Sequence record: OR644643.1 | DNA: 64,000 nt | From: Klebsiella phage NU-KP11 | Strand: one strand, 5' to 3' | Shown: one piece after another, positions 1 through 64,000 of the stretch | How positions within the stretch are numbered: position 1 is the first letter of the stretch | Layout of the letters: each line of letters begins with the position of its first letter | Notes under the pieces: generated by a model | The model's database searches: none | Told to the model about the DNA's origin: nothing | Seen by the model: only the letters and a program-made list of their open reading frames with translations | Program-made: the position numbers and the translations under genes

Positions 1-425
1 ATAACGGTGTTCGTCAATGGTCGCCTCCCCAGAAAAAATGGGTAACGCCTAAGTACGGTTCACCACGTAACGATCTGCGATACAAAAATATCAAAGGCGA
101 TAAAAAAGATAGTATCGCTTGCATTAAAATTAGAAATGATTATATTGTGACGAAGGTTGAAGGTGAACGCGCCCCAGCGGTAAAATCCTCTGAGTTAGAG
201 GCATGGCTGGAGGCAGACGATCCTACAACATTGATGACCCCTGAATGGGCCGCACGTTACAAAGAAAATGAGGAACTACGCGATTTCGAATTTATACCAA
301 AAGATATTGAAAATTCGATTATTGAAGCGTATAATACTCCAAAATCCGGAAGTAAAGCCAAAATGGAACGTTACTTCATGGATAACAAACTTTCCCGTAT
401 GTTCGAAAAACTGAGTGATTTTTGA
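1..425 (+). CDS. rnh: RNase H (T4 rnh-like 5'-3' exonuclease), C-terminal portion; gene starts upstream of window
   Basis: Frame 3 is open from the window edge. Translation KGDKKDSIACIKIRNDYIVTKVEGER...KMERYFMDNKLSRMFEKLSDF aligns with the C-terminus of T4 RNase H. It is followed by dsbA-33-59-32 as in T4. Confidence 0.7.
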   Translation, partial: NGVRQWSPPQKKWVTPKYGSPRNDLRYKNIKGDKKDSIACIKIRNDYIVTKVEGERAPAVKSSELEAWLEADDPTTLMTPEWAARYKENEELRDFEFIPKDIENSIIEAYNTPKSGSKAKMERYFMDNKLSRMFEKLSDF

Positions 426-434
426 GGTAACAAA

Positions 435-698
435 ATGAGTGTAGAATTTTTACAAACAAACCCTGATGTAGCAAAACAGGTAAAAGAACTGATCAAAGAA
501 GCATCCAACGTGAAAACTCAAGTTGAGATCTTCAACGGCACGTTCAAGGATATCAAATCCAAAGCAAAAACTGATTTCGGTATCGATGGAAAAACCTTCG
601 GGAAACTGTTCAAACTGTATCACGAACAGGCCCGTACCGCTTTCGAAGAAGAAAACAACGAACTGATCGAACTGTATGATATGATCGATAAGGCGTAA
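435..698 (+). CDS. dsbA: dsDNA-binding protein DsbA (late transcription accessory)
   Basis: 87 aa. KTFGKLFKLYHEQARTAFEEENNELIELYD matches T4 DsbA (GKMFNRLLALYHKDN...ELYD). It sits between rnh and 33. Confidence 0.75.
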   Translation: MSVEFLQTNPDVAKQVKELIKEASNVKTQVEIFNGTFKDIKSKAKTDFGIDGKTFGKLFKLYHEQARTAFEEENNELIELYDMIDKA

Positions 699-701
699 AG
701 C

Positions 702-947
702 ATGATCGGAAATAAGACCGAAGTCGGTTTGTATATCGAAAATCTGGTTGCCTCTGAGGGGGCAACCTACATGGAAGCAACGCTACAATGGATGGATGAA
801 AATTCTATTGATTATGCGATGCTGAATAAAACGGTTCCTCGCGCGATCCTTGATAAGATTAGCGACGAAGCGATCAAAGGGAACATGCTTCGCCCATCGG
901 TTGCGCTTGAACATAGTTCATCAACCACTCTGGACGGCTTCATGTGA
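702..947 (+). CDS. 33: late transcription coactivator gp33
   Basis: 81 aa. YMEATLQWMDENSI and NMLRPSVA match T4 gp33 (YLEATTAFLEENSI, NLLRPSVV). Confidence 0.8.
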   Translation: MIGNKTEVGLYIENLVASEGATYMEATLQWMDENSIDYAMLNKTVPRAILDKISDEAIKGNMLRPSVALEHSSSTTLDGFM

Positions 948-1603
948 GATTCAAAGCTCCGTTTGCTGATAGCGAGGCGAATTCACGGCTTGTGCCTTTG
1001 TCTGTATACAAGTTATATCTGGCGATGAAAACTCATTTCCAGGGGCGTTTTGATGTCCTTCAATACAACTGGCAGATCAAAGTTAGTGAAAACGCCTTTA
1101 ACAAGCGAAAGGATAGATATTTCTTTGTAAAATTAGCTCAACGCTTTACATTCAAAGAAATCTATTTTATATTCCTCTCCAACTTCGTAGCCAATCCGGA
1201 TTTCTGGGTAGGCGATGTTGATGAAGATAGTATTGTCTTTTACAGGCAGTACATAGGAAAGTTACAAAGACTAGATAACGTGTTTGTGGATGACGTTAAA
1301 AACGTGTACGAATTCGCCAAAATGAAAGAGATCCCCGTGTCTCTGGTGTTCAAGTACAGCGAAAAATCATCAACGTCCTACATAAGCAAACTTGTCCTGT
1401 CAAATGTGATATCTTACGAATCGTTTTTGATTTTTGACTCATTTTTAGGTATCATAAATAAACACGATCAAGTAGCTGATGATATTATTTGGTCTGACTT
1501 TAGCATTAAGTTAAAGGCATACAGAAAAATATTTGACCTTACTGAAAAAGATATCATAAAATATCGAAACTTAATGAAACAAACGTTAATCAAACTAAAC
1601 TAA
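944..1603 (+). CDS. 59: gp59 helicase loader (gp41 loading protein)
   Basis: 219 aa. SVYKLYLAMK, YNWQIKVSENAFNKRKDRYFF, FIFLSNFVANPDFWVGD and IKLKAYRKIF match T4 gp59 throughout. The start is GTG at 944 overlapping the gp33 stop; the first in-frame ATG (1025) would remove conserved residues. Confidence 0.85.
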   Translation: MRFKAPFADSEANSRLVPLSVYKLYLAMKTHFQGRFDVLQYNWQIKVSENAFNKRKDRYFFVKLAQRFTFKEIYFIFLSNFVANPDFWVGDVDEDSIVFYRQYIGKLQRLDNVFVDDVKNVYEFAKMKEIPVSLVFKYSEKSSTSYISKLVLSNVISYESFLIFDSFLGIINKHDQVADDIIWSDFSIKLKAYRKIFDLTEKDIIKYRNLMKQTLIKLN

Positions 1604-1618
1604 ACGAGAAAACAGAAT

Positions 1619-2590
1619 ATGAGCAGCATTTTTAAACGTCAAGATCCCGCTAAACTCCAGGCACAGGTAGCAAATCTGAAAGGTGGTTCCGGCTTCCAGA
1701 AAGATGAGAAAGAATGGAAACTGACCCTGGACGCACAGAAAAACGGTTCCGCCGTTATTCGATTCCTCCCAGCACGTTCCGATGATGAACTGGCGTTCGT
1801 CCGTATCGTGAGCCACTCTTTCAAGAAAAACAACCAGTGGTATATTGAGAACTGTTCCTCTACCCACGGCGATTATGACGGCTGTCCTGCATGTAAGTAC
1901 ATTTCCGAAAACGATCTGTATGAGAAGGCTAAAGCCAACAAAAACGGGCCAGAAGATAAGCTACTGAGCCAGATCGGTCGTAAACAAAGTTTCTGGGCTA
2001 ACGTCCTGATCGTTAAAGACCCAGGCGCTCCAGAAAACGAAGGTAAGGTGTTCAAATACCGCTTCGGTAAGAAAATCATGGACAAGATCACCGCCGCAAT
2101 TAACGGTAATCCAGAACTTGATGAACCGGGTATTGCTGTAACCTGTCCGTTTGATGGTGCTAACTTCACCCTGAAAGCGAAAAAAGTTGGTGATTGGCCT
2201 AACTATGACGATAGCTCGTTTGGTGTTCCGGCTAAGATCAAAAACATCGACGATGAAGAAGTTCAGAAAGCAATTTTCGAAGGTATGAGCGATCTTCGCC
2301 CAATCACTGCCGAAAGCGAATTCAAACCGCTGGCTGACCTGACTACTCGCTTCAATAAAGTTATGGGTAGTTCGATTGGTTCTGCTGGTTCCAGCGCTTC
2401 CGCTGACCTTGATAGCGAACTGAGCAACTTCGATAACGAAATGGCTAAGTTTGACAATCAGACATCTGATGTGAAATCATCTGGTGGTGTTGCATCGGTT
2501 CCGGTAGGCGAAGATGACGGCGTACCGTTCGACCTGGATGATTCTGATAGCTCCGGTGATGACGACCTGGATAAACTGTTAGACATGTAA
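1619..2590 (+). CDS. 32: single-stranded DNA-binding protein gp32
   Basis: 323 aa. EWKLTLDAQKNGSAVIRFLPA, YIENCSSTHGDYD, KDPGAPENEGKVFKYRFGKKI and an acidic Ser/Asp-rich C-tail match T4 gp32. Confidence 0.95.
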   Translation: MSSIFKRQDPAKLQAQVANLKGGSGFQKDEKEWKLTLDAQKNGSAVIRFLPARSDDELAFVRIVSHSFKKNNQWYIENCSSTHGDYDGCPACKYISENDLYEKAKANKNGPEDKLLSQIGRKQSFWANVLIVKDPGAPENEGKVFKYRFGKKIMDKITAAINGNPELDEPGIAVTCPFDGANFTLKAKKVGDWPNYDDSSFGVPAKIKNIDDEEVQKAIFEGMSDLRPITAESEFKPLADLTTRFNKVMGSSIGSAGSSASADLDSELSNFDNEMAKFDNQTSDVKSSGGVASVPVGEDDGVPFDLDDSDSSGDDDLDKLLDM

Positions 2591-2595
2591 TACAA

Positions 2596-2616
2596 GCGGG
2601 GGCTTCGGCCCCCACT
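2596..2616 (+). terminator. UUCG-tetraloop GC hairpin after gene 32
   Basis: gcgggggcttcggcccccac directly after the stop; weak U-tract. Confidence 0.45.
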
Positions 2617-2645
2617 CAAAGAATTCTAAGTTAGAGAAGAAATAT

Positions 2646-2915
2646 ATGAATGAAAGTAATGTTTTTGTTGACTACATGAACCGCGTCCGTAAATCTTGGG
2701 TTGCTAAACTCTCGGACGAAACAAAAGAACTGTTTAAAGCTATGCCTCAAGAGGAACGTTTTAAACACTATCGTGACATTGATGAAAAAGTGGTTGCGGA
2801 ACATCGTAAACTTACCAGCGAACGCCGCGAAGATCCGAAGCGTACAACCGTTAAAGAAATGGCTGATATGCTTGACACAGCAGCGGAAACCGTTGTAAAA
2901 TCACTTATTAAGTAA
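2646..2915 (+). CDS. hypothetical protein (89 aa) between genes 32 and 45
   Basis: ORF with an RBS-like gagaagaaatat upstream. No recognisable family. Confidence 0.5.
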   Translation: MNESNVFVDYMNRVRKSWVAKLSDETKELFKAMPQEERFKHYRDIDEKVVAEHRKLTSERREDPKRTTVKEMADMLDTAAETVVKSLIK

Positions 2916-2941
2916 CACTTATTGAAAACTAAAGGCTGAAT

Positions 2942-3607
2942 ATGAAATTCTCTAAACAAACTATTGATATCCTGAAAAACTTTTCTCAAATCAACTCTTC
3001 GATCATGCTGACCAAAGGTTCATTCATCATGACGAAATCAATCAACAGCGTTGTATACGCAGAAGCTGAAATTGCTGATGTGATTGATGAAGATGTTGGT
3101 ATCTACGATCTCAACTCATTCCTGAACATGCTGAACATCGTCGGCACTGACGCGGAAATCACTCATGATATTTCCACTGGTGAAATCGTGATTCGCGGCG
3201 ACAAGATGAAGATCATCGAACGTTCAGCAGACGCAACAACGATCCCGAAACCGAAAAAACGTCTGGTGATGCCAGTAGCAGATCTGATTTTCCAGATTAC
3301 CGCTAACGATTTCGAAAAACTGATCAAAGCGTCTCGCATGATGAAACTGACCGACCTGTCCGTTGAACCGATTGATGGTAAACTGGTCATCACCGCGAAA
3401 AGCAAAGAAAGTCAATCAACTTTCTCCGTTGAAGTCGGTGAGTATGAAGGCGACAATGTTTTCAATTTCGATATGAAGATTGATAACATGCAGTTCATCA
3501 ACAGCGATTACAAAGTAGAGATTTCCTCCAAAGGGGCTGCAAAATTCTCTTCTGATAACGGCGTTGCTTACGTCGTTGTACTTGAAGCAAGTAGCACATT
3601 CAAGTAA
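2942..3607 (+). CDS. 45: sliding clamp gp45
   Basis: 221 aa. MKFSKQTIDILKNFSQINSSIML, DVGIYDLNSFL, GEYEGDNVFNF and KGAAKFSSDNG...VVVLEASS match T4 gp45. Confidence 0.93.
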   Translation: MKFSKQTIDILKNFSQINSSIMLTKGSFIMTKSINSVVYAEAEIADVIDEDVGIYDLNSFLNMLNIVGTDAEITHDISTGEIVIRGDKMKIIERSADATTIPKPKKRLVMPVADLIFQITANDFEKLIKASRMMKLTDLSVEPIDGKLVITAKSKESQSTFSVEVGEYEGDNVFNFDMKIDNMQFINSDYKVEISSKGAAKFSSDNGVAYVVVLEASSTFK

Positions 3608-3616
3608 GATAGTTTT

Positions 3617-3641
3617 AAGGGGCTACGGCCCCTTTCTTTTA
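3617..3641 (+). terminator. rho-independent terminator after gene 45
   Basis: aaggggctacggcccctttctttt. Confidence 0.6.
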
Positions 3642-3665
3642 CACCATTTATTTTGAAGGTATATT

Positions 3666-4664
3666 ATGGAACTTAGTGAAAATATTGAAATCATCGAAAC
3701 CAAATACGGTAAAATCTCCCGATCTCCTGATGAATTTGCATGGGATCAGCGCTATCGCCCAACAACGATTGAAGAGTGTATTTTACCTTCTGGTGACAAA
3801 GCCGCTATGCGGGGCATAATCAAATCTGGGCGTGTTGAGAACATGACCCTTGTATCTGATTCCCCTGGCACTGGTAAAACGACCCTCGCGCTTGTGTTGG
3901 CCCGTGAGGTTGATGCTGAGGTGTTCTTTGTCAACGGTTCGAACTGTGGTGTAAACTTCATTCGTAATGAACTGGATCGTTTTGCTTCATCAATGACGCA
4001 GAAACCAGGCGGAAAGATCATCATCATTGATGAATTCGATCGTTCTGGTATGGCGGAAGCACAGAAACACTTGCGTAGCTTTATCGAAGCATACAGTAAA
4101 AACGTTTCTGTTATTGTAACAGCGAACAACATTAACGGTGTGCATAGTGCTCTGCTTTCTCGTTGCCCTCCTGTTAAATTCGGTGTTCCGTCTGATGCTG
4201 AACGTATCGAACTGATGAAACAGTTAATCAAGCGTTGTTTCGGTATCCTTGAAATCGAGAATATCAAGTATGATCCTAAAGTCATTGCAGCGTTTGTTAA
4301 AGAGCATTATCCGGATGCGCGTTCTATTATCAAAGCGATCGGGTTCTACTCGAAACGTGGTGAAATTGATGCGGGGATCCTAAATGAGATCGTTGGTTCT
4401 GATGTGTCTCATATCATTACCCTGTTGAAAGAAAAGAACTATAAAGGGTTGCGCTCTGAGGTTATTAAATATGCGTCAGAATACGATACCTTTATCGGAA
4501 AATTGACTGATACGATTTACCCTATCGTGAATCAGGATTCGAAAATCGCACTGATCCAGATTGTAGGCGAAAACAACGCGCAATACGGGCTGGCAATGAA
4601 TAAAGAAATTCATCTGCAATATCTGTTGATGAACCTGATGCTTTCTATGGTCTGGGAGGCGTAA
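3666..4664 (+). CDS. 44: clamp loader large subunit gp44 (AAA+)
   Basis: 332 aa. Walker A SPGTGKTT and Walker B IIIDEFD. Position 45-44-62-regA-43 as in T4. Confidence 0.9.
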   Translation: MELSENIEIIETKYGKISRSPDEFAWDQRYRPTTIEECILPSGDKAAMRGIIKSGRVENMTLVSDSPGTGKTTLALVLAREVDAEVFFVNGSNCGVNFIRNELDRFASSMTQKPGGKIIIIDEFDRSGMAEAQKHLRSFIEAYSKNVSVIVTANNINGVHSALLSRCPPVKFGVPSDAERIELMKQLIKRCFGILEIENIKYDPKVIAAFVKEHYPDARSIIKAIGFYSKRGEIDAGILNEIVGSDVSHIITLLKEKNYKGLRSEVIKYASEYDTFIGKLTDTIYPIVNQDSKIALIQIVGENNAQYGLAMNKEIHLQYLLMNLMLSMVWEA

Positions 4665-4666
4665 TC

Positions 4667-5230
4667 ATGAGCCTGGCGGAATTTCTGGATGAAGAAGAGT
4701 TATCCCCGCATGAATCCGCTTGGCTTTCTAAAGATTGGGATAAGGTTGAAGAACTGGTCAAAGAGTACGGCAAGGATAAAGAAAACACCTTGTTTAACAT
4801 CATAGACGAAATCAACAACGGTAAAACGCCGTTGGTTATCGATGAAGTGTATGATAAGTACTTTGTAGACAACGCAATGAGCCAGCACATAGACACGATA
4901 TACAACGCGTATGTGATGAATCTGGTAGGCGGTAGTATCTCTGACCAAATGCACTATAACTATTATCTCAACTCTGTTAGGAAGGCTAAACGCTTCGGTG
5001 CATGGGCTAAACTATCGGAAGATTTTGAAGAGAAAATTATTATCGAAATCCTTCGCGAAAAATACAGTGTAAATACACGTACAGCGATGGAATATTTGCA
5101 GGAACTTAAAGACCTCGGAATGTTCGAGGATTGGAAAAGAAAACACGCAAAGGTCGCTCTGTCTTTGTTGGGTATTGTGAAAAACAAAGCTGAACAAAAG
5201 AAATTGGAAAAATTGATTAAACAATGGTGA
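4667..5230 (+). CDS. 62: clamp loader small subunit gp62
   Basis: 187 aa ORF whose ATGA start overlaps the gp44 stop. Syntenic position between 44 and regA. Confidence 0.75.
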   Translation: MSLAEFLDEEELSPHESAWLSKDWDKVEELVKEYGKDKENTLFNIIDEINNGKTPLVIDEVYDKYFVDNAMSQHIDTIYNAYVMNLVGGSISDQMHYNYYLNSVRKAKRFGAWAKLSEDFEEKIIIEILREKYSVNTRTAMEYLQELKDLGMFEDWKRKHAKVALSLLGIVKNKAEQKKLEKLIKQW

Positions 5231-5233
5231 TGT

Positions 5234-5596
5234 ATGTTAGAAATTCAACTAATCAGCGACGATTCTTTTTTAAAGATCCGTGAAACGCTAACCCGTATTG
5301 GTATTGCAAACAACAAAAAGAAAATGCTCTGGCAATCGTGCCACATTCTGAAAAAGCAAGGTAAGTATTTTATCGTGCATTTTAAAGAACTGTTGAAACT
5401 CGATGGTCGTCAAGTCGATATGACGGAAGAAGACGAACTACGCCGGAACAACATTGCGCGACTTCTCGAAGAGTGGGGCATGGTTAAGATCGTAACCCCT
5501 GGGTTGAAGTTTGCAGAAGAAAACAACTTCCGCGTACTGACTCACTCGCAAAAAGCAGATTGGATCCTCAAGTACAAGTACCGGATCGGTCACTAA
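5234..5596 (+). CDS. regA: translational repressor RegA
   Basis: 120 aa. FLKIRETLTRIGIANNKKKMLWQSCHILKKQGKYFIVHFKELLKLDGRQVDMTEEDE and NNFRVLTH match T4 RegA almost collinearly. Confidence 0.93.
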   Translation: MLEIQLISDDSFLKIRETLTRIGIANNKKKMLWQSCHILKKQGKYFIVHFKELLKLDGRQVDMTEEDELRRNNIARLLEEWGMVKIVTPGLKFAEENNFRVLTHSQKADWILKYKYRIGH

Positions 5597-5600
5597 TCAA

Positions 5601-5636
5601 AAAGCCCTTGCATTCTTGCAGGGGCTTTGTTATATT
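5601..5636 (+). promoter_or_regulatory. fused terminator hairpin / sigma70-like early promoter module
   Basis: aaagcccttgcattcttgcaggggctttgttatatt. The -35 TTGCAT lies inside the hairpin, then a 17-nt spacer and extended -10 TGtTATATT. Confidence 0.6.
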
Positions 5637-5664
5637 GGGTGTACACCATTGAGAGGGATATATT

Positions 5665-5952
5665 ATGACTATTAACGAAATCATGGATTCAATCAAATCC
5701 AACGAAACTTTGATCATCCCGATTGTAAAAGATGACATCTTGTTATCGTTAACTTGCAATCTGTCAGATACCCGCACTTACAGCTATGCACAACACTACT
5801 TTCCTGGATTTTACGATCGTAACATTTCAGAGTACACGTTGTTATGCAATCAAGTTGAAACCACTCATTTCTATGAGCGTATTAAAAAATCTCTGGACTT
5901 GATCCAACAAGCAAAAGAAGTCTTTATGAAAAGAATGGAGGACGCGCAATGA
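5665..5952 (+). CDS. hypothetical protein (95 aa)
   Basis: ORF preceded by the promoter module at 5601-5636 and an RBS gagagggatat. Confidence 0.5.
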   Translation: MTINEIMDSIKSNETLIIPIVKDDILLSLTCNLSDTRTYSYAQHYFPGFYDRNISEYTLLCNQVETTHFYERIKKSLDLIQQAKEVFMKRMEDAQ

Positions 5953-6278
5953 TCCGCACTTACATGAATAAAATTTTCGCGGCCCGTATGGATAACGTTA
6001 TTGATCAACGTGCTTATGATGATCTGGTTTCCCTTGCAACCTGTCAACTGGATGAACATACAGTAACGGAAAGGAAACTACTGGTTAACAAAGCTATCAT
6101 GATGGTTAATCAGGGCATTGCAGAAGCAAAATATCATAGTATCAATTCCAGTATTTTTAGCATGTTATTCGACGGGTTTAAACTTGAACGCCAGCTTGTT
6201 CAACTGAGAAAGATCCGTGACTTGTTAGCAGAAGGTTTGTTGGTTTTAGAACATCGAGTAAACTTGAATTTGCTGTAG
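5949..6278 (+). CDS. hypothetical protein (109 aa)
   Basis: ORF whose ATGA start overlaps the upstream stop. Confidence 0.45.
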   Translation: MIRTYMNKIFAARMDNVIDQRAYDDLVSLATCQLDEHTVTERKLLVNKAIMMVNQGIAEAKYHSINSSIFSMLFDGFKLERQLVQLRKIRDLLAEGLLVLEHRVNLNLL

Positions 6279-6324
6279 GTGGTGTTACAATGGAACATTA
6301 TATTAATGGAGAAGACAAGATCCA

Positions 6325-9024
6325 ATGAATGAATTTTACCTATCAGTTGAACAAATGGGAGATACCATTTATGAGCGCTTCGTTGACTCTAACGGCACCG
6401 AACAGGTACGTAAGACGAAATATGCGCCCGTAATGTATCAACACGCTATGAATGGCGTAGAAACCCCATACAAAGACATTTACGGCAAGCCTTGCCTCAA
6501 AAAACAGTTTGACAGCATCAAAGAAGCTAAAAATTGGATGCAGCGTATGCGCGATGTTGGGATGGAAGCGCTAGGTATGGACGATTACCGACTGGCTTAC
6601 ATTTCTGACATGTACCGGAATGAAATCGAATACAACCGCGAACACATTCGCATTGCTTCTATCGATATCGAGGTGACCGCTCCAGAATTTCCGGATCCGC
6701 GTGAAGCAAAATATCCAATCGATGCGATCACCCATTACGATAGCATTGAAGATAAATTCTATGTATACGATCTGGTTGAGGGTGGCCTTGCGGAATGGTG
6801 CGCGGCAAACGTTGATCGCAAAGACATTAGCGAAGAAGATTTAAACAAAATTGTTTATCGGTCTTTCCAGACCGAGAAGTCGTTATTGTCTGCGTATATC
6901 AAAGATTGGAAAGAGCGAACCCCTGTTATTGTAACCGGATGGAACTCTGACAAATTCGATATTGCATATATCATCACGCGATACCTGAACATTTTCGGTC
7001 AAAACGTGGTAAGGCATTTTAGCCCGTTTGGTAAAGTAACCGCCAGAACCACTACTGACGCTTACGGCAACGAACAATTAGGATATGATATTTCCGGCGT
7101 TGCTCAAATGGATGGTATGGCGCTGTATAAGAAATTCAGCTTTACCCCGCAACCGTCTTACCGTCTGGACGCGATCGCGGAATACGAAACTGGTAAAAAT
7201 AAAGTTGAGTATGAAGGTTCCCTGTCTGAACTACGCCAGCGCGATCACCAACTGTACATCACGTACAACATTGTTGACGTTATCCGCGTACTTGATATCG
7301 ACGGTAAACGAAACTTTATTGAACTGGTTCTGTCTGTAGCGTACTATGCAAAAATTAACTTCCCAGGGGTTATGTCTCCGCTGAAAACGTGGGACGCGAT
7401 CATTTATAACTCTCTGCGTGAAGATAAGGTTGTTATTCCGGAAAACAGACGCCATACTAAAACCCCTTACCCTGGGGCATTTGTGAAGGATCCGGTTCCT
7501 GGGCCTTACAAATACATGGTATCGTTTGACTTAACAAGCCTGTACCCTTCCATCATCCGACAGGTGAATATAAGCCCTGAAACGATTATGGGAAGTTTTG
7601 CGGTACGTGCTCTTGAAGAGTATATTAATAAGACCGCGCCGCGCCCTAGCGATGAATTTAGCTGTTCTCCTAACGGGTGGATGTTCCGCCGTGATATCAA
7701 AGGCGTGATCCCAGTAGAGATCAAGAAAGTATTTGATCAGCGTAAGATGTGGAAAAAACGAATGATGGCGGGTGAGCGAAATCTTGAACTCATCAAGCAC
7801 GAACTCGAACACTTAACAGACGCGCATAACCAAATGGTTGATCCTGACTTTGATTTCTATACAGATTTCAGTGATGAATCTAAAGCAGTTCTGAAAACTC
7901 TTACAAAACAAATGCTTAAAGCAGTTAAGCGCGTATGTGAGAAGAAGATCGCACAAGCGAACACAGCACAACTTAACCGTAAGATTTCTATCAACTCCCT
8001 TTATGGTGCGTTGGGTAATGAACACTTCCGATACTTCGATCTACGAAACGCCAGCGCGATCACCATGTTCGGGCAGTTGGCTATCCAGTGGATTGAACGT
8101 AAGGTAAACGAATACCTTAACGACCTGTGCGGTACTACGGATCATGCATATGTGCGGTACTGTGATACTGACTCAATTTATGTTTGCATGGATAACGTGA
8201 TTGCAAAAGTTGGTGGTGAGGCTAAATTTAAGGATAATAACCATTGGGTTGACTTCCTGGATCGCTTTGCTAAAGAAAGAATGGAACCGATGATCGATAA
8301 AGGGTATCGTGAACTTTGCGAATACATGAACAACGTAGAACACCTGATGTTTATGGATCGTGAAATCATTTCTGGGCCTCCGTTGGGTTCCGAAGGGTTG
8401 GGAAGTTTCTGGACTGCTAAAAAACGATATGCGGCTAACGTGTGGGACTCCGAAGGAACCCGCTATGAAAAACCGAAACTGAAAATCATGGGTATGGAAA
8501 CACAGCGATCGAGTACTCCGACCTCTGTGAAAGTATTCCTGAAAGAAGCGATCCGCCGTATCCTGCAAGAAGGTGAATTATCTTTGCACGAACATTATAA
8601 AAAGTTCGAAGAAGAATATAAGGCACTTGACTACAGGGAAATTGCTGGTGTATCATCTGCCAACAACATTTCGAAATATCGTGATGGGGCTGGCTATCCA
8701 ATCAAGGGAACACCAAACCATATTAAAGGGGTGTTGTTCTTTAACCGTTTCACTGCTGGTATTGATGGTGTTACACCAATCATGGAAGGTGAAAAGGTAA
8801 TGGTTCTACCACTAAGGGATAAAAACCCGTGGCAAGCCGATTGCATCGCGTGGCAATCCGGAAATAAACTACCGTCAGAGATCGAAAGTGATATTCTGGC
8901 ATGGGTAGATTATCCGGGTATGTTTGAAAAACATGTTATTAGTCCATTGACTAATATCACGGAAGTATGTAAAATTGATTATGAAAAACGTGCCAGTTTA
9001 AACGATCTGTTCGGTGACTGGTAA
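6325..9024 (+). CDS. 43: DNA polymerase gp43 (family B)
   Basis: 899 aa. Exo motifs IASIDIEV and YNIVDV; polymerase motifs DLTSLYPSII, KISINSLYG and YCDTDS. Confidence 0.95.
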   Translation: MNEFYLSVEQMGDTIYERFVDSNGTEQVRKTKYAPVMYQHAMNGVETPYKDIYGKPCLKKQFDSIKEAKNWMQRMRDVGMEALGMDDYRLAYISDMYRNEIEYNREHIRIASIDIEVTAPEFPDPREAKYPIDAITHYDSIEDKFYVYDLVEGGLAEWCAANVDRKDISEEDLNKIVYRSFQTEKSLLSAYIKDWKERTPVIVTGWNSDKFDIAYIITRYLNIFGQNVVRHFSPFGKVTARTTTDAYGNEQLGYDISGVAQMDGMALYKKFSFTPQPSYRLDAIAEYETGKNKVEYEGSLSELRQRDHQLYITYNIVDVIRVLDIDGKRNFIELVLSVAYYAKINFPGVMSPLKTWDAIIYNSLREDKVVIPENRRHTKTPYPGAFVKDPVPGPYKYMVSFDLTSLYPSIIRQVNISPETIMGSFAVRALEEYINKTAPRPSDEFSCSPNGWMFRRDIKGVIPVEIKKVFDQRKMWKKRMMAGERNLELIKHELEHLTDAHNQMVDPDFDFYTDFSDESKAVLKTLTKQMLKAVKRVCEKKIAQANTAQLNRKISINSLYGALGNEHFRYFDLRNASAITMFGQLAIQWIERKVNEYLNDLCGTTDHAYVRYCDTDSIYVCMDNVIAKVGGEAKFKDNNHWVDFLDRFAKERMEPMIDKGYRELCEYMNNVEHLMFMDREIISGPPLGSEGLGSFWTAKKRYAANVWDSEGTRYEKPKLKIMGMETQRSSTPTSVKVFLKEAIRRILQEGELSLHEHYKKFEEEYKALDYREIAGVSSANNISKYRDGAGYPIKGTPNHIKGVLFFNRFTAGIDGVTPIMEGEKVMVLPLRDKNPWQADCIAWQSGNKLPSEIESDILAWVDYPGMFEKHVISPLTNITEVCKIDYEKRASLNDLFGDW

Positions 9025-9028
9025 ACTC

Positions 9029-9047
9029 TAGGGGCTTCGGCCCCTTT
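9029..9047 (+). terminator. terminator hairpin after gene 43
   Basis: taggggcttcggccccttt. Confidence 0.6.
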
Positions 9048-9098
9048 CATTAACTAGTGAGATATATAGAATGAGAATGAATAAATCGGAAAAATTAA

Positions 9099-10256
9099 AT
9101 GTCAAACAAAGCACTACTAAAAAAACTGATCAAAAACTCGAATAGCCAAACTGCATCTGTACTTTCTGAAAGCGACGTATTCAACAATATTACCATCACG
9201 CGAACCCGTGTGCCGATTCTGAATCTGGCGTTGTCCGGTGCGTTTAACGGTGGCCTAACTTCTGGTCTTACCCTTTTCGCTGGCCCGTCCAAACACTTCA
9301 AATCCAACTTGGGTTTGCTGACTGTAGCGGCTTATCTCAAAACGTATGAAGATGCTGTGTGCCTGTTCTACGATTCAGAAAAAGGTGTTACTAAATCCTA
9401 TCTGAAATCAATGGGTGTTGATCCGGATCGTGTTGTGTATACTCGTATCACGACGGTCGAGCAGTTGCGTAATGACGTTGTAAGCCAGCTTAACGCGCTT
9501 GAACGCGGTGATAAGGTGATTGTATTCGTTGACTCAGTAGGCAACACGGCAAGTAAAAAAGAACTTGCTGACGCGCTGTCTGATAACGATAAACAGGATA
9601 TGACGCGAGCAAAAGCATTAAAAGGTATGTTCCGTATGGTTACGCCTTATCTGGCTGACCTGGATATCCCGATGGTTTGTATCTGTCATACCTATGACAC
9701 ACAAGAAATGTACAGCAAGAAAGTTATTTCCGGTGGTACTGGTTTAATGTATTCCGCTGATACTGCGATCATCCTGGGTAAACAACAGGTGAAAGAAGGT
9801 ACTGAGGTAGTGGGTTATGATTTCATCATGAACATCGAAAAATCTCGATTCGTGAAAGAGAAATCAAAATTCCCGCTGCATGTTACCTATGAAGGCGGTA
9901 TTAGTATGTATTCTGGCCTTCTGGATCTGGCAATGGAAATGAACTTTGTACAGACCGTAACCAAAGGCTGGCGCAACCGTGCTTTCCTGAATACCGAGAC
10001 TGGCGAACTCGAAGTTGAAGAAAAGAAATGGCGTGAGTCAGAAACAAATAGCGTTGAATTCTGGCGTCCTCTGTTTACTCATCAACCATTCTTGAAAGCT
10101 ATCGAAGAAAAGTATAAGATCCCTGATCGTGAAATCAGTGATGGTTCCGCGCTGGAAGATTTATACAGCACTGATAGCATCCCAGATCCTGATCTGGATG
10201 ATGACGATATCCCAGAATCATTTGATGATATCGAAGAAGACAACGAAATTTTATAA
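9099..10256 (+). CDS. uvsX: UvsX RecA-like recombinase
   Basis: 385 aa. PILNLALSGAFNGGLTSGLTLFAGPSKHFKSN, CLFYDSE, ICHTYDTQEMYSK and GGTGLMYSADT match T4 UvsX. Confidence 0.95.
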   Translation: MSNKALLKKLIKNSNSQTASVLSESDVFNNITITRTRVPILNLALSGAFNGGLTSGLTLFAGPSKHFKSNLGLLTVAAYLKTYEDAVCLFYDSEKGVTKSYLKSMGVDPDRVVYTRITTVEQLRNDVVSQLNALERGDKVIVFVDSVGNTASKKELADALSDNDKQDMTRAKALKGMFRMVTPYLADLDIPMVCICHTYDTQEMYSKKVISGGTGLMYSADTAIILGKQQVKEGTEVVGYDFIMNIEKSRFVKEKSKFPLHVTYEGGISMYSGLLDLAMEMNFVQTVTKGWRNRAFLNTETGELEVEEKKWRESETNSVEFWRPLFTHQPFLKAIEEKYKIPDREISDGSALEDLYSTDSIPDPDLDDDDIPESFDDIEEDNEIL

Positions 10257-10259
10257 AAT

Positions 10260-10277
10260 ATGGGGCTTCGGCCCCAT
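10260..10277 (+). terminator. hairpin after uvsX
   Basis: atggggcttcggccccat. Confidence 0.5.
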
Positions 10278-10291
10278 AACCGAGGCAATGT

Positions 10292-10612
10292 ATGGATATC
10301 GAGAGCAAAGCAAAGAATTATATTGATGAAGCGATGAAAGATGTTATTCAGGAACTTCTGATTAACGATGAAAAAGGTGTTGCGCATCTGGTTTATATTC
10401 ATAAGGTGTTTTGGGATCATGGTCTGAAAGTAGAATTCAGTACCCCAGACGAAGACAAAGAAGCGTTGATCCCGCTGGTGCATGATGCAATTTATGCACA
10501 GATTAAAGAGCTTGAAAAGGGTTCAGTTGTCCCAAAGCCTAAGCTGACATTATGGGATGTATTCAAACAAAAGGTTTACAACTTTTTCATGATGTTCAGC
10601 AACCTGGTATAA
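10292..10612 (+). CDS. hypothetical protein (106 aa) in the gene-40 position between uvsX and 41
   Basis: ORF with an RBS gaggcaatgt. I could not confirm homology to T4 gp40 from memory. Confidence 0.5.
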   Translation: MDIESKAKNYIDEAMKDVIQELLINDEKGVAHLVYIHKVFWDHGLKVEFSTPDEDKEALIPLVHDAIYAQIKELEKGSVVPKPKLTLWDVFKQKVYNFFMMFSNLV

Positions 10613-10621
10613 GGCAATACA

Positions 10622-12058
10622 ATGATCGTTGATACAATATTTTCTAACCTGATTTATAACGGGACATATTTTGTCCAAGCATGGCCCCATCTGAAAAAGG
10701 AATATTTCGAAGGCAATGCACAAGTTTTGTTTGACCTCATTGATAAACATGTACAGGAATTCAACGGCATTCCGTCAAAAACTGCTTTAGAGGTTGCGCT
10801 TGACAAACGAAATCTAAGTGATGTAGTCTACGAAGACACGAAAAAGGCGATTCAGTCGCTGAAAAATGCGCCAGAAGATTTAGATTGGCTAATGAAGGAA
10901 ACGGAAACATATTGCAAAGATAAAGCAATGTATCGTGCTCTTTCTCGTGCAATCGAAATCCAGGCGAACGCAGAAAAACCACTGGCAGAACAAAACAAGA
11001 AACTTCCTGGTGTTGGGGCTATCCCTGAAATCATGGAGGAAGCATTAGCAATTTCATTCGATAGTTCAGTAGGTCATGACTATTTCGAAGATTATGAAAA
11101 ACGGTGGATGCTTTACCAATCGAAGGCGATGAAAATTCCGTTTGGTATCCCGATCCTGAACGCAATCACCAAAGGCGGCGCGGAACGTGGTACACTGAAT
11201 ATCATCATGGCTGGTGTTAACGTTGGTAAATCACTGGGCTTATGTTCTCTTGCGGCTGATTATCTGCAACAGGGTAAAAACGTTCTTTACATTTCTATGG
11301 AAATGGCAGAGCATGTTTGCTCTAAGCGTATCGATGCTAACCTTCTTGATGTGACTATGGATGACATCGACGAAGGGAACATTACATACGCAGACTATAA
11401 GAACAAAATGGAGCGCCTTAAAGCGGGTAAGGTTGGGCGTTTGGTGGTCAAGCAGTACCCTACATCGGGTGCGGGTGCAAACCACTTTAGAGCGCTTGTG
11501 AAAGAGCTTAAATTGAAGAAACAGTTTGTGCCGGATGTGATCATTGTCGATTACCTGGGGATCTGTACTTCAACCCGCGTTAAAGGTGCTGAAAATACCT
11601 ATATTCTGGTTAAAGCAATTGCCGAAGAACTACGCGGTCTTGCTGTTGAAACTAATACCGTAATGTGGACAGGCGCACAGGTTGGGCGTTCTGCATGGGA
11701 TAGTTCGGATGTGAGTATGGGTGATGTTGCGGAATCCGCTGGTTTACCTGCTACGGCTGATTTTATGTTAGCTGTAATCGAGACGGAAGAGTTAGCTGAT
11801 CAGGGTATGCAACTGTTCAAGCAAATCAAATCCCGTTATGGCGATAAGAACACTTTCAACAAGTTCAAGTTGGAAGTTCGCAAGGGTAATCAGCGCTGGA
11901 TGGATACCGACAACAGCGAATACGGGTTTAAATCTGACTACCACGGCAACACTATGCCTAAAACAGTAGAACAGACACAAGGCCCGATGATTAAACAGGC
12001 TGAATCTACCAGACGTGAAAAAATGGCACAGATTGCAAAATCTGACATTCAATTTTAA
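10622..12058 (+). CDS. 41: replicative DNA helicase gp41 (DnaB-like)
   Basis: 478 aa. Walker A GVNVGKS and Walker B IIVDYLG. Position uvsX-40-41 as in T4. Confidence 0.92.
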   Translation: MIVDTIFSNLIYNGTYFVQAWPHLKKEYFEGNAQVLFDLIDKHVQEFNGIPSKTALEVALDKRNLSDVVYEDTKKAIQSLKNAPEDLDWLMKETETYCKDKAMYRALSRAIEIQANAEKPLAEQNKKLPGVGAIPEIMEEALAISFDSSVGHDYFEDYEKRWMLYQSKAMKIPFGIPILNAITKGGAERGTLNIIMAGVNVGKSLGLCSLAADYLQQGKNVLYISMEMAEHVCSKRIDANLLDVTMDDIDEGNITYADYKNKMERLKAGKVGRLVVKQYPTSGAGANHFRALVKELKLKKQFVPDVIIVDYLGICTSTRVKGAENTYILVKAIAEELRGLAVETNTVMWTGAQVGRSAWDSSDVSMGDVAESAGLPATADFMLAVIETEELADQGMQLFKQIKSRYGDKNTFNKFKLEVRKGNQRWMDTDNSEYGFKSDYHGNTMPKTVEQTQGPMIKQAESTRREKMAQIAKSDIQF

Positions 12059-12063
12059 TTGAC

Positions 12064-12080
12064 TGGGGCGAATAGCCCCA
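12064..12080 (+). terminator. hairpin after gene 41
   Basis: tggggcgaatagcccca. Confidence 0.45.
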
Positions 12081-12101
12081 TAAAGAATGTAAGGTAATGA
12101 A

Positions 12102-12371
12102 ATGACTAAGACTATAACGATTCCGATTCCGGCTATCAAACTGCTGACTGGACTAACTCTGATTTTTGCAGCCGCTAAAGTGTTTGGCTTCTCGCAAATG
12201 TCATGGTTCTGGGTTCTCTTCCCAGTTCTATTACCCGTCTACATTGTTGTAGGCGTTGTGTTGGTGGGTATTGCGATCTATCTGCTGTTCTCACTGATTT
12301 CCAGTGACAAGGCCGAAGATATGTATCGCTGGGTAAAAGCCAAATACGAAAAATTTTTCAAAAAATCGTAA
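12102..12371 (+). CDS. small membrane protein (2 predicted TM helices)
   Basis: 89 aa with hydrophobic segments LLTGLTLIFAAA and VLFPVLLPVYIVVGVVLVGIAIYLLF. Confidence 0.55.
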   Translation: MTKTITIPIPAIKLLTGLTLIFAAAKVFGFSQMSWFWVLFPVLLPVYIVVGVVLVGIAIYLLFSLISSDKAEDMYRWVKAKYEKFFKKS

Positions 12372-12450
12372 AAAGGTATTGACCTGAATCTCCATTGTGG
12401 TAATATAACTCACGTAGACAAGATACTGAGTTAAACAAAGGAGATTCAAA

Positions 12451-12705
12451 ATGAACGTATTCAACAACCCTTACAACGAAATGCTGAACCCGAATGTTGA
12501 TTTCAGCGATGGTTATTTTGACGCAATCGTAAACAGCATCAAAAACAAAGGTTTACTGTTAGCGATGCTGGAAAAAGGTAAAGATGACGTTGAAGGAAGT
12601 GTTGATTTCCTCTGGAACTTCCTCCCTATCGAACCTGGTTTCAAAGTTGGTTGTAATGAGGAACAAGCGAAAAACGTTCTTCGGTATCTCATCAATAACG
12701 CATAA
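12451..12705 (+). CDS. hypothetical acidic protein (84 aa)
   Basis: Preceded by an extended -10 promoter (ttgacc...tggtaatat) and an RBS aaaggagattcaaa. Confidence 0.55.
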   Translation: MNVFNNPYNEMLNPNVDFSDGYFDAIVNSIKNKGLLLAMLEKGKDDVEGSVDFLWNFLPIEPGFKVGCNEEQAKNVLRYLINNA

Positions 12706-12711
12706 AAAATT

Positions 12712-12733
12712 AAGCCCCGAAAGGGGCTTTTTT
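12712..12733 (+). terminator. rho-independent terminator
   Basis: aagccccgaaaggggctttttt. Confidence 0.7.
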
Positions 12734-12797
12734 GTATCTGTAGGTATTGCATTCTTTCGCAAAAGATGATACCTTAATCATAACAAAGGAGGACATT

Positions 12798-13034
12798 ATG
12801 AAAATCGCATTCGTTATCACTTTCTTACTTGCAGCACTCAACATCGTAACTGGTAATTCTTTTAGTTGGTGGGTGGTGGCAATGCCTTACATTTTCGTGT
12901 ATAGCAAAATCATGGTGATTGCTGGCGTGAATCTTGTCCTTGCTATCTTACTATTTGTATTCGCCGCCCTGAATGGTGAAGCAGGTTCTACCTGGAAAGC
13001 CATGAAAGAGGGTGTTAAAGAGGGTTTGAAATGA
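12798..13034 (+). CDS. small membrane protein (78 aa, 2 TM)
   Basis: RBS aaggagg 7 nt before the ATG at 12798. Hydrophobic IAFVITFLLAALNIV and IMVIAGVNLVLAILLFVFAAL. Confidence 0.6.
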   Translation: MKIAFVITFLLAALNIVTGNSFSWWVVAMPYIFVYSKIMVIAGVNLVLAILLFVFAALNGEAGSTWKAMKEGVKEGLK

Positions 13035-13420
13035 ATATTGATTTTTGTAAGGCTGAAATAAAAGCGGATATGGACGAAAAAGAACCGAAGTTCGATAGTC
13101 CTCACAGTTCGCGCTGGATCGTAGCTGTTGACGATGAAGGTTATGTTACGGTATTATCTCGACCATTCATTCATGATGCATTCTTTGAATGTGGACGCAG
13201 CGCGGAAGATATCGGGCTTCCTGATTCTATCGAAATGCCTCCGGGTGTGTATGAATGGATCTGTGGTTTTGAACAAACTACTGACTGGGAAACCGGATAC
13301 GTGGACGGATGGGAATTCTATCCGAATGAAACAACATTATTGTATAGCTGGGACAATGGCAAAGTTAACGAAAGCGGAAACCAAGAAGCACAATCAGATA
13401 ATGGATCTGGTTCACTCTGA
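13031..13420 (+). CDS. hypothetical protein (129 aa)
   Basis: ORF whose ATGA start overlaps the upstream stop. Its C-terminal end overlaps the methyltransferase start. Confidence 0.5.
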   Translation: MNIDFCKAEIKADMDEKEPKFDSPHSSRWIVAVDDEGYVTVLSRPFIHDAFFECGRSAEDIGLPDSIEMPPGVYEWICGFEQTTDWETGYVDGWEFYPNETTLLYSWDNGKVNESGNQEAQSDNGSGSL

Positions 13421-14132
13421 CAAAGCGCTAACTTACGAAGAGAAGTTGTTCATCATTGAAAACTTTCATGAAGGCGCGTTTACAAATAATTCCGAATTAG
13501 GGGCGTTCTTTACCCCTATTGGACTTGCTCGCGATTTCACAATCGATGCTTGCACAGGTGGAAGTGTTATTGACCTGTGTGCTGGTATCGGTGGGTTATC
13601 TTTCGCTATGGTTCATTACATGATGTACAATACACCGCGTGAAATCGTCTGTGTTGAGTTAAATCACACATACTATGAGTTAGGTAAGCGTATCGTACCA
13701 GAAGCCTCCTGGGTGCATGGAGACGCCTTAACAACTGAATTTAATCAGGTGTTTGATATGGCGATCAGTAACCCGCCTTTTGGTAAAATCAAAACCTCTG
13801 ATTTTAAGGGTAAGTATACAGGGGCAGAATTTGAGTATAAAGTAATCGAACGTGCATCACAGATCGCGCGTCAGGGAACTTTTATAATCCCTCAAATGTC
13901 TGCAAATTTCCGGTATTCGAAAGCCCATTGTTTCCGACAAGATGACAGCACAACATCAAGTAAATGTAAAAAGTTTCTTGATGAAACTGGCCTTGTTATG
14001 AATCCTGGATGCGGTATAGATACTGGGTATTACCTGGAGGATTGGAAAGGGGTTAAACCACTATGCGAGGTTGTTTGTATGGAGTTTGAACCCGAAACCA
14101 AATCTGATTTATTCACTTTCACAATAGAGTAA
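13356..14132 (+). CDS. N6-adenine DNA methyltransferase, NPPF type (motif I then motif IV; gamma-class-like), orphan
   Basis: Motif I VIDLCAGIGGLS and motif IV ISNPPFGKIK. The start is uncertain: ATG 13356 or 13401. The track ORF begins at 13128, but its first 76 codons overlap the upstream gene. Confidence 0.75.
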   Translation: MAKLTKAETKKHNQIMDLVHSDKALTYEEKLFIIENFHEGAFTNNSELGAFFTPIGLARDFTIDACTGGSVIDLCAGIGGLSFAMVHYMMYNTPREIVCVELNHTYYELGKRIVPEASWVHGDALTTEFNQVFDMAISNPPFGKIKTSDFKGKYTGAEFEYKVIERASQIARQGTFIIPQMSANFRYSKAHCFRQDDSTTSSKCKKFLDETGLVMNPGCGIDTGYYLEDWKGVKPLCEVVCMEFEPETKSDLFTFTIE

Positions 14133-14137
14133 TAATC

Positions 14138-14626
14138 ATGAGTGATCAATTAGTTAAAAATATGGATTTAACATATAGCGTCCGGATGATCCGGCTACTC
14201 AAAAAGCCCTGGACTGAATGGACTGCTTACAAACTGGGGATCCTTGATGGACAAGGCGAAGTAATTCGCAACCCCAAAACAAAAGAAGAGTTAGAAGCGT
14301 ATTCTCCTTTTCATCGTTCAGTACGCCATATCAAGCGTAGAATGAATTCTGTTCCGTATATGACTGGGTTTATGAACCTAACCAGTTCATATGATACCCT
14401 ACGCAATCGCTACAATCTGACAGAACAAGAGCATGAAGAAATCATGTTGAACGTTCCACGCCTCAAAGAATATTATGATAAGGGGCGCATGTTAGAGGAT
14501 ATGGTCGCGGGTGATTCTGGCGGCGATACAGAAAAGATTGCTTCTGGTGTGACTACTGGAGCAGTAACCAACATCGGGCCGAAAGTATTAGGCGTTACCC
14601 GTGCAGGGAAAAGGAAAAAGAAATGA
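14138..14626 (+). CDS. hypothetical protein (162 aa), basic C-terminus
   Basis: ORF directly downstream of the MTase. No family recognised. Confidence 0.5.
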   Translation: MSDQLVKNMDLTYSVRMIRLLKKPWTEWTAYKLGILDGQGEVIRNPKTKEELEAYSPFHRSVRHIKRRMNSVPYMTGFMNLTSSYDTLRNRYNLTEQEHEEIMLNVPRLKEYYDKGRMLEDMVAGDSGGDTEKIASGVTTGAVTNIGPKVLGVTRAGKRKKK

Positions 14627-14841
14627 TAATTCCTCCGCTGAATATCACTATCTGGGCTACTGCTAACGATTATACATGGTTTCCAATTTGTATCATGTAT
14701 ATGAGTGACAACGCGACCGTTTATCAGAATCGTCGAAAAGGTTCTGATAAAATTGATATTGCAATAAATTATTCGTTTAAACAGGCATTTCGTGGTTGGA
14801 AGTTAATGCTTGACGGAACAGAAAAGCAAGTAAGTTCTTGA
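14623..14841 (+). CDS. hypothetical small protein (72 aa), weak
   Basis: ORF with an ATGA overlap. Low-complexity composition, so it may be non-coding. Confidence 0.3.
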   Translation: MIIPPLNITIWATANDYTWFPICIMYMSDNATVYQNRRKGSDKIDIAINYSFKQAFRGWKLMLDGTEKQVSS

Positions 14842-14866
14842 CAGAAAAATCCTCTTAGTCTATGAT
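14838..14866 (+). promoter_or_regulatory. sigma70-like promoter upstream of DksA-like gene
   Basis: TTGACA, 17 nt, TATGAT. Confidence 0.55.
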
Positions 14867-14896
14867 ATTGAAATCATTTGATTAGGAGGATTTACA

Positions 14897-15157
14897 ATGG
14901 CGGTTGGATTTGGCCCTGCTGACGGTGTTCAAGATACCATTCAGGCAACAATAGACAATGCGATAGATTTTGCACGTTCTCAAATCAGAAACGGAGAATC
15001 ATTAACGCATTGTTTTGATTGTGGGGATCCGATACCCGAAAAGCGTAGGGCTATCGTGAAGGGTTGCCGTTATTGTATTGAATGCCAAAAAGAACATGAC
15101 GAAATGATCAGCGCCGGGTATAATCGACGAGGATCGAAAGATAGTCAACTGAGGTAG
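14897..15157 (+). CDS. DksA/TraR-family C4 zinc-finger protein
   Basis: 86 aa. CFDCGDPIPEKRRAIVKGCRYCIECQ is the typical TraR/DksA C4 finger. Preceded by the promoter TTGACA-17-TATGAT and an RBS aggagg. Confidence 0.7.
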   Translation: MAVGFGPADGVQDTIQATIDNAIDFARSQIRNGESLTHCFDCGDPIPEKRRAIVKGCRYCIECQKEHDEMISAGYNRRGSKDSQLR

Positions 15158-15159
15158 AA

Positions 15160-16185
15160 ATGTATCTTGATATAGAATTTGCAACCCGAATTATGGGATC
15201 ATTGCCTCAAAGCGAAATCGTTCGTAAATCAGGGGCATTAAGCATCAATGCGCGTTGCCCTATTTGCGGCGACTCAATGAAAGACAAGTACAAAAAACGA
15301 TTTTGGATCTACCCTTCCAAAAAGGGCGATCACATGAATTGTGGTTGTTTTAACTGTGGTTATGGTGTACCGTTTAGCGTATTCCTGAAAGAATATTATC
15401 CAGATGATTACCGTGATTATCTCATGGAATCGTTTAAGGATCGCAATTCGTTAAAGCCAACACATACAGAACAACCGAAGGAAGAGAAGAAATTTATTCC
15501 TACTCTTCAATTCTGCGAAAGGTTAGATACCTTGCCGGATGAACATCCGATCATAAAATATGTGCAAAATCGTTGTATTCCCCGTGACAAGTGGGATCGG
15601 TTGTGGTTTACTCGCGAATGGCAACAACTGGTTAATACTGTGAATCCGGATACCTATCCGATTGCAAAACCAGAACCGAGATTAGTGATCCCTATCTTCG
15701 ATAAGAAAGGTAAAATAGAATCTTTCCAGGGCCGTGCTTTACGTGATGGTGCTAAGTCGAAATATATCACAATCAAAGCCTGTGAGGAATCAACTAAGAT
15801 TTACGGACAGGATACGATAGATCCGCTAAAAACGGTTTATCTTCTTGAGGGGCCATTAGATAGCCTGTTTGTTGATAATGCTGGCGCTATCACTGGTGGA
15901 CAGCTTGCACTTTCTGAGGTTCCGTATAAAAATATGCGTGTCTGGGTTCTTGACAATGAAGCACGTCATCCGGATACTACTCACCGCCTCTTTAAATTGA
16001 TTGAGGCTGGAGAAAAGGTTGTAATGTGGGATAAATGCCCGTGGCCTTCCAAAGATATCAACGAAATGATAAAAACGGACGGCGCAACTAAACTTGAAAT
16101 TATGCAGTATTTGAAAGATAATACTGTTTCTGGACTCACGGCAAAACTTCGATTTAAGTCGTGGGACAAATCACCGAAAAAATGA
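15160..16185 (+). CDS. 61: DNA primase gp61
   Basis: 341 aa. N-terminal zinc ribbon CPICGDS...CFNCG and TOPRIM-like LLEGPLDSLF...VLDNEA. Position 41...61-56 as in T4. Confidence 0.88.
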   Translation: MYLDIEFATRIMGSLPQSEIVRKSGALSINARCPICGDSMKDKYKKRFWIYPSKKGDHMNCGCFNCGYGVPFSVFLKEYYPDDYRDYLMESFKDRNSLKPTHTEQPKEEKKFIPTLQFCERLDTLPDEHPIIKYVQNRCIPRDKWDRLWFTREWQQLVNTVNPDTYPIAKPEPRLVIPIFDKKGKIESFQGRALRDGAKSKYITIKACEESTKIYGQDTIDPLKTVYLLEGPLDSLFVDNAGAITGGQLALSEVPYKNMRVWVLDNEARHPDTTHRLFKLIEAGEKVVMWDKCPWPSKDINEMIKTDGATKLEIMQYLKDNTVSGLTAKLRFKSWDKSPKK

Positions 16186-16192
16186 GATTGAT

Positions 16193-16729
16193 ATGACTAC
16201 TGATAAAACTCCTGTATTTAATTCATGTGCGCACCTGGTTAACCCGGAAGATCTGGAATTTGTAGATTCCGAATATCAAAAGATTCTGGCCCGTAATGGT
16301 GATCCTTTACAATCCATGCTGGATTTACAAAACCATGCACAACAAAGCCTGTCTGATACCCTGCATTGGGTTCCGCGTCCGGATAATCTGGAAACTTGTG
16401 GAGAAATCCTTGATTGGCTGAAACTGCAAGACGACGCGATCGCCGATGAAACCCGCGAATTGTATACCGCTCTGGGTGGAATGTCTCGCGGTGTTAAACC
16501 TGCTTCCGGTGTTTGGAAACCGTGGAAAGCAAATCACCAGGAATTGCGCAATACTAAATTTGCGGATCTGAGTGAAGAGGATCGTTTAGAAGTTCTGTTT
16601 GAACTTATCGATCAGTGGCATTTCTTTATGTGCAAATTCCTGGCGCTGGGTATGGATGCGGAAACCATATACAAACTGTATGCACTGAAACAAGCCGAAA
16701 ACCTCCGCCGTTGGGCTAACAACTACTAA
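16193..16729 (+). CDS. 56: dCTPase/dUTPase gp56 (MazG-like)
   Basis: 178 aa. CAHL, DPLQSMLDLQ, GMSRGVKPASGVWKPWKA and DQWHFFMCKFLALGMDAETIYKLYALKQAENLRR align with T4 gp56. Confidence 0.9.
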   Translation: MTTDKTPVFNSCAHLVNPEDLEFVDSEYQKILARNGDPLQSMLDLQNHAQQSLSDTLHWVPRPDNLETCGEILDWLKLQDDAIADETRELYTALGGMSRGVKPASGVWKPWKANHQELRNTKFADLSEEDRLEVLFELIDQWHFFMCKFLALGMDAETIYKLYALKQAENLRRWANNY

Positions 16730-16914
16730 TGGATCCGATCATCGCGCTATTAGCTGTTGGGGTTCTTTCTTATGGTGTTTGCGCGATGATCACATATCTT
16801 TTCGGTTGGTGTGTGTTTCACGTAAATGGCGTTGAAAGAAAACTTTTACTGATTATACTATCAGTGTTTTGGTTTGTTGGAATATTCTACGTTTGTTATG
16901 AGGGGCGAGAATGA
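16729..16914 (+). CDS. small membrane protein (61 aa)
   Basis: Two hydrophobic segments. ATGA overlap with gene 56. Confidence 0.5.
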   Translation: MDPIIALLAVGVLSYGVCAMITYLFGWCVFHVNGVERKLLLIILSVFWFVGIFYVCYEGRE

Positions 16915-17201
16915 TTACAAAATATTATATCGTCGTTAGTAAGGATAAAGACGGGTTTAAAATCCCCTTCATTAAGGAGGGAGAGTTAACACCTTTGTTG
17001 TTTCTATCTCCGGACGATGCTAACGAGTATAAAAATTCGATTATCAAAGAATATAATGATAAGATGAATCCAGTTAAACAAAGTGGTCTTAGCCGATTCT
17101 TTCGAAAGGAAGAAGTGGAAACCGTAACCGAAAAGAAAAAGAAAGATATGCGTTGGTTTATTGAACACGCAAGTATTCAAGGGGTATTGATTAAAGTATG
17201 A
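16911..17201 (+). CDS. hypothetical protein (96 aa)
   Basis: ORF with an ATGA overlap. Confidence 0.5.
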   Translation: MITKYYIVVSKDKDGFKIPFIKEGELTPLLFLSPDDANEYKNSIIKEYNDKMNPVKQSGLSRFFRKEEVETVTEKKKKDMRWFIEHASIQGVLIKV

Positions 17202-18526
17202 GCGAATTAACTTTTGACGATCTGAGCGAAGACCAGAAAAACGCACATGATCGAGTGATTAAAAATATCAGAAACAAAATCCATACTACTATCACAGGTG
17301 GGCCGGGTGTTGGTAAAACTACTCTGGTAAAATTTGTGTTTGAAACATTGAAAAAACTGGGTATTAGTGGGATCTGGCTGACAGCGCCGACACACCAGGC
17401 TAAAAACGTTCTCTCTGAGGCGGTGGGTATGGATGCAACGACCATTCACTCAGCACTGAAAATCAGCCCCGTGACCAACGAAGAGTTACGAGTATTTGAA
17501 CAGCAAAAAGGCAAAAAGGCCGCTGATCTGTCTGAATGTCGTGTGTTTGTGGTTGAAGAAGTATCGATGGTTGACAAAGAACTATTCCGTATCATCAAGC
17601 GTACTATTCCTAGTTGTGCGGTGATCCTGGGATTGGGTGATAAGGATCAGATCCGTCCGGTTAATACCGAAGGGATCACCGAGCTTTCACCGTTCTTTGA
17701 TGAGGAAATTTTTGATGTCATTCGCATGGATAAGATTATGCGTCAGGCAGAAGGAAACCCAATCATCCAGGTATCACGCGCTATACGCGACGGTAAGCCG
17801 TTAATGCCCCTCATGAATGGTGAACTAGGGGTAATGAAGCACGAAAACGCTGGTGACTTCCTGAGACGTTATTTTAGCCGTGTTAAGACTCCGGATGACC
17901 TGAACAATAACCGTATGTTTGCTTACACTAACGCAAACGTAGACAAGTTAAACGCAGTGATCCGCAAACACTTGTACAAAACTGATCAGCCGTTCATTGT
18001 TGGTGAAGTGGTTGTGATGCAAGAACCGTTAGTGACAGAAGGCCGTGTGAATGGGGTTTCGTTTGTTGAAGTTATCTATAACAACAACGAGCAAATTAAA
18101 ATTCTTGAAATCATCCCGCGTTCTGATACTATCAAAGCTGACCGATGCGATCCGGTGCAAATCGATTATTTCTTGATGAAAACAGAATCGATGTTCGAGG
18201 ATACGAAAGCGGATATTCAGGTTATCGCGGATCCGGTTATGCAGGAACGTTTAGGCGATTATTTGAACTACGTCGCGTTTCAGTATAAGAAGATGAAACA
18301 GGAAACCGGATACAAAGCCCCCTGGTATTCGTTCTGGCAAATCAAAAACAAGTTCCAGACGGTTAAGGCGCTTCCGGTTTGTACGTATCACAAAGGTCAG
18401 GGAAGCACGTATGATCATTCATACATGTATACGCGCGATGCATACGCATACGCCGATTATGAATTGTGTAAGCAGTTGCTTTATGTAGGAACTACCCGCG
18501 CACGATTCACTGTTGATTATGTCTAA
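17198..18526 (+). CDS. dda: Dda DNA helicase (SF1)
   Basis: 442 aa. TFDDLSEDQKNA, GGPGVGKTTL, APTHQAKNVL, CRVFVVEEVSM, VGEVVVMQEP and LLYVGTTRARFTVDYV match T4 Dda. Confidence 0.95.
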   Translation: MSELTFDDLSEDQKNAHDRVIKNIRNKIHTTITGGPGVGKTTLVKFVFETLKKLGISGIWLTAPTHQAKNVLSEAVGMDATTIHSALKISPVTNEELRVFEQQKGKKAADLSECRVFVVEEVSMVDKELFRIIKRTIPSCAVILGLGDKDQIRPVNTEGITELSPFFDEEIFDVIRMDKIMRQAEGNPIIQVSRAIRDGKPLMPLMNGELGVMKHENAGDFLRRYFSRVKTPDDLNNNRMFAYTNANVDKLNAVIRKHLYKTDQPFIVGEVVVMQEPLVTEGRVNGVSFVEVIYNNNEQIKILEIIPRSDTIKADRCDPVQIDYFLMKTESMFEDTKADIQVIADPVMQERLGDYLNYVAFQYKKMKQETGYKAPWYSFWQIKNKFQTVKALPVCTYHKGQGSTYDHSYMYTRDAYAYADYELCKQLLYVGTTRARFTVDYV

Positions 18527-18542
18527 GGGCTTCGGCCCTTTG
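18526..18542 (+). terminator. terminator after dda
   Basis: aagggcttcggcccttt. Confidence 0.6.
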
Positions 18543-18550
18543 AGGTTCTT

Positions 18551-18859
18551 ATGAAAATTATTGTTAAAGTCAAAGATGTAGAAAAGATTTTGCGAGAAGT
18601 TGACCGTATTGGTAGAGAGGGGCTTGATTATCTCGAAGGGTTCAATTCTATCGATATCAATTTGTTGTTTGCAAAATTGCGCTGCGTTGTCAACGCAAAC
18701 AAAGAAGTTGGGTTATACTGTCCTAACGGGCCGACCTATACGTGGGGAAACATTTCACAAGATATCGAATTCACTTTTGAAGAGTATGCAGTTATCATTG
18801 ATACTTTGAAAATGGGTCGTAACATTCGTGAAAACAAAAACATGCTTGAGGGGTTTTAA
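18551..18859 (+). CDS. hypothetical protein (102 aa)
   Basis: ORF after the dda terminator hairpin. Confidence 0.5.
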   Translation: MKIIVKVKDVEKILREVDRIGREGLDYLEGFNSIDINLLFAKLRCVVNANKEVGLYCPNGPTYTWGNISQDIEFTFEEYAVIIDTLKMGRNIRENKNMLEGF

Positions 18860-19144
18860 ATGAATATTCACCTTCCGCGCCTTTATGCTGAATTGGTTGC
18901 CGATCTGATTTTGAAAAGTGATCGTTCTACAATGGAAGATTACCACGATTGGGAACATCTGGACAATTTTGCAGAGGCTGTAGAAAACATGATCCGACTG
19001 GAAAAATCGATTGCTCGTTGTGGGCTTCGTCAGTTCGGTATGATGGCGGTAACTCCAGGCATGATCGAATCCGTTGATGTTGCTCCGGAAGTCGCGCTAT
19101 CATTGGCCTATTTCATGGAATCGTATAAGCGGGGTCGCGAATGA
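18860..19144 (+). CDS. hypothetical protein (94 aa)
   Basis: ORF abutting the upstream stop. Confidence 0.5.
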   Translation: MNIHLPRLYAELVADLILKSDRSTMEDYHDWEHLDNFAEAVENMIRLEKSIARCGLRQFGMMAVTPGMIESVDVAPEVALSLAYFMESYKRGRE

Positions 19145-19812
19145 GTCATTTACCCGTAGATTTTGTATTTGATTATGAAAGTATTGGCCCGTTTCCAAAA
19201 GGAAAACTAGCTGAACTTAGCTATGTTCCGTTTGTTGATGATCCTTATGATCCGCCTACCTTTCAGGAACTGATTGCTAAAGGAAGAAAGTACAAATTTG
19301 ACATCCGGAAACAACCAGAACGCATCAAAGATGAAAAAACGATCGAATGGTGGAAACAGCAATCTAAAGAAGCACAAAGGGTTTTGTTCCCTTCCGATAT
19401 TGACATGGATTTGTACGAAGGTCATCGACAATTCTTTGCTGATTTAGCGGCTGACGGTGTGAGTCGTTGGCAGTCATACGATTATACGCGCGGCCCTGAA
19501 TTCGATCGTTCTATGCTAACCGATGTTGTACGAACTATGACAGGGAAACTTGACACGTTTGAAGATATGCCGACAGTGTTCTGGAATAGTCGTGATGTGC
19601 GTACAGCTATTGAAAACCGTTTACTGACTCGCGGAGTGACCACGTGTCCACTGCGTAAAGGCATGTTAGATGGATTCATTCAGCATGATTCGATTCATGA
19701 TTGCGCTAAAGATGCATTGATGCTAATCTATGCTAAACGTTATGCTCTGGGGCTGGAAGAACCTCCATCCTTAGAAGAGACAGACGAAAACAGCATAGGA
19801 AAGAAACGATGA
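19141..19812 (+). CDS. dexA: DexA-like 3'-5' exonuclease (DEDDh)
   Basis: 223 aa. EWWKQQSKEAQ and C-terminal HDSIHDCAKDALML resemble T4 exonuclease A. In T4, dexA lies near dda. Confidence 0.55.
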   Translation: MSHLPVDFVFDYESIGPFPKGKLAELSYVPFVDDPYDPPTFQELIAKGRKYKFDIRKQPERIKDEKTIEWWKQQSKEAQRVLFPSDIDMDLYEGHRQFFADLAADGVSRWQSYDYTRGPEFDRSMLTDVVRTMTGKLDTFEDMPTVFWNSRDVRTAIENRLLTRGVTTCPLRKGMLDGFIQHDSIHDCAKDALMLIYAKRYALGLEEPPSLEETDENSIGKKR

Positions 19813-20090
19813 TCACATTAACTATTATGGATCGCCATTACTACGGGAACACGATTAACGAAGCGAAAGCAAAAGCCTTTGATGATATCATTAACCAGGA
19901 TCTGGTTAAAATTGAATCTGATCGCTATGTCGTGCAACCAGGTGATAGCCTATATTCTATAGCAAAGAAACTGTATGGTGTTGGTGAACTTTGGCCTGAT
20001 ATCGCCAAAATCAACCGTGATTCTATTCCGGATGCACGTCTGATCCATCCTGGTATAGTTCTTCGATTGCCAAAACTGGTAAAAATTTAA
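19809..20090 (+). CDS. LysM-domain protein (93 aa)
   Basis: VVQPGDSLYSIAKKLYGVGELWPDIAKINRDSIPDARLIHPGIVLRLP has LysM-domain spacing. Confidence 0.65.
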   Translation: MITLTIMDRHYYGNTINEAKAKAFDDIINQDLVKIESDRYVVQPGDSLYSIAKKLYGVGELWPDIAKINRDSIPDARLIHPGIVLRLPKLVKI

Positions 20091-20093
20091 AAC

Positions 20094-20130
20094 AAAGCCC
20101 TTGACTTCGGTTGAGGGCTTTTGTTATATT
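20094..20130 (+). promoter_or_regulatory. fused terminator hairpin / early promoter module
   Basis: aaagcccttgacttcggttgagggcttttgttatatt. The -35 TTGACT is in the stem, then an 18-nt spacer and TGtTATATT. Confidence 0.65.
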
Positions 20131-20153
20131 GGGTTCTCAGAAAGGAGATTGAT

Positions 20154-20303
20154 ATGAATTTTACTAAATTTGAAATCCGGCTGTTGATTACGCTGGCTAT
20201 TTGCGGAGCGGTATCATTGATTAGTTTGTTAACGTATATCGCTGTAAGAACAACGATATGGCTTCATGACTGGTTTACTGTACTTGACACAATTAAGGGG
20301 TGA
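20154..20303 (+). CDS. small membrane protein (49 aa)
   Basis: RBS aaaggagatt before the ATG at 20154. Single TM segment LLITLAICGAVSLISLLTYIAV. Confidence 0.5.
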   Translation: MNFTKFEIRLLITLAICGAVSLISLLTYIAVRTTIWLHDWFTVLDTIKG

Positions 20304-20306
20304 TTT

Positions 20307-20531
20307 ATGCGTATAGCGATTATTGGGGCGGCTTTGGGTGTAATCGGTGACCGTTTAGTAAACTGCATGATCGAAGAGTTAAAGTCACCACCCTATCCAT
20401 TTTCTATAGAATGGAACAACCAATTTCCTAATTTGGTTGGGGAAGAACCCACGATCCATAAAGTCAAACCATACCGAAATCCGGTTGTGCCTAAATCATT
20501 GCACCGTCAATCAGTAAACAGGGGTAAATGA
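20307..20531 (+). CDS. hypothetical protein (74 aa), N-terminal hydrophobic
   Basis: ORF with an RBS aattaaggggtgattt. Confidence 0.5.
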   Translation: MRIAIIGAALGVIGDRLVNCMIEELKSPPYPFSIEWNNQFPNLVGEEPTIHKVKPYRNPVVPKSLHRQSVNRGK

Positions 20532-20830
20532 TGTCAGAATTCGCGTTAGCTATCCTTGTCGTGATTGCTGTAATGGGTTCGATCCTGTTTTGTCGCATGT
20601 ATCAGTTAGATGATACACAGGAATGGTTGGACATTAACGAAAAACAGTTCCGTAAGCACTTTGCAGGTGAATTTGTTTTTGTGAAATTTCGTAGTGACTA
20701 CAAGGTCGAGTTTGAGTTTTACGGAAAAGGGAACAACTACCACATAATCACTTCTGTTATTGATGCAAAGAAAATCTTTGATAAGACACAGGGCGGCGGG
20801 ATCCGTAAATTGCTCAAAGAAATAAAATAG
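20528..20830 (+). CDS. membrane-anchored protein (100 aa)
   Basis: N-terminal TM segment FALAILVVIAVMGSILF. ATGA overlap. Confidence 0.5.
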   Translation: MMSEFALAILVVIAVMGSILFCRMYQLDDTQEWLDINEKQFRKHFAGEFVFVKFRSDYKVEFEFYGKGNNYHIITSVIDAKKIFDKTQGGGIRKLLKEIK

Positions 20831-20844
20831 CACTTTTTGTTAAA

Positions 20845-20880
20845 GAAGCCTCTTGCATCGCGGGAGGCTTTTTGGTATCT
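20845..20880 (+). promoter_or_regulatory. fused terminator hairpin / early promoter module
   Basis: aagcctcttgcatcgcgggaggctttttggtatctt with -35 TTGCAT. Confidence 0.55.
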
Positions 20881-20918
20881 TGTATTCATCGAAACGAAAC
20901 AGAGAAAGGAATACGAAA

Positions 20919-21182
20919 ATGGTTAAAGTAAAATATGCAGCACACGTTAAAGCAGGTGAGATTGTTGGTTTAACTTTCGGTGCTGAAATTGGTTCTCAGT
21001 GGGCGCTGGTTGAAAAGGTAGAAGACCTGGGCGATAAAGTAGCAATCACTGTGAAAATGCAAAAACGTTTTACTAACCGTCCTGTAATCACTAAGAAAGT
21101 GAAGAAGGAAAAACGTGTTAATACTCAGACTTTCGAAGAATTCATGAACTGGTGCAAAATGTATAAACTGGATACCTACTAA
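20919..21182 (+). CDS. hypothetical early protein (87 aa)
   Basis: Own promoter module (20852-20880), conserved leader CATCGAAACGAAAC and an RBS agaaagga. The track ORF start at 20853 lies inside the promoter. Confidence 0.6.
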   Translation: MVKVKYAAHVKAGEIVGLTFGAEIGSQWALVEKVEDLGDKVAITVKMQKRFTNRPVITKKVKKEKRVNTQTFEEFMNWCKMYKLDTY

Positions 21183-21255
21183 TAGCACTTTTTGTTAAAA
21201 TATTCTGGGGTAGCTTTGGTATAGTTACCCCATCGAAACAAGGGAGGAAATTATT

Positions 21256-21480
21256 ATGATGGTTAACGGTTCTCTTTATCAACAAGCAGTTGCACAGTGG
21301 AAACAGAAAGTTCAGGATGCAGAACGCGGGATCGCTTATTGTGATGAAGCGTTGGCAAGTAATCTTGAAAACTGGGAACGCAAAGAGTATGAGAAAGTTA
21401 AGCAACGCCATTTGAACGAACTCCCTGCATTAAAAGAACACTTAAAATATTTGATGGATAACGAAAAAATCCTTGCATAG
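21256..21480 (+). CDS. hypothetical early protein (74 aa)
   Basis: Own promoter TGgTATAGT, leader CATCGAAACAAG and an RBS gggagga. Confidence 0.6.
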   Translation: MMVNGSLYQQAVAQWKQKVQDAERGIAYCDEALASNLENWERKEYEKVKQRHLNELPALKEHLKYLMDNEKILA

Positions 21481-21539
21481 AATAACCATCTTTGATATAG
21501 TACTTACATCGAAACGAAACACACTTTAGGAGATATACC

Positions 21540-21869
21540 ATGAACACTTTCGAAATCCTCGCAGAAAAAGCAGCCCCTTTCATGGAAGCAATGTACAAAG
21601 CGCGTAACGCTCGTTTCCAAGATTCTCCTTTCGAAACTGTTTTCGTTCTGGAGAAAGGCCGCAAATATCATCGTGTTGTTCAGGATACTCGCAACAAAGA
21701 AACAGGCGAAATGTTCAATCAGCGTTCTGTTGCCGCCTTCATCGATAATGATGGTAATATCCTGAAACCTGCAAGCTGGAAAGCACCAGCAAAAGGAATT
21801 CGTGGCAATATCTTCAATGACGCAGACCGTGCGATTGACCAAAGCGGTTATGTGGTTTATCTTCGTTAA
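21540..21869 (+). CDS. hypothetical early protein (109 aa)
   Basis: Own promoter TGaTATAGT, leader CATCGAAACGAAAC and an RBS taggaga. Followed by a terminator hairpin. Confidence 0.6.
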   Translation: MNTFEILAEKAAPFMEAMYKARNARFQDSPFETVFVLEKGRKYHRVVQDTRNKETGEMFNQRSVAAFIDNDGNILKPASWKAPAKGIRGNIFNDADRAIDQSGYVVYLR

Positions 21870-21871
21870 CA

Positions 21872-21892
21872 AAAGGGCTTCGGCCCTTTTTC
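21872..21892 (+). terminator. rho-independent terminator
   Basis: aaagggcttcggcccttttt. Confidence 0.7.
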
Positions 21893-21908
21893 TTAAAAGG
21901 AATATAGC

Positions 21909-22505
21909 ATGAGTAACAAAAACGAAGACGCTAAAATCTGGAAAGCTGTAGGGGTTATGGCTGTAATCGCTGTTGTGGGTTACTATGCGTATAATTCCTG
22001 GCAAGAAACGATTGATGCGCAAGTACAGGAACAACAAAAAGCCGACGCAATCGAACAGCATAACCAGCTTATGCAATTGCGCTCGCTGGGATATACCACA
22101 AAGGAAGATTTTAAAAATTCCTTTGGTGACTATACCGGATCCCTTTATACCGCGTGGGGAATGGCTGACGGCGATTACATGTACATCGAAACAGACCGTT
22201 ATAATGTCCCACAAAGTGTATGTTTCTATAGTACGCCGAGAGACAACGGCAAAATCACGTCATATGCACCAGAATTCAAAACGATTTCTGTTGATATGAA
22301 GATTGACGGGGGAGAAACCCTATCATTTGCCGCTAAAGGAAACAACGGATCCGAGCGGTTGTGTCTTCTTTCTCCTACTCGTTTCTTACGCAACATTCAA
22401 GATGCGAGTAATTTAAAAATTGCTTTACCATACATCAACCATTATGATATTGTTGATGAAGTAAAAGAATGGAACGTATCGCAAATAGGGGTGAAATTCA
22501 AATGA
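21909..22505 (+). CDS. membrane-anchored protein (198 aa; N-terminal signal-anchor, extracytoplasmic domain)
   Basis: IWKAVGVMAVIAVVGYYAY TM segment near the N-terminus. RBS aaaaggaatat. Confidence 0.55.
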   Translation: MSNKNEDAKIWKAVGVMAVIAVVGYYAYNSWQETIDAQVQEQQKADAIEQHNQLMQLRSLGYTTKEDFKNSFGDYTGSLYTAWGMADGDYMYIETDRYNVPQSVCFYSTPRDNGKITSYAPEFKTISVDMKIDGGETLSFAAKGNNGSERLCLLSPTRFLRNIQDASNLKIALPYINHYDIVDEVKEWNVSQIGVKFK

Positions 22506-22780
22506 GAAAAGCACGTAAAACTAATGCAGTGTTGATGATCAACGGTGAAGTAGGAAAACCTTGCACCAATTCTAAATTCATGCACATTGCAGGGCTTCCT
22601 GGCATGACGCTTAAAACGTCGTATGATACCCATTACAACGAAGAAACTACTTCGGTATACATGGGAGAAGATCTAATGGCCGAACGCATCATGCAATGCA
22701 TTCACTTCCCTGGTGAACGTCCTTCAATTGATTGTTATATTTTTGGCTACCATAAAGGTATTGTAAATGAATCTGTATAA
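22502..22780 (+). CDS. hypothetical protein (92 aa)
   Basis: ATGA overlap with the upstream stop. The track ORF begins 33 nt earlier, inside the previous gene. Confidence 0.5.
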   Translation: MRKARKTNAVLMINGEVGKPCTNSKFMHIAGLPGMTLKTSYDTHYNEETTSVYMGEDLMAERIMQCIHFPGERPSIDCYIFGYHKGIVNESV

Positions 22781-23351
22781 AGAAAATGATCTCTATGTTC
22801 CTGCATTTGGCCTACTCACGTATCACAGTATGTTGGCTGGATACGGGAAAGAGTTCGATTTTGTAGCAAGCGTTAAACGACATTTGGAACGCAGCGGCGG
22901 GTTGTCTATTCCGCGCCAAATCCATTATGTTTGTAAAGAAGGGGTGTTTTTGAATGGTGTTCCTCATGTGATCCCTTTCAACGTGTTTGAAAACTATTTT
23001 ACAAAATACGTTGTTCGCCAAACGGAGACGACATCCGAGAATACTGCAACGCGAGAAGAAACGGCGATCGTACTTGATAAGTTTTTCGAAATCGCTCATA
23101 AAGTGAAGAAACGCACGAAGAGTGATGTGGTTCATCACCTATCAGCGGAAGTTGGCGAGATCAGCGAATGCCTCATTCAGCCTCAACGCGGCGGTAATAT
23201 CGTTGAAGAAAGTGTTGATGCGATTGTGTGCGCACTTGATGTGATTTACCTGGAACTGGGTACTACTCACGGACGGTACGAAATTGCAAAAATTATCAAC
23301 GAAATGCTTGCAGAAAAATTAGATAAGTGGTATCGTACTTGTAAACCTTGA
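22767..23351 (+). CDS. MazG-like nucleotide pyrophosphohydrolase-domain protein (putative)
   Basis: The C-terminal half REETAIVLDKFFEIAHKV...LSAEVGEISE...EESVDAIVCALDV has the E-x2-E...E-x2-D pattern of the MazG/HisE fold. Confidence 0.4.
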   Translation: MNLYKENDLYVPAFGLLTYHSMLAGYGKEFDFVASVKRHLERSGGLSIPRQIHYVCKEGVFLNGVPHVIPFNVFENYFTKYVVRQTETTSENTATREETAIVLDKFFEIAHKVKKRTKSDVVHHLSAEVGEISECLIQPQRGGNIVEESVDAIVCALDVIYLELGTTHGRYEIAKIINEMLAEKLDKWYRTCKP

Positions 23352-23373
23352 GTTTACTTGTGAGGATTATATC

Positions 23374-23814
23374 ATGTTCGTATATCGTGTGGAATTTTCT
23401 TGTTCTTTCTGGAATGATTGTACAGAAAAATGGCAAACAAAAAGCGGCCCATATGTCAATCGTTATTTGTCAATGGATACTGCTGAATGGTTGGATCAAT
23501 TCTGTATGAATCCTGATATCTATATTGATATGGATGATAACCGACATCCAGCGCCGGATGACGATAATCGATTGATGCGCAACCTTGAAAAAGATAACAT
23601 AGACTTTCAAGCGGCTGGGTTATACTTTGGTTTTCAGTCAATACAGCGCCTTTCTCGTTGGTTCAATGCATATGAACGCGAGTACATGCACAATGTTGGT
23701 TTCGTCTGCATGGTATACGAAGTTGAAAAGTTGTATCCGGGCGCACGTCAATGTGTTTTTGACATAGACAAAGCCCGTTTAGTTAAGATGTTAAGTTTAA
23801 AAGAGATTTATTAA
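23374..23814 (+). CDS. hypothetical protein (146 aa)
   Basis: ORF with an RBS gtgaggattatatc. Confidence 0.5.
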   Translation: MFVYRVEFSCSFWNDCTEKWQTKSGPYVNRYLSMDTAEWLDQFCMNPDIYIDMDDNRHPAPDDDNRLMRNLEKDNIDFQAAGLYFGFQSIQRLSRWFNAYEREYMHNVGFVCMVYEVEKLYPGARQCVFDIDKARLVKMLSLKEIY

Positions 23815-23978
23815 TGCCTACCTATACCTATAAATGCACCAAGTGTAATAAAGAATTTCCAAAAATGGCAAGCATTGCTACCCGTGATGCACCGAAAGAT
23901 TGTGATTGCGGAGGCGAAGCAAAACGAACGGTTGATAAACCTCAAATGGTTCGTGATGGTTTCCCTTATAACAAGTAA
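23814..23978 (+). CDS. FmdB-like zinc-ribbon protein (54 aa); not in the supplied ORF track
   Basis: MPTYTYKCTKCNKEFP...DCDCGG gives CxxC...CxC. TAATG start overlap, and the stop is followed directly by the terminator hairpin at 23978-23995. Confidence 0.55.
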   Translation: MPTYTYKCTKCNKEFPKMASIATRDAPKDCDCGGEAKRTVDKPQMVRDGFPYNK

Positions 23979-24001
23979 ACCCCGAAAGGGGTTTTCTTTT
24001 T
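23978..24001 (+). terminator. rho-independent terminator before topoisomerase operon
   Basis: aaccccgaaaggggttttctttttc. Confidence 0.7.
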
Positions 24002-24045
24002 CATAGAACCCTATATAATGTCAGTGATTAAACAAAGAGGTGAAT

Positions 24046-25944
24046 ATGAGTTTAGATTTTCTTCTGGCAGATGATGAACCAGAACAGAAACCACAACCAG
24101 CCAAAAAAGGCGCAAAGGTTGACGAATCATTTTGTATGAGCGATCGCGATCATATTCGGTTGCGTCCAAATATGTACGTCGGATCGGTTAACAAAGAAGC
24201 GCATGAACGTTTCATAATGGGCCAATATCGCAAGGTTGAGTACGTGGAAGGGTTGGTTAAAATCATCAACGAAATCCTTGATAACTCGATTGATGAAGCG
24301 ATCCGAACTGAATTCAAACATGCTAATAAGATTGATGTAACCATTGATCATAATCTGGTTAAAATCTCTGATAACGGGCGCGGTATTCCCCAGGATGATG
24401 TAAAAACCCCAGATGGGAAAATAGTTCCTAAACCAGTTGCGGCATGGACTATGGCAAAATCGGGTTCTAACTTCGATGATAAAAACCGCGTAACGATGGG
24501 TATGAATGGTGTTGGTTCTTTCCTGACAAACTGTTATAGCTCGATTTTTATTGGCGAGACTGCAAACGGGAAACGCAAAGTAACCATTAACTGTACGGAC
24601 GGCGCACAGAACATCGATTACCGAACCAGCCCCAGTAAAGAACAAGGTACTACTGTTAAGTTTACTCCAGACTTCTCTATGTTTGGTGTAACTGGTATCG
24701 ATGAAGAAACCAAAGAAGTGATTAAGGATCGCTTAATGGCCCTTGCCGTTGCTTTCCCGTCTGTGAAATTCACATATAACGGCGAAACGCTCTCTAATCG
24801 CTTCCCGCTGTACGCTTCCATGTATGGGGATAAAACCATTGTCCAGACAAATAATCGCCTCAGCTTCATTCTGGCGAGCACTGAGGACGGGTTTAAACAG
24901 AAATCCTTTGTTAACGGTCTGGATACGAAAAACGGCGGTGTTCATGTTGAGTGTATGATTGATGGTATCTATTCTGAACTTGAACCGATGATCAAGAAAA
25001 AGCATAGTATCGAGATCCCGAAAGCACGTGTAAAAGAATGCTTAACTCTTGTGGTATTCCTGCATAACTTTAATGCACCTGCATTCGATAGCCAAACAAA
25101 AGAGCGATTAGCAAATACAGCAGGTGAGTTTAACAATCATGCGAATTTGAACTACAAAAAGATCGCAAAAATGATTATGGATACCCCAGAAATCATTACT
25201 CCGATCATTGAATCCGCATTGATTCGTAAACAAGCAGCAGAAGCCGCCGCGATCACCAAAGCGAAAAAGAAAGCAAAAAAGGCAAAAATTGCTAAACACG
25301 TTCCGGCTTCCGGTATTGATACCCCTGGGGTAGAAACAACATTGTTTCTGACAGAAGGCGATTCCGCTGTTGGTCAGTTCATCGAATGCCGTAATGAAGA
25401 AACACAAGGCGCTTTCCCGCTACGTGGTAAGCCTCTGAATACATGGGGTATGAGTTTTACAGACATTATCAAAAACAAAGAACTGTTTGAGCTAATGGCT
25501 ATCCTCAATATTCATCCTGGTGATACTTCCGGAATGACTTATGATAATATCGGCATCATGGTCGATGCTGACGTTGACGGCGGCGACATTTTAACTCTGT
25601 TGCTTGCATTCTTTAGCCGTTGGCCTTCTTTGTTCACTGAGAAACGGATCCGATATATTCGAACCCCGATCGTTATCGCTAAAGTTGGGCGCGAGGAAAA
25701 ATGGTTCTATTCTCTTGATGAGTTTGCGCCGTTCCGCGATAAAGCAAAAGATGTACGATATATCAAGGGGCTGGGTTCTTTACGCAAAGAAGATTACGAC
25801 CGTGTTCTGGGTGATCAGTTGAAGTATGATGTCATTGTACTTGACGACGAATACAAAGAAGTGTTAGAACTATGCTTCGGCGACGAATCTGATCCGCGTA
25901 AAGATTGGGTTAATGGAAAACACAAATTTTCTAAGGTTGACTAA
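24046..25944 (+). CDS. 39: DNA topoisomerase II large subunit (fused gp39+gp60 equivalent, GyrB-like ATPase)
   Basis: About 632 aa. GHKL ATPase motifs INEILDNSIDEA and ISDNGRGIP, TOPRIM LFLTEGDSA...IMVDADVDG. RBS aaagaggtgaat precedes the ATG at 24046; the track start 24040 is GTG. Confidence 0.9.
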   Translation: MSLDFLLADDEPEQKPQPAKKGAKVDESFCMSDRDHIRLRPNMYVGSVNKEAHERFIMGQYRKVEYVEGLVKIINEILDNSIDEAIRTEFKHANKIDVTIDHNLVKISDNGRGIPQDDVKTPDGKIVPKPVAAWTMAKSGSNFDDKNRVTMGMNGVGSFLTNCYSSIFIGETANGKRKVTINCTDGAQNIDYRTSPSKEQGTTVKFTPDFSMFGVTGIDEETKEVIKDRLMALAVAFPSVKFTYNGETLSNRFPLYASMYGDKTIVQTNNRLSFILASTEDGFKQKSFVNGLDTKNGGVHVECMIDGIYSELEPMIKKKHSIEIPKARVKECLTLVVFLHNFNAPAFDSQTKERLANTAGEFNNHANLNYKKIAKMIMDTPEIITPIIESALIRKQAAEAAAITKAKKKAKKAKIAKHVPASGIDTPGVETTLFLTEGDSAVGQFIECRNEETQGAFPLRGKPLNTWGMSFTDIIKNKELFELMAILNIHPGDTSGMTYDNIGIMVDADVDGGDILTLLLAFFSRWPSLFTEKRIRYIRTPIVIAKVGREEKWFYSLDEFAPFRDKAKDVRYIKGLGSLRKEDYDRVLGDQLKYDVIVLDDEYKEVLELCFGDESDPRKDWVNGKHKFSKVD

Positions 25945-27230
25945 TGGAAAGAAGTATTAAAGATGTTGTACAGGTGGAAGGGCTAACGTTTGCCCTTTAC
26001 ACGATTTATTCACGTGCGATCCCGCACCTGGTAGACGGGTTTAAACCCGTTCACCGTTTCTTTATTCACTCTGCTATGCAGGGCGGAACGGGATTTCAGA
26101 AAGTAGCTTCTATCGCTGGCGGTGTTGCTATGTATGGGTATCACCACGGGGAAACCTCTGTAGAAGAAGCGTTATCCCTTATGGCGGCGCACTGGTGCAA
26201 TAACATTCCGTTATTCGACCGTGATGGGTTCTTTGGTTCCCGTTTGGTTAAGAAACCTGGCGCACCTCGTTACATCAAGTGTAAACTATCGCCAATATTC
26301 AAAGCAATTTATATGGATGGTGATTTAACGCCAGTTCATGAAGATCCGGAACATGTACCGCCAGCTTACTATCTCCCGATCATCCCGATGGTACTGGTTA
26401 ACGGGTTTAGCGGGATTGCAAAAGCATATGCAACAAACATTCCGCCTCATGATCCTAAATCGGTTGTTAACGGGTGCATTGCATATCTGAATGATAAAGA
26501 TTTCACACTGGATCTGAAATACCCTTACTTTAAAGGTGAAATCACAGACGGGACAATTTACGGCACGTATGAATTGCAAGGTAAAACCAAATTGGTGATC
26601 ACCGAGATCCCAGTGAAGTATGACCGTGTGAAATACATTGCAATCCTTGACAAGCTGGAAGAAAAAGGCGTTATCGTTAGCTACAAGGATCTATCGAAAG
26701 AAGATTTTCGTTATGAAGTAACGCTCAAGCGAGAGTATGCCAACGGGTTAACCCGCGAAAAGATCCTGAAAGATTTCGGGTTGATTGAAAATTCAAACCC
26801 AAACATTAACGTTATCTTTGAGGGTAAATTATACTCATATGAACGCCCCGAAACGCTTCTAAAGGATTTCGTTGATATTCGTATGAATGTATATCAACAG
26901 CGTATCAATAAGCGTATCCAGGAAACTAAGGAAGCGTTAGATAAAGCACTGGCAAAGGTTGCGTTTATTGCTCAAATGGTAGAATCTCCTGATTCTCTGC
27001 GTGGCCTTAGTCGCAGCGAAGCGGTTAAATTCGTGTCTACGTGGATAGGTTGCGAGAATCATGCCGAAATGTTAGTGGCTATGAACATCTACCATCTAAC
27101 CACGGACGAAAGCAAAAAGCTGGAAGACGAAGCCGAAGAATTGCGTAAACAGTTGAAATACTGGGAAGAAACAACCCCTAAAATTGAGTATCTCAATGAT
27201 TTAAAAGAACTTTCTAAGAAGTTGAAATAA
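25944..27230 (+). CDS. 52: DNA topoisomerase II medium subunit gp52 (GyrA-like)
   Basis: 428 aa. RAIPHLVDGFKPVHRF is the GyrA/ParC N-terminal signature. TAATG overlap with gene 39. Confidence 0.9.
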   Translation: MERSIKDVVQVEGLTFALYTIYSRAIPHLVDGFKPVHRFFIHSAMQGGTGFQKVASIAGGVAMYGYHHGETSVEEALSLMAAHWCNNIPLFDRDGFFGSRLVKKPGAPRYIKCKLSPIFKAIYMDGDLTPVHEDPEHVPPAYYLPIIPMVLVNGFSGIAKAYATNIPPHDPKSVVNGCIAYLNDKDFTLDLKYPYFKGEITDGTIYGTYELQGKTKLVITEIPVKYDRVKYIAILDKLEEKGVIVSYKDLSKEDFRYEVTLKREYANGLTREKILKDFGLIENSNPNINVIFEGKLYSYERPETLLKDFVDIRMNVYQQRINKRIQETKEALDKALAKVAFIAQMVESPDSLRGLSRSEAVKFVSTWIGCENHAEMLVAMNIYHLTTDESKKLEDEAEELRKQLKYWEETTPKIEYLNDLKELSKKLK

Positions 27231-27235
27231 TAACA

Positions 27236-27271
27236 AAGCCTCTTGCAATGCAAGAGGCTTTTTGCTATATT
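27236..27271 (+). promoter_or_regulatory. fused terminator hairpin / early promoter module
   Basis: aaagcctcttgcaatgcaagaggctttttgctatatt with -35 TTGCAA in the stem and TGcTATATT. Confidence 0.6.
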
Positions 27272-27301
27272 GGTTTTGTACCAAGCAAAGGAGATTCTAA
27301 A

Positions 27302-27856
27302 ATGTTGAAAACTCGTAGTGCAATGGAAGTAACCCACTGGGCGCGTACCATGATGGAAAAACACGGTTTGATCAGTAATGGTTGGACATTCCGGATCAAT
27401 GGACGCATTACAAAAACTCTGGGCCGTTGCAGTTATACCAAAAAACTGATCGAACTATCTGGTCGTCATGTTGCGGAAGATATCTACGAGGATATTTTAG
27501 ACACTCTTTTACACGAAATCGCTCATGCTCTTGTCGGGCGCGGTTATGAACATGGTAAAGTGTGGCAAGCTATGGCCTTGCGCCTGGGTGCTAAACCTTC
27601 ACCGAGTAAAACAACTACAAAGGATGCTAATCTGGTTGATAAGAATGAGATCCTTTACTGTTTGTTCATGAAAGATTATCAAGGCCGTGAAGTCTATCAG
27701 GCTAAAGCTGATAAGAAGTTTTACAACGATGTGATGAACGGTGTTAAGGATATGAAAAACATTTGGATCAGTGGGCGCAAGGCATATACAAAAGGCCGTC
27801 TGTATATCCGTCCAGTAACCCATGAAGAACTTGCATACATTCGCAAAGAGGGGTAA
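27302..27856 (+). CDS. SprT-like zinc metallopeptidase-domain protein
   Basis: HExxH motif LLHEIAHAL with a TLGRCSY region. RBS aaaggagattctaaa precedes the ATG at 27302; promoter module at 27244-27271. Confidence 0.6.
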   Translation: MLKTRSAMEVTHWARTMMEKHGLISNGWTFRINGRITKTLGRCSYTKKLIELSGRHVAEDIYEDILDTLLHEIAHALVGRGYEHGKVWQAMALRLGAKPSPSKTTTKDANLVDKNEILYCLFMKDYQGREVYQAKADKKFYNDVMNGVKDMKNIWISGRKAYTKGRLYIRPVTHEELAYIRKEG

Positions 27857-27859
27857 GGT

Positions 27860-28096
27860 ATGACACGTTATAATGCGCCTAAGTTGGGAAAATATCTGAC
27901 CATATTCGGATTTTGTGCGTTCTTTTCTATCATTATCGGGGCTATCGTGTGGGGTATACTTGATATGAAGAAACAGCAGGTCGAGGAAGAAAAATTGGTA
28001 AAATTCCTTGACACTTATTGCGAAGTAGTAGAATATGGCCTGAACAAAAAGCCAACGAAGTACTCTTGTGACCAAGTTATTTTTAATGTTAAGTGA
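27860..28096 (+). CDS. small membrane protein (78 aa)
   Basis: TM segment YLTIFGFCAFFSIIIGAIVWGIL. Confidence 0.5.
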   Translation: MTRYNAPKLGKYLTIFGFCAFFSIIIGAIVWGILDMKKQQVEEEKLVKFLDTYCEVVEYGLNKKPTKYSCDQVIFNVK

Positions 28097-28106
28097 GAAA
28101 TAAACA

Positions 28107-30368
28107 ATGAAATTACGCGAAGATACACCGCAAACAATCTACCGAGTTGGTACAGATACCAGCAAGGGACGAAACAAACTATCTCTACGCGCAAACAAGA
28201 AAGCGTATAAGATCCTTTCTTCGACAGTATACAAATACAAGATCCGCGCAATCATTCGCGAACTGTCTTGTAATGCGATCGATGGACACAAAGAAGCGGG
28301 AAATCAGAACCCGTTTGATGTCCAGTTGCCAACTGCTGTTGATCCTCGTTTTGTTATTCGTGACTACGGGATCGGTATGTCTCCTGATTTCGTTAGTGAT
28401 GCGTTTACCGTTTACTTCGAATCAACCAAAAATGATTCAAACGACCTGATCGGTTCTATGGGTCTGGGTTGCAAATCTCCGCTTTGCTATGCCGATGCGT
28501 TCACAGTTGAATCTGTAAAAGACGGTATCAAATGCGGTTACACAATCTATATGGATGATGGGGAACCGTTCTGCGATCCTCTGTATGAGATTGAAAGCGA
28601 TGAACCTAACGGGGTTACTATCACTGTTCCGGTTAAGGTTGAAGATATCAAAGAATGGGAAAACGAAGCAGCAAGGGTATACGAATCATTTACTGATATT
28701 CGTCCTAACTTTGTTGGTGCTTCTATTCTCAAAATCAACTATCAGCCGAAAGAAGCAACCAACGATAGTGGGGTGATCCGTCATAAATCAGCATACACTA
28801 GCGGTGTATATGCTCGCATGGGTAACATCATTTATCCTCTGGATAAAGATTTGTATGATACCTCGATGTTCTATTGCTATACAGAAAGCCAGTATACGTA
28901 TATTATTGACTTCCCGATCGGTGAACTTGATTTCATGCCTTCTCGCGAAGAGTTGAGTATGGATAAAATGACAGTAGGGATTATTAAAGAACGTCTGAAA
29001 CAAATCAGCCGGGTGTATTTCAATCGAGTTAAATCAGAATTCGATAAGTTACAAACCGTTCGTGATAAACTGACGTGGTTCCATTCTCTGCCTTCAATGG
29101 TACAAAACTTTGTTGGTAAAGATGCTAATTTTCGCATCAACGGTGATTCTATTGGCTGGATCCATAGCGAGCTAGTCAAACCCAACAAATATAATGATGA
29201 TTATATTGCTGGGTATTGGGCGAACGAATACGACGGTAAAGATGCATGGTATCAGGTAACGGGTAGCGGAGGCCGCTGGAGCAAGTATAAGCCAGAAACA
29301 ACCAAACGCCAGGACATCACACGCATTTATTATCCGTGGAAACAAAAGAAACTCATTCTGTTAAAAGTGGATACCAACACGGTTAAACCGTATATCGTCG
29401 GGTATGCTAAAATGCATAACCTAAGCCGTGTTAGCTTTGTTGCATATTACGATAGTGATTCAAAGCGTGAGATTGTTAATGATATCGTTCGGAAAGGTCA
29501 TTTTGATGAATCGGAAATTGTGTATCTCCGTACCAGTGAAATGACAAAAGAAAAAGAGATCTATGATGCAGATCGCGAAAAATCAAAAGCGCTATATGCA
29601 CCGAAAAATTCAGAACCGCGCCCAAAAACCCCGACCGTATATCGTTATGAGTTGGATAGTAACGGCAATCTGGCAAAAACTTCTCTGTTTATGACAAAAT
29701 CAGAGTTTTTATCACTGGATAAAGCCCCAGGTGTTCGGTTGTATGGTATTGATGAATATAGCCGCTTAGATGGTGAAAATTCCAGGTTGTCTATGGATTC
29801 AGCAATGAAAGAATCTACTTTATCGCGTATCATGCGCCATACTGGGATCCCTGTTGTGTTTGCTATCCGTAACAGCCTATGGAAGTGGATCCCTGATTCA
29901 AATCTGGTATGCTTTGATGATATGCTGTGCAAGCAGTATGTTAAATCCGAAAAGGCATTGAAAGATAATTGCTTGCCTGGATGGATTGGTAAGGAACACT
30001 CAACAGAAACAGACGCATTGCATAGCCGTTTTGGTGTATCGCTTGATCGGATTGTGAAAAACCGATATAATGAAAAACTGTATAAGATTGTTGATACCCT
30101 CGAACGTATAGTGTGTCTGGAAGGGTATGAGAAAGATGGTAAAAATCTTTCCAGGGCGCGTTGTCCGATTCTGCGTGAATCTGTAGCATCAATGCGCGTT
30201 AAACGCAGCAATATGAAAAAACGTGTTGATCAGGCATGGGAAATCTTTAAATCACTAAACCCGTTACTGGCTTCACTTGTTGAACATAGCGATTCTTATT
30301 CAATTCGTCCGATTTACAACAACGAAAAGAATCTCAGTGAGTTTAAGAAATTAATACGGTGGAAATAA
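28107..30368 (+). CDS. rIIA: rIIA protein (membrane-associated, GHKL-like ATPase N-domain)
   Basis: 753 aa. KAYKILSSTVYKYKIRAIIRELSCNAIDGHKEAGN...DPRFVIRDYGIGMSPDF matches the T4 rIIA N-terminus. Confidence 0.9.
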   Translation: MKLREDTPQTIYRVGTDTSKGRNKLSLRANKKAYKILSSTVYKYKIRAIIRELSCNAIDGHKEAGNQNPFDVQLPTAVDPRFVIRDYGIGMSPDFVSDAFTVYFESTKNDSNDLIGSMGLGCKSPLCYADAFTVESVKDGIKCGYTIYMDDGEPFCDPLYEIESDEPNGVTITVPVKVEDIKEWENEAARVYESFTDIRPNFVGASILKINYQPKEATNDSGVIRHKSAYTSGVYARMGNIIYPLDKDLYDTSMFYCYTESQYTYIIDFPIGELDFMPSREELSMDKMTVGIIKERLKQISRVYFNRVKSEFDKLQTVRDKLTWFHSLPSMVQNFVGKDANFRINGDSIGWIHSELVKPNKYNDDYIAGYWANEYDGKDAWYQVTGSGGRWSKYKPETTKRQDITRIYYPWKQKKLILLKVDTNTVKPYIVGYAKMHNLSRVSFVAYYDSDSKREIVNDIVRKGHFDESEIVYLRTSEMTKEKEIYDADREKSKALYAPKNSEPRPKTPTVYRYELDSNGNLAKTSLFMTKSEFLSLDKAPGVRLYGIDEYSRLDGENSRLSMDSAMKESTLSRIMRHTGIPVVFAIRNSLWKWIPDSNLVCFDDMLCKQYVKSEKALKDNCLPGWIGKEHSTETDALHSRFGVSLDRIVKNRYNEKLYKIVDTLERIVCLEGYEKDGKNLSRARCPILRESVASMRVKRSNMKKRVDQAWEIFKSLNPLLASLVEHSDSYSIRPIYNNEKNLSEFKKLIRWK

Positions 30369-31267
30369 TGGTCAAAATTCTTGACGAAGTACAACAGAAA
30401 GCTATCTATAATGGATGGTTGACGGGGGCAAGTAAAACAGCACTGGCCCAACAGTTCAACGTAAGCGCCCGAACCATTGGGCGCGTTATCAACCGCAAGT
30501 TAGCGGAATTCCCTAAGAAAAGGGATGTAAAACAAAAGCCTAAATTATCAGACACTGTACCGCGTATGATCGGATCTGAATCGTTCATTACGGTTGTATA
30601 CGAAGGGCGCGTTTTCATGGCGGGTGAAACACATCCGAACTTTAAGAAAGCGCATGAAATGCTGAAAGCTGGTGATGTCAAAGGTGCTGTAACTTGTTTG
30701 GATACTCAAGAAGCGATCCGAACCTATAGCAAAGGCAACATTAAAATCATTGGTCATCAGCTTCTATATAAAGATGTAGTGTTTGATTCTGATATCACTC
30801 AACGAATCATTCGCGAAATGTATAACGATCGTCCGTATGAACATCTGGTGAACTTCTTTGAACGGTTGATGCGAAACCCTTCACGCGATGCTGTATACCA
30901 GCTTTACGGGTTCCTTGTACATAATGACATTGAACTGACCGATGATGGTTGTTTTCTTGCCTGGAAACGTGTACGCGATAACTATAAAGATCTCGCTACT
31001 GGCAAATTTGATAATAGTCCTGGTGTGACTGTCTCCATGCCTCGAAACATGGTAGACGAAGATAAAACGCGCACCTGTTCTACTGGCCTACACGTTGCGG
31101 CTAAATCATACCTTCCACACTACGGGGGCGGTGTTGGTAGAGTCATTCAGGTAAAGGTGGATCCTGCTGACGTGGTAGCGATCCCAGTGGATTACAATAA
31201 CGCAAAAATGCGTGTATGCCGTTATAAAGTCATGATTGATGTTACATATGGTTTTAGCCATTACTAA
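30368..31267 (+). CDS. rIIB: rIIB protein
   Basis: About 299 aa. NPSRDAVYQLYGFLVHNDIELTDDGCFLAWKRVR, TCSTGLHVAAKSY and IPVDYNNAKMRVCRY match T4 rIIB. ATG at 30368 overlaps the rIIA stop; the track start 30359 is GTG. Confidence 0.9.
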   Translation: MVKILDEVQQKAIYNGWLTGASKTALAQQFNVSARTIGRVINRKLAEFPKKRDVKQKPKLSDTVPRMIGSESFITVVYEGRVFMAGETHPNFKKAHEMLKAGDVKGAVTCLDTQEAIRTYSKGNIKIIGHQLLYKDVVFDSDITQRIIREMYNDRPYEHLVNFFERLMRNPSRDAVYQLYGFLVHNDIELTDDGCFLAWKRVRDNYKDLATGKFDNSPGVTVSMPRNMVDEDKTRTCSTGLHVAAKSYLPHYGGGVGRVIQVKVDPADVVAIPVDYNNAKMRVCRYKVMIDVTYGFSHY

Positions 31268-31312
31268 CTAAACAACCGCGCCCGGAGAGTTCTGGGCGCA
31301 TAGGAGACTATC

Positions 31313-31687
31313 ATGAAATTTAAAAACATGCCTTCGGCTAACGAAACCCGCGCTAGTGGTGAATCTATTCTGAAAACTGCCCGTGAAATGTGGGCCGACG
31401 ACCGGATAGAATCCGGGAAAGGTTACGTATTTCGTAAAGGATTTGGTGAATTTTATATTGCATCAACCTTTATAGTAGGGTATAGTTGTTTAGGAATCGC
31501 GTGGATGCAACGATATCTTGAACGTGCTGTTCTTTTTGTGATACGTTTTCTGTTTACATTGATCAGCGTAGTGATTAGCATCCCATTTCTGAGCATCGCC
31601 TTGTTTGTTAACGTAAAAACAGGCGAAATTACAAAATTAGGCAAACTGGTATCTAAAAAATATGAAAAGAATTCTGACAAGACTTGA
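31313..31687 (+). CDS. membrane protein (124 aa, 2-3 TM)
   Basis: Hydrophobic FYIASTFIVGYSCLGIAWM and FVIRFLFTLISVVISIPFLSIALFV. RBS ataggagactatc. Confidence 0.55.
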   Translation: MKFKNMPSANETRASGESILKTAREMWADDRIESGKGYVFRKGFGEFYIASTFIVGYSCLGIAWMQRYLERAVLFVIRFLFTLISVVISIPFLSIALFVNVKTGEITKLGKLVSKKYEKNSDKT

Positions 31688-31718
31688 CATTCACAAATAT
31701 GCAATTAAAATTGGTGAC

Positions 31719-32099
31719 ATGAAACGCGGAACCTTCAAGAAATTCGAAGGCGTGGATCTGAAAGAAAACGGGTTTTACCTGGTAGTTGATGATAAAACAG
31801 GGCGCGTAGTATTCCGTTTCTACGTAGCACCAAATCAACGCCGTAAAACTGGTGCTAGTCGTACTCTGTTACGTATCAAGCGCCGCGAACACGAACCGTC
31901 TGCGATGGTTGCGATGCTGGAAAGTGCTTCTCTGTACTATGTAGCACATGACAAAATCAAAAACCTGTTCGGTTTCCCGAACCTCAACGGATCAACGTTC
32001 GAAAGTGCTATTCAAATGCGTTATGGTGCTGGTGAAAACTACACCGAGTGGAACCGCGCACTGAATGACATTTATGATTTTGAATTTCAACCATATTGA
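31719..32099 (+). CDS. hypothetical protein (126 aa)
   Basis: Promoter-like TTGACA...17...ATTAAAAT and an RBS ggtga before the ATG at 31719. The track start 31662 lies upstream of the promoter. Confidence 0.5.
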   Translation: MKRGTFKKFEGVDLKENGFYLVVDDKTGRVVFRFYVAPNQRRKTGASRTLLRIKRREHEPSAMVAMLESASLYYVAHDKIKNLFGFPNLNGSTFESAIQMRYGAGENYTEWNRALNDIYDFEFQPY

Positions 32100-32135
32100 T
32101 GTATACTGATTAAAACTAACCAATTGAGATAAATT

Positions 32136-32384
32136 ATGAAACTGTTTAATAAAATTCGTTCTGTAGATGAAATCGTAGCAACTTTCGACAAAACCCTGTC
32201 TGAACTGGAAGCGCGTATTGCTCACGATAATGAGCAGGTTGCACAGGTTGCAGCAGATCGTCAAGCAGCAGAAGAAGAACATCAGCGTAAGCTGGCGGAA
32301 CTGGCTTCAAAAGAAAGCGATCATACTGCAAGTGCAACCCGCGCCGGACGTATCGCAGACAAGATCCGCAAACTGCTGGATTGA
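32136..32384 (+). CDS. coiled-coil protein (82 aa)
   Basis: Heptad-rich LSELEARIAHDNEQVAQVAADRQAAEEEHQRKLAELASKE. Followed by a terminator hairpin. Confidence 0.55.
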   Translation: MKLFNKIRSVDEIVATFDKTLSELEARIAHDNEQVAQVAADRQAAEEEHQRKLAELASKESDHTASATRAGRIADKIRKLLD

Positions 32385-32387
32385 TAC

Positions 32388-32412
32388 AGGGGCGAAAGCC
32401 CCTAAATATTTT
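32388..32412 (+). terminator. rho-independent terminator
   Basis: caggggcgaaagcccctaaatatttttc. Confidence 0.6.
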
Positions 32413-32540
32413 TCTTTAAGGGGCTTATATGAATAATTTGGTAGCGAAACATGCCTGGATTAACCGCGCTTCTACTCACCGCGATCGCAAGCGAGCATTT
32501 AAAGAAGCAAAACGTAAACAGAAACACAAAGGTAAGTGTG

Positions 32541-32873
32541 ATGAAAACCGCTTTGATCATTCTTGAAGAAATTCCTGAAAATACAACGCTTTACAAAGTC
32601 GAAACTGACGATAGCGAAGTAATTGAGATCCTCAAAACCGCCCACGGGCATTATGTAAACGGTTCCGGCAACACCAAAGAACAGGATTATGCTGTTGATG
32701 TTGTTAACCTCATGCTGGGGCCGAATACCGATGATAACCTGAAATGGGCGCGTGAATCCAACATTCCTGAAAAGTATGTTGGTATGTTCTATCAGTGTAA
32801 CATCGATAGCAAATCACCGTTTGAACCAGAAAAGAAAATCGATCTGATTGTTCGCACTGGGTTCTTCTTATGA
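32541..32873 (+). CDS. hypothetical protein (110 aa)
   Basis: Start chosen at the internal ATG with RBS aaggtaag. The track ORF starts at 32451. Confidence 0.45.
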   Translation: MKTALIILEEIPENTTLYKVETDDSEVIEILKTAHGHYVNGSGNTKEQDYAVDVVNLMLGPNTDDNLKWARESNIPEKYVGMFYQCNIDSKSPFEPEKKIDLIVRTGFFL

Positions 32874-33097
32874 GTATACAAATTCTGTTCAGTAAAGAAG
32901 ATCCATTAGGTACGGAATCATCGGTTCAGCGCTTATTCTGGCATACAGATTATATAAAAAATCGATGTCGTGGCCCAAACAACACATGGGGAAGCAACAA
33001 CGATATTGACAAAGCAAAAATTTATCCTCGCGGAAAGGCGTACTGGAAAATTTTTGATATTCATCTTCATAAAACAATGAAAGATTCGAATGAATGA
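32870..33097 (+). CDS. hypothetical protein (75 aa)
   Basis: ATGA overlap. Confidence 0.45.
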   Translation: MSIQILFSKEDPLGTESSVQRLFWHTDYIKNRCRGPNNTWGSNNDIDKAKIYPRGKAYWKIFDIHLHKTMKDSNE

Positions 33098-33102
33098 TTA
33101 AA

Positions 33103-33139
33103 AAGCCCTTGACTTCGGTCAGGGGCTTTTGCTATATTA
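33103..33139 (+). promoter_or_regulatory. fused terminator hairpin / early promoter module
   Basis: aaagcccttgacttcggtcaggggcttttgctatatt. The -35 TTGACT is in the stem, then TGcTATATT. Confidence 0.65.
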
Positions 33140-33177
33140 GCCATATCGAAACGAGATACCCTTTAAGGAGAAATACC

Positions 33178-33975
33178 ATGACTAACGCAACCGTAGTTAC
33201 TACCACTTACTTCATTTCTTCTGGTCGTAAAAATGCAATGTATACCTTGCGTGTTGAGCGTAGAGGTGGCGGTTATACTTCTGATAACTATATCTGCAAC
33301 TTATCTACCGATCCGGAGAAAGCGGAAGCGAAAGCGCGTGAGTATTTCGACCGTGTTTCAGCCCGTTTAACTGAAACTGATACTTTCAAAATGGTATTCC
33401 AGGGCTTTGCAGATTTCGATCTGTTCGAACGTCGCGGTAAACTGTCAGTGTTCGATACTGAAAAACTGGAACTGCTGGAAAAAGGGATCATGCCGATTGG
33501 CAAGCGTAAAGGCGAAGTAATTGCAGAAATGCCAATGTTTACTGTTCTTTGGTGGGCTGACCAGTCTAAAGAAGACAACAAAAACAGCCCTGTATTTGAC
33601 GCCGTGTGCGCTTACTGCATGGGTGTTGCACTGGAGAAGGATTATATCGCCAAACGCGAAGAAATCCGCGAACAGTGGGAACAAGAGCGCCAGGAACGCA
33701 TTTCTAAAGCTAACCACATCGGTGAAATCAAACAACGTCTGGAAATGACCGGAACCGTTGAGAAAGTGATTTCACTGGGATATACTCAAGTTTCTTACTA
33801 CACTTCTGTAGAAAGATTCATGACCAAAATTAATGTTGATGGTAATGTTGTTGTTTACTTCGGTAATAACATTGCAAACGAAGGTGATGAAATCACTTTC
33901 AAAGCAACCGTTAAAGAGCACGGAGAATACAAAGACGTTAAACAAACCATCGTTCAACGTGTAAAGGTTTTATAA
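33178..33975 (+). CDS. hypothetical early protein (266 aa)
   Basis: Promoter module at 33109-33139, leader TATCGAAACGAG and an RBS taaggagaaatacc. The track ORF start 33094 lies upstream of the promoter. Confidence 0.6.
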   Translation: MTNATVVTTTYFISSGRKNAMYTLRVERRGGGYTSDNYICNLSTDPEKAEAKAREYFDRVSARLTETDTFKMVFQGFADFDLFERRGKLSVFDTEKLELLEKGIMPIGKRKGEVIAEMPMFTVLWWADQSKEDNKNSPVFDAVCAYCMGVALEKDYIAKREEIREQWEQERQERISKANHIGEIKQRLEMTGTVEKVISLGYTQVSYYTSVERFMTKINVDGNVVVYFGNNIANEGDEITFKATVKEHGEYKDVKQTIVQRVKVL

Positions 33976-34265
33976 TGACATACGAAGATATGCTTAATGA
34001 AGTGTGCGCGGGTAAAACCGCGTACCGCACTACCAACCCTGATATGATTGTGTTTCGTGAAGGGGATACAATCATCAGACGTACACACCGCAAGTGTGAA
34101 GTAAACCAGGTATTCATTGCCACGGTAGAAGAACAAAAGGCTACTGATTGGGATATCGTCATTGACGAAGAAAACCACGATGAGCTAGATCATCCGATAT
34201 TCATTTTGAGTGAAACTATCGGAATTCGACCATTCATGCATAGAAATTTTTGGGGGTATCAATGA
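33975..34265 (+). CDS. hypothetical protein (96 aa)
   Basis: TAATG overlap. Confidence 0.5.
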   Translation: MTYEDMLNEVCAGKTAYRTTNPDMIVFREGDTIIRRTHRKCEVNQVFIATVEEQKATDWDIVIDEENHDELDHPIFILSETIGIRPFMHRNFWGYQ

Positions 34266-34531
34266 CGTTCGATGAGGCTATGAGAGCCGCTAAGAGAGGT
34301 TGTAAGGTTGCGCCAATAGGTAGGCCATTCTTCGTGTATTATCACGACAGCGCTGGATACAGGAGGGTTACGTTGGGGGTTTCGGCAAGGAATGAAGATT
34401 ATGTTCCGGATCCGTGGGACAAATTGAAAGTTTGGGATATTTACGAGAAAAATAGCCCGGTGATGAACTTCTTTAAAGCAATCAAACGGGCTATTGGAAG
34501 ATCACACAATTTAACACCAGCATTACGTTAA
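34250..34531 (+). CDS. hypothetical protein (93 aa)
   Basis: Overlapping ORF. Convergent with holin t at zero spacing. Confidence 0.45.
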   Translation: MGVSMTFDEAMRAAKRGCKVAPIGRPFFVYYHDSAGYRRVTLGVSARNEDYVPDPWDKLKVWDIYEKNSPVMNFFKAIKRAIGRSHNLTPALR

Positions 34532-35179
34532 TCACCTCGCTCGACCTAAAATGCGCGCGGCCTGTCCACATATGATGTTTAGCTTCATATCTGGTATATC
34601 AGGCCGCTTTGCATACCATTCCATCAAAACCGATCCAGAATAGTAGTTATCAAGATTAAAATAAGGGCAACTAAAAGTATAAGCTACTGGCACAAAATCA
34701 CGTGTCGGTAGGTAGGAACTTGCTTTAGTGGATGAATAATACAAGCCATTTATATGATTCGTGTATTCTTCGGATGTTTTATCGATCGGATAACCGCCGA
34801 GGTTTTTAGGATCGATCTGGGATGGTAATTTTCCCTGATATTCTACAATGTCAACAAAATAGTTTATATTCTTTGGTCTGAATGCCAATACCGCTGAAAA
34901 ATCCGCGTTGGAAGTAAGATGAACTATGCTCAACTGTTCCAACGCGGATTGATTAAACTTTTCTGTTCTTTCCATTTCGATAGCCCTTGTATCGACTACA
35001 AGGGCACCTTTTATCATCGGGAATATATCAGTCCATTTGTACCAAGTTACTACCATAAGAAACATAACCATTATTAGAATTATTTTTATCAGCAATTGTT
35101 TCCATGTTTTCACACCCATCACAAACGAGATTACCCGATCAAATAAGGCTAGTTTATCTACGGGATTTCTCTCAGCCAT
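34532..35179 (-). CDS. t: holin t
   Basis: 215 aa. N-terminal TM segment, then ALEQLSIVHLTSNADFSAVLAFRPKNINYFVDIVEYQGKLPS...LGGYPIDKT...CPYFNLDN...ICGQAARILGRAR, collinear with T4 holin T. Confidence 0.92.
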   Translation of the reverse strand: MAERNPVDKLALFDRVISFVMGVKTWKQLLIKIILIMVMFLMVVTWYKWTDIFPMIKGALVVDTRAIEMERTEKFNQSALEQLSIVHLTSNADFSAVLAFRPKNINYFVDIVEYQGKLPSQIDPKNLGGYPIDKTSEEYTNHINGLYYSSTKASSYLPTRDFVPVAYTFSCPYFNLDNYYSGSVLMEWYAKRPDIPDMKLNIICGQAARILGRAR

Positions 35180-35230
35180 TTTATAAGACTCTTCTTAGGT
35201 TACTATACGTATATTTAGGATACAACAAAA

Positions 35231-35253
35231 AAGGCTACCTGTATGGTAGCCTT
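35231..35253 (-). terminator. rho-independent terminator after gene 38
   Basis: Minus strand reads aaggctaccatacaggtagcctttttt. Confidence 0.65.
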
Positions 35254-35258
35254 TAAAA

Positions 35259-35786
35259 TTATATCTCAGTAATGATCCCAGAAATGGTTACACCTACGTT
35301 ACCATTAAGAAAACCATACCAATCTTTACTCATCGCGTCATAGTTTCTGAATCCATCACGCATATAACTTGATATCCTGAAATCAAAAGTCCATTGTTGA
35401 TTGTTATCTACACGGGTAAACAAAATGCGTACATTTCGATTTGGCCCGTCATAGATTGTTAAGTTAGAATAGTTTTCTGCTGAATCGCCGATAGCGCCAA
35501 TAGTACCAATCTGCTTACCATTATAATCACCAACGATAGTATAAGCAGAGTCAGAAATGTTGTACCATACACCAGTATCAGCACCCTTACGCCAAACACC
35601 ACGCCAACGAGTGTTGTTATACCAACGTTCCTGGGGAACAAAAGTAAAATGCCATTTGCTACGCCCAATTAATTGAGACATATAAAATGGTGTTCCAAGT
35701 CGAACTACGGCAGCAGCTTGAATCATGGATCGTTGTCCAGTTTCATTAACCGCCGAACTTCCAACTAGTGGGCCGGAAATAGCCAT
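35259..35786 (-). CDS. 38: gp38 tail-fibre tip adhesin, T2-type N-terminal gp37-attachment domain with divergent C-terminal domain
   Basis: 175 aa. N-terminus MAISGPLVGSSAVNETGQRSMIQAAAVVRLGTPFYMSQLIGRS matches T2-type gp38 (MAVVG.PGWIG.SAVNETGQRWMSQAA...RLG.P..MSQ.AGRS). The C-terminal 130 aa lack the Gly-rich motifs. Position 37-38-t as in T-even phages. RBS ggaggttaactaatg. Confidence 0.75.
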   Translation of the reverse strand: MAISGPLVGSSAVNETGQRSMIQAAAVVRLGTPFYMSQLIGRSKWHFTFVPQERWYNNTRWRGVWRKGADTGVWYNISDSAYTIVGDYNGKQIGTIGAIGDSAENYSNLTIYDGPNRNVRILFTRVDNNQQWTFDFRISSYMRDGFRNYDAMSKDWYGFLNGNVGVTISGIITEI

Positions 35787-35802
35787 TAGTTAACCTCCGA
35801 AA

Positions 35803-35819
35803 AGGGGCCGAAGCCCCTT
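35803..35819 (-). terminator. hairpin between genes 37 and 38 (attenuator-like)
   Basis: aaggggcttcggcccctt on the minus strand, directly upstream of the gp38 RBS. Confidence 0.45.
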
Positions 35820-38800
35820 AATTAAGTTTTCTTTCAAGTTCATTAACTTTAGCAGTTAACTTGTTGACCTGATCTACCAGAACCGCAACAATCGCATTAT
35901 AGTTCAAGCGAATATGTTCAGGATCTGAATCATCAACAGCAGTAGGAAGGCTTTCCTGAACTTCCTGAGCAATAAGCCCCGTTGATTTAGTCCATGCGTC
36001 ATCTGCTGTAGGATCTCGAACTTCGTAATGATAAGCTGACATTTTGCTCAAAATTTCTTCGGAGCTTTCAACTTTAGTGATATTACGTTTATGTCGTTTA
36101 TCGGAAGTTATATAAACATCCTGTGCGTACAACGTACCGTTACACGACATATCACCATTATTACGGAATTCGAACCAACCGTTACTGTTAGCCCCAAACA
36201 CATGAAGCATATGGAAATGACGTTCGCCTACACGTTCAACAAATATATTCTCAGAACCGAGGTCGGTTCCTTGCATAAGATGTCTTACGCCACGAACTTC
36301 ACGAACCCAGCGGTTTCCTGCGTTGGCATCCTGATACGCGCGTGTACCTGCGCAATCAATAGAACCTTTGTTGTAGAAGTTAGCTTTGTTCCTGTCTTCG
36401 TTGTTTTCGCCAGTACCACCGTTGTTAACACCAACGTTCAGTTCGCCTTGCTGAATGATAAAGTAGTTACCAGTGTTCCATATAACGTTTTTACCGTTTA
36501 TATTACTAAACCCGATATTACCAGCAGCATCAGCAAACAAAATACCACGATTTGTATTACCGTCCGTATGCCTAAAGTTAATAGACGCCCAGGCGTTATT
36601 ATCACTCGTTGGCTGAATAATCGGAGAACCTTTAACACGAAGACCTGTTGTCAGTTCCGCATGGTTTGCTCGAAACATTCCATTTGTATGAAATTCAAAC
36701 CATCCAGTATTATCTCCTGCTGTTGATTGTAATCCAATGAATGCGCTATTTCCTACACGTTCTGTAAATCGCAGAGTTCCTAAATTAGAACCAGCACCAA
36801 ACATCGTAATGCCGTCGGTTTCGTTGACAGTAACAGAACCTTCTGTATACGTCCTGATCCCCCGTTTCTCGATTGGCCCTACATTATTAACCGTTAATGT
36901 GTTGTTTAATGTAGTAGCACCAGAAACAGTTAACGTACCAGTAGCAGACATATTTCCGTTTGCACTGATATTACCATTAACTATCATGTTACCACTAGAA
37001 TCAATCCTTGTTTCGTTTGTGCTGGATGTATCTCCTTGAGGACGTAGATAAATCGTTTGTCCAGCTTTAGCAGAAATAATCAACGCACCGCCGTTATTAG
37101 CCCTGATTTTAGCCCCTTGTGCATACTCGATCGCGGTATCACCACCACTTCCAGCGGTAGCAGTTACTTTGATCAAGTTGTTGGTTTGAGTTGGGCCACC
37201 AGGACGCAATTCAACAGCACGACCACCACCAGAACTACCAATAATCACGCGACCATCAGTACTTTCTAACAGAGCACTACCACTACCGATCACAACACCT
37301 TTATCAGTGTACTTCGTGGAAGAAGCACCACCTAACCCTAAGTTGCCACCTACGCGAGCGTTGTTAGCAACAATCAGATCATTTCCGCTGTTCAGGTTTC
37401 CTGTAGTCGTGGTAACAGATTTAAATGATACATCGTCATCGTTTCCGCTAATGACGTTCATTCTCCACGGTGTCCATGCTTTAGCAGTACCGCTAACAGT
37501 GAACCAACGTTCCCAACTGCGTTTATTGTCCGATGCGCGTAATACTTGACGGTTAGTGTAATCTGTATCGCTTACTTTACGGAGACATTCAACAATAACA
37601 ATAAAGTTACCACCGACGCCAGAAGGTTTATTGGTGATGTTATCACCGCCACCCATACTACGGCACGAATAAACTTTAACAGTACCCGGTTCGGTATAGT
37701 TCAATGTTAAAGCATCAAGATCCTGAGTTACCCCAGTCAAATCATACGCAGCAACAGGGCCAGTAAATCCACCAGTTGAATTAACCACACCAGCAACGTT
37801 AATATCACGCCCGAAGTTAACTACCCATCTGTTTATTGTATCCGAAGACAACAGCCATGCGTTTTGTGTCTGGTTTTCTGCTTCACCGTAACGAATATCA
37901 CCGTTTACATCAATACCCAAACGTTTCATGTTCATACCGGAAAGTTTGAACCCGATAGACAAGTTCGAGTTAGTCGGTCTATTCAGTAACAGCGGAGTGT
38001 GCTGCGAACCACTAATAGAAACGGTTTGTTCGGTTGTAGTTGAACTTGTGTTATTAAAGTTCGCATAGGATGTATTAACAGTTCGACCGTTAAATGCACC
38101 ATATGTGATGTTAATATTACCCGGTGATGTAAATGTACCGTCAGATTTAAAAGAGAATTCTCCACCTGTCGTTCCACCACTCGTTCTGGCACGAATGCGA
38201 ACTTCACCAGAAGAGGCAGTGTTAGGCAACGCCCACACAGCACCACTTTCAACCCCTTTATACTTAAACCAAATTACGGAGTTTCCGCTCTCAGCATTCA
38301 AATGAAAACCAGGTGATGTTTTCGAGATCGTTAGATCACCAGACATCGTATCACCAACACGTGCAACAGCCCCTACGTCATCAGGAGTCGGTTTAAATGC
38401 AGTACCGTACAGTTCCTGGAAGTTGATTCTTCCTGTATCTGAGTTTAAGTTAGCATCATTAGTTGCACCAACTTTAACGCGACCAGTATTCCAATCAACT
38501 GAGATCACCGCATGAACATCTGATACAGAACTATAAAAACTTGCGCCCATACCATAGTTAATTTCAGTACCAAGCGTATTTCGCATGAACTGAGAACCAT
38601 CAGTACGCAGTTGTTTCAGATAGTCGCGAGCGTTAGAAACGGTGTATGATGTACCCTTACCGCCTAAACCGTAAGCACCAACAAGCATTACTTGTCCGGA
38701 ACCTGTACCAACATCACGGGTTGCAGCAGTACCCAAACCTAAGTTTGTGCGAGCAGCAGCCGCTGTACTTGCGCCTGTACCACCTTTAGCAACAGACAGA

Positions 38801-40020
38801 ATACCATCAGTACCATCGTCAAGGTTAGGTTTGTTCATTTCGTCATAGATACGAATAACCGTACTCTCAACTAACCCTTCCGGAGCAGTTGCAGAGATTG
38901 TGTAACCAGTAGGCAGATAATATTCAGTAGCAGCACCGCCAGCGATAGACAGCAGAGCAACTTTAACACCACCAATGAATGCGCGTTGAGTAAACCACAG
39001 TTCTAAACCTTCGGAGGTACGAACCAGGCTATAACGCATCTGGTTAGTATAATCAATTGCAGTATCTCCTAAACGTCGAACTTGCAGGTAAGAACGAACG
39101 TTACCGCTTGTTAATGTCGATGGAATGCTTCGAGCGCTACAATCGATAAAGTCAATAGAACTGCGCGTATTGCCATAGTTACCGCCGTTAGTCACCATCA
39201 GTTGCAAGCGACTCTGACCTGAGCCAGGATCTTTTAACAGAGCAACTTTAATCCAACGAGTTTCGTTACCTGTAGTTACAGGGAAATTATCTTGCTCAAG
39301 TTGACGCGCGTTTTCAACCCGCCCGATCCCCAGTTCGGTTAAAGTCGGTTTACGACCGTCCCAGTATACAGGTTTTGCTTGAAACAGCAATTCACCGCCA
39401 TCAGTGATCGTTAACTGATTTGTTGCACCGCCAGCCGTGTTACGCATATAGATATCAGCACCACCAGCGCCGAAATATGCTTTGTTTTTTGAAATAAAAG
39501 CAGAACCACCACCGCCCATAGCTTCATCAATATAGATGTTACCTGGTACGCGAGTGTTACCACCGGAATCAATAAGTTTCAGAGTACGGCGAACAGTATC
39601 ACCAGAACCACGGGAAACGAAACGGATCTCTTCATCACCGTCATCAATTGTACCGATTTCTAAAAACCCTTTATTACTCTCACCACCAGAACCAATGTAC
39701 CAACCATCGTTAAGAGCGTTTCTACCAGTGATATGACGAACCACACCCCCGCTCAAATCCGCGTTGCTGAAAGTAATAGTTTTACCTTCCGCTACGGTAA
39801 CGGTATCATTAAGAGCACTAGGCCCATCAACTGTTAATTTTTTGGTATTTGTTTCTGGGATACCTTTACCCGCTAACTGAACGATCGAAGAACCATTTTT
39901 CGTGTAAATGGCATAATCAGCCATGTTGATCGCCAGTTCACCATCTGCAAGCTGACTTGTAGTAGGTGTTTTCCCCGCAACTGTGCTACGTAGGAATTGA
40001 ATTTTTGCTAAATCAGCCAT
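35818..40020 (-). CDS. 37: long tail fibre distal subunit gp37 with C-terminal intramolecular chaperone (peptidase S74) domain
   Basis: 1400 aa. The N-terminus MADLAKIQFLRSTVAGKTPTTSQLADGELAIN matches T4 gp37. The C-terminus ...TSDKRHKRNITKVESSEEILSKMSAYHYEVRDP...TGLIAQEVQESLPTAV...LNYNAIVAVLVDQVNKLTAKVNELE is a typical S74 autoproteolytic chaperone module. Confidence 0.88.
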   Translation of the reverse strand: MADLAKIQFLRSTVAGKTPTTSQLADGELAINMADYAIYTKNGSSIVQLAGKGIPETNTKKLTVDGPSALNDTVTVAEGKTITFSNADLSGGVVRHITGRNALNDGWYIGSGGESNKGFLEIGTIDDGDEEIRFVSRGSGDTVRRTLKLIDSGGNTRVPGNIYIDEAMGGGGSAFISKNKAYFGAGGADIYMRNTAGGATNQLTITDGGELLFQAKPVYWDGRKPTLTELGIGRVENARQLEQDNFPVTTGNETRWIKVALLKDPGSGQSRLQLMVTNGGNYGNTRSSIDFIDCSARSIPSTLTSGNVRSYLQVRRLGDTAIDYTNQMRYSLVRTSEGLELWFTQRAFIGGVKVALLSIAGGAATEYYLPTGYTISATAPEGLVESTVIRIYDEMNKPNLDDGTDGILSVAKGGTGASTAAAARTNLGLGTAATRDVGTGSGQVMLVGAYGLGGKGTSYTVSNARDYLKQLRTDGSQFMRNTLGTEINYGMGASFYSSVSDVHAVISVDWNTGRVKVGATNDANLNSDTGRINFQELYGTAFKPTPDDVGAVARVGDTMSGDLTISKTSPGFHLNAESGNSVIWFKYKGVESGAVWALPNTASSGEVRIRARTSGGTTGGEFSFKSDGTFTSPGNINITYGAFNGRTVNTSYANFNNTSSTTTEQTVSISGSQHTPLLLNRPTNSNLSIGFKLSGMNMKRLGIDVNGDIRYGEAENQTQNAWLLSSDTINRWVVNFGRDINVAGVVNSTGGFTGPVAAYDLTGVTQDLDALTLNYTEPGTVKVYSCRSMGGGDNITNKPSGVGGNFIVIVECLRKVSDTDYTNRQVLRASDNKRSWERWFTVSGTAKAWTPWRMNVISGNDDDVSFKSVTTTTGNLNSGNDLIVANNARVGGNLGLGGASSTKYTDKGVVIGSGSALLESTDGRVIIGSSGGGRAVELRPGGPTQTNNLIKVTATAGSGGDTAIEYAQGAKIRANNGGALIISAKAGQTIYLRPQGDTSSTNETRIDSSGNMIVNGNISANGNMSATGTLTVSGATTLNNTLTVNNVGPIEKRGIRTYTEGSVTVNETDGITMFGAGSNLGTLRFTERVGNSAFIGLQSTAGDNTGWFEFHTNGMFRANHAELTTGLRVKGSPIIQPTSDNNAWASINFRHTDGNTNRGILFADAAGNIGFSNINGKNVIWNTGNYFIIQQGELNVGVNNGGTGENNEDRNKANFYNKGSIDCAGTRAYQDANAGNRWVREVRGVRHLMQGTDLGSENIFVERVGERHFHMLHVFGANSNGWFEFRNNGDMSCNGTLYAQDVYITSDKRHKRNITKVESSEEILSKMSAYHYEVRDPTADDAWTKSTGLIAQEVQESLPTAVDDSDPEHIRLNYNAIVAVLVDQVNKLTAKVNELERKLN

Positions 40021-40028
40021 GTTTCACC

Positions 40029-40697
40029 TTAATAAGATCCAAAATCTATGATAGTCCCTTTAGTAATTACCTGGTCGAGCCGTGGTACGTGTTCGGGACG
40101 GGAAGCCGCGCCTGTGCTCGCGAATTGCGGGGCAGTTAATAGCCCTGTCATTGTATCGCCAGCGCGTAATACCCTGCTATTAGCATTTGTTGTGACAGTA
40201 TTTATCTGTCCATCAACATAACTTTTTCGTGTTGCATGACTTGCGTCAGTAGGGTTAGCGGTTGTAATACTGATTTGTTTTTCAACCGTAATATTACCCT
40301 GAGTGTTTAAATCACCATTTCGAGCGTTGATGACTAATACGCGACCATTAGTACCGGAAGATGAACGAATACCAATACCATACCATGATACAAGATCCAT
40401 GTTAGCTTTTGATAATGTCGCGCCATCACCATCACCAGAATATAAACCGTTCTGGTCACTTCCGCCTGTGAAAGTAGCGTTAATTTGTAGCCCCTGTTTA
40501 AAGGCAACTACACCCAAATATTGACCACCGCTTGCTTTAGAAACGAAGTCGTTATTTGATGCTTGTGGTTTATCGTTTTCAGTATAAACCTTATATCCGC
40601 GATAGGTTAGAGTATTACCAACCGGAACCAGCGGAAATGTGCCGGAGTGCCAAATAGGTAAACCCCCGACTGTAGAACCAGCTTTTAAATCTGCCAT
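40029..40697 (-). CDS. 36: long tail fibre distal connector gp36
   Basis: 222 aa. MADLKAGSTVGG.IWH.G.FPL, DGATLSKANMDLVSWYGIG, INARNGD.NT.G and NANSRVLR.GDTMTG.LTAP.F match T4 gp36. Confidence 0.9.
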   Translation of the reverse strand: MADLKAGSTVGGLPIWHSGTFPLVPVGNTLTYRGYKVYTENDKPQASNNDFVSKASGGQYLGVVAFKQGLQINATFTGGSDQNGLYSGDGDGATLSKANMDLVSWYGIGIRSSSGTNGRVLVINARNGDLNTQGNITVEKQISITTANPTDASHATRKSYVDGQINTVTTNANSRVLRAGDTMTGLLTAPQFASTGAASRPEHVPRLDQVITKGTIIDFGSY

Positions 40698-40714
40698 AAT
40701 AACCCCTTTTTACA

Positions 40715-40744
40715 TATTTATAAGGCCCGATGATCCGGGCCTTT
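40715..40744 (-). promoter_or_regulatory. terminator hairpin plus T4-type late promoter TATAAATA upstream of gene 36
   Basis: Minus strand reads aaggcccggatcatcgggccTTATAAATAtg. Confidence 0.55.
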
Positions 40745-40746
40745 GT

Positions 40747-41871
40747 TTATGCATCAACTTCACGGAATTCGGAAGCAGAATAATCGCCACCAGGATAAAC
40801 CTTAGTATTCGGCAATTCAAATATATACGGTGTTCCACCATCGATCATGTTGTTCATTCTGATACCGTTAACCCCAAACTGTGCAGCAAAGTTTTGATCA
40901 GCTTCGACAGCAGATACCTGAACCATCACGAAGTTACGGATCGCAGATAAACTATCCGTAGCGGGTTTAGGATAACGAGATACAGCAACGTTAAATCCAT
41001 CACAACCACTGGGGATCGTATAGAACTGTTCAAATCGTAACCACTCATCAGGTTTATTTGCAGGAACTTCAATCACCGATGATGAAGTTTGAGCAGTACC
41101 CGTAAACCATCGAACAGTAACCCTTGTTGTTGATCCAGCATCCAATAATTCTTTACTGGCGTAAAAATCACCAGTAATCATCATAGCCAATCCAGGAGCC
41201 ATACCATAATCAGCTAGTTTAGAGATCACTGGGTTTGCAACAGGATACACTTTATATTCAGATCCATTGGTTGAATTGTATTCTTCCGTATCTTCAACAG
41301 ATCGGAAAGGTACACCAGTTCGACCAACATCACCAACGTTATCATAGACAAGATCGATTGATGCGCGTGAATCTTCTTTTAAAATTCCATCGTTCGCGTA
41401 AAACGATTCAATCAGTATACGAGATTTTGCGGCCCCATACAATGCAACATATGCAGAATTTGGGAATCTCTGAGCGAAATCAGCGCCTTGCCACATAACG
41501 GATCTGTTTTTAGCAAACCAATCATCAACGATTTGGCTTGTTTTGTATTCACCGTTAGTCATTATCAAATACAGCCCAGAAGTTTGAGCATCCATATATT
41601 CAACAAACGCTTTGTTTGCAGTTGCTGAATTATCATTCGATAATGTGAAGGTTTTAATTGGATCAACTATAGCATTGTTAATTCTCCATACGTTGATCCC
41701 AACACTAGGCGGTGTCCCTACCGCCTTTTGATTTAGTGTAAACTCATACTGATTAGGAACCGCATTGGGATGTGTTGCCTTTGCGGTTATTCTGTAAGTT
41801 ACGCTGTTTGTTTCCGATAGAATTTGCGTTTCTACAAAATCGGGGCCGAACCCCGCCATTAAGTTTGACAT
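40747..41871 (-). CDS. 35: long tail fibre hinge gp35
   Basis: About 374 aa between 34 and 36. ATG at 41871 overlaps the gp34 stop; the track start 41883 is GTG. Confidence 0.7.
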   Translation of the reverse strand: MSNLMAGFGPDFVETQILSETNSVTYRITAKATHPNAVPNQYEFTLNQKAVGTPPSVGINVWRINNAIVDPIKTFTLSNDNSATANKAFVEYMDAQTSGLYLIMTNGEYKTSQIVDDWFAKNRSVMWQGADFAQRFPNSAYVALYGAAKSRILIESFYANDGILKEDSRASIDLVYDNVGDVGRTGVPFRSVEDTEEYNSTNGSEYKVYPVANPVISKLADYGMAPGLAMMITGDFYASKELLDAGSTTRVTVRWFTGTAQTSSSVIEVPANKPDEWLRFEQFYTIPSGCDGFNVAVSRYPKPATDSLSAIRNFVMVQVSAVEADQNFAAQFGVNGIRMNNMIDGGTPYIFELPNTKVYPGGDYSASEFREVDA

Positions 41872-44800
41872 TATGCCACCCACTCAAATTTAACTGTCTG
41901 AGTAACCGGATCTGGGTAAATCTTAACATTACCAACTTTGATCCAATCGGTAACAGTCATGTTTTTAACCGTAGTACCAACAGCAGACGTTGCACCAATC
42001 TCGCCAGCAGTAGGCGGGTTGTTGCTGGTATACATGCGGCCCCACTCATCAAATTTACCCGTGATTGGGTTCATTTGACGGATCCAGAAGGATTGCGCCA
42101 GCGCATTAACACCAGTACCAGAGGTCGGACGAGGTGCCCAAATCTGATAAGTGAATGCAGTTCCGTTACCAAACTGCGTTAAAGTACCAGGTGCTTTAAC
42201 ATAGGTATAACGGGTTACAATCATGATATCCGGATTAATCGGGTCTGGTTCAAGAACCGGAACCGCATAACCAGGAAGCAAGTTGTACTGTGCCGATGCA
42301 GTGATCTCCGCCGTCCAGTTACCCCTAGATGCTTCTGTTACTGCATCCAGCGTTGACCAAGCCGCTTGACCTGCGATGATAATTGAACTGTTGTTTACCG
42401 TCAACCGTCCAGACATCGTATCACCTGCTTTACGTACATACGTAGGATTCAGCAAGGTTTGCGCGTTCTTCTCAGTAAAGACTTTATAAGAGTTCGCAGA
42501 TTCTTCCGCTACGATGTTGCCAGCATCAGAAGTCAGGATCTTAGTTGTCTTATTTTTAGTACCCATAGAGAGAACAGAACCAGCAGCCGTGATCACTGTA
42601 TCATTACCCAGCGTCACTTTGCTAATCGCCTGAATTTCAGGAGCCTGGAATTTAACGTTAGCTACAACGCCGCGAGTATCATTATACACAGAAAGATGAA
42701 CTGTGCTAGTGTTACCCGTTGAGATCATTGCAATACGCCCAGAGGCTGAACTTGCTTGAATTGACCAGTCGTTAGATGAACCACCATTCAAACGAAGTTT
42801 ACCCATCGATGAACCATCACCAACGTTCAGATCTCCACTAACATTCATTACCCGGAAACTTGCGTCGGCTGTTGAATTAATGTCAGCCTGTACAGTGGTT
42901 GCTTTCGTTAGAGTCAATGCCCCGTTAACCGTCTGATTAACATCACGACGAATGAACTGGGAAGAATCCAGGTTATCCAGCTTATCAGCATCAACCGCTT
43001 TAGCCCCGATCGGCAGATAGTGTTTCAGTGTTAAGTTCAGTTCATACGGAGAAACAGCAACACCTACAGCGGCATAACCATCATCCGGAAGAGTAGAACC
43101 AGCCACATCATTACCCGACCAAGTACCAAGCCCCTTAGACAGCTTCACAGTACCACGTACCAGATCGGTAGCTTGCCATGAAGTATCAACCTGAATTGTA
43201 TTTTTCAAGTTCTTAGGAGAAACAGCCTTGTTTGCAACGGTGCCAGCAGTAGTTTCAGTAGCCGTAGCCACCTGAATGATACCTTCTGCGCTCTCAGTCG
43301 CTTTCTTAGCGTGTAACTTCTTAGGGGTGACAAATACTGTATCTAATGTCCCTGCGTTCGTCTCAGACTGTGTAGCGACGCGTAAAGTACCACGTTGAGT
43401 TTCAGTTGCTGATTGAATACCGATGTTAACCGTAGTCCAGATAGTCCCAGATTGAGTTAACCCGTCAGCAGTAGCAACAGTAATATGGCTTGTATCGTCC
43501 AGATAACCTTTCAGTTTAGACGGTACGATCGCTTTATTCGTTACAGTACCTGCTGATACTTCGGCAGTGGTTGCAATTGCAATGATACCTGTCAGCGTTT
43601 CTGTTGCAGCACGATCGTTAAGCGTTTTAGGCGTTACCGCTCGCGTATAATCAGTCCCTGCGTTGGTTTCTGTCTGAGTAGCAATCTCGATCAAACCAAT
43701 ACGACCATCAGTAGAGGTTTTCTTGTGCAGCATTTCCGGAGTAACTACGGTCGGGATGTTTGCACTTGCAACAGTACCGTTAATAACTTCGGTTTCAGAA
43801 GCCAGCCATACAGCACCGGATTGTAACTGAGTCGCTTTATACTCACGAAGAGTTTTAGGCGTTACCGCTTTCTGATAATCTGAATGGTCATAAACCCCAG
43901 TACCAGCCTGAGCACGATCCGTGTTAGTGTTAGGAGCACCACCAGTAGCAACAAGGGCAAGGATACCAGTTAAGGTCGGCGATGCAATACGGTTATGCAA
44001 CTTTTTCGGGGTTACAATCGTAATATCATCGGTGCTTCCGTTTGTTTCTGCCTGAGTTGCGATTTCTGCCAATCCACGACGGGTTTCAGTCGCTGTTCTT
44101 TCGTTCAGCTTCTTAGGGGTAACAATCACATCATCCAGATAGCTATCGGTTGAAAGTTTGTTAACCTCGGCAGTTGTTGCTAACCGTGCAATACCACGAC
44201 GGGTTTCTGTAGCAGTTTTATTTGCTAACGTCATCGGAGTAATAGCAGTTTCGTCGTTCGGGTTATCTTCTAGGTTTTTGTTTACTTCTGCCTGTGCAGC
44301 CAGAGCAATAACACCAGTACGCGATCTGTTAGTTGCGTCAACACGTTCAACGATCGGACGATAATTAGCAACAACCCATTCTTTCGTAGCTTTCAGGTAA
44401 GAAAACTCGATATACGGGAGGTAATCACTAGCAGCATTAAATGCTAATGAAGTTACGCTAAACCAATCATCGGGCGGATAGTCTTTGCGCTGCGGGAACT
44501 GCATCATATTTTTGTTGGTGCGGATCTTGTCCGTTGTACCATCTTTAACTTTGATTGTACAGTTCTGGTTCTTACCCATCATATAAAGGGATACGTAAAC
44601 GCGATCACCATCAGCAACATCAGTTGGAAGGGTAACTGTAACGTTTGGTATAGTCCCAGAAGGGTTTGCAGTAACAAAAACGTAATCGTTAGGAACCGCG
44701 TTTAAATCACTGTAGATACGACGCAGACGAACACGGTTGTCAGCATCATATACTTTCCATTGGCTATTCTGTGCATCAAAGATGAACATACCAAAGCCGG

Positions 44801-45644
44801 ATTTCTGGCTAGTTACAGAAGTAACACCAGTACTTGCGCCGTCAGAAATAGTGTGTCCACTACCTGGATAAATCTGCAAAACGGCTACGTTGATAGAGTT
44901 CATTTTATCAGCGTCATAGGTTGTGATCACATCACCATCATTTGCATATTTCGGCAACTGGAGAGTGATTTTACCTGTAGCACTGTTACGGAAAACTGTC
45001 ATGCCAGATTGTAACTGGAATGAACCTGTTCCGGTTGCGTTCACGATCTCAGAATCGCGGTTATCCAGAGTTTCAGCAACACGCCATACGTTACCGTTAT
45101 AGATAAACGTTGCGATCATGTACGGGTGGGTCAGTCGATACTGTGCCGATTGTACAGTACGTAAACGGATCTGACGGGTGTTAGACTTAACAAGGATACT
45201 GTTCACACCTACTAAACCACCACAATCTTTAAACGTGATTACGTCGCCCTCTGTCGGGTTGTCCGGCAGCAGGTACAGAAGTTCAGTAAAGCGTCCATCA
45301 GCCATAATGTAACTACCAGATTCAATAATGCTACCATCTGGAGTGGTTACGTTACTATAAACCCATTTCGGGTCATTACGAGTTGCGATCCATTTGGATT
45401 CGTCGAAAGCCCCAGCAGGGGAAGCAATATTCTGTTTTGCGTACCAGATACGACGCGCATAAATGATCGCCATGTCTTGAGAATAACCACGGGTCGGGTC
45501 ATACTGCTGGATTCCGTTAAATTCATTGAAAAAGTCAACGTTAACGCCGTCACTCAGCGTATTACGATCAGCCTTCCCAACGTTGATAACTTTTTCACCA
45601 GCAGCATCAAGGCCACTTCGTGCGCGGAATGATTTAGCTACCAT
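41871..45644 (-). CDS. 34: long tail fibre proximal subunit gp34
   Basis: About 1257 aa. MVAKSFRARSGLDAAGEKVINV...QQYDPTRGY and C-terminal IGATSAVGTTVKNMTVTDWIKVGNVKIYPDPVTQTVKFEWVA match T4 gp34 (ends ...IVPDPVNKTVKFEWVE). Repeated TATETRRG blocks as in T4. The track start 45689 is TTG, so the ATG at 45644 is used. Late promoter TATAAATA 33 nt upstream. Confidence 0.9.
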   Translation of the reverse strand: MVAKSFRARSGLDAAGEKVINVGKADRNTLSDGVNVDFFNEFNGIQQYDPTRGYSQDMAIIYARRIWYAKQNIASPAGAFDESKWIATRNDPKWVYSNVTTPDGSIIESGSYIMADGRFTELLYLLPDNPTEGDVITFKDCGGLVGVNSILVKSNTRQIRLRTVQSAQYRLTHPYMIATFIYNGNVWRVAETLDNRDSEIVNATGTGSFQLQSGMTVFRNSATGKITLQLPKYANDGDVITTYDADKMNSINVAVLQIYPGSGHTISDGASTGVTSVTSQKSGFGMFIFDAQNSQWKVYDADNRVRLRRIYSDLNAVPNDYVFVTANPSGTIPNVTVTLPTDVADGDRVYVSLYMMGKNQNCTIKVKDGTTDKIRTNKNMMQFPQRKDYPPDDWFSVTSLAFNAASDYLPYIEFSYLKATKEWVVANYRPIVERVDATNRSRTGVIALAAQAEVNKNLEDNPNDETAITPMTLANKTATETRRGIARLATTAEVNKLSTDSYLDDVIVTPKKLNERTATETRRGLAEIATQAETNGSTDDITIVTPKKLHNRIASPTLTGILALVATGGAPNTNTDRAQAGTGVYDHSDYQKAVTPKTLREYKATQLQSGAVWLASETEVINGTVASANIPTVVTPEMLHKKTSTDGRIGLIEIATQTETNAGTDYTRAVTPKTLNDRAATETLTGIIAIATTAEVSAGTVTNKAIVPSKLKGYLDDTSHITVATADGLTQSGTIWTTVNIGIQSATETQRGTLRVATQSETNAGTLDTVFVTPKKLHAKKATESAEGIIQVATATETTAGTVANKAVSPKNLKNTIQVDTSWQATDLVRGTVKLSKGLGTWSGNDVAGSTLPDDGYAAVGVAVSPYELNLTLKHYLPIGAKAVDADKLDNLDSSQFIRRDVNQTVNGALTLTKATTVQADINSTADASFRVMNVSGDLNVGDGSSMGKLRLNGGSSNDWSIQASSASGRIAMISTGNTSTVHLSVYNDTRGVVANVKFQAPEIQAISKVTLGNDTVITAAGSVLSMGTKNKTTKILTSDAGNIVAEESANSYKVFTEKNAQTLLNPTYVRKAGDTMSGRLTVNNSSIIIAGQAAWSTLDAVTEASRGNWTAEITASAQYNLLPGYAVPVLEPDPINPDIMIVTRYTYVKAPGTLTQFGNGTAFTYQIWAPRPTSGTGVNALAQSFWIRQMNPITGKFDEWGRMYTSNNPPTAGEIGATSAVGTTVKNMTVTDWIKVGNVKIYPDPVTQTVKFEWVA

Positions 45645-45676
45645 TATCTTTTTTCCTATATTGTATTCAATACCAA

Positions 45677-45710
45677 TATTTATATACAAAAAATGGCCCG
45701 AAGGCCATTT
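45677..45710 (-). promoter_or_regulatory. terminator hairpin plus late promoter TATAAATA upstream of gene 34
   Basis: Minus strand reads aaatggccttcgggccattttttgTATATAAATAttgg, about 33 nt before the gp34 ATG. Confidence 0.6.
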
Positions 45711-45723
45711 AACTGATTATTTA

Positions 45724-46023
45724 TTACTTCCGAACCATCTTTTTATATTTCTTGATTGTTTCGTCTGTAATCTGGTTTCGCTTATATAGAGGGGTTACAC
45801 CGAACGCCTCAACACCACGTTCATTAAGGATCGTTGCTACGATTTCCTGTCTGATAAACCAGCGCTTAACCTTTTCCGGAAACTGTTCATTGATGCTTTT
45901 AAACAGTTTGGCTTCCCAACTATCCAACGTTTCAGGGTGGATAATATGATCAAACCCTTCCAGAAAATCAATAGTTGTTGCGTGAATAGCGTTTGCTACT
46001 TTGCGAATGTATTCTTTATTCAT
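45724..46023 (-). CDS. hypothetical protein (99 aa)
   Basis: ORF followed by a terminator hairpin at 45691-45710. Confidence 0.5.
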   Translation of the reverse strand: MNKEYIRKVANAIHATTIDFLEGFDHIIHPETLDSWEAKLFKSINEQFPEKVKRWFIRQEIVATILNERGVEAFGVTPLYKRNQITDETIKKYKKMVRK

Positions 46024-46295
46024 GCTTCACCCAAATACTCTTTCAATTGCATATAACCGCCAATAAAATTACCATCTACAAAGATCCGAGGGTAAGTAAA
46101 TGCCATGCTTCGACTACGAACACGTTTCGCTAACTCTTCAATGCGGGGCCGATCGTAATCAAACCCCACACTGTTATTTGCTGGCTTTAGAACAGAATAA
46201 AATTCGTATTCTAATCCATGCTCATCAAGTAATTTCCGAGCTTCAATACAACCATAACATTTATGAAGCGATTCGGGAATACCGTAAATCTCGAT
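46020..46295 (-). CDS. glutaredoxin-like protein
   Basis: HKCYGCIEARKLL...PRIFVDGNFIGGYMQLKEY shows the glutaredoxin fold signature (CxxC, then P.IF..G..IGG). Start taken at the internal ATG (MKIEIYG). Confidence 0.65.
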   Translation of the reverse strand: MEIYGIPESLHKCYGCIEARKLLDEHGLEYEFYSVLKPANNSVGFDYDRPRIEELAKRVRSRSMAFTYPRIFVDGNFIGGYMQLKEYLGEA

Positions 46296-46929
46296 TTTCA
46301 TCAATTGCTTTCCTTCGTGCCGGAGTGATTTTGCTAATGATATCTTTCTTTGTATCAGAAAGCATACGCTCAATCAATTCCACCGCTTCAAGTTGTTGAT
46401 GCAGAGAAAGAAGGTTAATGATTTCCTTTTTCTGTTCATCAATAGCAGCTTCCTTGTCAATCGCGTACAGCTTATTATCACCGAAAACATGCTGTAATGC
46501 AAATTCAAGTGCCTGTGAATCAGTCGGCGCTGGTAGTACAGAAATCGAAGTGATCCGCTTGACAAAAGGATAATCAAATCGCAGATCATTGATATCTTGT
46601 TGAACAGGTTTTACAGTCATCCACATTTTAGGATCGGAAGATACAAAATTTAAAACAGGCGCGGCGACTTCTTCTTTAGTAGCGATCTTCGGTTCTTCTT
46701 CCGGCAAATCATATGCTTTGAAGTATTTCCAGATATGGCTAGGGATCTCATATTCGAAATCATCTTGCAGAACATAAGCAATGTCCTCAGTATCCCCAAT
46801 CGCAATACGATCGATTGTGATATAGCCGTTGTTTTTGATCAATTCAGCTAAAGCATTTCGCCAGGTTTTTTCTGCAAATTCTTTAGCGTCGATGTTCAGG
46901 GTATAAGATTTACCTTCTAATAATTCCAT
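46261..46929 (-). CDS. hypothetical protein (222 aa)
   Basis: ORF with no family recognised. Confidence 0.5.
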   Translation of the reverse strand: MELLEGKSYTLNIDAKEFAEKTWRNALAELIKNNGYITIDRIAIGDTEDIAYVLQDDFEYEIPSHIWKYFKAYDLPEEEPKIATKEEVAAPVLNFVSSDPKMWMTVKPVQQDINDLRFDYPFVKRITSISVLPAPTDSQALEFALQHVFGDNKLYAIDKEAAIDEQKKEIINLLSLHQQLEAVELIERMLSDTKKDIISKITPARRKAIDENRDLRYSRIAS

Positions 46930-46947
46930 GTGTCACCTCATAAAAAA

Positions 46948-46963
46948 GGGTGCCGGAGCACCC
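46948..46963 (-). terminator. terminator hairpin after gene 46972-47946
   Basis: gggtgccggagcaccc followed by a T-run on the minus strand. Confidence 0.55.
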
Positions 46964-46971
46964 AGTTTAAT

Positions 46972-47946
46972 TTACTTGCTTACTTCTGCTACTTTTCGAG
47001 CAGCTTTGCGAACCAGGTCGGAAGCAGTACGCAGATTTTGAAGCGCGTCATCATGGGCTTTAACCGCTTCTTCAAGCTGTGCCATTGCTTTTGCGATTTC
47101 TTCTTTCTTAGCCGCTTCGTCTACGTTGATAGCGATAGTGCTATTACCGGAAACGCTAACAGGTTCATCAACAGTTCCGGTCGCCAGTTCACGGAAGAAC
47201 GAACGTTCAGAATCAACCAGATAGTAACCAACTTTTCCGGTCGGGGAATCAATGGTCTCTACCGTTTTGCTCAATTGATGATGTCCGTGTGCATTTGTAT
47301 GGTAAACGGTGTATACACCATTACTGTGTTCATCGGTATATGATTTGATCCCGTTGTTAGCACCACAACGATTTTTAAATTGCTGCGGTTTAACCAGAAC
47401 ATACGAACGGCCTTCAACAAATTTAGTCGGATCCAGTTCAACCGATATTGCCGAACCACCATCAAGCATTTGATCAAGATCTGCGGTTACTGGTGCAACA
47501 GGCGCAACCGGAGCCGTAACGTTGGCTTTTTTCGGTTTAGCTTTCGTTTTCTTAACCGGAGCCGCGCCAACTTCGACGAAATAACGAGCTTCCCACGAAC
47601 GCAGAGAGCTAAAAGTCATTTCCGGAGTATGCTCAATTTTGAAAGTATCTGAATTGGTTTTCGAGATAATTTTTACCTCGTTATTCAGGAATTTTTCGAT
47701 CTGTCTCGCCTGGATAGTGTTTGCGGTGTTAGATCCGCCGTGTGAATTGGTAGTAAACCCTTCACGGTCAACCAGTTTGTAAGTTTTACCAACCACGAAC
47801 GTTTTCAGTTCATTTGCTTGAACTGTCCACGGGCAAGAACCGCGCCCTGTATTACGGATGGTTTTCAGGGGAATGTTCCACTTCCAGCAGTAGTTACGCG
47901 CTTCTTTACGGGTTTTGAAATTCAGGATCATGATATTATCTCTCAA
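46972..47946 (-). CDS. two-domain protein (324 aa) with Ala/Pro/Val/Lys-rich linker
   Basis: Two roughly 110-aa halves of similar composition, joined by AAPVKKTKAKPKKANVTAPVAPVAPV. Followed by a terminator hairpin. Confidence 0.5.
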   Translation of the reverse strand: MRDNIMILNFKTRKEARNYCWKWNIPLKTIRNTGRGSCPWTVQANELKTFVVGKTYKLVDREGFTTNSHGGSNTANTIQARQIEKFLNNEVKIISKTNSDTFKIEHTPEMTFSSLRSWEARYFVEVGAAPVKKTKAKPKKANVTAPVAPVAPVTADLDQMLDGGSAISVELDPTKFVEGRSYVLVKPQQFKNRCGANNGIKSYTDEHSNGVYTVYHTNAHGHHQLSKTVETIDSPTGKVGYYLVDSERSFFRELATGTVDEPVSVSGNSTIAINVDEAAKKEEIAKAMAQLEEAVKAHDDALQNLRTASDLVRKAARKVAEVSK

Positions 47947-48000
47947 TTAAAGTTAATCGTCATTTACGATGTGGTAAGATTACCATAGTTACACATTAGG

Positions 48001-48492
48001 TCAAGCAATATTTTTAATTTCTATCGAATTTTTAGCGAATTCGATCATACGTTGATTATCTGAACCGCGAAACGGCTTTTTAGTTGGTAAATCTTTTTCA
48101 TACTTACCATCAATCAGAACATCAATGTAAGGAAGTAGCTTAGAACGTTCTGGGTCGGCCTGTAAAGCCTCCAGGGTATATCCTGTCCATAACCATACGT
48201 TTTTCTTTGGAAGTTCCTTAGAAACGCGCTCAAGCAGTTTTAGGATAGTAGGATAGTTGTCACGGTAAAGCGGATCGCCGCCAGTTAATGTAAGTCCATC
48301 AACATGCGGATTACTCAACAGAGAAATCAGATGATTTTCTGTCTCTTCCGTGTACGGTGTTCCGTTGCAAGGGTTCCACGTCGATTTGTTATAGCAACCT
48401 TCGCATTTATGATTGCATCCAGTCACAAACAAAACAACACGGATCCCTTTTCCGTTGACCACATCCATATTATAGATGCGGTCGTAATTCAT
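48001..48492 (-). CDS. nrdG: anaerobic ribonucleotide reductase activating protein NrdG (radical SAM)
   Basis: 163 aa. Cluster GCNHKCEGCYN (CxxxCxxC) near the N-terminus. Confidence 0.85.
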   Translation of the reverse strand: MNYDRIYNMDVVNGKGIRVVLFVTGCNHKCEGCYNKSTWNPCNGTPYTEETENHLISLLSNPHVDGLTLTGGDPLYRDNYPTILKLLERVSKELPKKNVWLWTGYTLEALQADPERSKLLPYIDVLIDGKYEKDLPTKKPFRGSDNQRMIEFAKNSIEIKNIA

Positions 48493-49016
48493 GCTTTTTC
48501 ACCAAACAGACGTTCTCTGATCGCTTCGTCAATAATGTCTGGGAACTGAGTGTTAACCCGTTGCATTACTGCTTTGCGTACAGTAACTTCCAGGTTATTC
48601 GAGACGCGAGCGATAAACGCGGCTTCGTCTGCAATAATGTTTTCTGTTGCATGAGCAATCGCCTCTTTCTCGATATCTTTAAGAATGGTTTGGCATTGCT
48701 GTTTTACCGATTCTTTGATTTTACCAGACAGTTCGCGAATATTGCCATAGTTGACATCGAAAACATTCGAATAACCATAACGTTTTTCGACGTAATCCGA
48801 GAATTCAGATTTGATGATCTGTGTAATTTCGGATGAGTTCGGCATTAGAACAGCTAACTGTTCCTGGATCCGTTTGTTGATTTCTTCGCTAACACGCTTA
48901 CCAACTACGCTATTCACCACGTTTTTGATGATAGCAGATTGGAGATCTACGCGGGCGGTTGAACCTTCCGGAAACAGGCTTAACACCGCATTTGTGTCTA
49001 ATTTCAGTTGAATCAT
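48489..49016 (-). CDS. hypothetical protein (175 aa)
   Basis: ORF with an ATGA overlap. Confidence 0.5.
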   Translation of the reverse strand: MIQLKLDTNAVLSLFPEGSTARVDLQSAIIKNVVNSVVGKRVSEEINKRIQEQLAVLMPNSSEITQIIKSEFSDYVEKRYGYSNVFDVNYGNIRELSGKIKESVKQQCQTILKDIEKEAIAHATENIIADEAAFIARVSNNLEVTVRKAVMQRVNTQFPDIIDEAIRERLFGEKA

Positions 49017-49228
49017 TTCATGTTACCTTTCTTCACGAGGATCAGTTCTTTGATCCGTTCAACAATAACGATGTATTCCCATTTAGCTAACTTTTGGGTA
49101 TCACACCACTTTTGAAACTCTTTCATAGCCTCTAAGTGACCTTTACTCCAGTACATTTCTGCAATTTCGTTGCAAAGAGTTTCAGTAGCAGTGTTTTTGA
49201 TTTTCATAACATCCTCCTTAGTTGACAA
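49013..49228 (-). CDS. hypothetical protein (71 aa)
   Basis: ORF with an RBS aaggagga. Confidence 0.45.
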   Translation of the reverse strand: MSTKEDVMKIKNTATETLCNEIAEMYWSKGHLEAMKEFQKWCDTQKLAKWEYIVIVERIKELILVKKGNMK

Positions 49229-49267
49229 GAAGGATGTTACTACATTCAGATATACAGGTCAATACTT

Positions 49268-49519
49268 TTATGGATAATATTGAATGAAAAATGAAGGATG
49301 TCCTTCATAGTTCACATCAACAGCACCAATTTTAACGATTGCATCGCGGCGGGTAGCCTCTTCGACAATCTGATCGGTTAGGCTTACAATCTCACCGGAT
49401 ACCCAATGCAATTTGTGTTCCGGATCTGTAGCCCCACAGAAAAACAGTTCGATTTCGTTAGCTTCCAGTTCACAGCGTAGATAGTTCAAATTACGTGAAT
49501 TTGTTTTGTTGAAAATCAT
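49268..49519 (-). CDS. hypothetical protein (83 aa)
   Basis: ORF. Confidence 0.45.
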   Translation of the reverse strand: MIFNKTNSRNLNYLRCELEANEIELFFCGATDPEHKLHWVSGEIVSLTDQIVEEATRRDAIVKIGAVDVNYEGHPSFFIQYYP

Positions 49520-49528
49520 AATTTATAC

Positions 49529-50041
49529 CTATTTCAATAGTTTACCGCGTAGATAATCAGGAGCTTTTAAAATTTTCCCGTCGTCTACATACCCAACTTC
49601 AATTAAATCATCAATTAGATTGATAGATTCCCCAGATGCTGCATAGAATTGCAACCTTCTTTTCTTTACGATAGCCATATAAACATGATTATACGTAGGA
49701 GTCATTCTCTTAACAACACCAATCATACAGAGTCTGTTAAGGCATCCAGTATAAGATCGGCCCGTTGCTTTTGAGTAATCTTCCAGGCTTCCGCGTGGTA
49801 TAGCAGAAACAAGATCCTTGTAGTCTTTTCGTTTCCACGTCCGACCAACCGCACATTTTGTTACACCGTCAGCCATTTTAGAATTTGGGTGCTTCTCATC
49901 TTCACGCATCTTTTTATCTTCAAGAAATTTCTGAAATCGAATTTCTTCGAGATAGTCAATAGCGTTCTGAAAACGATTTTGTCTCTTCTCGCGTTCAACA
50001 ATACGGGAAGGAAATAACTTATCAAGGATCTTGCTAATCAT
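49529..50041 (-). CDS. hypothetical basic protein (170 aa)
   Basis: ORF. Confidence 0.45.
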   Translation of the reverse strand: MISKILDKLFPSRIVEREKRQNRFQNAIDYLEEIRFQKFLEDKKMREDEKHPNSKMADGVTKCAVGRTWKRKDYKDLVSAIPRGSLEDYSKATGRSYTGCLNRLCMIGVVKRMTPTYNHVYMAIVKKRRLQFYAASGESINLIDDLIEVGYVDDGKILKAPDYLRGKLLK

Positions 50042-50247
50042 TTTATATCATCCCGAATCGAATCAAGAACAATGTAATCTATCCCATTCACTCGTTTACC
50101 ACTGGGTTTACGATAGCGAATGTTACGGCCTTTCATATCAGTTGCTTTTGAAATGTAGAATGACTTTGTTTCACGTAGCCATTCACTCCATTCCTGATAT
50201 GAATTCCCGACATTTCGACGCACTTTAGCGTATAACGGAAACATCAC
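50038..50247 (-). CDS. hypothetical protein (69 aa)
   Basis: ORF with an ATGA overlap. Confidence 0.4.
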   Translation of the reverse strand: MMFPLYAKVRRNVGNSYQEWSEWLRETKSFYISKATDMKGRNIRYRKPSGKRVNGIDYIVLDSIRDDIK

Positions 50248-50741
50248 AAAGCCTTTAATTTAGCAAGGGTTGATTTATGAAAATCAACTTGTTTTTCTGA
50301 ATTTTTCAGATTGCGTTCAGCTTCCCGGATCAGGTAATTCCGGCGAGAGCGCAACAAGTTGAGAACATCTTTCGCTTTACGGGCGCGTTTACCGAACAGA
50401 TGACAAGTACCGAGATTGTCAAGCATGTTCAGGAGATCATAGATTTCCTTTGCTTCGTCCTCTTTTGGTAATAACGGTTTCTCTTTAACAACAACGTGTT
50501 TTTTGAATAATTCACGATCGCTATTAGTAAAAATGTAAGATTCTGATTCAAACTTTGTACCAAAGTAATCAGTAAACCCTTTAACACCGAATACGTCATA
50601 CTCAGTAACTTTAATAGGAAATACTACCTTAGACAAATCATTAGCCGAGAACGAACCGCCACGAATAGCTAAGTTTCGGTATGCAGTCCCAAAGCACGTA
50701 TCATCACGAAAAACAAATTTATCTTTTGTCCAATACATCAT
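50244..50741 (-). CDS. hypothetical protein (165 aa)
   Basis: ORF with an ATGA overlap. Confidence 0.45.
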   Translation of the reverse strand: MMYWTKDKFVFRDDTCFGTAYRNLAIRGGSFSANDLSKVVFPIKVTEYDVFGVKGFTDYFGTKFESESYIFTNSDRELFKKHVVVKEKPLLPKEDEAKEIYDLLNMLDNLGTCHLFGKRARKAKDVLNLLRSRRNYLIREAERNLKNSEKQVDFHKSTLAKLKAL

Positions 50742-50980
50742 AAAGCCCTCAATTTTGCGCCGCTAATGAGAACATCTTTCATTTGTTTTGCGGTGCGGAT
50801 AGTAGTTGCCAGTTCTAAAGAGACATCATTACGATATGCTGTGCCGTCTTCACACAGAACCAAACCAGGACGGCCCTTGATAGGGTTGATGACTTCAACG
50901 CGAGTTGGATGATTTTCAACTTTGTAGCCTAATGCAAACGCACATGCTACTACATCGGTCATTTTCTTAGTCAGTTTCAT
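50738..50980 (-). CDS. hypothetical protein (80 aa)
   Basis: Strong RBS aaaggagacagatt before the ATG at 50980. Reverse-oriented terminator/promoter module at 51005-51042 upstream. The track start 51016 is TTG. Confidence 0.55.
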   Translation of the reverse strand: MKLTKKMTDVVACAFALGYKVENHPTRVEVINPIKGRPGLVLCEDGTAYRNDVSLELATTIRTAKQMKDVLISGAKLRAL

Positions 50981-51004
50981 AATCTGTCTCCTTTTTCGAT
51001 AGGC

Positions 51005-51042
51005 CCAATATAACAAAAGCCCTCAACCGAAGTCAAGGGCTT
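51005..51042 (-). promoter_or_regulatory. reverse-oriented copy of the fused terminator/promoter module (terminates nrdD, promotes 50738-50980)
   Basis: Minus strand reads aaaaagcccttgacttcggttgagggcttttgttatattggg, nearly identical to 20094-20130. Confidence 0.65.
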
Positions 51043-51047
51043 TTTGA

Positions 51048-53171
51048 TTAATTTTGATGCTTAATGCGATGCATCATTTCTTTGTTCTTACCTTCGTTGA
51101 ACCCACGGACAGCAGGAGCACCCAAATAGCCGCATGTACGGCGCGTGACGCTCATTTTTTCCGGATCATGGTTCCCACAATGGGTACAATGAAAACCGTC
51201 TTCTGTTGGCTTAAATTCATCATCAGAGCCACACTCAAAGCATTTATCAACCGGAAGGTTAGTTCCGAAGTAGTCCAGTTTATCCATTGCATAATCCCAG
51301 ACTTTTTCAAGGGCTTCCAGGTTGTTTTTCATATCAGGGAATTCTACATAGCTGATATGACCAGCAGTAGCGATGTAATGATAATCGGCTTCATAGTCGA
51401 TTTTCTCGAACGGTGTTACCTTGCGGTCAACGTCCAGATGAAAACTGTTAGTGTACCAGCCTTTATCTGTGATCCCTTTGATACTTCCGAATTTCTCATA
51501 GTCCAGTTTGCAGAAACGATGACATAGAGATTCAGCAGGGGTTGAATACAGACTAAACCCAAATCCGGTTTTCTTTTTCCATGCTTCGGTCGCAGCGCGT
51601 AGATATTCCAGAATCAGTCTACCCATGTTCTGAGAACCGATCCTGTCGAATGGGTGTTGTCCAGATCCGAAAAGCATCAGAGTTTCATGCAATCCGATGT
51701 ATCCCAGACTGATAGAACTACGTCCATTTTTGAACAGTTCCAGAATTTCATCATCAGGTTTCAACCGTACACCAAACGCACCTTCTGTATAAAGGATCGG
51801 GGCTACACTGGCTTTAACACCTCTGAGACTATCAATACGAGTCATCAGGGCTTCAAAACACAGTTCCAGACGTTCATCAAGGATACGCCAAAATGCATCA
51901 TGCGCGTCTTCATCTTCCTGTGCTTCGGCTTCAATCGCAATACGAGGAAGGTTGATCGTCACAACGCCCAGGTTATTACGTCCATCAAGAATTTCATTAC
52001 CGTGCTCATCATGCCACACACTAAGGAAACTACGACAACCCATAGGAGATACAGGAATGCTAGAGCCAGTAATACGACGGTTATTAGCCGCGCTAATAAT
52101 ATCCGGATACATACGTTTTGAAGCACATTCCAGGGCCAATTTCTTAATATCATAGTTTCTGTCTTCCGGATTAAGGTTAACCCCTTTTTCCATAAACATA
52201 ACCAGTTTTGGGAATACAGGGGTAATGCCCTTTTTACCCAGTCCACGAATACGGTTTTTCAGAATCGCTTTCTGGATCATGCGTTCGCGCCAACCAGTAC
52301 CCATACCGAAAGTGATCGTGACAAAAGGCGTCTGTCCATTTGCAGTATGTAAGGTGTTTACTTCATATTCGTATGACTGGAACGCATCGAATACATCCTT
52401 TTCCGTTTTTTCCATCGCATACTGTTTTGATTTAGGAACCCCGTACCAAACAGCATCTTTAAAGTGTTTGTTGTACGTCATTTCAACGTAAGGGGCCAGC
52501 ACCTGATCGACATTTGCAAAGGTTGTCCCGCCGTACTGGTGAGAAGCAATCTGTGCGGTGATCTGAGCCATAAGAGCAGTAGCAACACCGATTGATTTAG
52601 GCGGTTCGATATCAGCGTTACCCATCCGGAACCCGTTTTCTAACATGCCTTTCAGGTCAACAAGACAGCAGTTAGTGTATGGGGTGAACGGGCTGTAATC
52701 CAGATCGTGATAATGAATATCACCGGAATCATGCGCCGCAACAATATGTTTCGGTAGAATATGGTTACGCGCCATATGTTTAGAAACGATACCAGCCAGA
52801 AGATCGCGTTTAGTCGGGAATACGCGAGAATCTTTGTTTGCGTTTTCGTTGGTTAATTCTTTGTTACTAAGAGTCATCAAACCCTTGATATCACGGAATA
52901 ATTTTCCGTTTTGTTCACGGGCGATATCACGATCATGACGATATTCGATATATGCACGGGCAACAGTCGGATTTGTCTTCATTAAAGATTCTTCAACAAG
53001 TTCTTGAATTTGTGAAATCTTCATTGCTTTACCGTTGCGGATCTGACTACGCAACACAAGCATAATCGCACTGTCTTCATCCGTCATCGTACCGCCAGCT
53101 TTATACACAGCATTACGAATTTTTTCTTTATCGAAATCGACGATTGTTCCGTCGCGTTTTTCTACTTTCAT
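51048..53171 (-). CDS. nrdD: anaerobic ribonucleoside-triphosphate reductase NrdD (class III, glycyl radical)
   Basis: 707 aa. Glycyl-radical motif TRRTCGYLG and the C-terminal Zn-ribbon cysteines CFECG...CTHCG. ATP-cone-like N-terminus. Confidence 0.9.
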   Translation of the reverse strand: MKVEKRDGTIVDFDKEKIRNAVYKAGGTMTDEDSAIMLVLRSQIRNGKAMKISQIQELVEESLMKTNPTVARAYIEYRHDRDIAREQNGKLFRDIKGLMTLSNKELTNENANKDSRVFPTKRDLLAGIVSKHMARNHILPKHIVAAHDSGDIHYHDLDYSPFTPYTNCCLVDLKGMLENGFRMGNADIEPPKSIGVATALMAQITAQIASHQYGGTTFANVDQVLAPYVEMTYNKHFKDAVWYGVPKSKQYAMEKTEKDVFDAFQSYEYEVNTLHTANGQTPFVTITFGMGTGWRERMIQKAILKNRIRGLGKKGITPVFPKLVMFMEKGVNLNPEDRNYDIKKLALECASKRMYPDIISAANNRRITGSSIPVSPMGCRSFLSVWHDEHGNEILDGRNNLGVVTINLPRIAIEAEAQEDEDAHDAFWRILDERLELCFEALMTRIDSLRGVKASVAPILYTEGAFGVRLKPDDEILELFKNGRSSISLGYIGLHETLMLFGSGQHPFDRIGSQNMGRLILEYLRAATEAWKKKTGFGFSLYSTPAESLCHRFCKLDYEKFGSIKGITDKGWYTNSFHLDVDRKVTPFEKIDYEADYHYIATAGHISYVEFPDMKNNLEALEKVWDYAMDKLDYFGTNLPVDKCFECGSDDEFKPTEDGFHCTHCGNHDPEKMSVTRRTCGYLGAPAVRGFNEGKNKEMMHRIKHQN

Positions 53172-53650
53172 TTGGTTGCCTTCATTAATTGTCTTCTATA
53201 GCTCTTTGCTAAAGCCTTGCGATCCTCAGTTTCTGAGTACTCAAAGCCCATAGAAATCATTTCGGCTATCATATCCGATTTAGTAAGGCGTGTAAACCAT
53301 TTAACCTTATCGGGTATAAATTTGTCGTGCATACGGTTTTGTGAATAGTCGCGTTTGAGGTATGCTACCAGGCTTTCTAGCCATTCGATGTAATCAACAT
53401 CACGGGAAACCAGTCCAGAACGATTAAATTTGTGCTTTACAATACCTTCTGTACCGTTGCATAGGTTACATAGGAGGCCGCGCACACGTCCGGCATTAGA
53501 GCCAGATAGAGCATGATCATGGTCAAGGTGATGTTTTTCAAGGTCACCCTCTAAAGGGCGACCACATAACGCGCACAAGCCGTTTTGCTGTTCAAAAAGA
53601 GCTTGTTTAATGGATGGATAATCTTTCTTAGTAATACGTTTAGTGAGCAT
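53168..53650 (-). CDS. 49: endonuclease VII (Holliday junction resolvase gp49)
   Basis: About 160 aa. QQNGLCALCGRPLE...HLDHDH.LSG..AG.VRGLLCNLCNGTEGIVKHKFNRSG...DYIEWLESLVAYLK matches T4 gp49. The track start is TTG, so the ATG at 53650 is used. Confidence 0.9.
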   Translation of the reverse strand: MLTKRITKKDYPSIKQALFEQQNGLCALCGRPLEGDLEKHHLDHDHALSGSNAGRVRGLLCNLCNGTEGIVKHKFNRSGLVSRDVDYIEWLESLVAYLKRDYSQNRMHDKFIPDKVKWFTRLTKSDMIAEMISMGFEYSETEDRKALAKSYRRQLMKATK

Positions 53651-53681
53651 AATAACACCAATCAAATAAAGGTGTTAATAT

Positions 53682-53957
53682 TTATCCCAACGTGCGAACG
53701 TACTCACGCAGTTGGTCAAAGCCGCCGATGTGCTTACCATCGTGGAAAATTTGAGGCATGGTCAGTCTACGAGTACCCAACAGGCTTTCGAGTTCAGAAA
53801 TGACCGTTTCATTCAGGATCGGTTTGCCGTCTGCGTCTTTTTCATCGGCTACAGAAACAAACTCATATTCTTTTCGTTTTGCGTCCAGGAGACGTTTAGA
53901 ATTCAGGCATGGAGCGCAATTGTAAACAGAAGGGATATAACCAAAAATCTTAAACAT
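53682..53957 (-). CDS. nrdC: NrdC thioredoxin/glutaredoxin
   Basis: 91 aa. MFKIFGY....NCAPC.N.KRLL and MPQIFHDGKHIGGFDQLREY match T4 NrdC (MFKVYGY...CVYC; QVFAPDGSHIGGFDQLREYF). Confidence 0.88.
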   Translation of the reverse strand: MFKIFGYIPSVYNCAPCLNSKRLLDAKRKEYEFVSVADEKDADGKPILNETVISELESLLGTRRLTMPQIFHDGKHIGGFDQLREYVRTLG

Positions 53958-53965
53958 ATGTTACC

Positions 53966-54817
53966 TTACATTAAGTCATCCAGTGTTTCAGGGTATGTAT
54001 TTACGTCGCGTTTCTGATAGTTGCACACGTAGACTTCTTGCGTTTTATTTTGTTCGTAAGAATCAGTATGCTGGCCTAACAGATACTTTTTATCGAGGTT
54101 ATGCACATTATATTTTTGCATCCACTCGATCAGGATATCATTTTGCTTTCCTGCATGATGTGTAACGTTTGATAAACCAAACTTGATACCATCAGAGTTT
54201 AAATTATCGAGAAAATCATATAATTCATGCTCTCGTTCTTCGTTCCAGAATTTGTTATAAACTGCATCAGTGATCAGGTACGGCGGATCGCAGTACACAA
54301 AATCATTCAAACAGATATCAAGATCCTTAAACGATGCGCTAGAGAATTCAATTCCCCGAACATTATTTTTGAAGTGTTCAAACCGTTTAACGGTAGAATC
54401 ATTCAATGTTCTACAACCAAAATTGGCGTTAAAATCGCCTTTATCGTTGGTTCGATTAACATTACTAAACGAATGCAGGATTAGAACATAGAGCCATAGC
54501 GGATCCTTGTTCTTATTATATGCATCACGAAATGTGAGATACGCTTCTTTCTCGTTCTTACCCAGACCATACTGTTTAATCAATTCTCGCACCGGAGAGA
54601 GGTCAGGAAGCATTTGAAGGCGCTTATACATATCAATCAACGTCCGATCGTAATCGTTGCTTAGAACGGGTTTAGGGACGTTTAGTGACACACTCAACCC
54701 ACCACAAAAACAGTCGATGAATCGCATATAGCTGTTTCTGTCTGGAAATAATTTGAACAGTTCAGGAAGTAGCTTTTGCTTGTTTCCTGTGTATGGGATC
54801 ACACCATAATAACTCAT
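53966..54817 (-). CDS. dam: Dam DNA N6-adenine methyltransferase (T4 Dam-like, DPPY)
   Basis: 283 aa. YTGNKQKLLPEL, FCGGLSVSLNV, motif IV YCDPPYLITDAVYNKFWNEE and KFGLSNV, collinear with T4 Dam. Confidence 0.92.
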   Translation of the reverse strand: MSYYGVIPYTGNKQKLLPELFKLFPDRNSYMRFIDCFCGGLSVSLNVPKPVLSNDYDRTLIDMYKRLQMLPDLSPVRELIKQYGLGKNEKEAYLTFRDAYNKNKDPLWLYVLILHSFSNVNRTNDKGDFNANFGCRTLNDSTVKRFEHFKNNVRGIEFSSASFKDLDICLNDFVYCDPPYLITDAVYNKFWNEEREHELYDFLDNLNSDGIKFGLSNVTHHAGKQNDILIEWMQKYNVHNLDKKYLLGQHTDSYEQNKTQEVYVCNYQKRDVNTYPETLDDLM

Positions 54818-55116
54818 AATTCACAAAGCCCTTTTTCAAATTTTGCAATGGTATCGTACTTGTAACCACGATTCACTATGAAGCATTGAGTTTCACCCAA
54901 TTTATTGATCATGTCAATAGCTCTTTGTTCGTCTTTCTTACCTCTTAATTGTAAGGCAATTCTTACGATCTCTTTTAGTGTTTCGTCGTTGACTTCTTCC
55001 AGTTTAAAGGAATACCCAGCGATTTTAGCAAAAAGCCCCTTGCGAGCTACAAGGGGCATGTTGTCATAGAAAATCACGGTTCCTTTGTCGTTTTTGCGGA
55101 TACTAAATCCCGGCAC
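54814..55116 (-). CDS. hypothetical protein (100 aa)
   Basis: ORF with an ATGA overlap. Confidence 0.45.
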   Translation of the reverse strand: MPGFSIRKNDKGTVIFYDNMPLVARKGLFAKIAGYSFKLEEVNDETLKEIVRIALQLRGKKDEQRAIDMINKLGETQCFIVNRGYKYDTIAKFEKGLCEL

Positions 55117-56536
55117 GGTTCCTAATTTCCTCTAAAGTGTCACGGGCAGTAATCTTTCCGTTGACATAGTATGTGATCATAGCATCTTTCCAGCCTTCCG
55201 GCACTTTCTGTTCCAGAGTATCAATGGTTTTAAAGTTAACACCATCAGTGATAGTCATCAACAACCCTTTTTTACTCTTTTTCCATTCAGCGCCTTTTGG
55301 ACATTTATACACACCAGTCCACACACCGTTAATTTTGATTGCGCACATTTTCATCGCATATTTTTGAGTGTCGCGGGTAACTTCTTGAAGCAATCCGCCG
55401 CCCATACCAAACGCGATGTTTTCAGACGCCCAACGGTTAGACTCCATCCAGTTCAACACCCGATTGATTGTTTCAGGGCCATGAATTTCATCGCCTTGAA
55501 TGATCCTTACTGCTGGGTGTAGTACTTTATACCCTTTTGAGTTCACTGTATAGCCAAAGATACGGCCCAGTTCTTCAAGAGCGTACATGATATTGTCTAC
55601 CATATCACCAGAATCCGGACGAACTACCAGAGTACCGCCCTTAGAAAGAATCGAATCTTTATATTCTGCGATACGGCGAACCGCCGCTTTAAAATCCCAG
55701 GAATCATACACACATGCATACATCCCTTCACCGAAGATCTCAATACTGTTTTTGTACGCAAGGTCTTCGTTTTCTTTGCCGTAAGAAACGGTAGTGGAAT
55801 GTTCGCGAGCAGGAATTGAAATACCAGCCGCCATTTCACCATCATCAAACGCTTTCTGACAATCTTCAAACAGAGAGATAGCCATAATCAGCGCTTCTAC
55901 GGTATCAGTACCGAGGAAGTTATACAGGTGCGCGAGGCCACCAATACCAGCGGATTCAGCAGAAGAGGTTCCACGTGCGCCGAAGTCATGCAAACGGGTA
56001 CGTAACACCATATCAAATGCTTCACCTTCGAGATCGGAGGTTTTCTTGAGATATTTCTTCAACACTTTTTTACATTCACGGGATAGAGTTGCTACGGTTG
56101 AAGGGAACCATACTCCCCTGATCGCCAGGGTTTCTACGTGTCCTGCTAACCACAGCGCATTTTTCCCAGCGTGGAAAGTTGCAACCGGATTTTTAACCGC
56201 TACTGGGGTTCCTTCCGGAATCGCTCTGAATTCAAGAGGGATGTAACCCAGTTCTGCAATTTCTTTCCAACCTTTGTAGTTGAAGATTTCGCGCCCAAAG
56301 TGCATTTTGTACAACCGATTAGCAAAATCCACGTTTTCCATAGTCACCGGACGTGATAGGATTTGCGCAAGGCGGTTACAGCCAGCCGTAACTACTTGAT
56401 CAAATTTACCACCACGAGATTCAATATAAAACAGCGCCTCTTCGGAGCCAGTTGGATATTGCGACCAGTGAGAAACCTTATAGGAATCTACGGAAGTGAT
56501 GATGCTGTTCAGTTCTTCGAAAGTTTTGTTGTTCAT
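55103..56536 (-). CDS. nadV: nicotinamide phosphoribosyltransferase NadV (NAMPT)
   Basis: 477 aa. N-terminal ...TSVDSYKVSHWSQYP, and internal FGARG and GGG motifs typical of the NAMPT family. Its size fits. Confidence 0.8.
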   Translation of the reverse strand: MNNKTFEELNSIITSVDSYKVSHWSQYPTGSEEALFYIESRGGKFDQVVTAGCNRLAQILSRPVTMENVDFANRLYKMHFGREIFNYKGWKEIAELGYIPLEFRAIPEGTPVAVKNPVATFHAGKNALWLAGHVETLAIRGVWFPSTVATLSRECKKVLKKYLKKTSDLEGEAFDMVLRTRLHDFGARGTSSAESAGIGGLAHLYNFLGTDTVEALIMAISLFEDCQKAFDDGEMAAGISIPAREHSTTVSYGKENEDLAYKNSIEIFGEGMYACVYDSWDFKAAVRRIAEYKDSILSKGGTLVVRPDSGDMVDNIMYALEELGRIFGYTVNSKGYKVLHPAVRIIQGDEIHGPETINRVLNWMESNRWASENIAFGMGGGLLQEVTRDTQKYAMKMCAIKINGVWTGVYKCPKGAEWKKSKKGLLMTITDGVNFKTIDTLEQKVPEGWKDAMITYYVNGKITARDTLEEIRNRAGI

Positions 56537-56563
56537 AAACGTACTCCACGTTTTAGGTTTATT

Positions 56564-57013
56564 TTAAAATACCCGATCCAGTCGTTCGGGATGGATTGTA
56601 TTGTGATATTTAGACTTACAATCCTTACTGGTTTTTCTGCCATTCGAACAGAAAACTTTGTGATACGTTGTCTTTGTGTGTTTTTCTTTGCACACAGGGC
56701 AAACAATCACAGAACCTATTTTAGCAGCCTTAGCCACTTCATACAAGTTCTTTACATCAATTTGTCTTTCTTTTGTGATAACCCGACCACGGAATTCAGC
56801 AACAACAGTTTCATCACGTACAGAACCATCACTATACTGAACTTTTTGTTTACTACTTTTTCGTTTGGATCCTGATATTTGAGAGGAACCCGATAAAAGT
56901 TTACGGAGTTCTAAACGGTCTTTATAAGCACCACGATTAACGCAGAAATATTCACCGTCTTCTTCGTCATCAAAATCAGCCCAATCTTCTAAAGCCTCAG
57001 CTTCATCGCTCAT
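56564..57013 (-). CDS. hypothetical protein with acidic N-terminus and C-terminal Cys cluster (149 aa)
   Basis: MSDEAEALEDWADFDDEEDGEY...CPVCKEKH...CSNGRK..C. Confidence 0.45.
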   Translation of the reverse strand: MSDEAEALEDWADFDDEEDGEYFCVNRGAYKDRLELRKLLSGSSQISGSKRKSSKQKVQYSDGSVRDETVVAEFRGRVITKERQIDVKNLYEVAKAAKIGSVIVCPVCKEKHTKTTYHKVFCSNGRKTSKDCKSKYHNTIHPERLDRVF

Positions 57014-57022
57014 AGTGGTTCC

Positions 57023-57283
57023 TTAGAAATAATCTTTGTTGCTCAACAGGTAAACCCGGTTATCGTTGTAGTCAATGTAAGCATCCCACCAACCAGCACA
57101 ATCAACACCATCAACTTCCAACGCCTGGATAAGAACGCTACCCGCTACGTTGTCGTATTCGTATATTGCATGTAATTCATCCAGCATTGCTTCAACATTG
57201 GCCCGTAAGCCTTTGCCGTTGTTAGCAACACCTTTTGCTTCCAGGCAGTATCCAGCATAAGTTGCTTTCATTACGATTTCCAT
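57023..57283 (-). CDS. hypothetical protein (86 aa)
   Basis: ORF. Confidence 0.45.
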   Translation of the reverse strand: MEIVMKATYAGYCLEAKGVANNGKGLRANVEAMLDELHAIYEYDNVAGSVLIQALEVDGVDCAGWWDAYIDYNDNRVYLLSNKDYF

Positions 57284-57360
57284 GATGTTTATCCTTCTGA
57301 GTTAGTGTCTTGTCTACGGGAGTTAGAATACTACTATAACCAACCCCCGTCAACACCTTT

Positions 57361-57867
57361 TTACCAACTAATGTAAAAAGTGAATTCACTTACACGGCGA
57401 TCCGTTTTCCTTTCAGAAAACACTTCACGTTCTTCATGGTTTCGATACGTTTGATTGTACTTACTAGCCAGAGAATTTGTAATCTTAGCGGCGTTGCGTT
57501 TTTCTTCTGTATCGAATTTTAGCCCTTCTTCTTCCAACCATTCAGAAACTCGTTGGAATGCATAGCGAGTACATTCAATACCCAGACAAGAGCCGATATC
57601 ATGCTTCATATCATAGATAAGGTTTTGTTTTGTCGCGTGTTTCAAAACACCTTTTGTGATTGTATCCCGCGCATGTTCGATCATCTTAGCATTCTGATCG
57701 TTGATAATTTCTCTTGCTCGTTCTGCGAGAGTGGGAGATCGGCCTTCTACCGGAGTTTCTCCGTCAGTACCGATACTACGTACATGAATCATATTTTCAC
57801 CTATTGCGTTATTAACAGCCCATCTTTCGTATGTTTCACGAAGTAAGGGCGCATGTTCAATTACCAT
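57361..57867 (-). CDS. hypothetical protein (168 aa)
   Basis: ORF. Confidence 0.45.
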   Translation of the reverse strand: MVIEHAPLLRETYERWAVNNAIGENMIHVRSIGTDGETPVEGRSPTLAERAREIINDQNAKMIEHARDTITKGVLKHATKQNLIYDMKHDIGSCLGIECTRYAFQRVSEWLEEEGLKFDTEEKRNAAKITNSLASKYNQTYRNHEEREVFSERKTDRRVSEFTFYISW

Positions 57868-58514
57868 AAAAAATCCAACGTTGGGGGTTTGATATTGATC
57901 CCTAACGTATCACACACATCGTTCAATACACTTTCTTTGAAGAGATTGAAACATGGAACCCTGTACAACCTAGCCAATCTTACAGCGATCGCGGTTCCAC
58001 CTTTAACACATCCTTCACGTTCTTCCGCCCAAAATAAAACAAAATCAGTTGGATTATCAAGATTTTCACGAAGAACTTGAATCGTGTTTCGCGCATACCT
58101 TCTTTGAACGTATTCATTCTGTGTATCGAAGTTACCTGCTACCTTTCTGGCTTCGTCAGCGGCTTTCTGTGTGTTTAAATCTTGAAAGTCGATGATATCC
58201 TTTCCGTTTGAGAAAAGGCCGTTAAAACCGTTCTCAGGAAGGATTATACACCTGTTATCCGGACTATAGTCAAACAGAAAGTGACTATCCATACCAGGAG
58301 CGCCGCCAGAATAAGCCCTGATCCCGCGTTCGTTCAAAGCACGTCCGATTTTAACAGCAATGTTTGCGATACGTTCAGGAGGTTTACGACTGCCAATTAA
58401 TGTTACTGTCTTGGCAGTTTTAATTACTGTACTAAAATCATTCGACATAAAAATTACCGAACAATTCTTTTGCTTTTTCGTTGTAAACTTCATAAGCCTT
58501 TTCAGGGTTATCAT
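57861..58514 (-). CDS. DprA/Smf-like Rossmann-fold protein (SLOG superfamily)
   Basis: TLIGSRKPP, YSGGAPGMDSHF and GGTAIAVRLA parallel the DprA motifs (AIVGSRK, SGGARGID..AH, SGSLITARLA). The start is either ATG 58514 or 58448. Confidence 0.55.
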   Translation of the reverse strand: MITLKRLMKFTTKKQKNCSVIFMSNDFSTVIKTAKTVTLIGSRKPPERIANIAVKIGRALNERGIRAYSGGAPGMDSHFLFDYSPDNRCIILPENGFNGLFSNGKDIIDFQDLNTQKAADEARKVAGNFDTQNEYVQRRYARNTIQVLRENLDNPTDFVLFWAEEREGCVKGGTAIAVRLARLYRVPCFNLFKESVLNDVCDTLGINIKPPTLDFLW

Positions 58515-58956
58515 ATGAACCTAGAAAAATCTGCTTACCATCAACAACTATTCGCGCTTGATAGTTATTTCTTCTTTTATCAAAAATAACCCCTCTTTTT
58601 CCAGAAGCATTGCTTCGTTTCTTTATCTGCTTTCTTATGTTCTCTTGTTGCGTTGCCTCTTGCAAATTATCTATACCATCACCAAATTCAACACCATTCT
58701 TATGGTCAACAAGAGCGGGAAGATACCCATTAGCAACATAAAAGATGATCCGATGTCTGCGATAATGTTTCTTTTGAAACTTTATAACACAATATCCATC
58801 TTTCATAGTACCAGCGGAATCACCAACCCTCCTACCTTGACGCGGAGAAGACCATACTATATTTCCGGAAGTAACATCAACTGAAACGTGTTGAAGAAGT
58901 TCTCTTATTCCGGCTATTTCATCAGAAATAGTTCTATAGTTTCCGTGACTGTTCAT
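58438..58956 (-). CDS. free-standing HNH homing endonuclease with AP2 DNA-binding domain
   Basis: HNH core HRIIFYVANGYLP..VDHKNG...DNL, and AP2-like SGKRGVIFDKRRNNYQARIVVDGKQIFLGSYDNPEKAYEVYNEKAKE. Confidence 0.75.
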   Translation of the reverse strand: MNSHGNYRTISDEIAGIRELLQHVSVDVTSGNIVWSSPRQGRRVGDSAGTMKDGYCVIKFQKKHYRRHRIIFYVANGYLPALVDHKNGVEFGDGIDNLQEATQQENIRKQIKKRSNASGKRGVIFDKRRNNYQARIVVDGKQIFLGSYDNPEKAYEVYNEKAKELFGNFYVE

Positions 58957-58959
58957 AGT

Positions 58960-59979
58960 TTAAAATTCATGGTTCAGGATTTTGCCCCATACAGGGCGAA
59001 TCATGTTTTGGGCTTCGGTTACAAACAGCTTTTTAGCCATTGCTGGGTCTTCGAACTGTTCGAGGAAAGGCCCGTGATTACGGCTGATTTCTTCGATAGC
59101 ATCCTGAACAGTTAAGCCCATAATGCGACCGAAATCTTTAGCAGTGATCGAAGCCAGATCCAGTTTCGAAAGAACGTTTTTCACACGGTTCTCTGTAAGG
59201 TAACAAACAAACTCATCGAGTTGGTTTTTGTCTTTTTCTGACAGTGAAACCGGAGCATTAAAGCGGGTTGCTTTCTTCGCTTTCTTCTCAGTGAATTTGG
59301 TTGTTTTGCATTTGATTGCAACGCGTTCACCGTTTGGCATAAAAGCAGGTGAAACAGGTTTCATTACAAAACCTTCTGCAATGTTGCCCTCTTCAACGTC
59401 CATGATAGGATATACGAATTCACCATATACTGTGTTATCGCTACCAATGCCGCTATTTGCTTTATTCACAACAGATTCAAACGTGATCGGCAGTTCTTTG
59501 ATCTCTTCAAAAGTACCGTATCCCAACAGCGGGGCCATTTTCAGGCCATGAGATCGAGAGATAAGCGAGCACAGGTTATCCGGAAGGAATTCACCATTTA
59601 CACGGATATCGAATACGTAGAAATCTTTTTCGCCGTAATCAACATCTTTCTGTACACCGCGCCCCGCAAATTCACCGTAGACTTGAATAACCAAATCATC
59701 ATAAGTTCCGGTCTTTTTGAGGGTTTCCCACATCTTACGGATCCCTGGTGAATACTTTGCAACTACTGCTGAACAGCCATAAAAATCTTCGGCTGGCTTC
59801 ACAACATCAGTACGCTTTGCGGGGGTAACGGTAACGCCGTCATCGGTGATAAAACTAAAGTTAGCACCGTGGATCTTTTCACGCGCAACCCACACACCGC
59901 CAGTAAGCCCGTTCATAATTACACCATTGATGAACTTACCTTCATAATGGTTAGTCAGAGAAGAATATTTCTTAAACAT
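58960..59979 (-). CDS. rnlB: RNA ligase 2 (RnlB)
   Basis: 339 aa. MFKKYSSL.NHY..KFI, motif I EKIHGANFS, VYGEFAGRGVQK, DKDFYVFDI, RVAIKCK..KF.EKK and GLTVQD match T4 Rnl2 nearly collinearly. Confidence 0.92.
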   Translation of the reverse strand: MFKKYSSLTNHYEGKFINGVIMNGLTGGVWVAREKIHGANFSFITDDGVTVTPAKRTDVVKPAEDFYGCSAVVAKYSPGIRKMWETLKKTGTYDDLVIQVYGEFAGRGVQKDVDYGEKDFYVFDIRVNGEFLPDNLCSLISRSHGLKMAPLLGYGTFEEIKELPITFESVVNKANSGIGSDNTVYGEFVYPIMDVEEGNIAEGFVMKPVSPAFMPNGERVAIKCKTTKFTEKKAKKATRFNAPVSLSEKDKNQLDEFVCYLTENRVKNVLSKLDLASITAKDFGRIMGLTVQDAIEEISRNHGPFLEQFEDPAMAKKLFVTEAQNMIRPVWGKILNHEF

Positions 59980-59982
59980 AAT

Positions 59983-60507
59983 TTAACCTTTCATTTTCAC
60001 ACGTTTTTCGACTTGATAAAGTGCTTTACGCAGCAACTTCACTTTTACTTCATCCAGAATGACATCACCCTTAACGAATGCATCAAGCTGTGATTTTTCT
60101 GCATTAGCGGCATTGATAACCGCTATTGTATTTTCTTGTGTATATCCCAGACGTGGATTAATACGTTCCATTGTACGGGCATACGGGCTACCTGGTTTAT
60201 TGCTAAACATCTTACCGGAATACTGACAACGTTCAGTTGTCATCAATACTTTCCAATCTTCCAGAGTAAGGTCAAAAGAATGGTTGTTCTTTGCGGCGTG
60301 TTCATGCTTGAGATTATATGAACGCGCAATACGCAGATCCAATTCAATAGCAGACGCACGGCGGCGATGCTCAATGAGTTCGGGGCTAAGGGCCACAATC
60401 TCAGGTTCTTTTGCTTTACGAACCGCTTCTACATCAGGTGCGGCTTGGTTTGGTTTTACGTTTGAAGTAGCAATACTAGCCCAACGATCCATCGCAGATT
60501 TACGCAT
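59983..60507 (-). CDS. hypothetical protein (174 aa), possible degenerate HNH-like C-terminal region
   Basis: CQYSG...ERINPRLGYTQENTIAVINAANAEKS only loosely resembles an HNH core. Confidence 0.35.
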   Translation of the reverse strand: MRKSAMDRWASIATSNVKPNQAAPDVEAVRKAKEPEIVALSPELIEHRRRASAIELDLRIARSYNLKHEHAAKNNHSFDLTLEDWKVLMTTERCQYSGKMFSNKPGSPYARTMERINPRLGYTQENTIAVINAANAEKSQLDAFVKGDVILDEVKVKLLRKALYQVEKRVKMKG

Positions 60508-60896
60508 TAGATAATCCCCGCATCTTGAAACGCCAGCGCCATAGAGGTGTTAAGATGTTCGCGTTTAAACGGGCGAGGTTTCTTTTCTTTCTTCATCGGA
60601 CGTTTAGCACGTTCTAAATTGTACACACGCTTACGATGGATTTCGATCGCTTCGCGGCGCATTGCATTTTTAACAGGGAGATTTGCAGAACGGAACGCGC
60701 GGATACGTTCAATTTCCTGTACTACCTGGTAAATATCGCCGTTATCTAACCCATGTTCACGGGCAATTTCGGCATAACCTTTACGCAAATCATTGAATTT
60801 GAAATGAATTTGCACTTTTTCGGCTTGAGACAGTTCGGAAATGCTACGGTGTACAATTTTCATATTATTTTCCTTTGGTAGAATCGATTTTTGCAA
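60507..60896 (-). CDS. hypothetical basic protein (129 aa)
   Basis: ORF with an ATGA overlap. Confidence 0.45.
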   Translation of the reverse strand: MQKSILPKENNMKIVHRSISELSQAEKVQIHFKFNDLRKGYAEIAREHGLDNGDIYQVVQEIERIRAFRSANLPVKNAMRREAIEIHRKRVYNLERAKRPMKKEKKPRPFKREHLNTSMALAFQDAGII

Positions 60897-61191
60897 CTAC
60901 ATTCAACACGCTATCGTTTCGGCTGTCAACATTTTTTAGAACAAAAGTTACTACCGTATACACTCCAGCGCTCATGTTGAAATTATCAACAAACGGGATC
61001 TGCTGATCATCAAGAGTGTTGACCATTTCTTCCATGTCATTTGGGTGGTCAACGTTGATGAAAATACTTTCCGATACATGATTTTTGTATCGGGTTCCAA
61101 TTCGTTCATCGAGTTTTTTACACATTACATCAACTAACATTTGTTTGTCAATGCCTAAAACACCAGAGTAGACCACATGATATAGTTTCAT
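60865..61191 (-). CDS. hypothetical protein (108 aa)
   Basis: ORF. Confidence 0.45.
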   Translation of the reverse strand: MKLYHVVYSGVLGIDKQMLVDVMCKKLDERIGTRYKNHVSESIFINVDHPNDMEEMVNTLDDQQIPFVDNFNMSAGVYTVVTFVLKNVDSRNDSVLNVVAKIDSTKGK

Positions 61192-61364
61192 ACAATATCC
61201 TCTTCCGATTCATTAACAATTGCAAAGGAAAGGAATGTAAAAGCAACCCCTAACCCAACCATCCAGATAGCCGTTAAATCACCATACATTGATGAATACG
61301 CGCCCATCACTTCTAAGCGATATCCCAGCAAGAAAACGAGATACGCCAACACTTTATCATTCAT
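61188..61364 (-). CDS. small membrane protein (58 aa); not in the supplied ORF track
   Basis: MNDKVLAYLVFLLGYRLEVMGAYSSMYGDLTAIWMVGLGVAFTFLSFAIV... ATGA overlaps with both flanking genes. Confidence 0.45.
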   Translation of the reverse strand: MNDKVLAYLVFLLGYRLEVMGAYSSMYGDLTAIWMVGLGVAFTFLSFAIVNESEEDIV

Positions 61365-61678
61365 AATTCCTCACAAAACGCCCATGCTGCATGGTAAACG
61401 CTCGCGCCTTTGTCTTCGTTCATGCATACAACATCAACCGGACACACAACCCTGTACAGAACAGGATCCCCACCTATAGAACGCGCGGCCCTTCCAGCAT
61501 ATATACGAGCTAACCCGATATCAGCGGTAAAGAAAACACGGTCTAAATTTTTCTTTCTGCCCTTTTCAGACAGAGTATCAGAATCACAGGGAGGCAATAA
61601 CATGCTTTCAATACCAGCAGCAGTACACGAACCGTGATAATAAACAACGTTTTCATTTCTGCAATGTATCGTTTTCAT
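61361..61678 (-). CDS. hypothetical protein (105 aa) with YYHGS motif
   Basis: MKTIHCRNENVVYYHGSCTAAG... An ART-like H-Y-E signature is possible but unproven. Confidence 0.45.
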   Translation of the reverse strand: MKTIHCRNENVVYYHGSCTAAGIESMLLPPCDSDTLSEKGRKKNLDRVFFTADIGLARIYAGRAARSIGGDPVLYRVVCPVDVVCMNEDKGASVYHAAWAFCEEL

Positions 61679-61710
61679 GTATCCTCCCTTAAAAAGATGC
61701 TTACATTATA

Positions 61711-62586
61711 TCAAATGGATAAATCCATGCAAGAAATTTCTCGATCTACATCTTCTTTTGTCTTGTTGACATACGCCAGGTATTCATCGGTATACATTTT
61801 CCGCTTTCTGGCTATTCTTTCAGCAGTCGCACACATTTGAGCTTCTGACGGTTTATAAGGCAACCTTTCTCCAAATCCTTCAACAGTTAGACGAACGAAA
61901 GGAACCGCAGAAGTTATAATGTCATTACCATACGCATAACCATTTTTAGTAAATACGGCTTTGTTGAATCGTTCATGGTGTACGCCTTCAACCTCAACCT
62001 GATCACCATAGTAAGCAATAGTATCAATGCGATGGTTAAGAATGATAGCACCAGATTCAATGATTTTCAGTGCAGCGGCCTTTCCTTGTTCGCGAGCATA
62101 AGCCACGATTTCATAAGAACCGATATCTATAGCGGAACCATGATTACCAACGATGTAAAACATGGAGTTAATTAGGTGCTTAGAGATATATGCATACGTT
62201 TTATACATCTGATACTGTTCATTACGCAGACACATACCCGCTTTGTATTCACGTCGTAACTGCATAAGGTTTTGAATCACTTCATCAATACGCCATCCGT
62301 TAGGGAATTCTGCCTTTTTCTCACGTGCGATATGGATCAACGCGTTTCCATACATCGCGTTAAACGTCATGATCCGGATCCCTTCAACGTAACCATCGAT
62401 AGGGGCTTGCCATGTAATAGGGCTATACTTCGGATCGTGGTCAGGACGCATTTTAGGGGTATGGTGGCGACGGAATCCAACATGAGCCGCAAAACGATCT
62501 TCAATTTCACGGGAGTAATAGTTGTAAGAGTCCATGTCGCGGTCGCGGGAAAATTCTACAATGAAGCGATGTAAATTGATTTTCAT
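61711..62586 (-). CDS. hypothetical protein (291 aa), possible metallophosphoesterase-like (GNH motif)
   Basis: IVGNHGSAID resembles the GNH[DE] motif, but the other calcineurin-like motifs are not evident. Confidence 0.35.
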   Translation of the reverse strand: MKINLHRFIVEFSRDRDMDSYNYYSREIEDRFAAHVGFRRHHTPKMRPDHDPKYSPITWQAPIDGYVEGIRIMTFNAMYGNALIHIAREKKAEFPNGWRIDEVIQNLMQLRREYKAGMCLRNEQYQMYKTYAYISKHLINSMFYIVGNHGSAIDIGSYEIVAYAREQGKAAALKIIESGAIILNHRIDTIAYYGDQVEVEGVHHERFNKAVFTKNGYAYGNDIITSAVPFVRLTVEGFGERLPYKPSEAQMCATAERIARKRKMYTDEYLAYVNKTKEDVDREISCMDLSI

Positions 62587-62700
62587 ATCGTATACCTTAT
62601 GGTTTAAAGTTCTTCCGGCCTATCCGTCGAACACCATAACCATACACCACTGTCAGAAAGCATGTCAATAAATAATAGAAAATAAACTGGAGAATTTTAC

Positions 62701-63540
62701 ATGAAGTCATTTAAACAATTCACAGAAAGCACCTTAACCGAAGCGCTGATCACCTTCGGAGGCCGTGCTTATCCTAAGTTCGGTCAGGTTGTTATTCTGG
62801 CTGGCGGTGCTGGTTCCGGTAAAGGGTTCACACTGGAAAAACTGCTAGGCATCGAAGGTATTACCCTGGACGTTGACGCCCTGAAAAAACTTGTAATGGG
62901 TAGCGATAAACTCGCAGCAGAGATCAAGAAACAAACTGGTCATGATGTCAAAACAATGAACCTCAAAAACCCAGAAAACGTATCTACCCTCCATCATGTG
63001 ATCGCCGACGTTTTCAACATTTCCAACAAAAACCAAAACCGTGTTTATTCCGGTATTATGGCAGCACCAGAAGATCGTAAACCTAACCTCATCTTTGACG
63101 TAACGTTAAAAGGCATGAGCAAGCTGGCAAGCATCGCGCGTGATGTCGAAAAGCTGGGATACAAGAAAGAAAACGTACATATCGTATGGGTTATGAACGA
63201 TGTGCATATTGCTATGCAGCAGAACCAGAAACGTGATCGTGTAGTTCCTAAAGAAATTCTCATGGATACCCACGAAGGCGCGGCCCTTACTATGGCGAAG
63301 ATCCTGAACATGGGTGATTCTCTTAAACAGTATATGGACGGCGACATTTGGATCAGCTTTAACAAAGTTGGTGTTGATAGCGAGATCAAGAAATCAAGTA
63401 ACAAAGGGATGTTTGTTGTTAAGTCAAACTACATCAAAGTTAAAGCCCGTGGTAAACCTCAGAAATCGGTAGCTGAACTGGATAAGGAAATTGTGGCTAA
63501 AGTTGCAGCATACGCACCGAAAACTGATACTTGGGGTTGA
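62701..63540 (+). CDS. P-loop kinase (polynucleotide kinase/dNMP kinase-like)
   Basis: Walker A VVILAGGAGSGKGFT and Walker B-like NLIFDVTL. RBS ctggagaatttt. Confidence 0.55.
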   Translation: MKSFKQFTESTLTEALITFGGRAYPKFGQVVILAGGAGSGKGFTLEKLLGIEGITLDVDALKKLVMGSDKLAAEIKKQTGHDVKTMNLKNPENVSTLHHVIADVFNISNKNQNRVYSGIMAAPEDRKPNLIFDVTLKGMSKLASIARDVEKLGYKKENVHIVWVMNDVHIAMQQNQKRDRVVPKEILMDTHEGAALTMAKILNMGDSLKQYMDGDIWISFNKVGVDSEIKKSSNKGMFVVKSNYIKVKARGKPQKSVAELDKEIVAKVAAYAPKTDTWG

Positions 63541-63589
63541 CATTAATGATTAAACATTATAGTATGCATACACAAACTGAGGAATTGAT

Positions 63590-64000
63590 ATGAATAAGTT
63601 TTTCTTTGATATGGATGGTGTATTGTTCGACTGGGAAGGTTCATTTGTGCCAATGTATGGCGAACCCTCGATGATGACAGAAGATGAGTTGAAAAAGTGC
63701 AAAGCAAAAATTGCCAAAACTGATTTCTACGAAAATCTGGAACCAATCAAAGAAGGATTTGAATTATTCCATCATTTAAGAACACTTGGTGATGTAGCAA
63801 TACTAACCAGTGTCGGTAAATTCAATTCTGACGGTGTTGCCGAACAGAAACGTAAAGCATTACAAAAAGTATTGGGTTACGTTCCAGAATTCCACTACGT
63901 TAAAAGTAGCCATGAAAAAGCAGCATTCGCTGGTAAAGGAATCCTGTTTGACGATCGGGCAAAAGCGGTGTTGCCTTTCAGAAAAGCAGGAGGTAAAGCA
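63590..64000 (+). CDS. HAD-family phosphatase/5'-nucleotidase-like protein (partial, runs off window end)
   Basis: HAD motif I FFDMDGVLFDW at the N-terminus. RBS gaggaattgat. The frame is open to 64000. Confidence 0.6.
   Translation, partial: MNKFFFDMDGVLFDWEGSFVPMYGEPSMMTEDELKKCKAKIAKTDFYENLEPIKEGFELFHHLRTLGDVAILTSVGKFNSDGVAEQKRKALQKVLGYVPEFHYVKSSHEKAAFAGKGILFDDRAKAVLPFRKAGGKA

Follow-up and report, generated by a model that had tools for sequence, protein, structure and literature searches.

RB43-type order of the replication genes and apparent lack of a hydroxymethylcytosine pathway in Klebsiella phage NU-KP11

The 64,000-nucleotide stretch of Klebsiella phage NU-KP11 analysed here (sequence record OR644643.1; hereafter the window) very probably belongs to the genus Slopekvirus (Straboviridae; KP15/PMBT1 group), carries the RB43-type genome topology and consists of cytosine DNA without hydroxymethylcytosine (hmC). 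Membership is assigned because of the high nucleotide identity to recognised members of the genus, in a comparison at the level of the window. Positions 1619-10256, from gene 32 to uvsX, share 99.3-99.5% nucleotide identity with more than 80 Klebsiella phages of this genus, and PMBT1, classified as a Slopekvirus, is 99.3% identical to the window across 8.6 kb; the ICTV genus threshold is approximately 70% nucleotide identity. Both the gene order and the lack of an hmC pathway are already known, from RB43 since 2006 and from KP15 between 2010 and 2016; GenBank contains over 100 near-identical genomes. The analysis adds little new knowledge, and its practical value lies in the correct annotation of the phage as a member of the genus Slopekvirus, outside the T-even group.

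Gene content and hairpins of the replication region

Genes were identified with Pfam profiles and by tblastn against T4, with PHROGs and NCBIfam for further ORFs, and all features lie on the plus strand unless stated otherwise. Between 1619 and 10256, the gene identities and coordinates given in the first-pass annotation proved right by Pfam and T4 tblastn. The module starts with gene 32 for the ssDNA-binding protein (1619..2590; Pfam gp32 2.4e-51; 54% identical to T4 gp32), followed by rpbA for the RNA polymerase-binding protein (2646..2915; Pfam Phage_RpbA 3.5e-12; phrog_7151 1.4e-46), gene 45 for the sliding clamp (2942..3607; Pfam gp45-slide_C 1.7e-22; T4 42%), and genes 44 and 62 for the large (3666..4664; Pfam Gp44_C and Gp44_lid; T4 47%) and small (4667..5230; Pfam Phage_clamp_A 3.8e-29) clamp loader subunits. 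The translational repressor gene regA (5234..5596; Pfam Translat_reg 5.4e-54) is separated from gene 43 by two small ORFs, for which Pfam gave no match and PHROGs only families of unknown function. The first (5665..5952; phrog_7277) is 48% identical to RB43ORF039c, while for the second (5949..6278; phrog_17868) a homologue was found neither in RB43 nor in T4. Gene 43 encodes an unsplit family B DNA polymerase (6325..9024; Pfam DNA_pol_B and exo1; T4 53%, RB43 89%), and uvsX (9099..10256; Pfam T4_UVSX_C 4.7e-25; T4 52%) a RecA-like recombinase.

The order that had been read from the sequence stands, although its details need amending. Gene 32 had been described as followed within 350 bp by 45-44-62-regA-43, but the 351 bp between 32 and 45 are not empty, as they carry rpbA, and the ORF pair that separates regA from 43 had been missed. 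Likewise, 43 and uvsX are indeed neighbouring genes, yet 74 bp containing a hairpin lie between them. The description of the module as strongly compacted is true only relative to T4: the coding fraction is 96.7% over 147-12058, which is normal among T4-type phages. Unusually dense packing of the genes was considered and rejected on this coding fraction and on an intergenic spacing (from a 4-bp overlap to 74 bp) that is ordinary for T4-type phages. The apparent compaction reflects missing cargo genes and the relocation of the block from rnh to 32.

The genes rnh, 59, 32, 45, 44, 62, 43, uvsX, 41, 61, dda, 39, and 52 are all on one strand (window 1-27230), and the complete single-strand run of early and middle genes, 31 kb long and covering nearly all of the replisome with its helpers, comprises rnh, dsbA, 33, 59, 32, rpbA, 45, 44, 62, regA, 43, uvsX, 40, 41, 61, 56, dda, dexA, 39(+60), 52, rIIA, and rIIB. 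The window begins inside rnh, the RNase H gene, whose ORF is truncated by the window start; the remaining 3' part (1..425; frame open from base 3) matches T4 rnh (tblastn 37%, E 1e-15) and RB43 rnh (75%). It is followed by dsbA (435..698; T4 46%, E 1e-16), gene 33 for the late transcription co-activator (702..947; T4 gp33 41%, E 6e-15), and gene 59 for the helicase loader (944..1603; T4 gp59 48%, E 4e-61). Downstream of uvsX are gene 40 (10292..10612; T4 gp40 37%), the replicative helicase gene 41 (10622..12058; T4 60%), the primase gene 61 (15160..16185; T4 52%), a gene 56 homologue of the dCTPase/dUTPase family (16193..16729; T4 gp56 47%, E 2e-47; phrog_173), and the genes for the dda helicase (17198..18526; T4 44%) and the dexA exonuclease (19141..19812; T4 45%). 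NCBIfam and Pfam returned nothing for gp56 and for a second MazG-like ORF, which were identified solely through PHROGs and the comparison with T4.

At 24040..25944, a single ORF encodes the unsplit large subunit of topoisomerase II (T4 39 plus 60, a full GyrB-like protein; NCBIfam gyrB 6e-59), to which T4 gp39 aligns by tblastn at 24136-25530 and gp60 at 25525-25914. The earlier reading that 39 is fused with 60 and abuts 52 (25944..27230; topoisomerase II medium subunit, GyrA-like; T4 gp52 44%; NCBIfam) is correct, but these genes do not abut rIIA/rIIB, as two small ORFs intervene before rIIA. An SprT-like protein is encoded between 52 and rIIA (27248..27856; Pfam SprT-like 1e-13), and rIIA (28107..30368; T4 38%) overlaps rIIB (30359..31267; T4 40%).

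Several of the intergenic gaps carry hairpins. The pattern search found five copies, with none expected by chance. GGGGC-UUCG-GCCCC is located just 3' of the gene 32 stop codon, at the synteny breakpoint between 32 and rpbA (2599..2612), in the 43-uvsX gap, where a T-run follows (9031..9044), and after uvsX (10262..10275); these three were recovered by intergenic folding and pattern search. GGGGC-UACG-GCCCC, likewise followed by a T-run, lies between 45 and 44 (3619..3632; terminator scan, folding, and pattern search), and a terminator-like hairpin with a 12-bp stem lies after regA (5601..5628; terminator scan; intergenic fold of -24.8 kcal/mol). The stem at 2599-2612 is conserved in RB43 and GuL6, both with a GAAA loop. 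The terminator scan of 1-16500 gave 21 sites versus 14 +/- 4 and overlooked the hairpins after 32 and 43, which were located through folding of the intergenic gaps and the pattern search. Judged from sequence, the very stable GGGGC-UUCG-GCCCC hairpins between the tightly packed genes probably serve, as in T4, to end, stabilise or attenuate transcripts. Promoter searches contributed little: the sigma-70 scan of 1-16500 was uninformative (48 sites versus 39 +/- 6 in shuffles), and the T4 late-promoter motif TATAAATA occurs only twice in the 64 kb (about four expected) and not once in 1619-10256.

DNA modification

From the 43-uvsX locus it had been proposed that the phage does not make glucosylated hmC DNA there, and this is supported, as gene 42 and glucosyltransferase genes are absent from the window and from a 99% identical relative. 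When T4 gp42, a-gt, b-gt, alc, denB, arn, and imm were used as tblastn queries (E up to 1), neither the window nor the relative (whole genome, 175.7 kb) yielded a homologue. In the 64-kb window gp42 had no match below E 0.1; for alpha-, beta-, or beta-alpha-glucosyltransferase no match lay below E 0.08; in window and relative together, alc gave none at E up to 1, and the best values for denB and arn were E 0.28 and E 0.60, respectively. Among the larger unassigned ORFs of the window, Pfam detected no glycosyltransferase or thymidylate-synthase-like domain. As the genome measures roughly 176 kb and the window only 64 kb, absence at the genome level is inferred from near-identical relatives. The phage would appear to be one without an hmC or glucosylation pathway.

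That the hmC and glucosylation genes have instead moved elsewhere in the genome, leaving the DNA hmC-modified, is highly improbable. Such a relocation would fit with the gp56 homologue in the window, with homologues of gp1 (33% identity), cd, and denA in the relative, and with the location of T4 alpha-gt, which is also outside the 43-uvsX gap. However, gp56 and gp1 are not diagnostic of the hmC system, because RB43 and RB49, which are without most of the genes for non-canonical bases (PMC12115623), have an annotated gene 56 as well. In the entire relative genome, only the gp42 query gave a signal, namely with the thymidylate synthase td paralogue (23% identity, E 7e-5), a weak match that is to be expected. 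In KP15 and KP27, hydroxymethylase and glycosyltransferase genes were found to be absent by PSI-BLAST and HMMER, while Dam and Dcm are present (PMC5219037, PMC3620542), and KP15 DNA is cut by EcoRI, EcoRV, NsiI, SnaBI, and DpnI (PMC3620542, PMC5219037). Furthermore, 25 of the 64 palindromic hexamers are missing from the window and 19 of 64 genome-wide. In T4, whose glucosyl-hmC system is complete, 1 of 64 is missing and palindromes are not avoided. The massive avoidance seen here independently indicates restriction-sensitive DNA.

The preferred reading is that the phage has ordinary cytosine DNA, which would owe its protection to methylation by phage Dam and Dcm together with the strong avoidance of palindromic restriction sites. 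An orthologue of Dam (GATC N6-adenine methyltransferase), relocated in comparison with T4, is encoded on the minus strand at 53966..54817 (T4 Dam 55%, E 1e-84; TIGR00571 3e-43). DNA of NU-KP11 should be clonable and cut by those enzymes whose sites remain. Like RB43 and RB49, the phage is without denB and alc, a lack that the literature connects with a greater danger of generalised transduction when phages are used in therapy (PMC12115623).

A different DNA modification, as proposed for KP27, could be encoded in or near the module, for example by a methyltransferase and its flanking small ORFs, but we regard this as unlikely. The candidate is a putative SAM-dependent amino-methyltransferase (13356..14132; Pfam MTS and N6_Mtase, both weak; phrog_3820 1e-128) with motif I (VIDLCAGIGG) and motif IV (NPPF), which is conserved in RB43 (84% identical to RB43ORF030c); a sequence search of the PDB returned no match, and NCBIfam gave only a sub-threshold match to PrmC. 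The proposal draws on the observation that KP27 DNA resisted EcoRI, NsiI, SnaBI, and DpnI although their sites are present (PMC3620542). On the other hand, the digestible KP15 has the same gene set, and, according to the authors, resistance shows no correlation with the methylase genes (PMC5219037). The resistance of KP27 could also be an artefact of DNA preparation, and strong palindrome avoidance points to DNA that is generally exposed to restriction. There is only a slight chance that some Slopekviruses make an undescribed modification without the hmC pathway, in which the NPPF enzyme could take part, for example as a broad-specificity adenine/cytosine-N4 methylase at the replication fork. 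The question has no bearing on the synteny finding itself.

Gene order in T4, RB43, and their relatives

T4 gene positions were verified on NC_000866. The core replication genes of the window are all orthologous to those of T4 (37-60% amino-acid identity), and the sub-blocks rpbA-45-44-62-regA-43, uvsX-40-41, and 61...56...dda...dexA...39 have the same order and orientation in both. Unlike in the window, gene 32 of T4 lies in another sector, and 46 and 45.2 precede rpbA. The distance of more than 100 kb that had been quoted between T4 genes 32 and 45 holds on the linear record (114 kb), but not on the circular map, where the shorter route is about 54.6 kb. T4 further differs in that mobA/60.1 splits 39 from 60 and that 52 is found beyond rIIB, denB, and ndd. 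The placement of the phage outside classical T-even synteny was borne out: its order is exactly the RB43 layout. We discarded the idea that the rnh-32 block had moved in a single transposition, because whole-genome block analysis against T4 gave several inversions and translocations between the two layouts.

In the window, the rnh-dsbA-33-59-32 block leads straight into rpbA-45-44-62-regA-43 in the same orientation. The 99% identical relative has 55-47-46-45.2 in inverted orientation, divergent from rnh and leading into frd-td-nrdA; in RB43 it is likewise divergent from rnh. This divergent junction lies beyond the start of the window. Relative to T4, the rnh-to-32 block is joined to rpbA-45 and, in exchange, 55-47-46-45.2 is inverted and joined to frd-td-nrdA. 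Gene 39 would never have been split by the T4-specific mobA/60 insertion, and the position of 52 beside it yields a GyrB-like then GyrA-like order. We propose that Pseudotevenvirus and Slopekvirus both received this layout from their common ancestor, with no recent event in NU-KP11; the polarity of the rearrangement is part of this proposal.

That T4 carries imm, 42, and beta-gt between 43 and uvsX was confirmed on NC_000866, where the full set is imm.1, imm, 42, b-gt, and segA (3.6 kb). Next to these five genes, the same position holds gene 42 only in 44RR, one 62-aa ORF in RB49, and imm, 11 ORFs, and a homing endonuclease gene in phage 133; it is gene-free in RB43, GuL6, and the window. These sequences show that T4-like phages have a cargo slot of variable content between 43 and uvsX, which in NU-KP11 is empty. 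RB49 (Krischvirus) shares with the window an unsplit 39, the presence of gene 56, the avoidance of palindromes, and the lack of 42/b-gt between 43 and uvsX, but keeps the T4 topology (47, 46, 45.2, rpbA, 45), with 32 not beside rpbA and 52 not beside 39. KVP40 has yet another topology (PMC2993671).

The closest match in gene order outside the genus is coliphage RB43 (Pseudotevenvirus, NC_007023), with which the window is collinear gene for gene from rnh to rIIB; the RB43 matches for 42 window ORFs are strictly monotonic, from 32,495 down to 4. RB43 alone was reported to break T4 synteny (Nolan 2006; PMC1524935), and an RB43-type topology, in which one sector houses most of the replication genes, was later described, including for Klebsiella phage KP15 (Petrov 2010; PMC2993671); RB16 is named together with RB43 for this topology (PMC2993671, PMC1524935). 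The Pseudotevenvirus GuL6 has the same gene order. A recent private rearrangement or mis-assembly of a single genome, which would make the layout a new departure from T4 synteny, deserves almost no credence. The junction between 32 and rpbA aligns base for base with RB43 and GuL6, hairpin included, and is found unbroken in 173 phage records. More than 110 independently sequenced Slopekvirus genomes share these junctions with an identity of at least 95%, and Pseudotevenvirus genomes share them with about 72%.

The order shared with RB43 comprises rnh, dsbA, 33, 59, 32, rpbA, 45, 44, 62, regA, one further ORF, 43, uvsX, 40, 41, the methyltransferase, 61.1, and 61, and continues with 56, dda, dexA, motB.2, 39.2, 60plus39, 52, two further ORFs, rIIA, and rIIB. 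Both phages are without 42 and glucosyltransferase genes, and both keep the breakpoint hairpin. Protein identity is only 34-94%, however, and the hosts differ (Klebsiella here, E. coli for RB43). The window has the additional small ORF at 5949-6278 ahead of gene 43 and is without denV and the homing endonuclease gene between 61 and 56, and its two overlapping ORFs rIIA and rIIB are annotated as one CDS in RB43. Within Slopekvirus (formerly Kp15virus), the annotated gene order of KP15, KP27, PMBT1, Matisse, and Miro is the same as that of the window. The relative PP889503 is collinear with it at 93-99% identity over most of the 64 kb and differs only in the tail-fibre region (35.2-39.6 kb) and a few small indels.

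Gene order and compactness of the replication region

The gene order was established from the ORF list, Pfam, PHROGs, and a tblastn comparison of the window ORFs with the complete genome of T4. On the + strand, the 3' part of rnh (1-425) is followed by dsbA (435-698), 33 (702-947), 59 (944-1603), 32 (1619-2590), rpbA (2646-2915), 45 (2942-3607), 44 (3666-4664), 62 (4667-5230), regA (5234-5596), two small ORFs of unknown function (5665-5952 and 5949-6278), 43 (6325-9024), uvsX (9099-10256), 40 (10292-10612), and 41 (10622-12058). A methyltransferase gene (13356-14132), accompanied by several small ORFs, and a 61.1-like ORF then precede 61 (15160-16185), 56 (16193-16729), dda (17198-18526), and dexA (19141-19812). 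On the same strand follow motB.2-like and 39.2-like ORFs, an unsplit 39+60 (24040-25944), 52 (25944-27230), an SprT-like ORF with one small ORF behind it, rIIA (28107-30368), rIIB (30359-31267), and ndd (31662-32099). The coding strand changes at ~34.5 kb, beyond which t, 38, 37, 36, 35, 34, nrdG, nrdD, 49, nrdC, dam, a NAMPT gene, and rnlB are found. The coordinates and gene calls of the first-pass annotation were correct except for three omissions: rpbA occupies the 351 bp between 32 and 45, two small ORFs separate regA from 43, and 52, which does abut the fused 39+60 as described, is separated from rIIA by two small ORFs.

The fusion itself is evident from a single ORF that holds the T4 gp39 and gp60 matches as consecutive parts (tblastn), and NCBIfam recognizes a full-length GyrB-like protein followed by the GyrA-like gp52. 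In the annotated T4 record, by contrast, mobA and 60.1 separate 39 from 60, and 52 is located past rIIB, denB, and ndd. Between 52 and rIIA, the ORF at 27248-27856 (+) carries an SprT-like metalloprotease domain (Pfam, 1e-13); the label "DNA helicase" on its counterpart in Klebsiella phage phi1_146054 (PP889503), a near-identical relative, is probably a mis-annotation. rIIA and rIIB (28107-31267, +) are separate ORFs with a 10-nt overlap, whereas the record of coliphage RB43 (1-3150) annotates them as a single fused CDS of 3150 nt. At 62701-63540 (+), a 279-aa ORF contains a Zeta-toxin/P-loop kinase domain (Pfam, 9.5e-8), its counterpart in the relative being annotated as "portal protein".

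In T4, gene 32 lies within a rnh-dsbA-33-59-segG-32-frd run at 147-151 kb, and 46 and 45.2 are found upstream of rpbA. The stated distance of more than 100 kb between T4 32 and 45 is true of the linear record (114 kb), but the short way around the circular map is ~54.6 kb. The annotated record confirms that imm, 42, and beta-gt lie between T4 43 and uvsX, where together with imm.1 and segA they occupy 3.6 kb. The module had been called strongly compacted; it is indeed shorter than in T4, but only because this 43-uvsX cargo is missing, and its density is ordinary for a T4-type phage (96.7% coding across 147-12058, with intergenic distances from a 4-bp overlap up to 74 bp). Across the phages compared, the 43-uvsX gap is a variable cargo slot: it holds five genes in T4, gene 42 only in 44RR, imm, 11 ORFs, and a homing endonuclease gene in Acinetobacter phage 133, and one 62-aa ORF in RB49, and it is empty in RB43, in the Buttiauxella phage GuL6, and in the window, so that 43 is followed directly by uvsX as first described.

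Intergenic hairpins and transcription

T4 has intercistronic C(UUCG)G hairpins. In the window, a very stable GGGGC-UUCG-GCCCC tetraloop hairpin occurs in five copies (0 expected by chance), all intergenic and on the coding strand: after 32 at 2599-2612 (+), coinciding with the 32|rpbA breakpoint of synteny; after 45 at 3619-3632 (+), with a UACG loop; after 43 at 9031-9044 (+); after uvsX at 10262-10275 (+); and at 35804-35817 (-). A further hairpin with a 12-bp stem lies 3' of regA. The module would be an array of early and middle genes on one strand. On the T4 model, its tetraloop hairpins probably mark the 3' ends of transcripts or serve as stabilizing or attenuating elements, and they may split the array into units such as rnh-32, rpbA-45, 44-62-regA, orfA-orfB-43, and uvsX. 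T4 motA, asiA, modA, and modB gave no match in the relative or the window (tblastn, E up to 1), and the best match of alt in the two (E 0.39) was not meaningful; control of middle-mode transcription may differ from that in T4. An Srd-like ORF is located at 59983-60507 (-).

DNA modification and palindrome avoidance

The suggestion that this phage does not make glucosylated hydroxymethylcytosine (hmC) at the locus is supported by the gene content beyond it. T4 gp42, a-gt, b-gt, alc, denB, arn, and imm were not found in the window or in the whole 175.7-kb relative genome (tblastn, E up to 1), the sole signal being a weak match of gp42 to the thymidylate synthase td, an expected paralogue, and among the larger window ORFs that had no assignment, Pfam detected no glycosyltransferase or thymidylate-synthase-like domains. 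Homologues of 56, 1, cd, denA, frd, 46, 47, and 55 are present. Because RB43 and RB49, which are without most genes for non-canonical bases (PMC12115623), also have an annotated gene 56, this gene is not diagnostic of hmC. The restriction digestion proposed as a check has already been published for the genus: KP15 and KP27 carry Dam and Dcm genes and are without hydroxymethyltransferase or glycosyltransferase genes, and KP15 DNA is digestible, being cut by EcoRI, EcoRV, NsiI, SnaBI, and DpnI, with only EcoRII blocked (Kesik-Szeloch et al. 2013, PMC3620542; Maciejewska et al. 2016, PMC5219037).

Palindrome avoidance provides an independent argument against glucosyl-hmC DNA, drawn from the sequence alone. 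Twenty-five of the 64 palindromic hexamers are wholly absent from the window (each expected 5-20 times) and 19 of 64 from the whole 176-kb relative genome (each expected 15-55 times), compared with merely 1 of 64 in T4 and with only 38 of 4032 non-palindromic hexamers in the relative. The sites absent from the window include HindIII, NcoI, SphI, PstI, SalI, KpnI, SacI, XhoI, XbaI, AflII, and PvuII; GATC-containing sites and those of EcoRI and EcoRV show no such depletion. RB43 and RB49 (1-40 kb) share the palindrome avoidance, which is expected for DNA exposed to type II restriction and not for glucosyl-hmC DNA.

KP27 DNA is reportedly resistant to several enzymes (PMC3620542). Between 41 and 61, the ORF at 13356-14132 (+) encodes a predicted amino-methyltransferase (motif I VIDLCAGIGG, motif IV NPPF) that is 84% identical to RB43ORF030c and for which no solved structural relative was found. 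The T4-type Dam at 53966-54817 (-), an orthologue 55% identical to T4 dam, is a separate enzyme, and the relative's record contains three "DNA methyltransferase" annotations in total. T4 dam (16846-17625) lies in the 61-56 region, whereas the window dam adjoins nrdC/49/nrdD on the opposite strand; in RB49, dam likewise adjoins nrdC. The KP27 resistance together with this amino-methyltransferase is the only route to novelty here and is separate from the synteny claim.

Close relatives and the RB43-type arrangement

Megablast with 1619-10256 returned 84 records at least 99% identical and 114 with a query coverage of 80% or more, almost exclusively Klebsiella phages; PMBT1, among the matches, has the classification Straboviridae; Slopekvirus. 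The window aligns collinearly with PP889503 (99.0% identical over 1-35257), and real divergence occurs only at 35.2-39.6 kb, in the tail-fibre genes. A gp37-like (1400 aa) and a gp38-like ORF lie in this distal tail-fibre/adhesin region (35257-39637, -). No other part of the window diverges strongly from the otherwise 98-99% identical relative; the region has a single megablast match, a 581-bp piece at 88.8%, and looks like a host-range mosaic.

That the phage stands outside classical T-even synteny is borne out by its gene order, by blocks compared with T4, and by collinearity with RB43. Compared block by block with T4, phi1_146054 shows several inversions and translocations and not one: 55-47-46-45.2, frd-td-nrdA...30, and uvsY-uvsW-hoc-rnlB are inverted, nrdC-49-nrdD-nrdG is inverted and moved, and dam and 52 are relocated. 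The junction-spanning query 1900-3400 was matched unbroken by 173 phage records, whereas in T-even, Acinetobacter, Aeromonas, and Vibrio phages the match was confined to its gene 32 or gene 45 part. At the 32|rpbA breakpoint, the window, RB43, and GuL6 can be aligned at the nucleotide level, including a conserved GC hairpin directly 3' of the gene 32 stop (stem kept in RB43 and GuL6, with a GAAA loop), which points to a single ancestral event.

The RB43 record has the same order as the window: rIIA-rIIB, two ORFs, 52, 60plus39, and, further on, dexA, dda, 56, 61, 61.1, a methyltransferase, and then 41, 40, uvsX, 43, one ORF, regA, 62, 44, 45, rpbA, 32, 59, 33, dsbA, and rnh, beyond which it runs divergently into 55, a-gt.5, a-gt.4, 47, 46, 45.2, and eventually frd. 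The RB43 matches of 42 window ORFs follow one another without exception in descending order along its record (32,495 to 4), the replication proteins being 72-94% identical, and GuL6, like RB43 a Pseudotevenvirus, shares the gene order. The observation is confirmed and its interpretation supported, but the feature is ordinary for the genus, of which KP15 is a founding member ("Kp15virus", PMC5219037). Since Nolan et al. (2006, PMC1524935) had already singled out RB43 as the only phage to break T4 synteny, and Petrov et al. (2010, PMC2993671) had described an RB43-type topology that gathers most replication genes in one sector and is shared by Klebsiella phage KP15, the finding is a rediscovery of a known arrangement.

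Follow-up and report, generated by a model that had tools for sequence, protein, structure and literature searches.

A composite hairpin and putative promoter element recurs between early genes of a Klebsiella Slopekvirus phage

A repeated 37-base element, placed between early genes of a T4-like Klebsiella phage, is real and is probably a combined signal for stopping the transcript from upstream and starting a new one. The element lies in a 64,000-nucleotide stretch of Klebsiella phage NU-KP11 (OR644643.1), all of which was analysed and which we call the window. The window belongs to a Klebsiella Slopekvirus (Straboviridae, T4-like, the KP15/KP27 group), with 98-99% identity to the best-matching records; a 5-kb piece around the finding matched 175 phage records, the best of them Slopekvirus Klebsiella phages. 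Genes run rightward to about 34.5 kb and then leftward to about 62.6 kb. We document the anatomy, position, orientation, covariation and distribution of the element, together with homology breakpoints at its edges. The cassettes match the PeSLs (promoter-early stem-loops) of Arbiol 2010 and Comeau 2014, and are thus of a documented kind and no new mechanism. We consider it quite likely that each copy is a PeSL-type composite regulatory cassette filling the gap between two co-oriented early genes.

An earlier sequence-only reading had proposed six or more nearly identical copies in both orientations. All six that it listed were recovered by consensus search, by an unguided repeat finder and by direct inspection, the looser copies c1, c3 and c4 included, each where that reading had put it. 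Its 39-nt consensus gave three matches at three or fewer mismatches (20094 and 33102 on the plus strand, 51005 on the minus strand), against 0.00 expected by chance in 100 shuffles, and the repeat finder ranked the cassette family first, as a direct family of six copies (D1) with the inverted pairs I1 and I2. The genome-wide motif search that had been called for, run here on the window, therefore places the family far above shuffle expectation. Near identity holds for c2 and c6, which agree over 37/37 nt in opposite orientations, and for c5 (about 85-89%), but not for c1, c3 and c4, which at 65-82% identity to c2, c5 and c6 have a common design more than a common sequence. A scan of the window against Rfam 15 gave no match at the gathering score, and a literature search for literal sequence strings of the element found no relevant paper.

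The copy with which the sequence-only reading began, c2, occupies 20094-20130 on the plus strand. Its stem arms (20094-20105 and 20110-20121) enclose a UUCG loop, and a -35 hexamer TTGACT at 20101-20106 is followed, after an 18-nt spacer, by the extended -10 TGT-TATATT at 20122-20130 (hexamer 20125-20130). Lying between an upstream stop codon whose last base is 20090 and an ATG at 20154, c2 heads three small ORFs (20154-20830); public records carry a terminator at this site in KLB21 and a terminator plus promoter in KP27. Its twin c6, at 51007-51044 on the minus strand, has its stem at 51044-51015, TTGACT at 51036, an 18-nt spacer and TGT-TATATT with the hexamer at 51012-51007; it is co-directional with the minus-strand genes, starting 3 nt after the nrdD stop codon (51048) and ahead of an ATG at 50980. 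The third close copy, c5 (33101-33138, plus strand), folds into a 13-bp stem (33101-33130) with a UUCG loop at -22.8 kcal/mol, with TTGACT at 33109, an 18-nt spacer, TGC-TATATT (hexamer 33133-33138) and a leader that contains ATCGAAAC before the next ATG at 33178.

The three looser copies also lie on the plus strand, and each has a 17-nt spacer. At 5601-5636, c1 has stem arms at 5601-5612 and 5617-5628 around a TTCT loop, a -35 hexamer TTGCAT at 5608-5613 and the extended -10 TGT-TATATT at 5628-5636 (hexamer 5631-5636); it folds at -20.4 kcal/mol, begins 4 nt after the regA stop codon (5594-5596) and precedes an ATG at 5665. The 14-bp stem of c3 (copy at 20843-20881, stem 20843-20873, -19.6 kcal/mol) carries TTGCAT at 20853, and its -10 element, TGG-TATCTT at 20873-20881 (hexamer 20876-20881), reads TGGTATCTT. 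The c3 leader contains CATCGAAACGAAAC, the next ATG is at 20919, and a 21-nt repeat of the kind found in T1-like phages, AATAGCACTTTTTGTTAAAGA at 20826-20846, precedes and overlaps this copy. A palindromic 12-bp stem (27235-27261) forms c4 (27235-27271), with TTGCAA at 27243 and TGC-TATATT (hexamer 27266-27271). It follows topoisomerase gene 52, whose stop codon ends at 27230, and heads an SprT-like ORF, a 78-aa ORF, rIIA and rIIB; the KP27 record annotates a terminator and a promoter at this site.

Two further elements are related to these six. On the minus strand at 55057-55022 lies a degenerate and uncertain seventh copy, GCCCCTTGT-AGCTC-GCAAGGGGC followed by TTTTTGC-TAAAAT, with a 19-nt spacer and a fold z of -2.0. 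It overlaps the annotated ATG (55059) of ORF 54814-55059 and so cannot be the promoter of that ORF. The other is a module that we call M2 (21178-21255, plus strand), in which a T1-type repeat, AATAGCACTTTTTGTTAAAAT, is followed by a hairpin GGGGTA...TACCCC that encloses the extended -10 TGGTATAGT, and then by the leader CATCGAAAC, a Shine-Dalgarno sequence and an ATG. Together c3 and M2 form a direct-repeat pair on either side of a swappable ORF, 20919-21182.

Predicted RNA folds of the six copies have stems of 11-14 bp and loops of 3-4 nt, at -18.3 to -22.8 kcal/mol with z scores of -3.3 to -5.1. The sequence-only reading had set the -35 box in the 3´ arm of the hairpin; in fact the first five bases of the hexamer belong to the 5´ arm and the sixth to the loop. 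The spacer of 17-18 nt was confirmed in all six copies and is made up of the 3´ arm and the T-tract, and the extended -10 described as TGyTATATT is present in c1, c2, c4, c5 and c6 but not in c3, where the element ending at 20881 differs.

Stem-loops from relatives allowed the pairing itself to be examined. A scan of 2.9 million viral contigs with a strict pattern returned 47 stretches on about 17 contigs, and every contig long enough to judge was T4-like (KP15, RB16, RB43, Lw1, CfP1 and uncultured relatives of 140-180 kb). The 21 distinct stem-loops from the window, KP15, KP27, RB16, RB43, Lw1, CfP1 and uncultured relatives all have one geometry (21/21), with 11 pairs and a 4-nt loop. Standard pairs fill 231/231 pair cells, and in 14 cells both partners have changed. 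Since the search pattern itself dictated the six outermost pairs, these are uninformative for covariation, and only the inner five pairs were free. The compensatory changes fall exactly at the variable positions of the -35 hexamer, with pairs of the types CG/AU/GC/UG at position 4 and AU/CG/GC at position 5. The covariation score of 0.322 compares with 0.173 in shuffles, none of 500 of which reached it, and sliding the partner column lowers it to at most 0.07. Across the same 21 stem-loops the TTG of the -35 is invariant while its pairing partners vary.

The hairpin alone could be read as an ordinary intrinsic terminator, with the -35 and -10 as by-products of an A+T-rich tail and of a stem that happens to contain TTG. 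The outer sequence AAGCCCTTG...GGGCTTT is indeed common in generic terminators, with more than 120 stretches in unrelated viral contigs and 58 in bacterial genomes, and several annotators have marked only a terminator at these sites. The promoter half is nevertheless coupled to the hairpin in a way that makes this reading very improbable. An unbiased scan of 164 kb (the window plus KP27 30.3-130.3 kb) found a TAnnnT hexamer 17-19 nt from the TTG in 13/13 intergenic, sense-oriented hairpins of this type, and TGn ahead of the hexamer in 11/14 copies counted. Against this stand 94 hairpins with the same outer sequence among the matches listed in unrelated viral contigs: TAnnnT occurs at comparable spacing in 15 of them, and TGn-TAnnnT at 16-19 nt in only two. 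The stand-alone GGGGC-TTCG-GCCCC terminators of the window, like other strong hairpins in the scanned DNA, do not have the promoter motif, and a TTG that is held constant while its pairing partners change also speaks against incidental resemblance.

Covariation, promoter coupling and the PeSL precedent thus favor the proposal of the sequence-only reading that the element is a putative intrinsic terminator fused to a sigma70-type promoter. At the RNA level, the upstream transcript would fold into an 11-14 bp G+C-rich hairpin (AAAGCCC...GGGCUUU) with a U-rich tail, UUUUGUUAUAUU, and would end inside the element, as at an intrinsic terminator. The fold and tail are consistent with termination there; with 3-5 U ahead of the first G, the U-tract is short and might stop only some of the transcripts, as in attenuation. 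At the DNA level the same bases would constitute a host sigma70 promoter. At the base of the stem, its A-tract would occupy about -41 to -45, where an UP element belongs; the -35 hexamer would come from the upper part of the 5´ arm, the 3´ arm and T-tract would form the 17-18 nt spacer, and the end of the T-tract would supply the TG of the extended -10 (TGnTATATT). The new transcript would start about 7 nt after the -10. With its start downstream of the -10, it would not contain the hairpin and would have a 16-32 nt leader with a Shine-Dalgarno sequence. Occlusion of the promoter by the RNA hairpin, an idea raised in the sequence-only reading, would not apply, since the hairpin would be present only in transcripts derived from upstream and those of the module begin downstream. 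The cassette would in this way insulate the downstream gene or genes from upstream transcription and provide them with a start of their own. Most bases would serve two functions, and the sequence would therefore be strongly constrained.

The promoter half looks sigma70-like in all six copies, with TTGACT, TTGCAT or TTGCAA, a spacer of 17-18 nt, and TATATT or TATCTT, each preceded by TGn. A tract of A3-6 at about -41 to -45 and a GGAG-like Shine-Dalgarno sequence in the 23-39 nt between the -10 and the start codon complete the picture, and together these features suggest recognition by sigma70. Two features count against this explanation: the -10 is TATATT and not TATAAT, and positions 4-6 of the -35 are variable. 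Many copies also have a second conserved block, ACACACATCGAAAC, after the -10, which leaves room for a phage factor. The leader motif ATCGAAAC shows no significant overall enrichment across the window (8 found, 4.2 expected); four of its eight occurrences (20888, 21232, 21508 and 33145) are in intergenic promoter-module leaders, 6-9 nt after the -10, and a fifth comes immediately after a -10-like hexamer at 1563.

The placement of the elements is as expected of transcription signals. The gap from stop codon to stem is 3-12 nt and that from the -10 hexamer to the next ATG 23-39 nt in the six copies, all of which are intergenic and co-oriented with the genes. Intergenic DNA makes up about 5.8% of the window by a crude gene map, so that six of six would arise by chance with a probability of 0.058^6, or about 4e-8. 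The enrichment at gene boundaries on which the sequence-only reading had staked its case is thus present. Its claim that each small early gene receives its own promoter needs amending: some small genes have no module to themselves, and the units that modules head comprise one to four or more genes. The window and KP27 30.3-130.3 kb, a census of nearly the whole genome, give a count of about 14 copies for KP27. All of these lie among early genes or ORFans, following regA, gene 52, nrdD, DNA ligase and other genes; the structural block of KP27 (100-130 kb), when scanned, contained none. Nine of ten scanned ORFs adjoining modules have no Pfam family, the exception being the SprT-like ORF after c4. 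This 184-aa ORF following gene 52 had also been considered as a possible MotA, a candidate rejected on its identification as SprT-like. At least two of the annotated start codons overlap a module.

A dispersed, palindromic repeat present in both orientations might also be a small mobile element of the MITE or REP type, or have been acquired from the host. We regard this as barely credible. A scan of 185,579 species genomes gave no match in Enterobacteriaceae; the matches elsewhere were to single-locus Streptococcus terminators, to scattered singletons and to one phage contig present as contamination. Among viruses, the strict motif is confined to T4-like contigs. Genes are never interrupted, the elements have no target-site duplications, their orientation is always that of the genes, and no pair of empty and filled sites differing by the element plus a target duplication was seen.

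PeSLs were defined as composites of a sigma70 promoter and a stem-loop that lie between stop codon and ATG in hyperplastic regions of T4-like phages (PMC2839356, PMC4122927). In RB49 and phi1 their promoter and terminator activities were measured by lacZ fusions, mini-circles were detected by inverse PCR, and five sub-classes were distinguished, some with the stem-loop overlapping the -35 or situated between the two hexamers (PMC2839356); the concept was later extended to T4/PST and KVP40/nt-1 (PMC4122927). The elements of the window resemble those of RB49 and phi1 in being intergenic and multi-copy, in joining a sigma70-like promoter and an A/T-rich upstream tract to a stable stem-loop, and in being concentrated among ORFans in hyperplastic regions, where they adjoin indels and replacements. 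Among the features by which PeSLs are recognized, the promoter spacing, the stable stem-loop, the concentration in early and ORFan regions and the adjacency to indels were all found here. They differ in their stem, AAAGCCC...GGGCTTT rather than Gn-loop-Cn, in a -10 of TATATT with an extended TG rather than TATAAT, and in having one dominant architecture, which puts the -35 into the 5´ arm and makes the T-tract part of the spacer.

Closer in design is the nt-1 PeSL, whose stem A3-4G3-loop-C3T3-4 recalls AAAGCCC-loop-GGGCTTT and whose promoter TTGYVH-N17-TAWWAT recalls TTGMHT-N17/18-TATATT (PMC4122927). The "half" or degraded copies of PST and nt-1 likewise have counterparts here in the copy at 55057 and in AAAAAGCGCTTGCAT-half promoters without a 3´ arm. 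In PST and nt-1, however, the stem-loop usually lies just upstream of the promoter and is not fused to it, and these phages have another host range and belong to another clade. Our literature search found no paper naming PeSLs in Slopekvirus or in the RB43/RB16 group. The records of KP27 and KP15, which have near-identical genomes, carry overlapping ARNold terminator and MEME promoter features at the same sites, and terminators are annotated at module sites in KLB21, Miro and Matisse. Maciejewska et al. 2016 gave promoter and terminator counts only (PMC5219037); unlike that work, we note the fusion, the family, the covariation and the link to PeSLs.

At the module sites, the KP27 RefSeq record pairs an ARNold "terminator" with an overlapping "putative middle promoter; discovered using MEME". 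T4-type middle promoters require MotA and AsiA, and have a MotA box, (a/t)(a/t)(a/t)TGCTTtA, centred at -30 and no -35 hexamer. None of the six copies contains TGCTT, and at -35 they have TTGACT, TTGCAT or TTGCAA; one hairpin-less KP27 promoter has TTGCTTA. A tblastn search with T4 MotA and AsiA (about 1,150 hits, evenly sampled) matched Klebsiella phages only of 166-172 kb and other genera, with no Slopekvirus among the matches listed, and neither protein is present in the regions of the KP27 annotation that we examined. The "middle promoter" label in the reference records is thus without MotA/AsiA support. RB43 was likewise reported to have no motA and no middle consensus (PMC1524935, PMC3486835), and sites of the C/G-TTGAC type were counted among its early promoters by Nolan 2006 (PMC1524935).

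These elements could still form a middle-like class, read by a phage factor that replaces MotA/AsiA and recognizes GCCC-TTGCAT, ACACACATCGAAAC or both. The KP27 and KP15 records do separate promoters resembling TTGACA-N15-18-TATAAT from the MEME "putative middle" motif, and the window has a second promoter class, AAAGGT(A/G)TTGAC.... Promoters lacking the hairpin keep AAAAAGCGCTTGCAT or AAAAAGTGCTTGCTT together with the ATCGAAAC leader, and the RB43-like middle mode is itself unexplained (PMC3486835). Even so, we find this reading unlikely. The geometry is fully sigma70-like, with its -35, 17-18 nt spacer and extended -10; besides the absence of a Slopekvirus MotA or AsiA among the tblastn matches listed and the early status of the C/G-TTGAC sites of RB43, T1-like phages, whose genomes contain no gene for an RNA polymerase or sigma factor (PMC11447400), combine the same leader with a -10 of the same design. 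The sigma70-like geometry and the lack of a Slopekvirus MotA or AsiA homologue among the matches listed suggest that the modules are early promoters of the host sigma70. A literature search for Slopekvirus transcriptomes or mapped transcription start sites found no paper.

The modules also coincide with places where related genomes differ. In KP27 and UViG_041714, homology to the window ends at 20911, immediately ahead of the next ATG after c3, and resumes at 21178, the stop codon ahead of M2, so that exactly ORF 20919-21182 is exchanged between c3 and M2 for 526 bp with three RB16-like ORFs. The segments that c3 and M2 have in common as direct repeats are AATAGCACTTTTTGTTAAA, TTTGGTAT and CATCGAAAC. 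RB16 has a clean 225-bp indel (32868-33092) that ends at the 5´ edge of c5, where homology resumes at 33093-33100 in RB16, RB43, Lw1 and CfP1 (at 33098-33100 in the latter three). In PSKm4DII a 1,214-bp deletion (27269-28482) extends from inside the extended -10 of c4 into rIIA, through the 8-bp microhomology TTTGCTAT. About two of the five to six indels among close relatives touch a module, against about 0.1 expected under a rough null of our own and in a small sample; the breakpoint evidence comprises three cases and this null, and is not population-wide. No relative with a clean c2-c3 deletion, leaving a single chimeric module, was seen among the matches listed (evenly sampled).

The suggestion of the sequence-only reading that the copies are possible recombination substrates is favored by these breakpoints, whose positions agree with the published PeSL model and are consistent with a causal part for the modules in recombination. 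Near-identical repeats of 40-90 nt would offer the phage recombination system patches of homology by which cassettes are swapped, deleted or inserted. One could go further and suppose that the elements persist chiefly because they serve in recombination, or because a specific DNA-binding or recombination protein targets them, with transcription secondary, an idea raised by Arbiol et al. (PMC2839356). Besides the breakpoints at module edges, this draws on the 37-nt identity of c2 and c6 amid diverged flanks, on a core that keeps 95-100% identity between genera with only 72-83% in their coding DNA, and on a copy number that ranges from 4 to 8 among close relatives. The double function alone can explain the high conservation, however, which is thus no proof of recombination or gene conversion. 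A transcription signal would be expected to lie, as these elements always do, between stop codon and ATG and in the sense direction, and to show the compensatory pattern seen here; no recombinase is linked to the elements, and the PSKm4DII deletion took place by 8-bp microhomology and not from module to module. We hold a primary role in recombination to be improbable, and prefer the composite transcription cassette, with recombination as a possible further consequence of its repetition.

A 21-nt intergenic direct repeat, aaATAGCACnnnTTGnTAAAA, placed in T1-like modules about 76 nt before the start codon and in the sense direction, is described in TLS, T1 and Rtp, where its function is listed as an open question (PMC11447400). 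In the window it occurs in c3 (20826-20846) and in M2 (21181-21201), with one further copy in KP27; it is absent from c1, c2, c4, c5 and c6. A 1.6-kb query matched more than 200 T1-like siphoviruses, only over the modules at 20826-20918 and 21178-21255, where 60-100 nt are 75-88% identical to intergenic modules of T1-like Drexlerviridae. KP36 (Webervirus), Penguinator and a Veterinaerplatzvirus have the same layout from stop codon to ATG, with AATAGCACTTTTTGTTAAA, a hairpin, a -10, CATCGAAAC and a Shine-Dalgarno sequence. The 17-mer TAGCACTTTTTGTTAAA is present in multiple copies in T1-like genomes, T1, Rtp and TLS among them, and in 160 distinct T1-like modules the -10 most often begins 22 nt after TTGTTA.

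In their order of parts, c3 and M2 resemble the T1-like modules: first the 21-nt repeat, next a hairpin, then a -10 and last the CATCGAAAC leader of Webervirus and Veterinaerplatzvirus. T1-like modules differ in having no -35 hexamer at 17 nt and in the constant 22-nt distance from the repeat to the -10, and only one of the six fused copies contains the repeat. Transfer of a whole promoter-ORF cassette from T1-like phages was considered and rejected, as ORFs 20919-21182 and 21256-21480 are homologous only to T4-like phages; what is shared is the non-coding cassette only. We raise as a tentative possibility, somewhat short of an even chance, that the cassettes are assembled from interchangeable sub-elements (upstream repeat, hairpin, extended -10 and CATCGAAAC leader) that pass between unrelated families of virulent enterobacterial phages. 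If this is true horizontal exchange of non-coding cassettes, PeSL-type shuffling would not be limited to T4-like phages, and the T1-like 21-nt repeat would be a promoter-proximal element, at about -49 to -33, that could be studied in two phage families. Confirmation of the link would make the question of its function testable.

These observations extend the PeSL concept to a fourth T4-like clade, Slopekvirus with the RB43/RB16 group, and do so with unusually clean covariation. They also call for corrections to annotation, both of the unsupported "middle promoter" label and of start codons that run through modules. Slopekvirus phages are widely used Klebsiella therapy candidates, for which the modules would give a clear map of transcription units. 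The same modules would explain how small ORFan cassettes come and go between near-identical isolates.

A 21-nt direct repeat known from T1-like phages, aaATAGCACnnnTTGnTAAAA (PMC11447400), has copies in this T4-like phage at window 20826-20846 and 21181-21201, and at 25174-25194 of KP27 sequence L006. Over their whole length of 60-100 nt, the repeat-bearing modules share 75-88% identity with intergenic modules from Webervirus, Veterinaerplatzvirus, T1, and others. Homologues of their flanking ORFs occur only in T4-like phages. Stop codons directly precede the repeat in the T4-like phage, and in M2, a related module at window 21178-21255 (+), the -10 lies 22 nt past it.

A conserved leader block, (ACACA)CATCGAAAC(GAAAC), begins 6-9 nt past the -10, approximately at the expected transcription start. 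It is found at window 20888, 21232, 21508, and 33145, as well as at 1563, and in many modules of KP27, RB16, RB43, and T1-like phages, with and without a hairpin. The block is not enriched across the window as a whole (8 found versus 4.2 expected).

Other putative promoter classes also occur in the window. At 40698-40746 (-, GGGCCTTATAAATATG) and 45645-45723 (-, GGCCATTTTTTGTATATAAATATT), a terminator-like hairpin leads straight into TATAAATA, a late promoter motif of the T4 type; these pairs are a late-gene counterpart of the fused terminator-promoter design. A second promoter family, starting at its 5´ end with AAAGGT(A/G)TTGAC, is represented at 12372-12450 (+), 57284-57360 (-), and 49208-49267 (-), and corresponds to the "consensus-like" promoter class of the KP27 record. 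The first two of these copies have the leader CGTAGACAAGA(T/C)ACT in common.

Annotated CDS starts cross fused modules in at least two instances: that of KP27_121 (34860-34898, -, of KP27 sequence L006), and that of the 81-aa ORF 54814-55059 and its homologues (window 55022-55059, -). At least the KP27_121 start codon has probably been called too far upstream. Within the coding region of the holin gene (t), at window 34983-35005, there is a perfect 9-bp hairpin of module-like sequence style, GCCCTTGTA-N5-TACAAGGGC, with neither a T-tract nor a -10 on the coding strand, which may be a module remnant or a chance match.

Comparison with relatives revealed several variable segments. Klebsiella phage PSKm4DII (MZ707157.1) has a 1,214-bp deletion corresponding to window 27269-28482 (window compared with L002 ~27797-27804 of PSKm4DII), which joins at an 8-bp microhomology, TTTGCTAT. 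It takes out the SprT-like ORF along with a 78-aa ORF, and cuts away ~125 codons at the start of rIIA. The -10 of c4, the fused module after gene 52, is destroyed by this deletion, and PSKm4DII is probably an rII-type mutant. A 513-bp segment (window 49523-50035), with a 170-aa ORF (49529-50041, -) that has no Pfam match, is present in KP15 and missing in PSKm4DII and the uncultured relative UViG_3300045988_041714. No similarity to PSKm4DII was detectable across window 35265-36766, and the adjoining stretch shares just 92% identity with KP15. Because it falls among the genes for the distal tail fibre and gp38-like adhesin, 35265-36766 is likely a host-range variable segment.

Fused modules also turned up in other records. 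The contig NZ_JBHSCL010000010.1 (178,077 bp) has at least five of them and is 74-80% identical to the window. The assembly that includes it is labelled "Flagellimonas marina CGMCC 1.15774", and the contig, a T4-like enterobacterial phage genome of complete length, most likely entered it as contamination. The same design, for example AAAAGCCCTTGACAAATGTCAGGGGCTTTTGCTATACT, was present in two unrelated uncultured viral contigs of 87 kb (L272) and 7.5 kb (L296), and the architecture therefore occasionally recurs beyond the clade.

Follow-up and report, generated by a model that had tools for sequence, protein, structure and literature searches.

The early genes of this T4-like Klebsiella phage are probably driven by modular promoter cassettes of the PeSL type, in which ATCGAAAC(GAAAC) forms the initial transcribed sequence and a repeated 19-mer upstream serves as a marbox for host activators. 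The window (the whole stretch of DNA analyzed, 64,000 nucleotides) comes from a Slopekvirus that is a 99% relative of PSKm4DII. The evidence consists of the observed sequences, their spacing and their distribution across phages, and what these predict are the start sites, activator binding and activation, and the effects on promoter escape and translation. Host sigma-70 RNA polymerase would read cassettes composed, in order, of a stop codon, an upstream element, a GC stem-loop, an extended -10, a leader, a Shine-Dalgarno sequence and an ATG.

Promoter cassettes of the hyperplastic region

The window contains eight cassette promoters, all of which carry TGn followed by TAnnnT and are, by their sequence, predicted sigma-70-like early promoters. 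This agrees with the first-pass annotation, which had described a repeated set of early promoters placed in tandem between small genes. A TTGACT, TTGCAT or TTGCAA hexamer lies 17-18 bp upstream of the -10 in six of the eight. A generic sigma-70 scan of the window returned 31 hits against 34.4 in shuffles and, showing no enrichment, is unusable on its own. The cassettes are bounded by an upstream stop codon and a downstream Shine-Dalgarno sequence and start codon, and many lie beside small open reading frames (ORFs) in the hyperplastic region between dda and the gene 39 topoisomerase subunit. The -10 hexamers of the first four motif-bearing cassettes start at 20876, 21220, 21496 and 33133. The features discussed below are as follows.

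20827-20846, + strand: marbox-like box copy A, ATAGCACTTTTTGTTAAAGA, with the 19-mer at 20826-20844; forward, 29 nt upstream of the -10
20843-20873, + strand: terminator-like GC stem-loop, AAGAAGCCTCTTGCATCGCGGGAGGCTTTTT (terminator scan: 14 pairs, then a T run)
20853-20858, + strand: -35-like TTGCAT inside this stem-loop, 17 bp from the -10
20873-20881, + strand: extended -10 of cassette A, TGG TATCTT
20888-20900, + strand: predicted initial transcribed sequence (+1 to +13) of the 87-aa gene, ATCGAAACGAAAC; ATG at 20919, ORF 20919-21182
21182-21201, + strand: marbox-like box copy B, ATAGCACTTTTTGTTAAAAT; forward, 18 nt upstream of the -10, no -35 hexamer
21207-21231, + strand: hairpin GGGGTA...TACCCC; its loop holds the extended -10 TGG TATAGT (21217-21225), and the discriminator forms its 3' arm
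21232-21239, + strand: predicted initial transcribed sequence of the 74-aa gene, ATCGAAAC; ORF 21256-21480
21473-21501, + strand: cassette C promoter, TTGCAT (21473-21478), 17-bp spacer ending in TGA, TATAGT (21496-21501)
21508-21520, + strand: predicted initial transcribed sequence of the 109-aa gene, ATCGAAACGAAAC; ORF 21540-21869, DUF7717
33100-33138, + strand: cassette D, stem-loop with -35 TTGACT (33109-33114), then TGC TATATT (33133-33138); promoter scan 10/12 with TG
33145-33157, + strand: predicted initial transcribed sequence of the 265-aa gene, ATCGAAACGAgAt; ORF 33178-33975
50994-51040, - strand: cassette E, stem-loop with TTGACT (51036-51031), then TGT TATATT (-10 at 51012-51007)
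51000-50994, - strand: ATCGAAA of cassette E, preceded by the discriminator gggcct; 80-aa ORF 50980-50738

The ORFs downstream of the motif-bearing cassettes encode 87, 74, 109 and 265 aa, together with 80 aa on the minus strand; the first three sizes had been given correctly before, and the fourth as 266. No similarity was detected by blastp among the 87-, 74-, 109- and 265-aa proteins, which are thus not paralogues. The idea of tandemly duplicated cassettes accordingly holds for the regulatory DNA and fails for the dissimilar proteins: as far as the sequences can tell, the repeated unit is the PeSL-like regulatory cassette only, and not the downstream gene. Pfam recognized only DUF7717 in the 109-aa protein and a zinc ribbon in ORF 23814-23978.

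The upstream repeat as a candidate marbox

The 19-mer occurs exactly at 20826-20844 and 21181-21199 (0.07 copies expected). The first-pass annotation had reported this exact repeat with its first copy displaced by one base, and took it as a sign of duplication without recognizing an upstream promoter element that matches the marbox. In the first copy, the TAG within the 19-mer (20828-20830) is the stop codon of ORF 20528-20830, while at the second copy the stop is TAA 21180-21182, followed by the in-frame TAG of the 19-mer. Both copies are co-oriented with transcription, at 93 nt (20826 copy) and 75 nt (21181 copy) from the ATG.

The 19-mer is the TLS/T1 repeat aaATAGCACnnnTTGnTAAAA, a 21-nt intergenic repeat of T1-like phages whose function was left open by German et al. 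2024 (PMC11447400). It shares with the repeats of TLS, T1, Rtp and Rogue1 their consensus, their orientation and their distance from the start codon (75 nt for copy B and ~76 in TLS), and differs from them in that it is found here in T4-like myoviruses (Slopekvirus, Pseudotevenvirus) with only ~5 copies per genome.

The phage box matches several published forms of the marbox. The pattern AYNGCACNNWNNRYYAAA is matched without mismatch at two window sites only, which are the two boxes (0.11 expected), and in the T1-like phage PKP126 there are 18 perfect marbox matches where 0.84 are expected. Compared with AYnGCACnnWnnRYYAAAY, the box has no mismatch over the first 18 positions; position 19, a Y in the consensus, is occupied by A or G, and the A of the window box is likewise found in micF. 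The box further agrees with gcannwwntgnnaaa at 15/15 positions, with GCANNWWNTGNNAAA without mismatch, and with the E. coli mar marbox at 17/20 positions. Its variable positions (8, 9, 10 = W and 14 = Y) coincide with the degenerate positions of the marbox. The marbox consensus is itself degenerate, and many E. coli matches to it are non-functional; the phage boxes are far more uniform than host marboxes.

This assignment is further supported by the placement of the box. Among 247 distinct copies, 167 (68%) are followed by 18 nt and a -10, and any other spacing is found in at most 20. The marbox of E. coli micF has the same 18-nt spacing as copy B, and the box centre near -41 is that of RamA on micF and lies inside the published class II range. 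The box thus resembles class II marbox promoters (micF of E. coli and Klebsiella) in being a 20-bp asymmetric site with GCAC and AAA 7 bp apart, forward, overlapping the -35 position and 18 bp from the -10. It differs from the mar/sox/rob promoters in its setting in virulent phages and in its near-identical copies, many per T1-like genome, all of them candidate sites by sequence alone. What we show for the T1-like repeat is thus a fixed 18-bp register to the -10 together with a sequence match to the marbox.

From these matches we infer host-activator-dependent phage promoters. The 19-mer would be the asymmetric site of the host's monomeric AraC-family activators MarA, SoxS and Rob (RamA in Klebsiella). 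Class II geometry (forward, over the -35, 18 nt) is seen at copy B (21182-21201), and the promoter there would depend on its activator in the class II manner, as E. coli micF does. Copy A stands outside this geometry, at 29 nt from its -10; here a terminator hairpin with its own -35 between box and -10 would shift the box 11 bp upstream, near the arrangement of E. coli zwf, where a forward marbox-like site with 3 mismatches to the consensus lies 30 nt from the -10. Copy A may also be a relic, given its position and a 1-nt deletion in one Slopekvirus contig (L096). Activation by the MarA family is usually modest (~2-fold for RamA). Searches with tblastn found no MarA homologue encoded by PKP126 or PSKm4DII and no detectable DNA-binding protein shared by the two; PKP126 and Slopekvirus have in common only polynucleotide kinase and a DUF5417 protein. 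Literature searches for marboxes with phages or Drexlerviridae returned nothing relevant.

Another factor could occupy the box, either a dimeric helix-turn-helix (HTH) protein of the phage acting as stoperator-like repressor or activator, or the C-terminal domain of the RNA polymerase alpha subunit in a UP-like contact, and we regard this as unlikely while giving it real weight. The authors of the TLS study proposed stoperators, enhancer sites or UP elements (PMC11447400), and the T5 and A4 runs of the box resemble UP subsites. The box can also be read as a quasi-palindrome TAGCA-N5-TGCTA, centred near -42, in 62% of copies, a form well suited to a dimeric protein, for instance the Cro/YdaS-like HTH regulator encoded by T1-like phages. 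However, 37% of copies have TGTTA as their right arm, which breaks the palindrome and keeps the Y of the marbox, and the invariant GCAC is unexpected in a UP element. Slopekvirus and RB43-like phages also retain the box, and the only positions at which it has changed there are degenerate ones of the marbox, while no homologue of any T1-like regulator is detectable in PSKm4DII, the Slopekvirus relative checked. The single orientation and the 18-bp spacing to the -10 suit a promoter element better than a stoperator.

Several other known elements were compared with the box and set aside. Reading TAGCAC-N-TTGC as a sigma-54 promoter puts AG in place of GG, leaves the spacing 2 bp short and misfits the start site; TTGYTA as a normal -35 gives a 22-bp spacer, with no alternative -10 17 bp downstream; a canonical UP element would be ~8 bp out of register and leaves the invariant GCAC unexplained; and the consensus sequences of H-NS, IHF, PhoP and NAD capping show no fit by eye. 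In T4 MotA middle promoters, too, the place of the -35 ahead of a sigma-70 -10 is taken by an activator site. The spacing is wrong for a MotA box, since that element (TGCTT, centre at -30, ~12-bp spacer, dependent on phage MotA and AsiA) differs from a 20-bp box followed by 18 bp.

A conserved, predicted initial transcribed sequence at a fixed distance from the -10

The first-pass annotation placed a common leader motif at the predicted +1 of four promoters. All four copies sit at the same offset from the -10, and this placement is borne out throughout, always 6 nt after the hexamer; the exact 13-mer ATCGAAACGAAAC is confined in the window to 20888-20900 and 21508-21520. The copy at 21232 reads ATCGAAAC followed by aag, that at 33145 (ATCGAAACGAgAt) matches the 13-mer at 11/13 positions, and a fifth copy, ATCGAAA at 51000 on the minus strand, had been overlooked. 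No copy of the motif is present in the cassettes at 5631, 20125 and 27266, in agreement with the first-pass annotation.

ATCGAAA thus begins exactly 6 nt after the -10 hexamer in five of the eight window cassettes (20888, 21232, 21508, 33145 and 51000 on the minus strand; binomial P = 1.6e-17). The sequence CATCGAAAC is found five times in the window against 0.91 expected, and two of the five (3692, 22184) are intragenic. In the window the 8-mer ATCGAAAC alone is not rare (8 copies, 4.2 expected). Position, rather than copy number, is the significant property of the +1 motif. The distance from motif to ATG varies from 20 to 33 nt, whereas that to the -10 is a constant 6 nt. The 6-nt discriminator between them differs among cassettes, and the motif is therefore not simply part of one duplicated block.

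Transcription would start at the A of ATCGAAAC(GAAAC), 7 nt after the -10; a literature search for Slopekvirus transcription start sites returned nothing relevant, and the start sites given here are predicted. The 5' ends of the leaders are unpaired, the leaders are no more stable than shuffles, and the motif is in no conserved structure; the 60-nt leader of the 87-aa gene has no predicted structure (minimum free energy 0). An Rfam search of the window gave no match at E <= 1. Such an A/C-rich, U-poor, non-folding start would favour efficient initiation and promoter escape and would keep the ribosome site open, effects on escape and translation that we infer by analogy.

The motif in other phages

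In PSKm4DII there are 11 motif copies and 3 near-variants at the 6-nt offset, with ~65 further copies scattered through genes. In IMG/VR, a -10-like hexamer lies exactly 6 nt upstream in 79 of 111 distinct contexts of CATCGAAACGAAAC, every other -10 offset being represented at most 16 times. The 13-mer is also found at the predicted +1 in T1-like siphoviruses, RB43-like phages, cyanomyoviruses, and the pL promoters of phi80 (annotated -35 and -10) and HK639 (putative). In both pL transcripts the motif precedes a long untranslated leader, and an Rfam search of the lambdoid leaders found nothing. Three or more unrelated architectures are found upstream of the motif, and lambdoid phages combine it with many different operator sets.

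Promoters chosen by their box, without regard to the leader, lead to a similar sequence. The consensus of these 167 promoters from +1 is ATCGAAACGAA, with A at +1 in 148/167 and T nearly absent from +4 to +18 (4-17/167), so that they converge on one A/C-rich, T-poor consensus despite differing exact words. Among A/C-rich, U-poor, unstructured initial transcribed sequences of this kind, the 13-mer is the most frequent variant.

The initial transcribed region of strong phage early promoters is known to influence promoter escape, and such a region is also found in T5 N25, another promoter of this kind. At their annotated start sites, T7 A1 and A3 begin with ATCGAGAGGG and ATGAAACGACAG; A1 shares CATCGA with the motif and A3 shares ATGAAACGA-CAG. 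Our cassettes resemble these strong early promoters in having an A at +1 after a pyrimidine and a purine- or A-rich, U-poor stretch of 10-20 nt. Here an exact 8-13-mer is shared by five or more phage groups that are unrelated to each other, which is more specific than a preference in composition. Much of the exact identity between phage families could be due to cassettes that have spread horizontally. A literature search by sequence string found nothing relevant.

Stem-loops and probable cassette exchange

Terminator-like stems are present at 20843-20873, 20094-20121 and 27235-27261. The hairpin at 21207-21231, which encloses the -10, has compensatory variants in relatives (GGGATA/TATCCC and GGGGTT/AACCCC), and at least 5/6 pairs in this register are found in 52 of 167 box promoters compared with 2-22 in shifted registers, with several pair types.

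The T4-type PeSLs (PMC2839356; PMC4122927) similarly consist of a stop codon in an AT-rich stretch, a sigma-70-type promoter, a Shine-Dalgarno sequence and a start codon, with a stem-loop between -35 and -10 or over the -10, and recur many times among the small ORFs in a hyperplastic region, which here runs from dda to gene 39. They differ from our cassettes, in which the -35 is often within a terminator stem or replaced by the box and the -10 is extended in all copies; those papers, as far as consulted, mention no conserved +1 sequence and no activator site. Crossovers of RB49 PeSLs fall between the -10 and the Shine-Dalgarno sequence (Arbiol et al. 2010, PMC2839356; Comeau et al. 2014, PMC4122927). 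The Slopekvirus KP13MC5-1 has a chimeric cassette made of the upstream half of B and the leader of C, which changes from one to the other within their common ATCGAAAC, and relatives carry different genes between the same cassettes. The sequence ATCGAAAC(GAAAC) would also serve as a short homology for cassette recombination.

These apparent exchanges bear on the possibility that the sequence of the repeats has no function in itself and that they are recent copies left by recombination, gene conversion or horizontal transfer, with only the -10 mattering. The documented PeSL recombination, which includes indels, replacements and mini-circles (PMC2839356; PMC4122927), and the crossover inside the motif in KP13MC5-1 are in keeping with this, as are the several cassettes that share their entire leader up to the ATG and the DUF5417 protein, 70% identical between the T1-like PKP126 and Slopekvirus. 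We nevertheless find it decidedly unlikely, because the discriminator varies between a conserved -10 and a conserved motif, the motif follows unrelated architectures and many lambdoid operator sets, the box-selected promoters reach one composition in differing words, and the 18-bp register of the box is kept in most distinct copies.

The first-pass annotation had instead suggested that the motif is an mRNA recognition or processing site through which RegA or a similar phage RNA-binding regulator co-regulates early genes; the motif would indeed be in the transcript, close to the ribosome-binding site, and a regA gene is annotated in the genome of a close relative, but this is very improbable, since the motif is fixed to the -10 and not to the start codon, leaving a RegA-type RNA site unsupported, is in no structure or Rfam family, and is identical in T1-like phages, phi80, HK639 and cyanomyoviruses, which have quite different regulators (PKP126 and Slopekvirus share only the two proteins named above), making a shared phage RNA-binding protein unlikely.

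Implications

The preferred reading, PeSL-type cassettes with an initial transcribed sequence and a host-activator marbox, has a broader form that we advance tentatively, at a little under an even chance. Virulent phages from two or more unrelated lineages, the T1-like Drexlerviridae (15-20 copies per genome) and the T4-type RB43-like and Slopekvirus phages (few copies), would drive early genes from class II marbox promoters and so plug into the host MarA/SoxS/Rob/RamA regulon. Separately, AUCGAAACGAAAC would be a 5' tag that the early transcripts of many phages have in common and whose specific function goes further than its composition. If the marbox reading holds, bile salts, salicylate and oxidative stress would affect early phage expression, and marR or ramR multidrug-resistant isolates would show it at a higher level. 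Such phages would sense the antibiotic-stress state of the host through the very activators behind multidrug resistance in Klebsiella and E. coli, with a bearing on phage therapy and phage-antibiotic combinations. The same proposal would account for the few promoters found by standard sigma-70 scans in T1-like genomes, and it offers a testable function for the T1-like 21-nt repeat, an open question as of 2024. A shared +1 sequence in cassettes running from stop codon to ATG would give unrelated phages of the same host a route to swap ready-to-express genes, and engineers could use the cassettes as compact, insulated parts that supply promoter and leader.

Promoter cassettes of the window

The closest relatives of the window are T4-like Slopekvirus myoviruses of about 175 kb (99% identity to Klebsiella phage PSKm4DII, about 98% to over 100 further genomes of the genus). 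The small-ORF run holding both copies of the 19-nt repeat (the box) lies between dda (17198-18526) and the gene 39 topoisomerase subunit (24040-25944) and is a typical early, hyperplastic region. A promoter scan finds eight cassettes in the window. Their -10 is always of the extended type (TGn plus TAnnnT), and each is bounded by the stop codon of one gene and the ATG of the one that follows. In five of the eight, ATCGAAA lies exactly 6 nt 3' of the -10 hexamer (binomial P = 1.6e-17).

20826-20921: cassette A; box, GC-rich terminator-like stem-loop, then TGGTATCTT
21181-21258: cassette B; box, 18-nt spacer, then TGGTATAGT, without a -35
20888, plus strand: motif copy 6 nt after the -10
21232, plus strand: motif copy 6 nt after the -10
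21508, plus strand: motif copy 6 nt after the -10
33145, plus strand: motif copy 6 nt after the -10
51000, minus strand: motif copy 6 nt after the -10
5631: cassette with GC-rich terminator-like stem-loop
20125: cassette with GC-rich terminator-like stem-loop
27266: cassette with GC-rich terminator-like stem-loop
33133: cassette with GC-rich terminator-like stem-loop
51012, minus strand: cassette with GC-rich terminator-like stem-loop

In the last five, the -35 (TTGACT, TTGCAT or TTGCAA) lies in the stem or the loop, and the stem-loop is followed by a T run and TGnTATATT. The window cassettes share this architecture with the promoter-early stem-loops (PeSLs) of T4-type phages, as described in the published accounts (PMC2839356; PMC4122927). 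We further note a perfect palindromic stem-loop at 27235-27271 (AAAGCCTCTTGCAATGCAAGAGGCTTT), followed by an extended -10 on either strand (TGCTATATT plus, TGTTATTAT minus); these could be paired promoters, divergent or antisense, with one hairpin in common.

The first-pass annotation described a 13-nt motif at four of these starts. The 8-mer ATCGAAAC is present at all four, but the exact 13-mer ATCGAAACGAAAC only at 20888 and 21508; the copy at 21232 continues with aag and that at 33145 reads ATCGAAACGAgAt. The fifth copy, at 51000, had been overlooked, while the reported absence from other cassettes is borne out at 5631, 20125 and 27266. The 8-mer is not rare (8 window copies against 4.2 expected); its position relative to the -10 is the significant feature. 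The 19-mer does recur exactly, at 20826-20844 (not from 20825) and 21181-21199, against 0.07 copies expected. Downstream proteins of 87, 74 and 109 aa are as described, but the fourth has 265 rather than 266 aa and the fifth 80 aa. All five are mutually unrelated, so that tandem duplication holds for the regulatory DNA and not for the genes. The 109-aa protein (21540-21869) is a DUF7717 member, and a 54-aa ORF at 23814-23978 encodes a Zn_ribbon_8 (FmdB-like) protein.

The 19-nt repeat as a candidate marbox

BLAST with the cassettes finds matches between the genes of about 250 T1-like siphoviruses, and the entire design (ATAGCACTTTTTGTTAAAA, 18-20 nt with a hairpin, TATAGT, 6 nt, ATCGAAAC) is common to Webervirus PKP126, Tunavirus Sfin-1 and a Veterinaerplatzvirus. 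Phage TLS has 18 intergenic 21-nt repeats with consensus aaATAGCACnnnTTGnTAAAA, also found in T1, Rtp and Rogue1, whose role is listed as an open question (German et al., 2024, PMC11447400). Across all retrieved loci we collected 247 distinct box copies by an exact core pattern, core-internal variation lying outside the set and the IMG/VR part comprising the matches listed. A -10-like hexamer falls exactly 22 nt past TTGNTA, or 18 nt past the 20-nt box, in 167 of the 247, and no alternative spacing exceeds 20 copies; the box holds a fixed register with a -10. G occupies -14 in 147/167.

The box fits the MarA/SoxS/Rob consensus AYnGCACnnWnnRYYAAAY without mismatch at positions 1-18, departing only at position 19 (A or G for Y), and the other form, gcannwwntgnnaaa, with zero mismatches. 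Positions that vary among phage boxes (8, 9, 10 = T/A, 14 = C/T) are degenerate positions of the consensus, and the E. coli K-12 mar marbox ATGCCACGTTTTGCTAAATC is identical to the phage ATAGCACGTTTTGCTAAAAC at 17/20 positions. The E. coli K-12 micF class II promoter (ACAGCACTGAATGTCAAAAC, 18 nt, TAGAAT) has the same marbox-to--10 spacing. In class II promoters the marbox is in forward orientation and overlaps the -35; on Klebsiella micF, RamA is positioned at about -41, and the phage box extends from -50 to -31. Perfect marbox matches number 18 in PKP126 (0.84 expected), and the only two window matches to the long consensus are the 19-mer copies. Copy A, with a 1-nt deletion in one Slopekvirus contig, lies 29 nt from its -10, and a forward marbox-like site of E. 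coli zwf (3 mismatches to consensus) lies 30 nt from its own; copy A may therefore work in a zwf-like mode or be a relic.

Rob is constitutively abundant, and Rob, MarA, SoxS or RamA would bind the box and bring polymerase to promoters without a -35. That another factor binds there, or that the box is an UP element, appears unlikely. The quasi-palindrome TAGCA-N5-TGCTA and a Cro/YdaS-like protein encoded by T1-like phages speak for another binder. However, PKP126 and the Slopekvirus relative have only two proteins in common, polynucleotide kinase and a 70%-identical DUF5417 protein, which makes a phage-encoded binder common to both families unlikely and gene flow between them evident; neither encodes a MarA homologue. 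The DUF5417 genes (PKP126, 14540-14821; PSKm4DII, 44529-44807, outside the window) each lie 3' of a related cassette, which points to exchange of gene plus cassette across unrelated phage families.

Usually, the TAG within ATAGCAC terminates the preceding gene (PKP126 boxes at 4087, 17351, 17918, 19074, 19677, 20905 and 22511; window TAG at 20828-20830). Genes thus end inside the box, and any exchange there therefore keeps the ORF correctly terminated. A 148-kb IMG/VR contig has the box too (about 3852, minus strand; TGtTATTAT 17 nt downstream), and the element may extend to further phage groups.

The cassette B -10 is enclosed by a 6-bp hairpin, GGGGTA/TACCCC (21207-21231). In this and six other loci (L005, L006, L130-L133) the extended -10 forms the loop and the discriminator the 3' arm, with pairing preserved by compensatory changes (GGGATA/TATCCC, GGGGTT/AACCCC). 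Such hairpins, followed by no U tract, occur in 52/167 box promoters of the exact-core set.

The motif at predicted transcript starts of other phages

The whole PSKm4DII genome has 11 ATCGAAA copies exactly 6 nt past a -10 and 19-33 nt before SD and ATG, with three near-variants at the same offset (gTCGAAAC, ATaGAAAC, AcaGAAAC); the remaining copies, about 65, are dispersed through coding DNA. The preceding 6-nt discriminators differ (gtattc, tacccc, acttac, agccat, gggcct, acacac and others), so the motif cannot be explained simply as belonging to a single duplicated block. The same cassettes are found in RB43-like phages Lw1, CfP1 and vB_EkoM5VN. Scanning IMG/VR for CATCGAAACGAAAC gave at least 111 distinct contexts; among the matches listed, 79 of 111 carry a -10-like hexamer exactly 6 nt 5', each other offset accounts for at most 16, and lambdoid prophages, whose operator sets are many and diverse, make up the largest group. 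In phi80, the annotated pL -35 and -10 are followed by tactcc and ATCGAAACGAAACATCGAC, and in HK639 the motif lies at putative pL, about 67 nt 5' of a putL-like RNA. The motif also occurs in T1-like siphoviruses and, as TAGACT, 6 nt and ATCGAAACGAAAC, in T4-like cyanophages. The annotated starts of T7 A1 and A3 begin ATCGAGAGGG and ATGAAACGACAG. Literature searched by sequence string yielded no description of a shared +1 sequence.

At lambdoid pL (L019, HK639, phi80 and about 75 IMG/VR prophage loci among the matches listed), conservation starts at the predicted +1 with ATCGAAACGAAAC, ATCGA and then either of two hairpin-forming leaders. Operator and immunity regions vary widely among these phages, and the mosaic boundary therefore coincides with the predicted transcript start, in N-type (phi80) as well as put-type (HK639) phages.

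Leader composition and a possible recombination joint

In the 167 promoters chosen by upstream box alone, the consensus from +1 is ATCGAAACGAA, with A at +1 in 148/167, C predominating over positions -4 to -1 and hardly any T between +4 and +18. The commonest 8-mer at +1 is ATCGAAAC (32/167), with ATCGACAA, ATTGAAGC and ACACCAAC ranking next. Leader starts here are A/C-rich and U-poor, and the motif is therefore the form that they take most often. Host RNA polymerase would initiate at the A of ATCGAAAC. Purine- and A-rich, U-poor initial transcribed sequences are tied to productive initiation at T7 A1 and T5 N25, and by analogy the phage start would promote it. A mostly A + C leader would be unable to fold, which would keep the ribosome site open. 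In predicted folding, the first 8-9 nt of the five window leaders are unpaired, and stability is no greater than that of shuffles.

The shared 8-13 nt may double as a recombination joint. In Slopekvirus KP13MC5-1, the upstream half of cassette B is joined to the cassette C leader, with the crossover inside the shared motif. This resembles the RB49 PeSL mini-circles, for which the PeSL literature places the crossover between -10 and SD (PMC2839356; PMC4122927). Pure hitch-hiking of the repeats by recombination is nevertheless improbable in our estimation. The site for an RNA-level regulator or processing put forward in the first-pass annotation is very improbable, fitting poorly with a motif whose position is locked to the -10 and which occurs in unrelated phages; Rfam gives no match for the window.

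PeSLs, marboxes and T1 repeats are each already known, and literature on marboxes in combination with phage or with Drexlerviridae gave no link among them. In T4-like cyanophage contigs (L011, L050, L098), repeated cassettes consist of a hairpin, CCCTG, TAGACT, aacagc and then ATCGAAACGAAAC, ATCAACCACAGAC or ATGACAAACAACC. The ATG follows after 5-10 nt, and the leaders, A/C-rich and U-poor, show no obvious SD.
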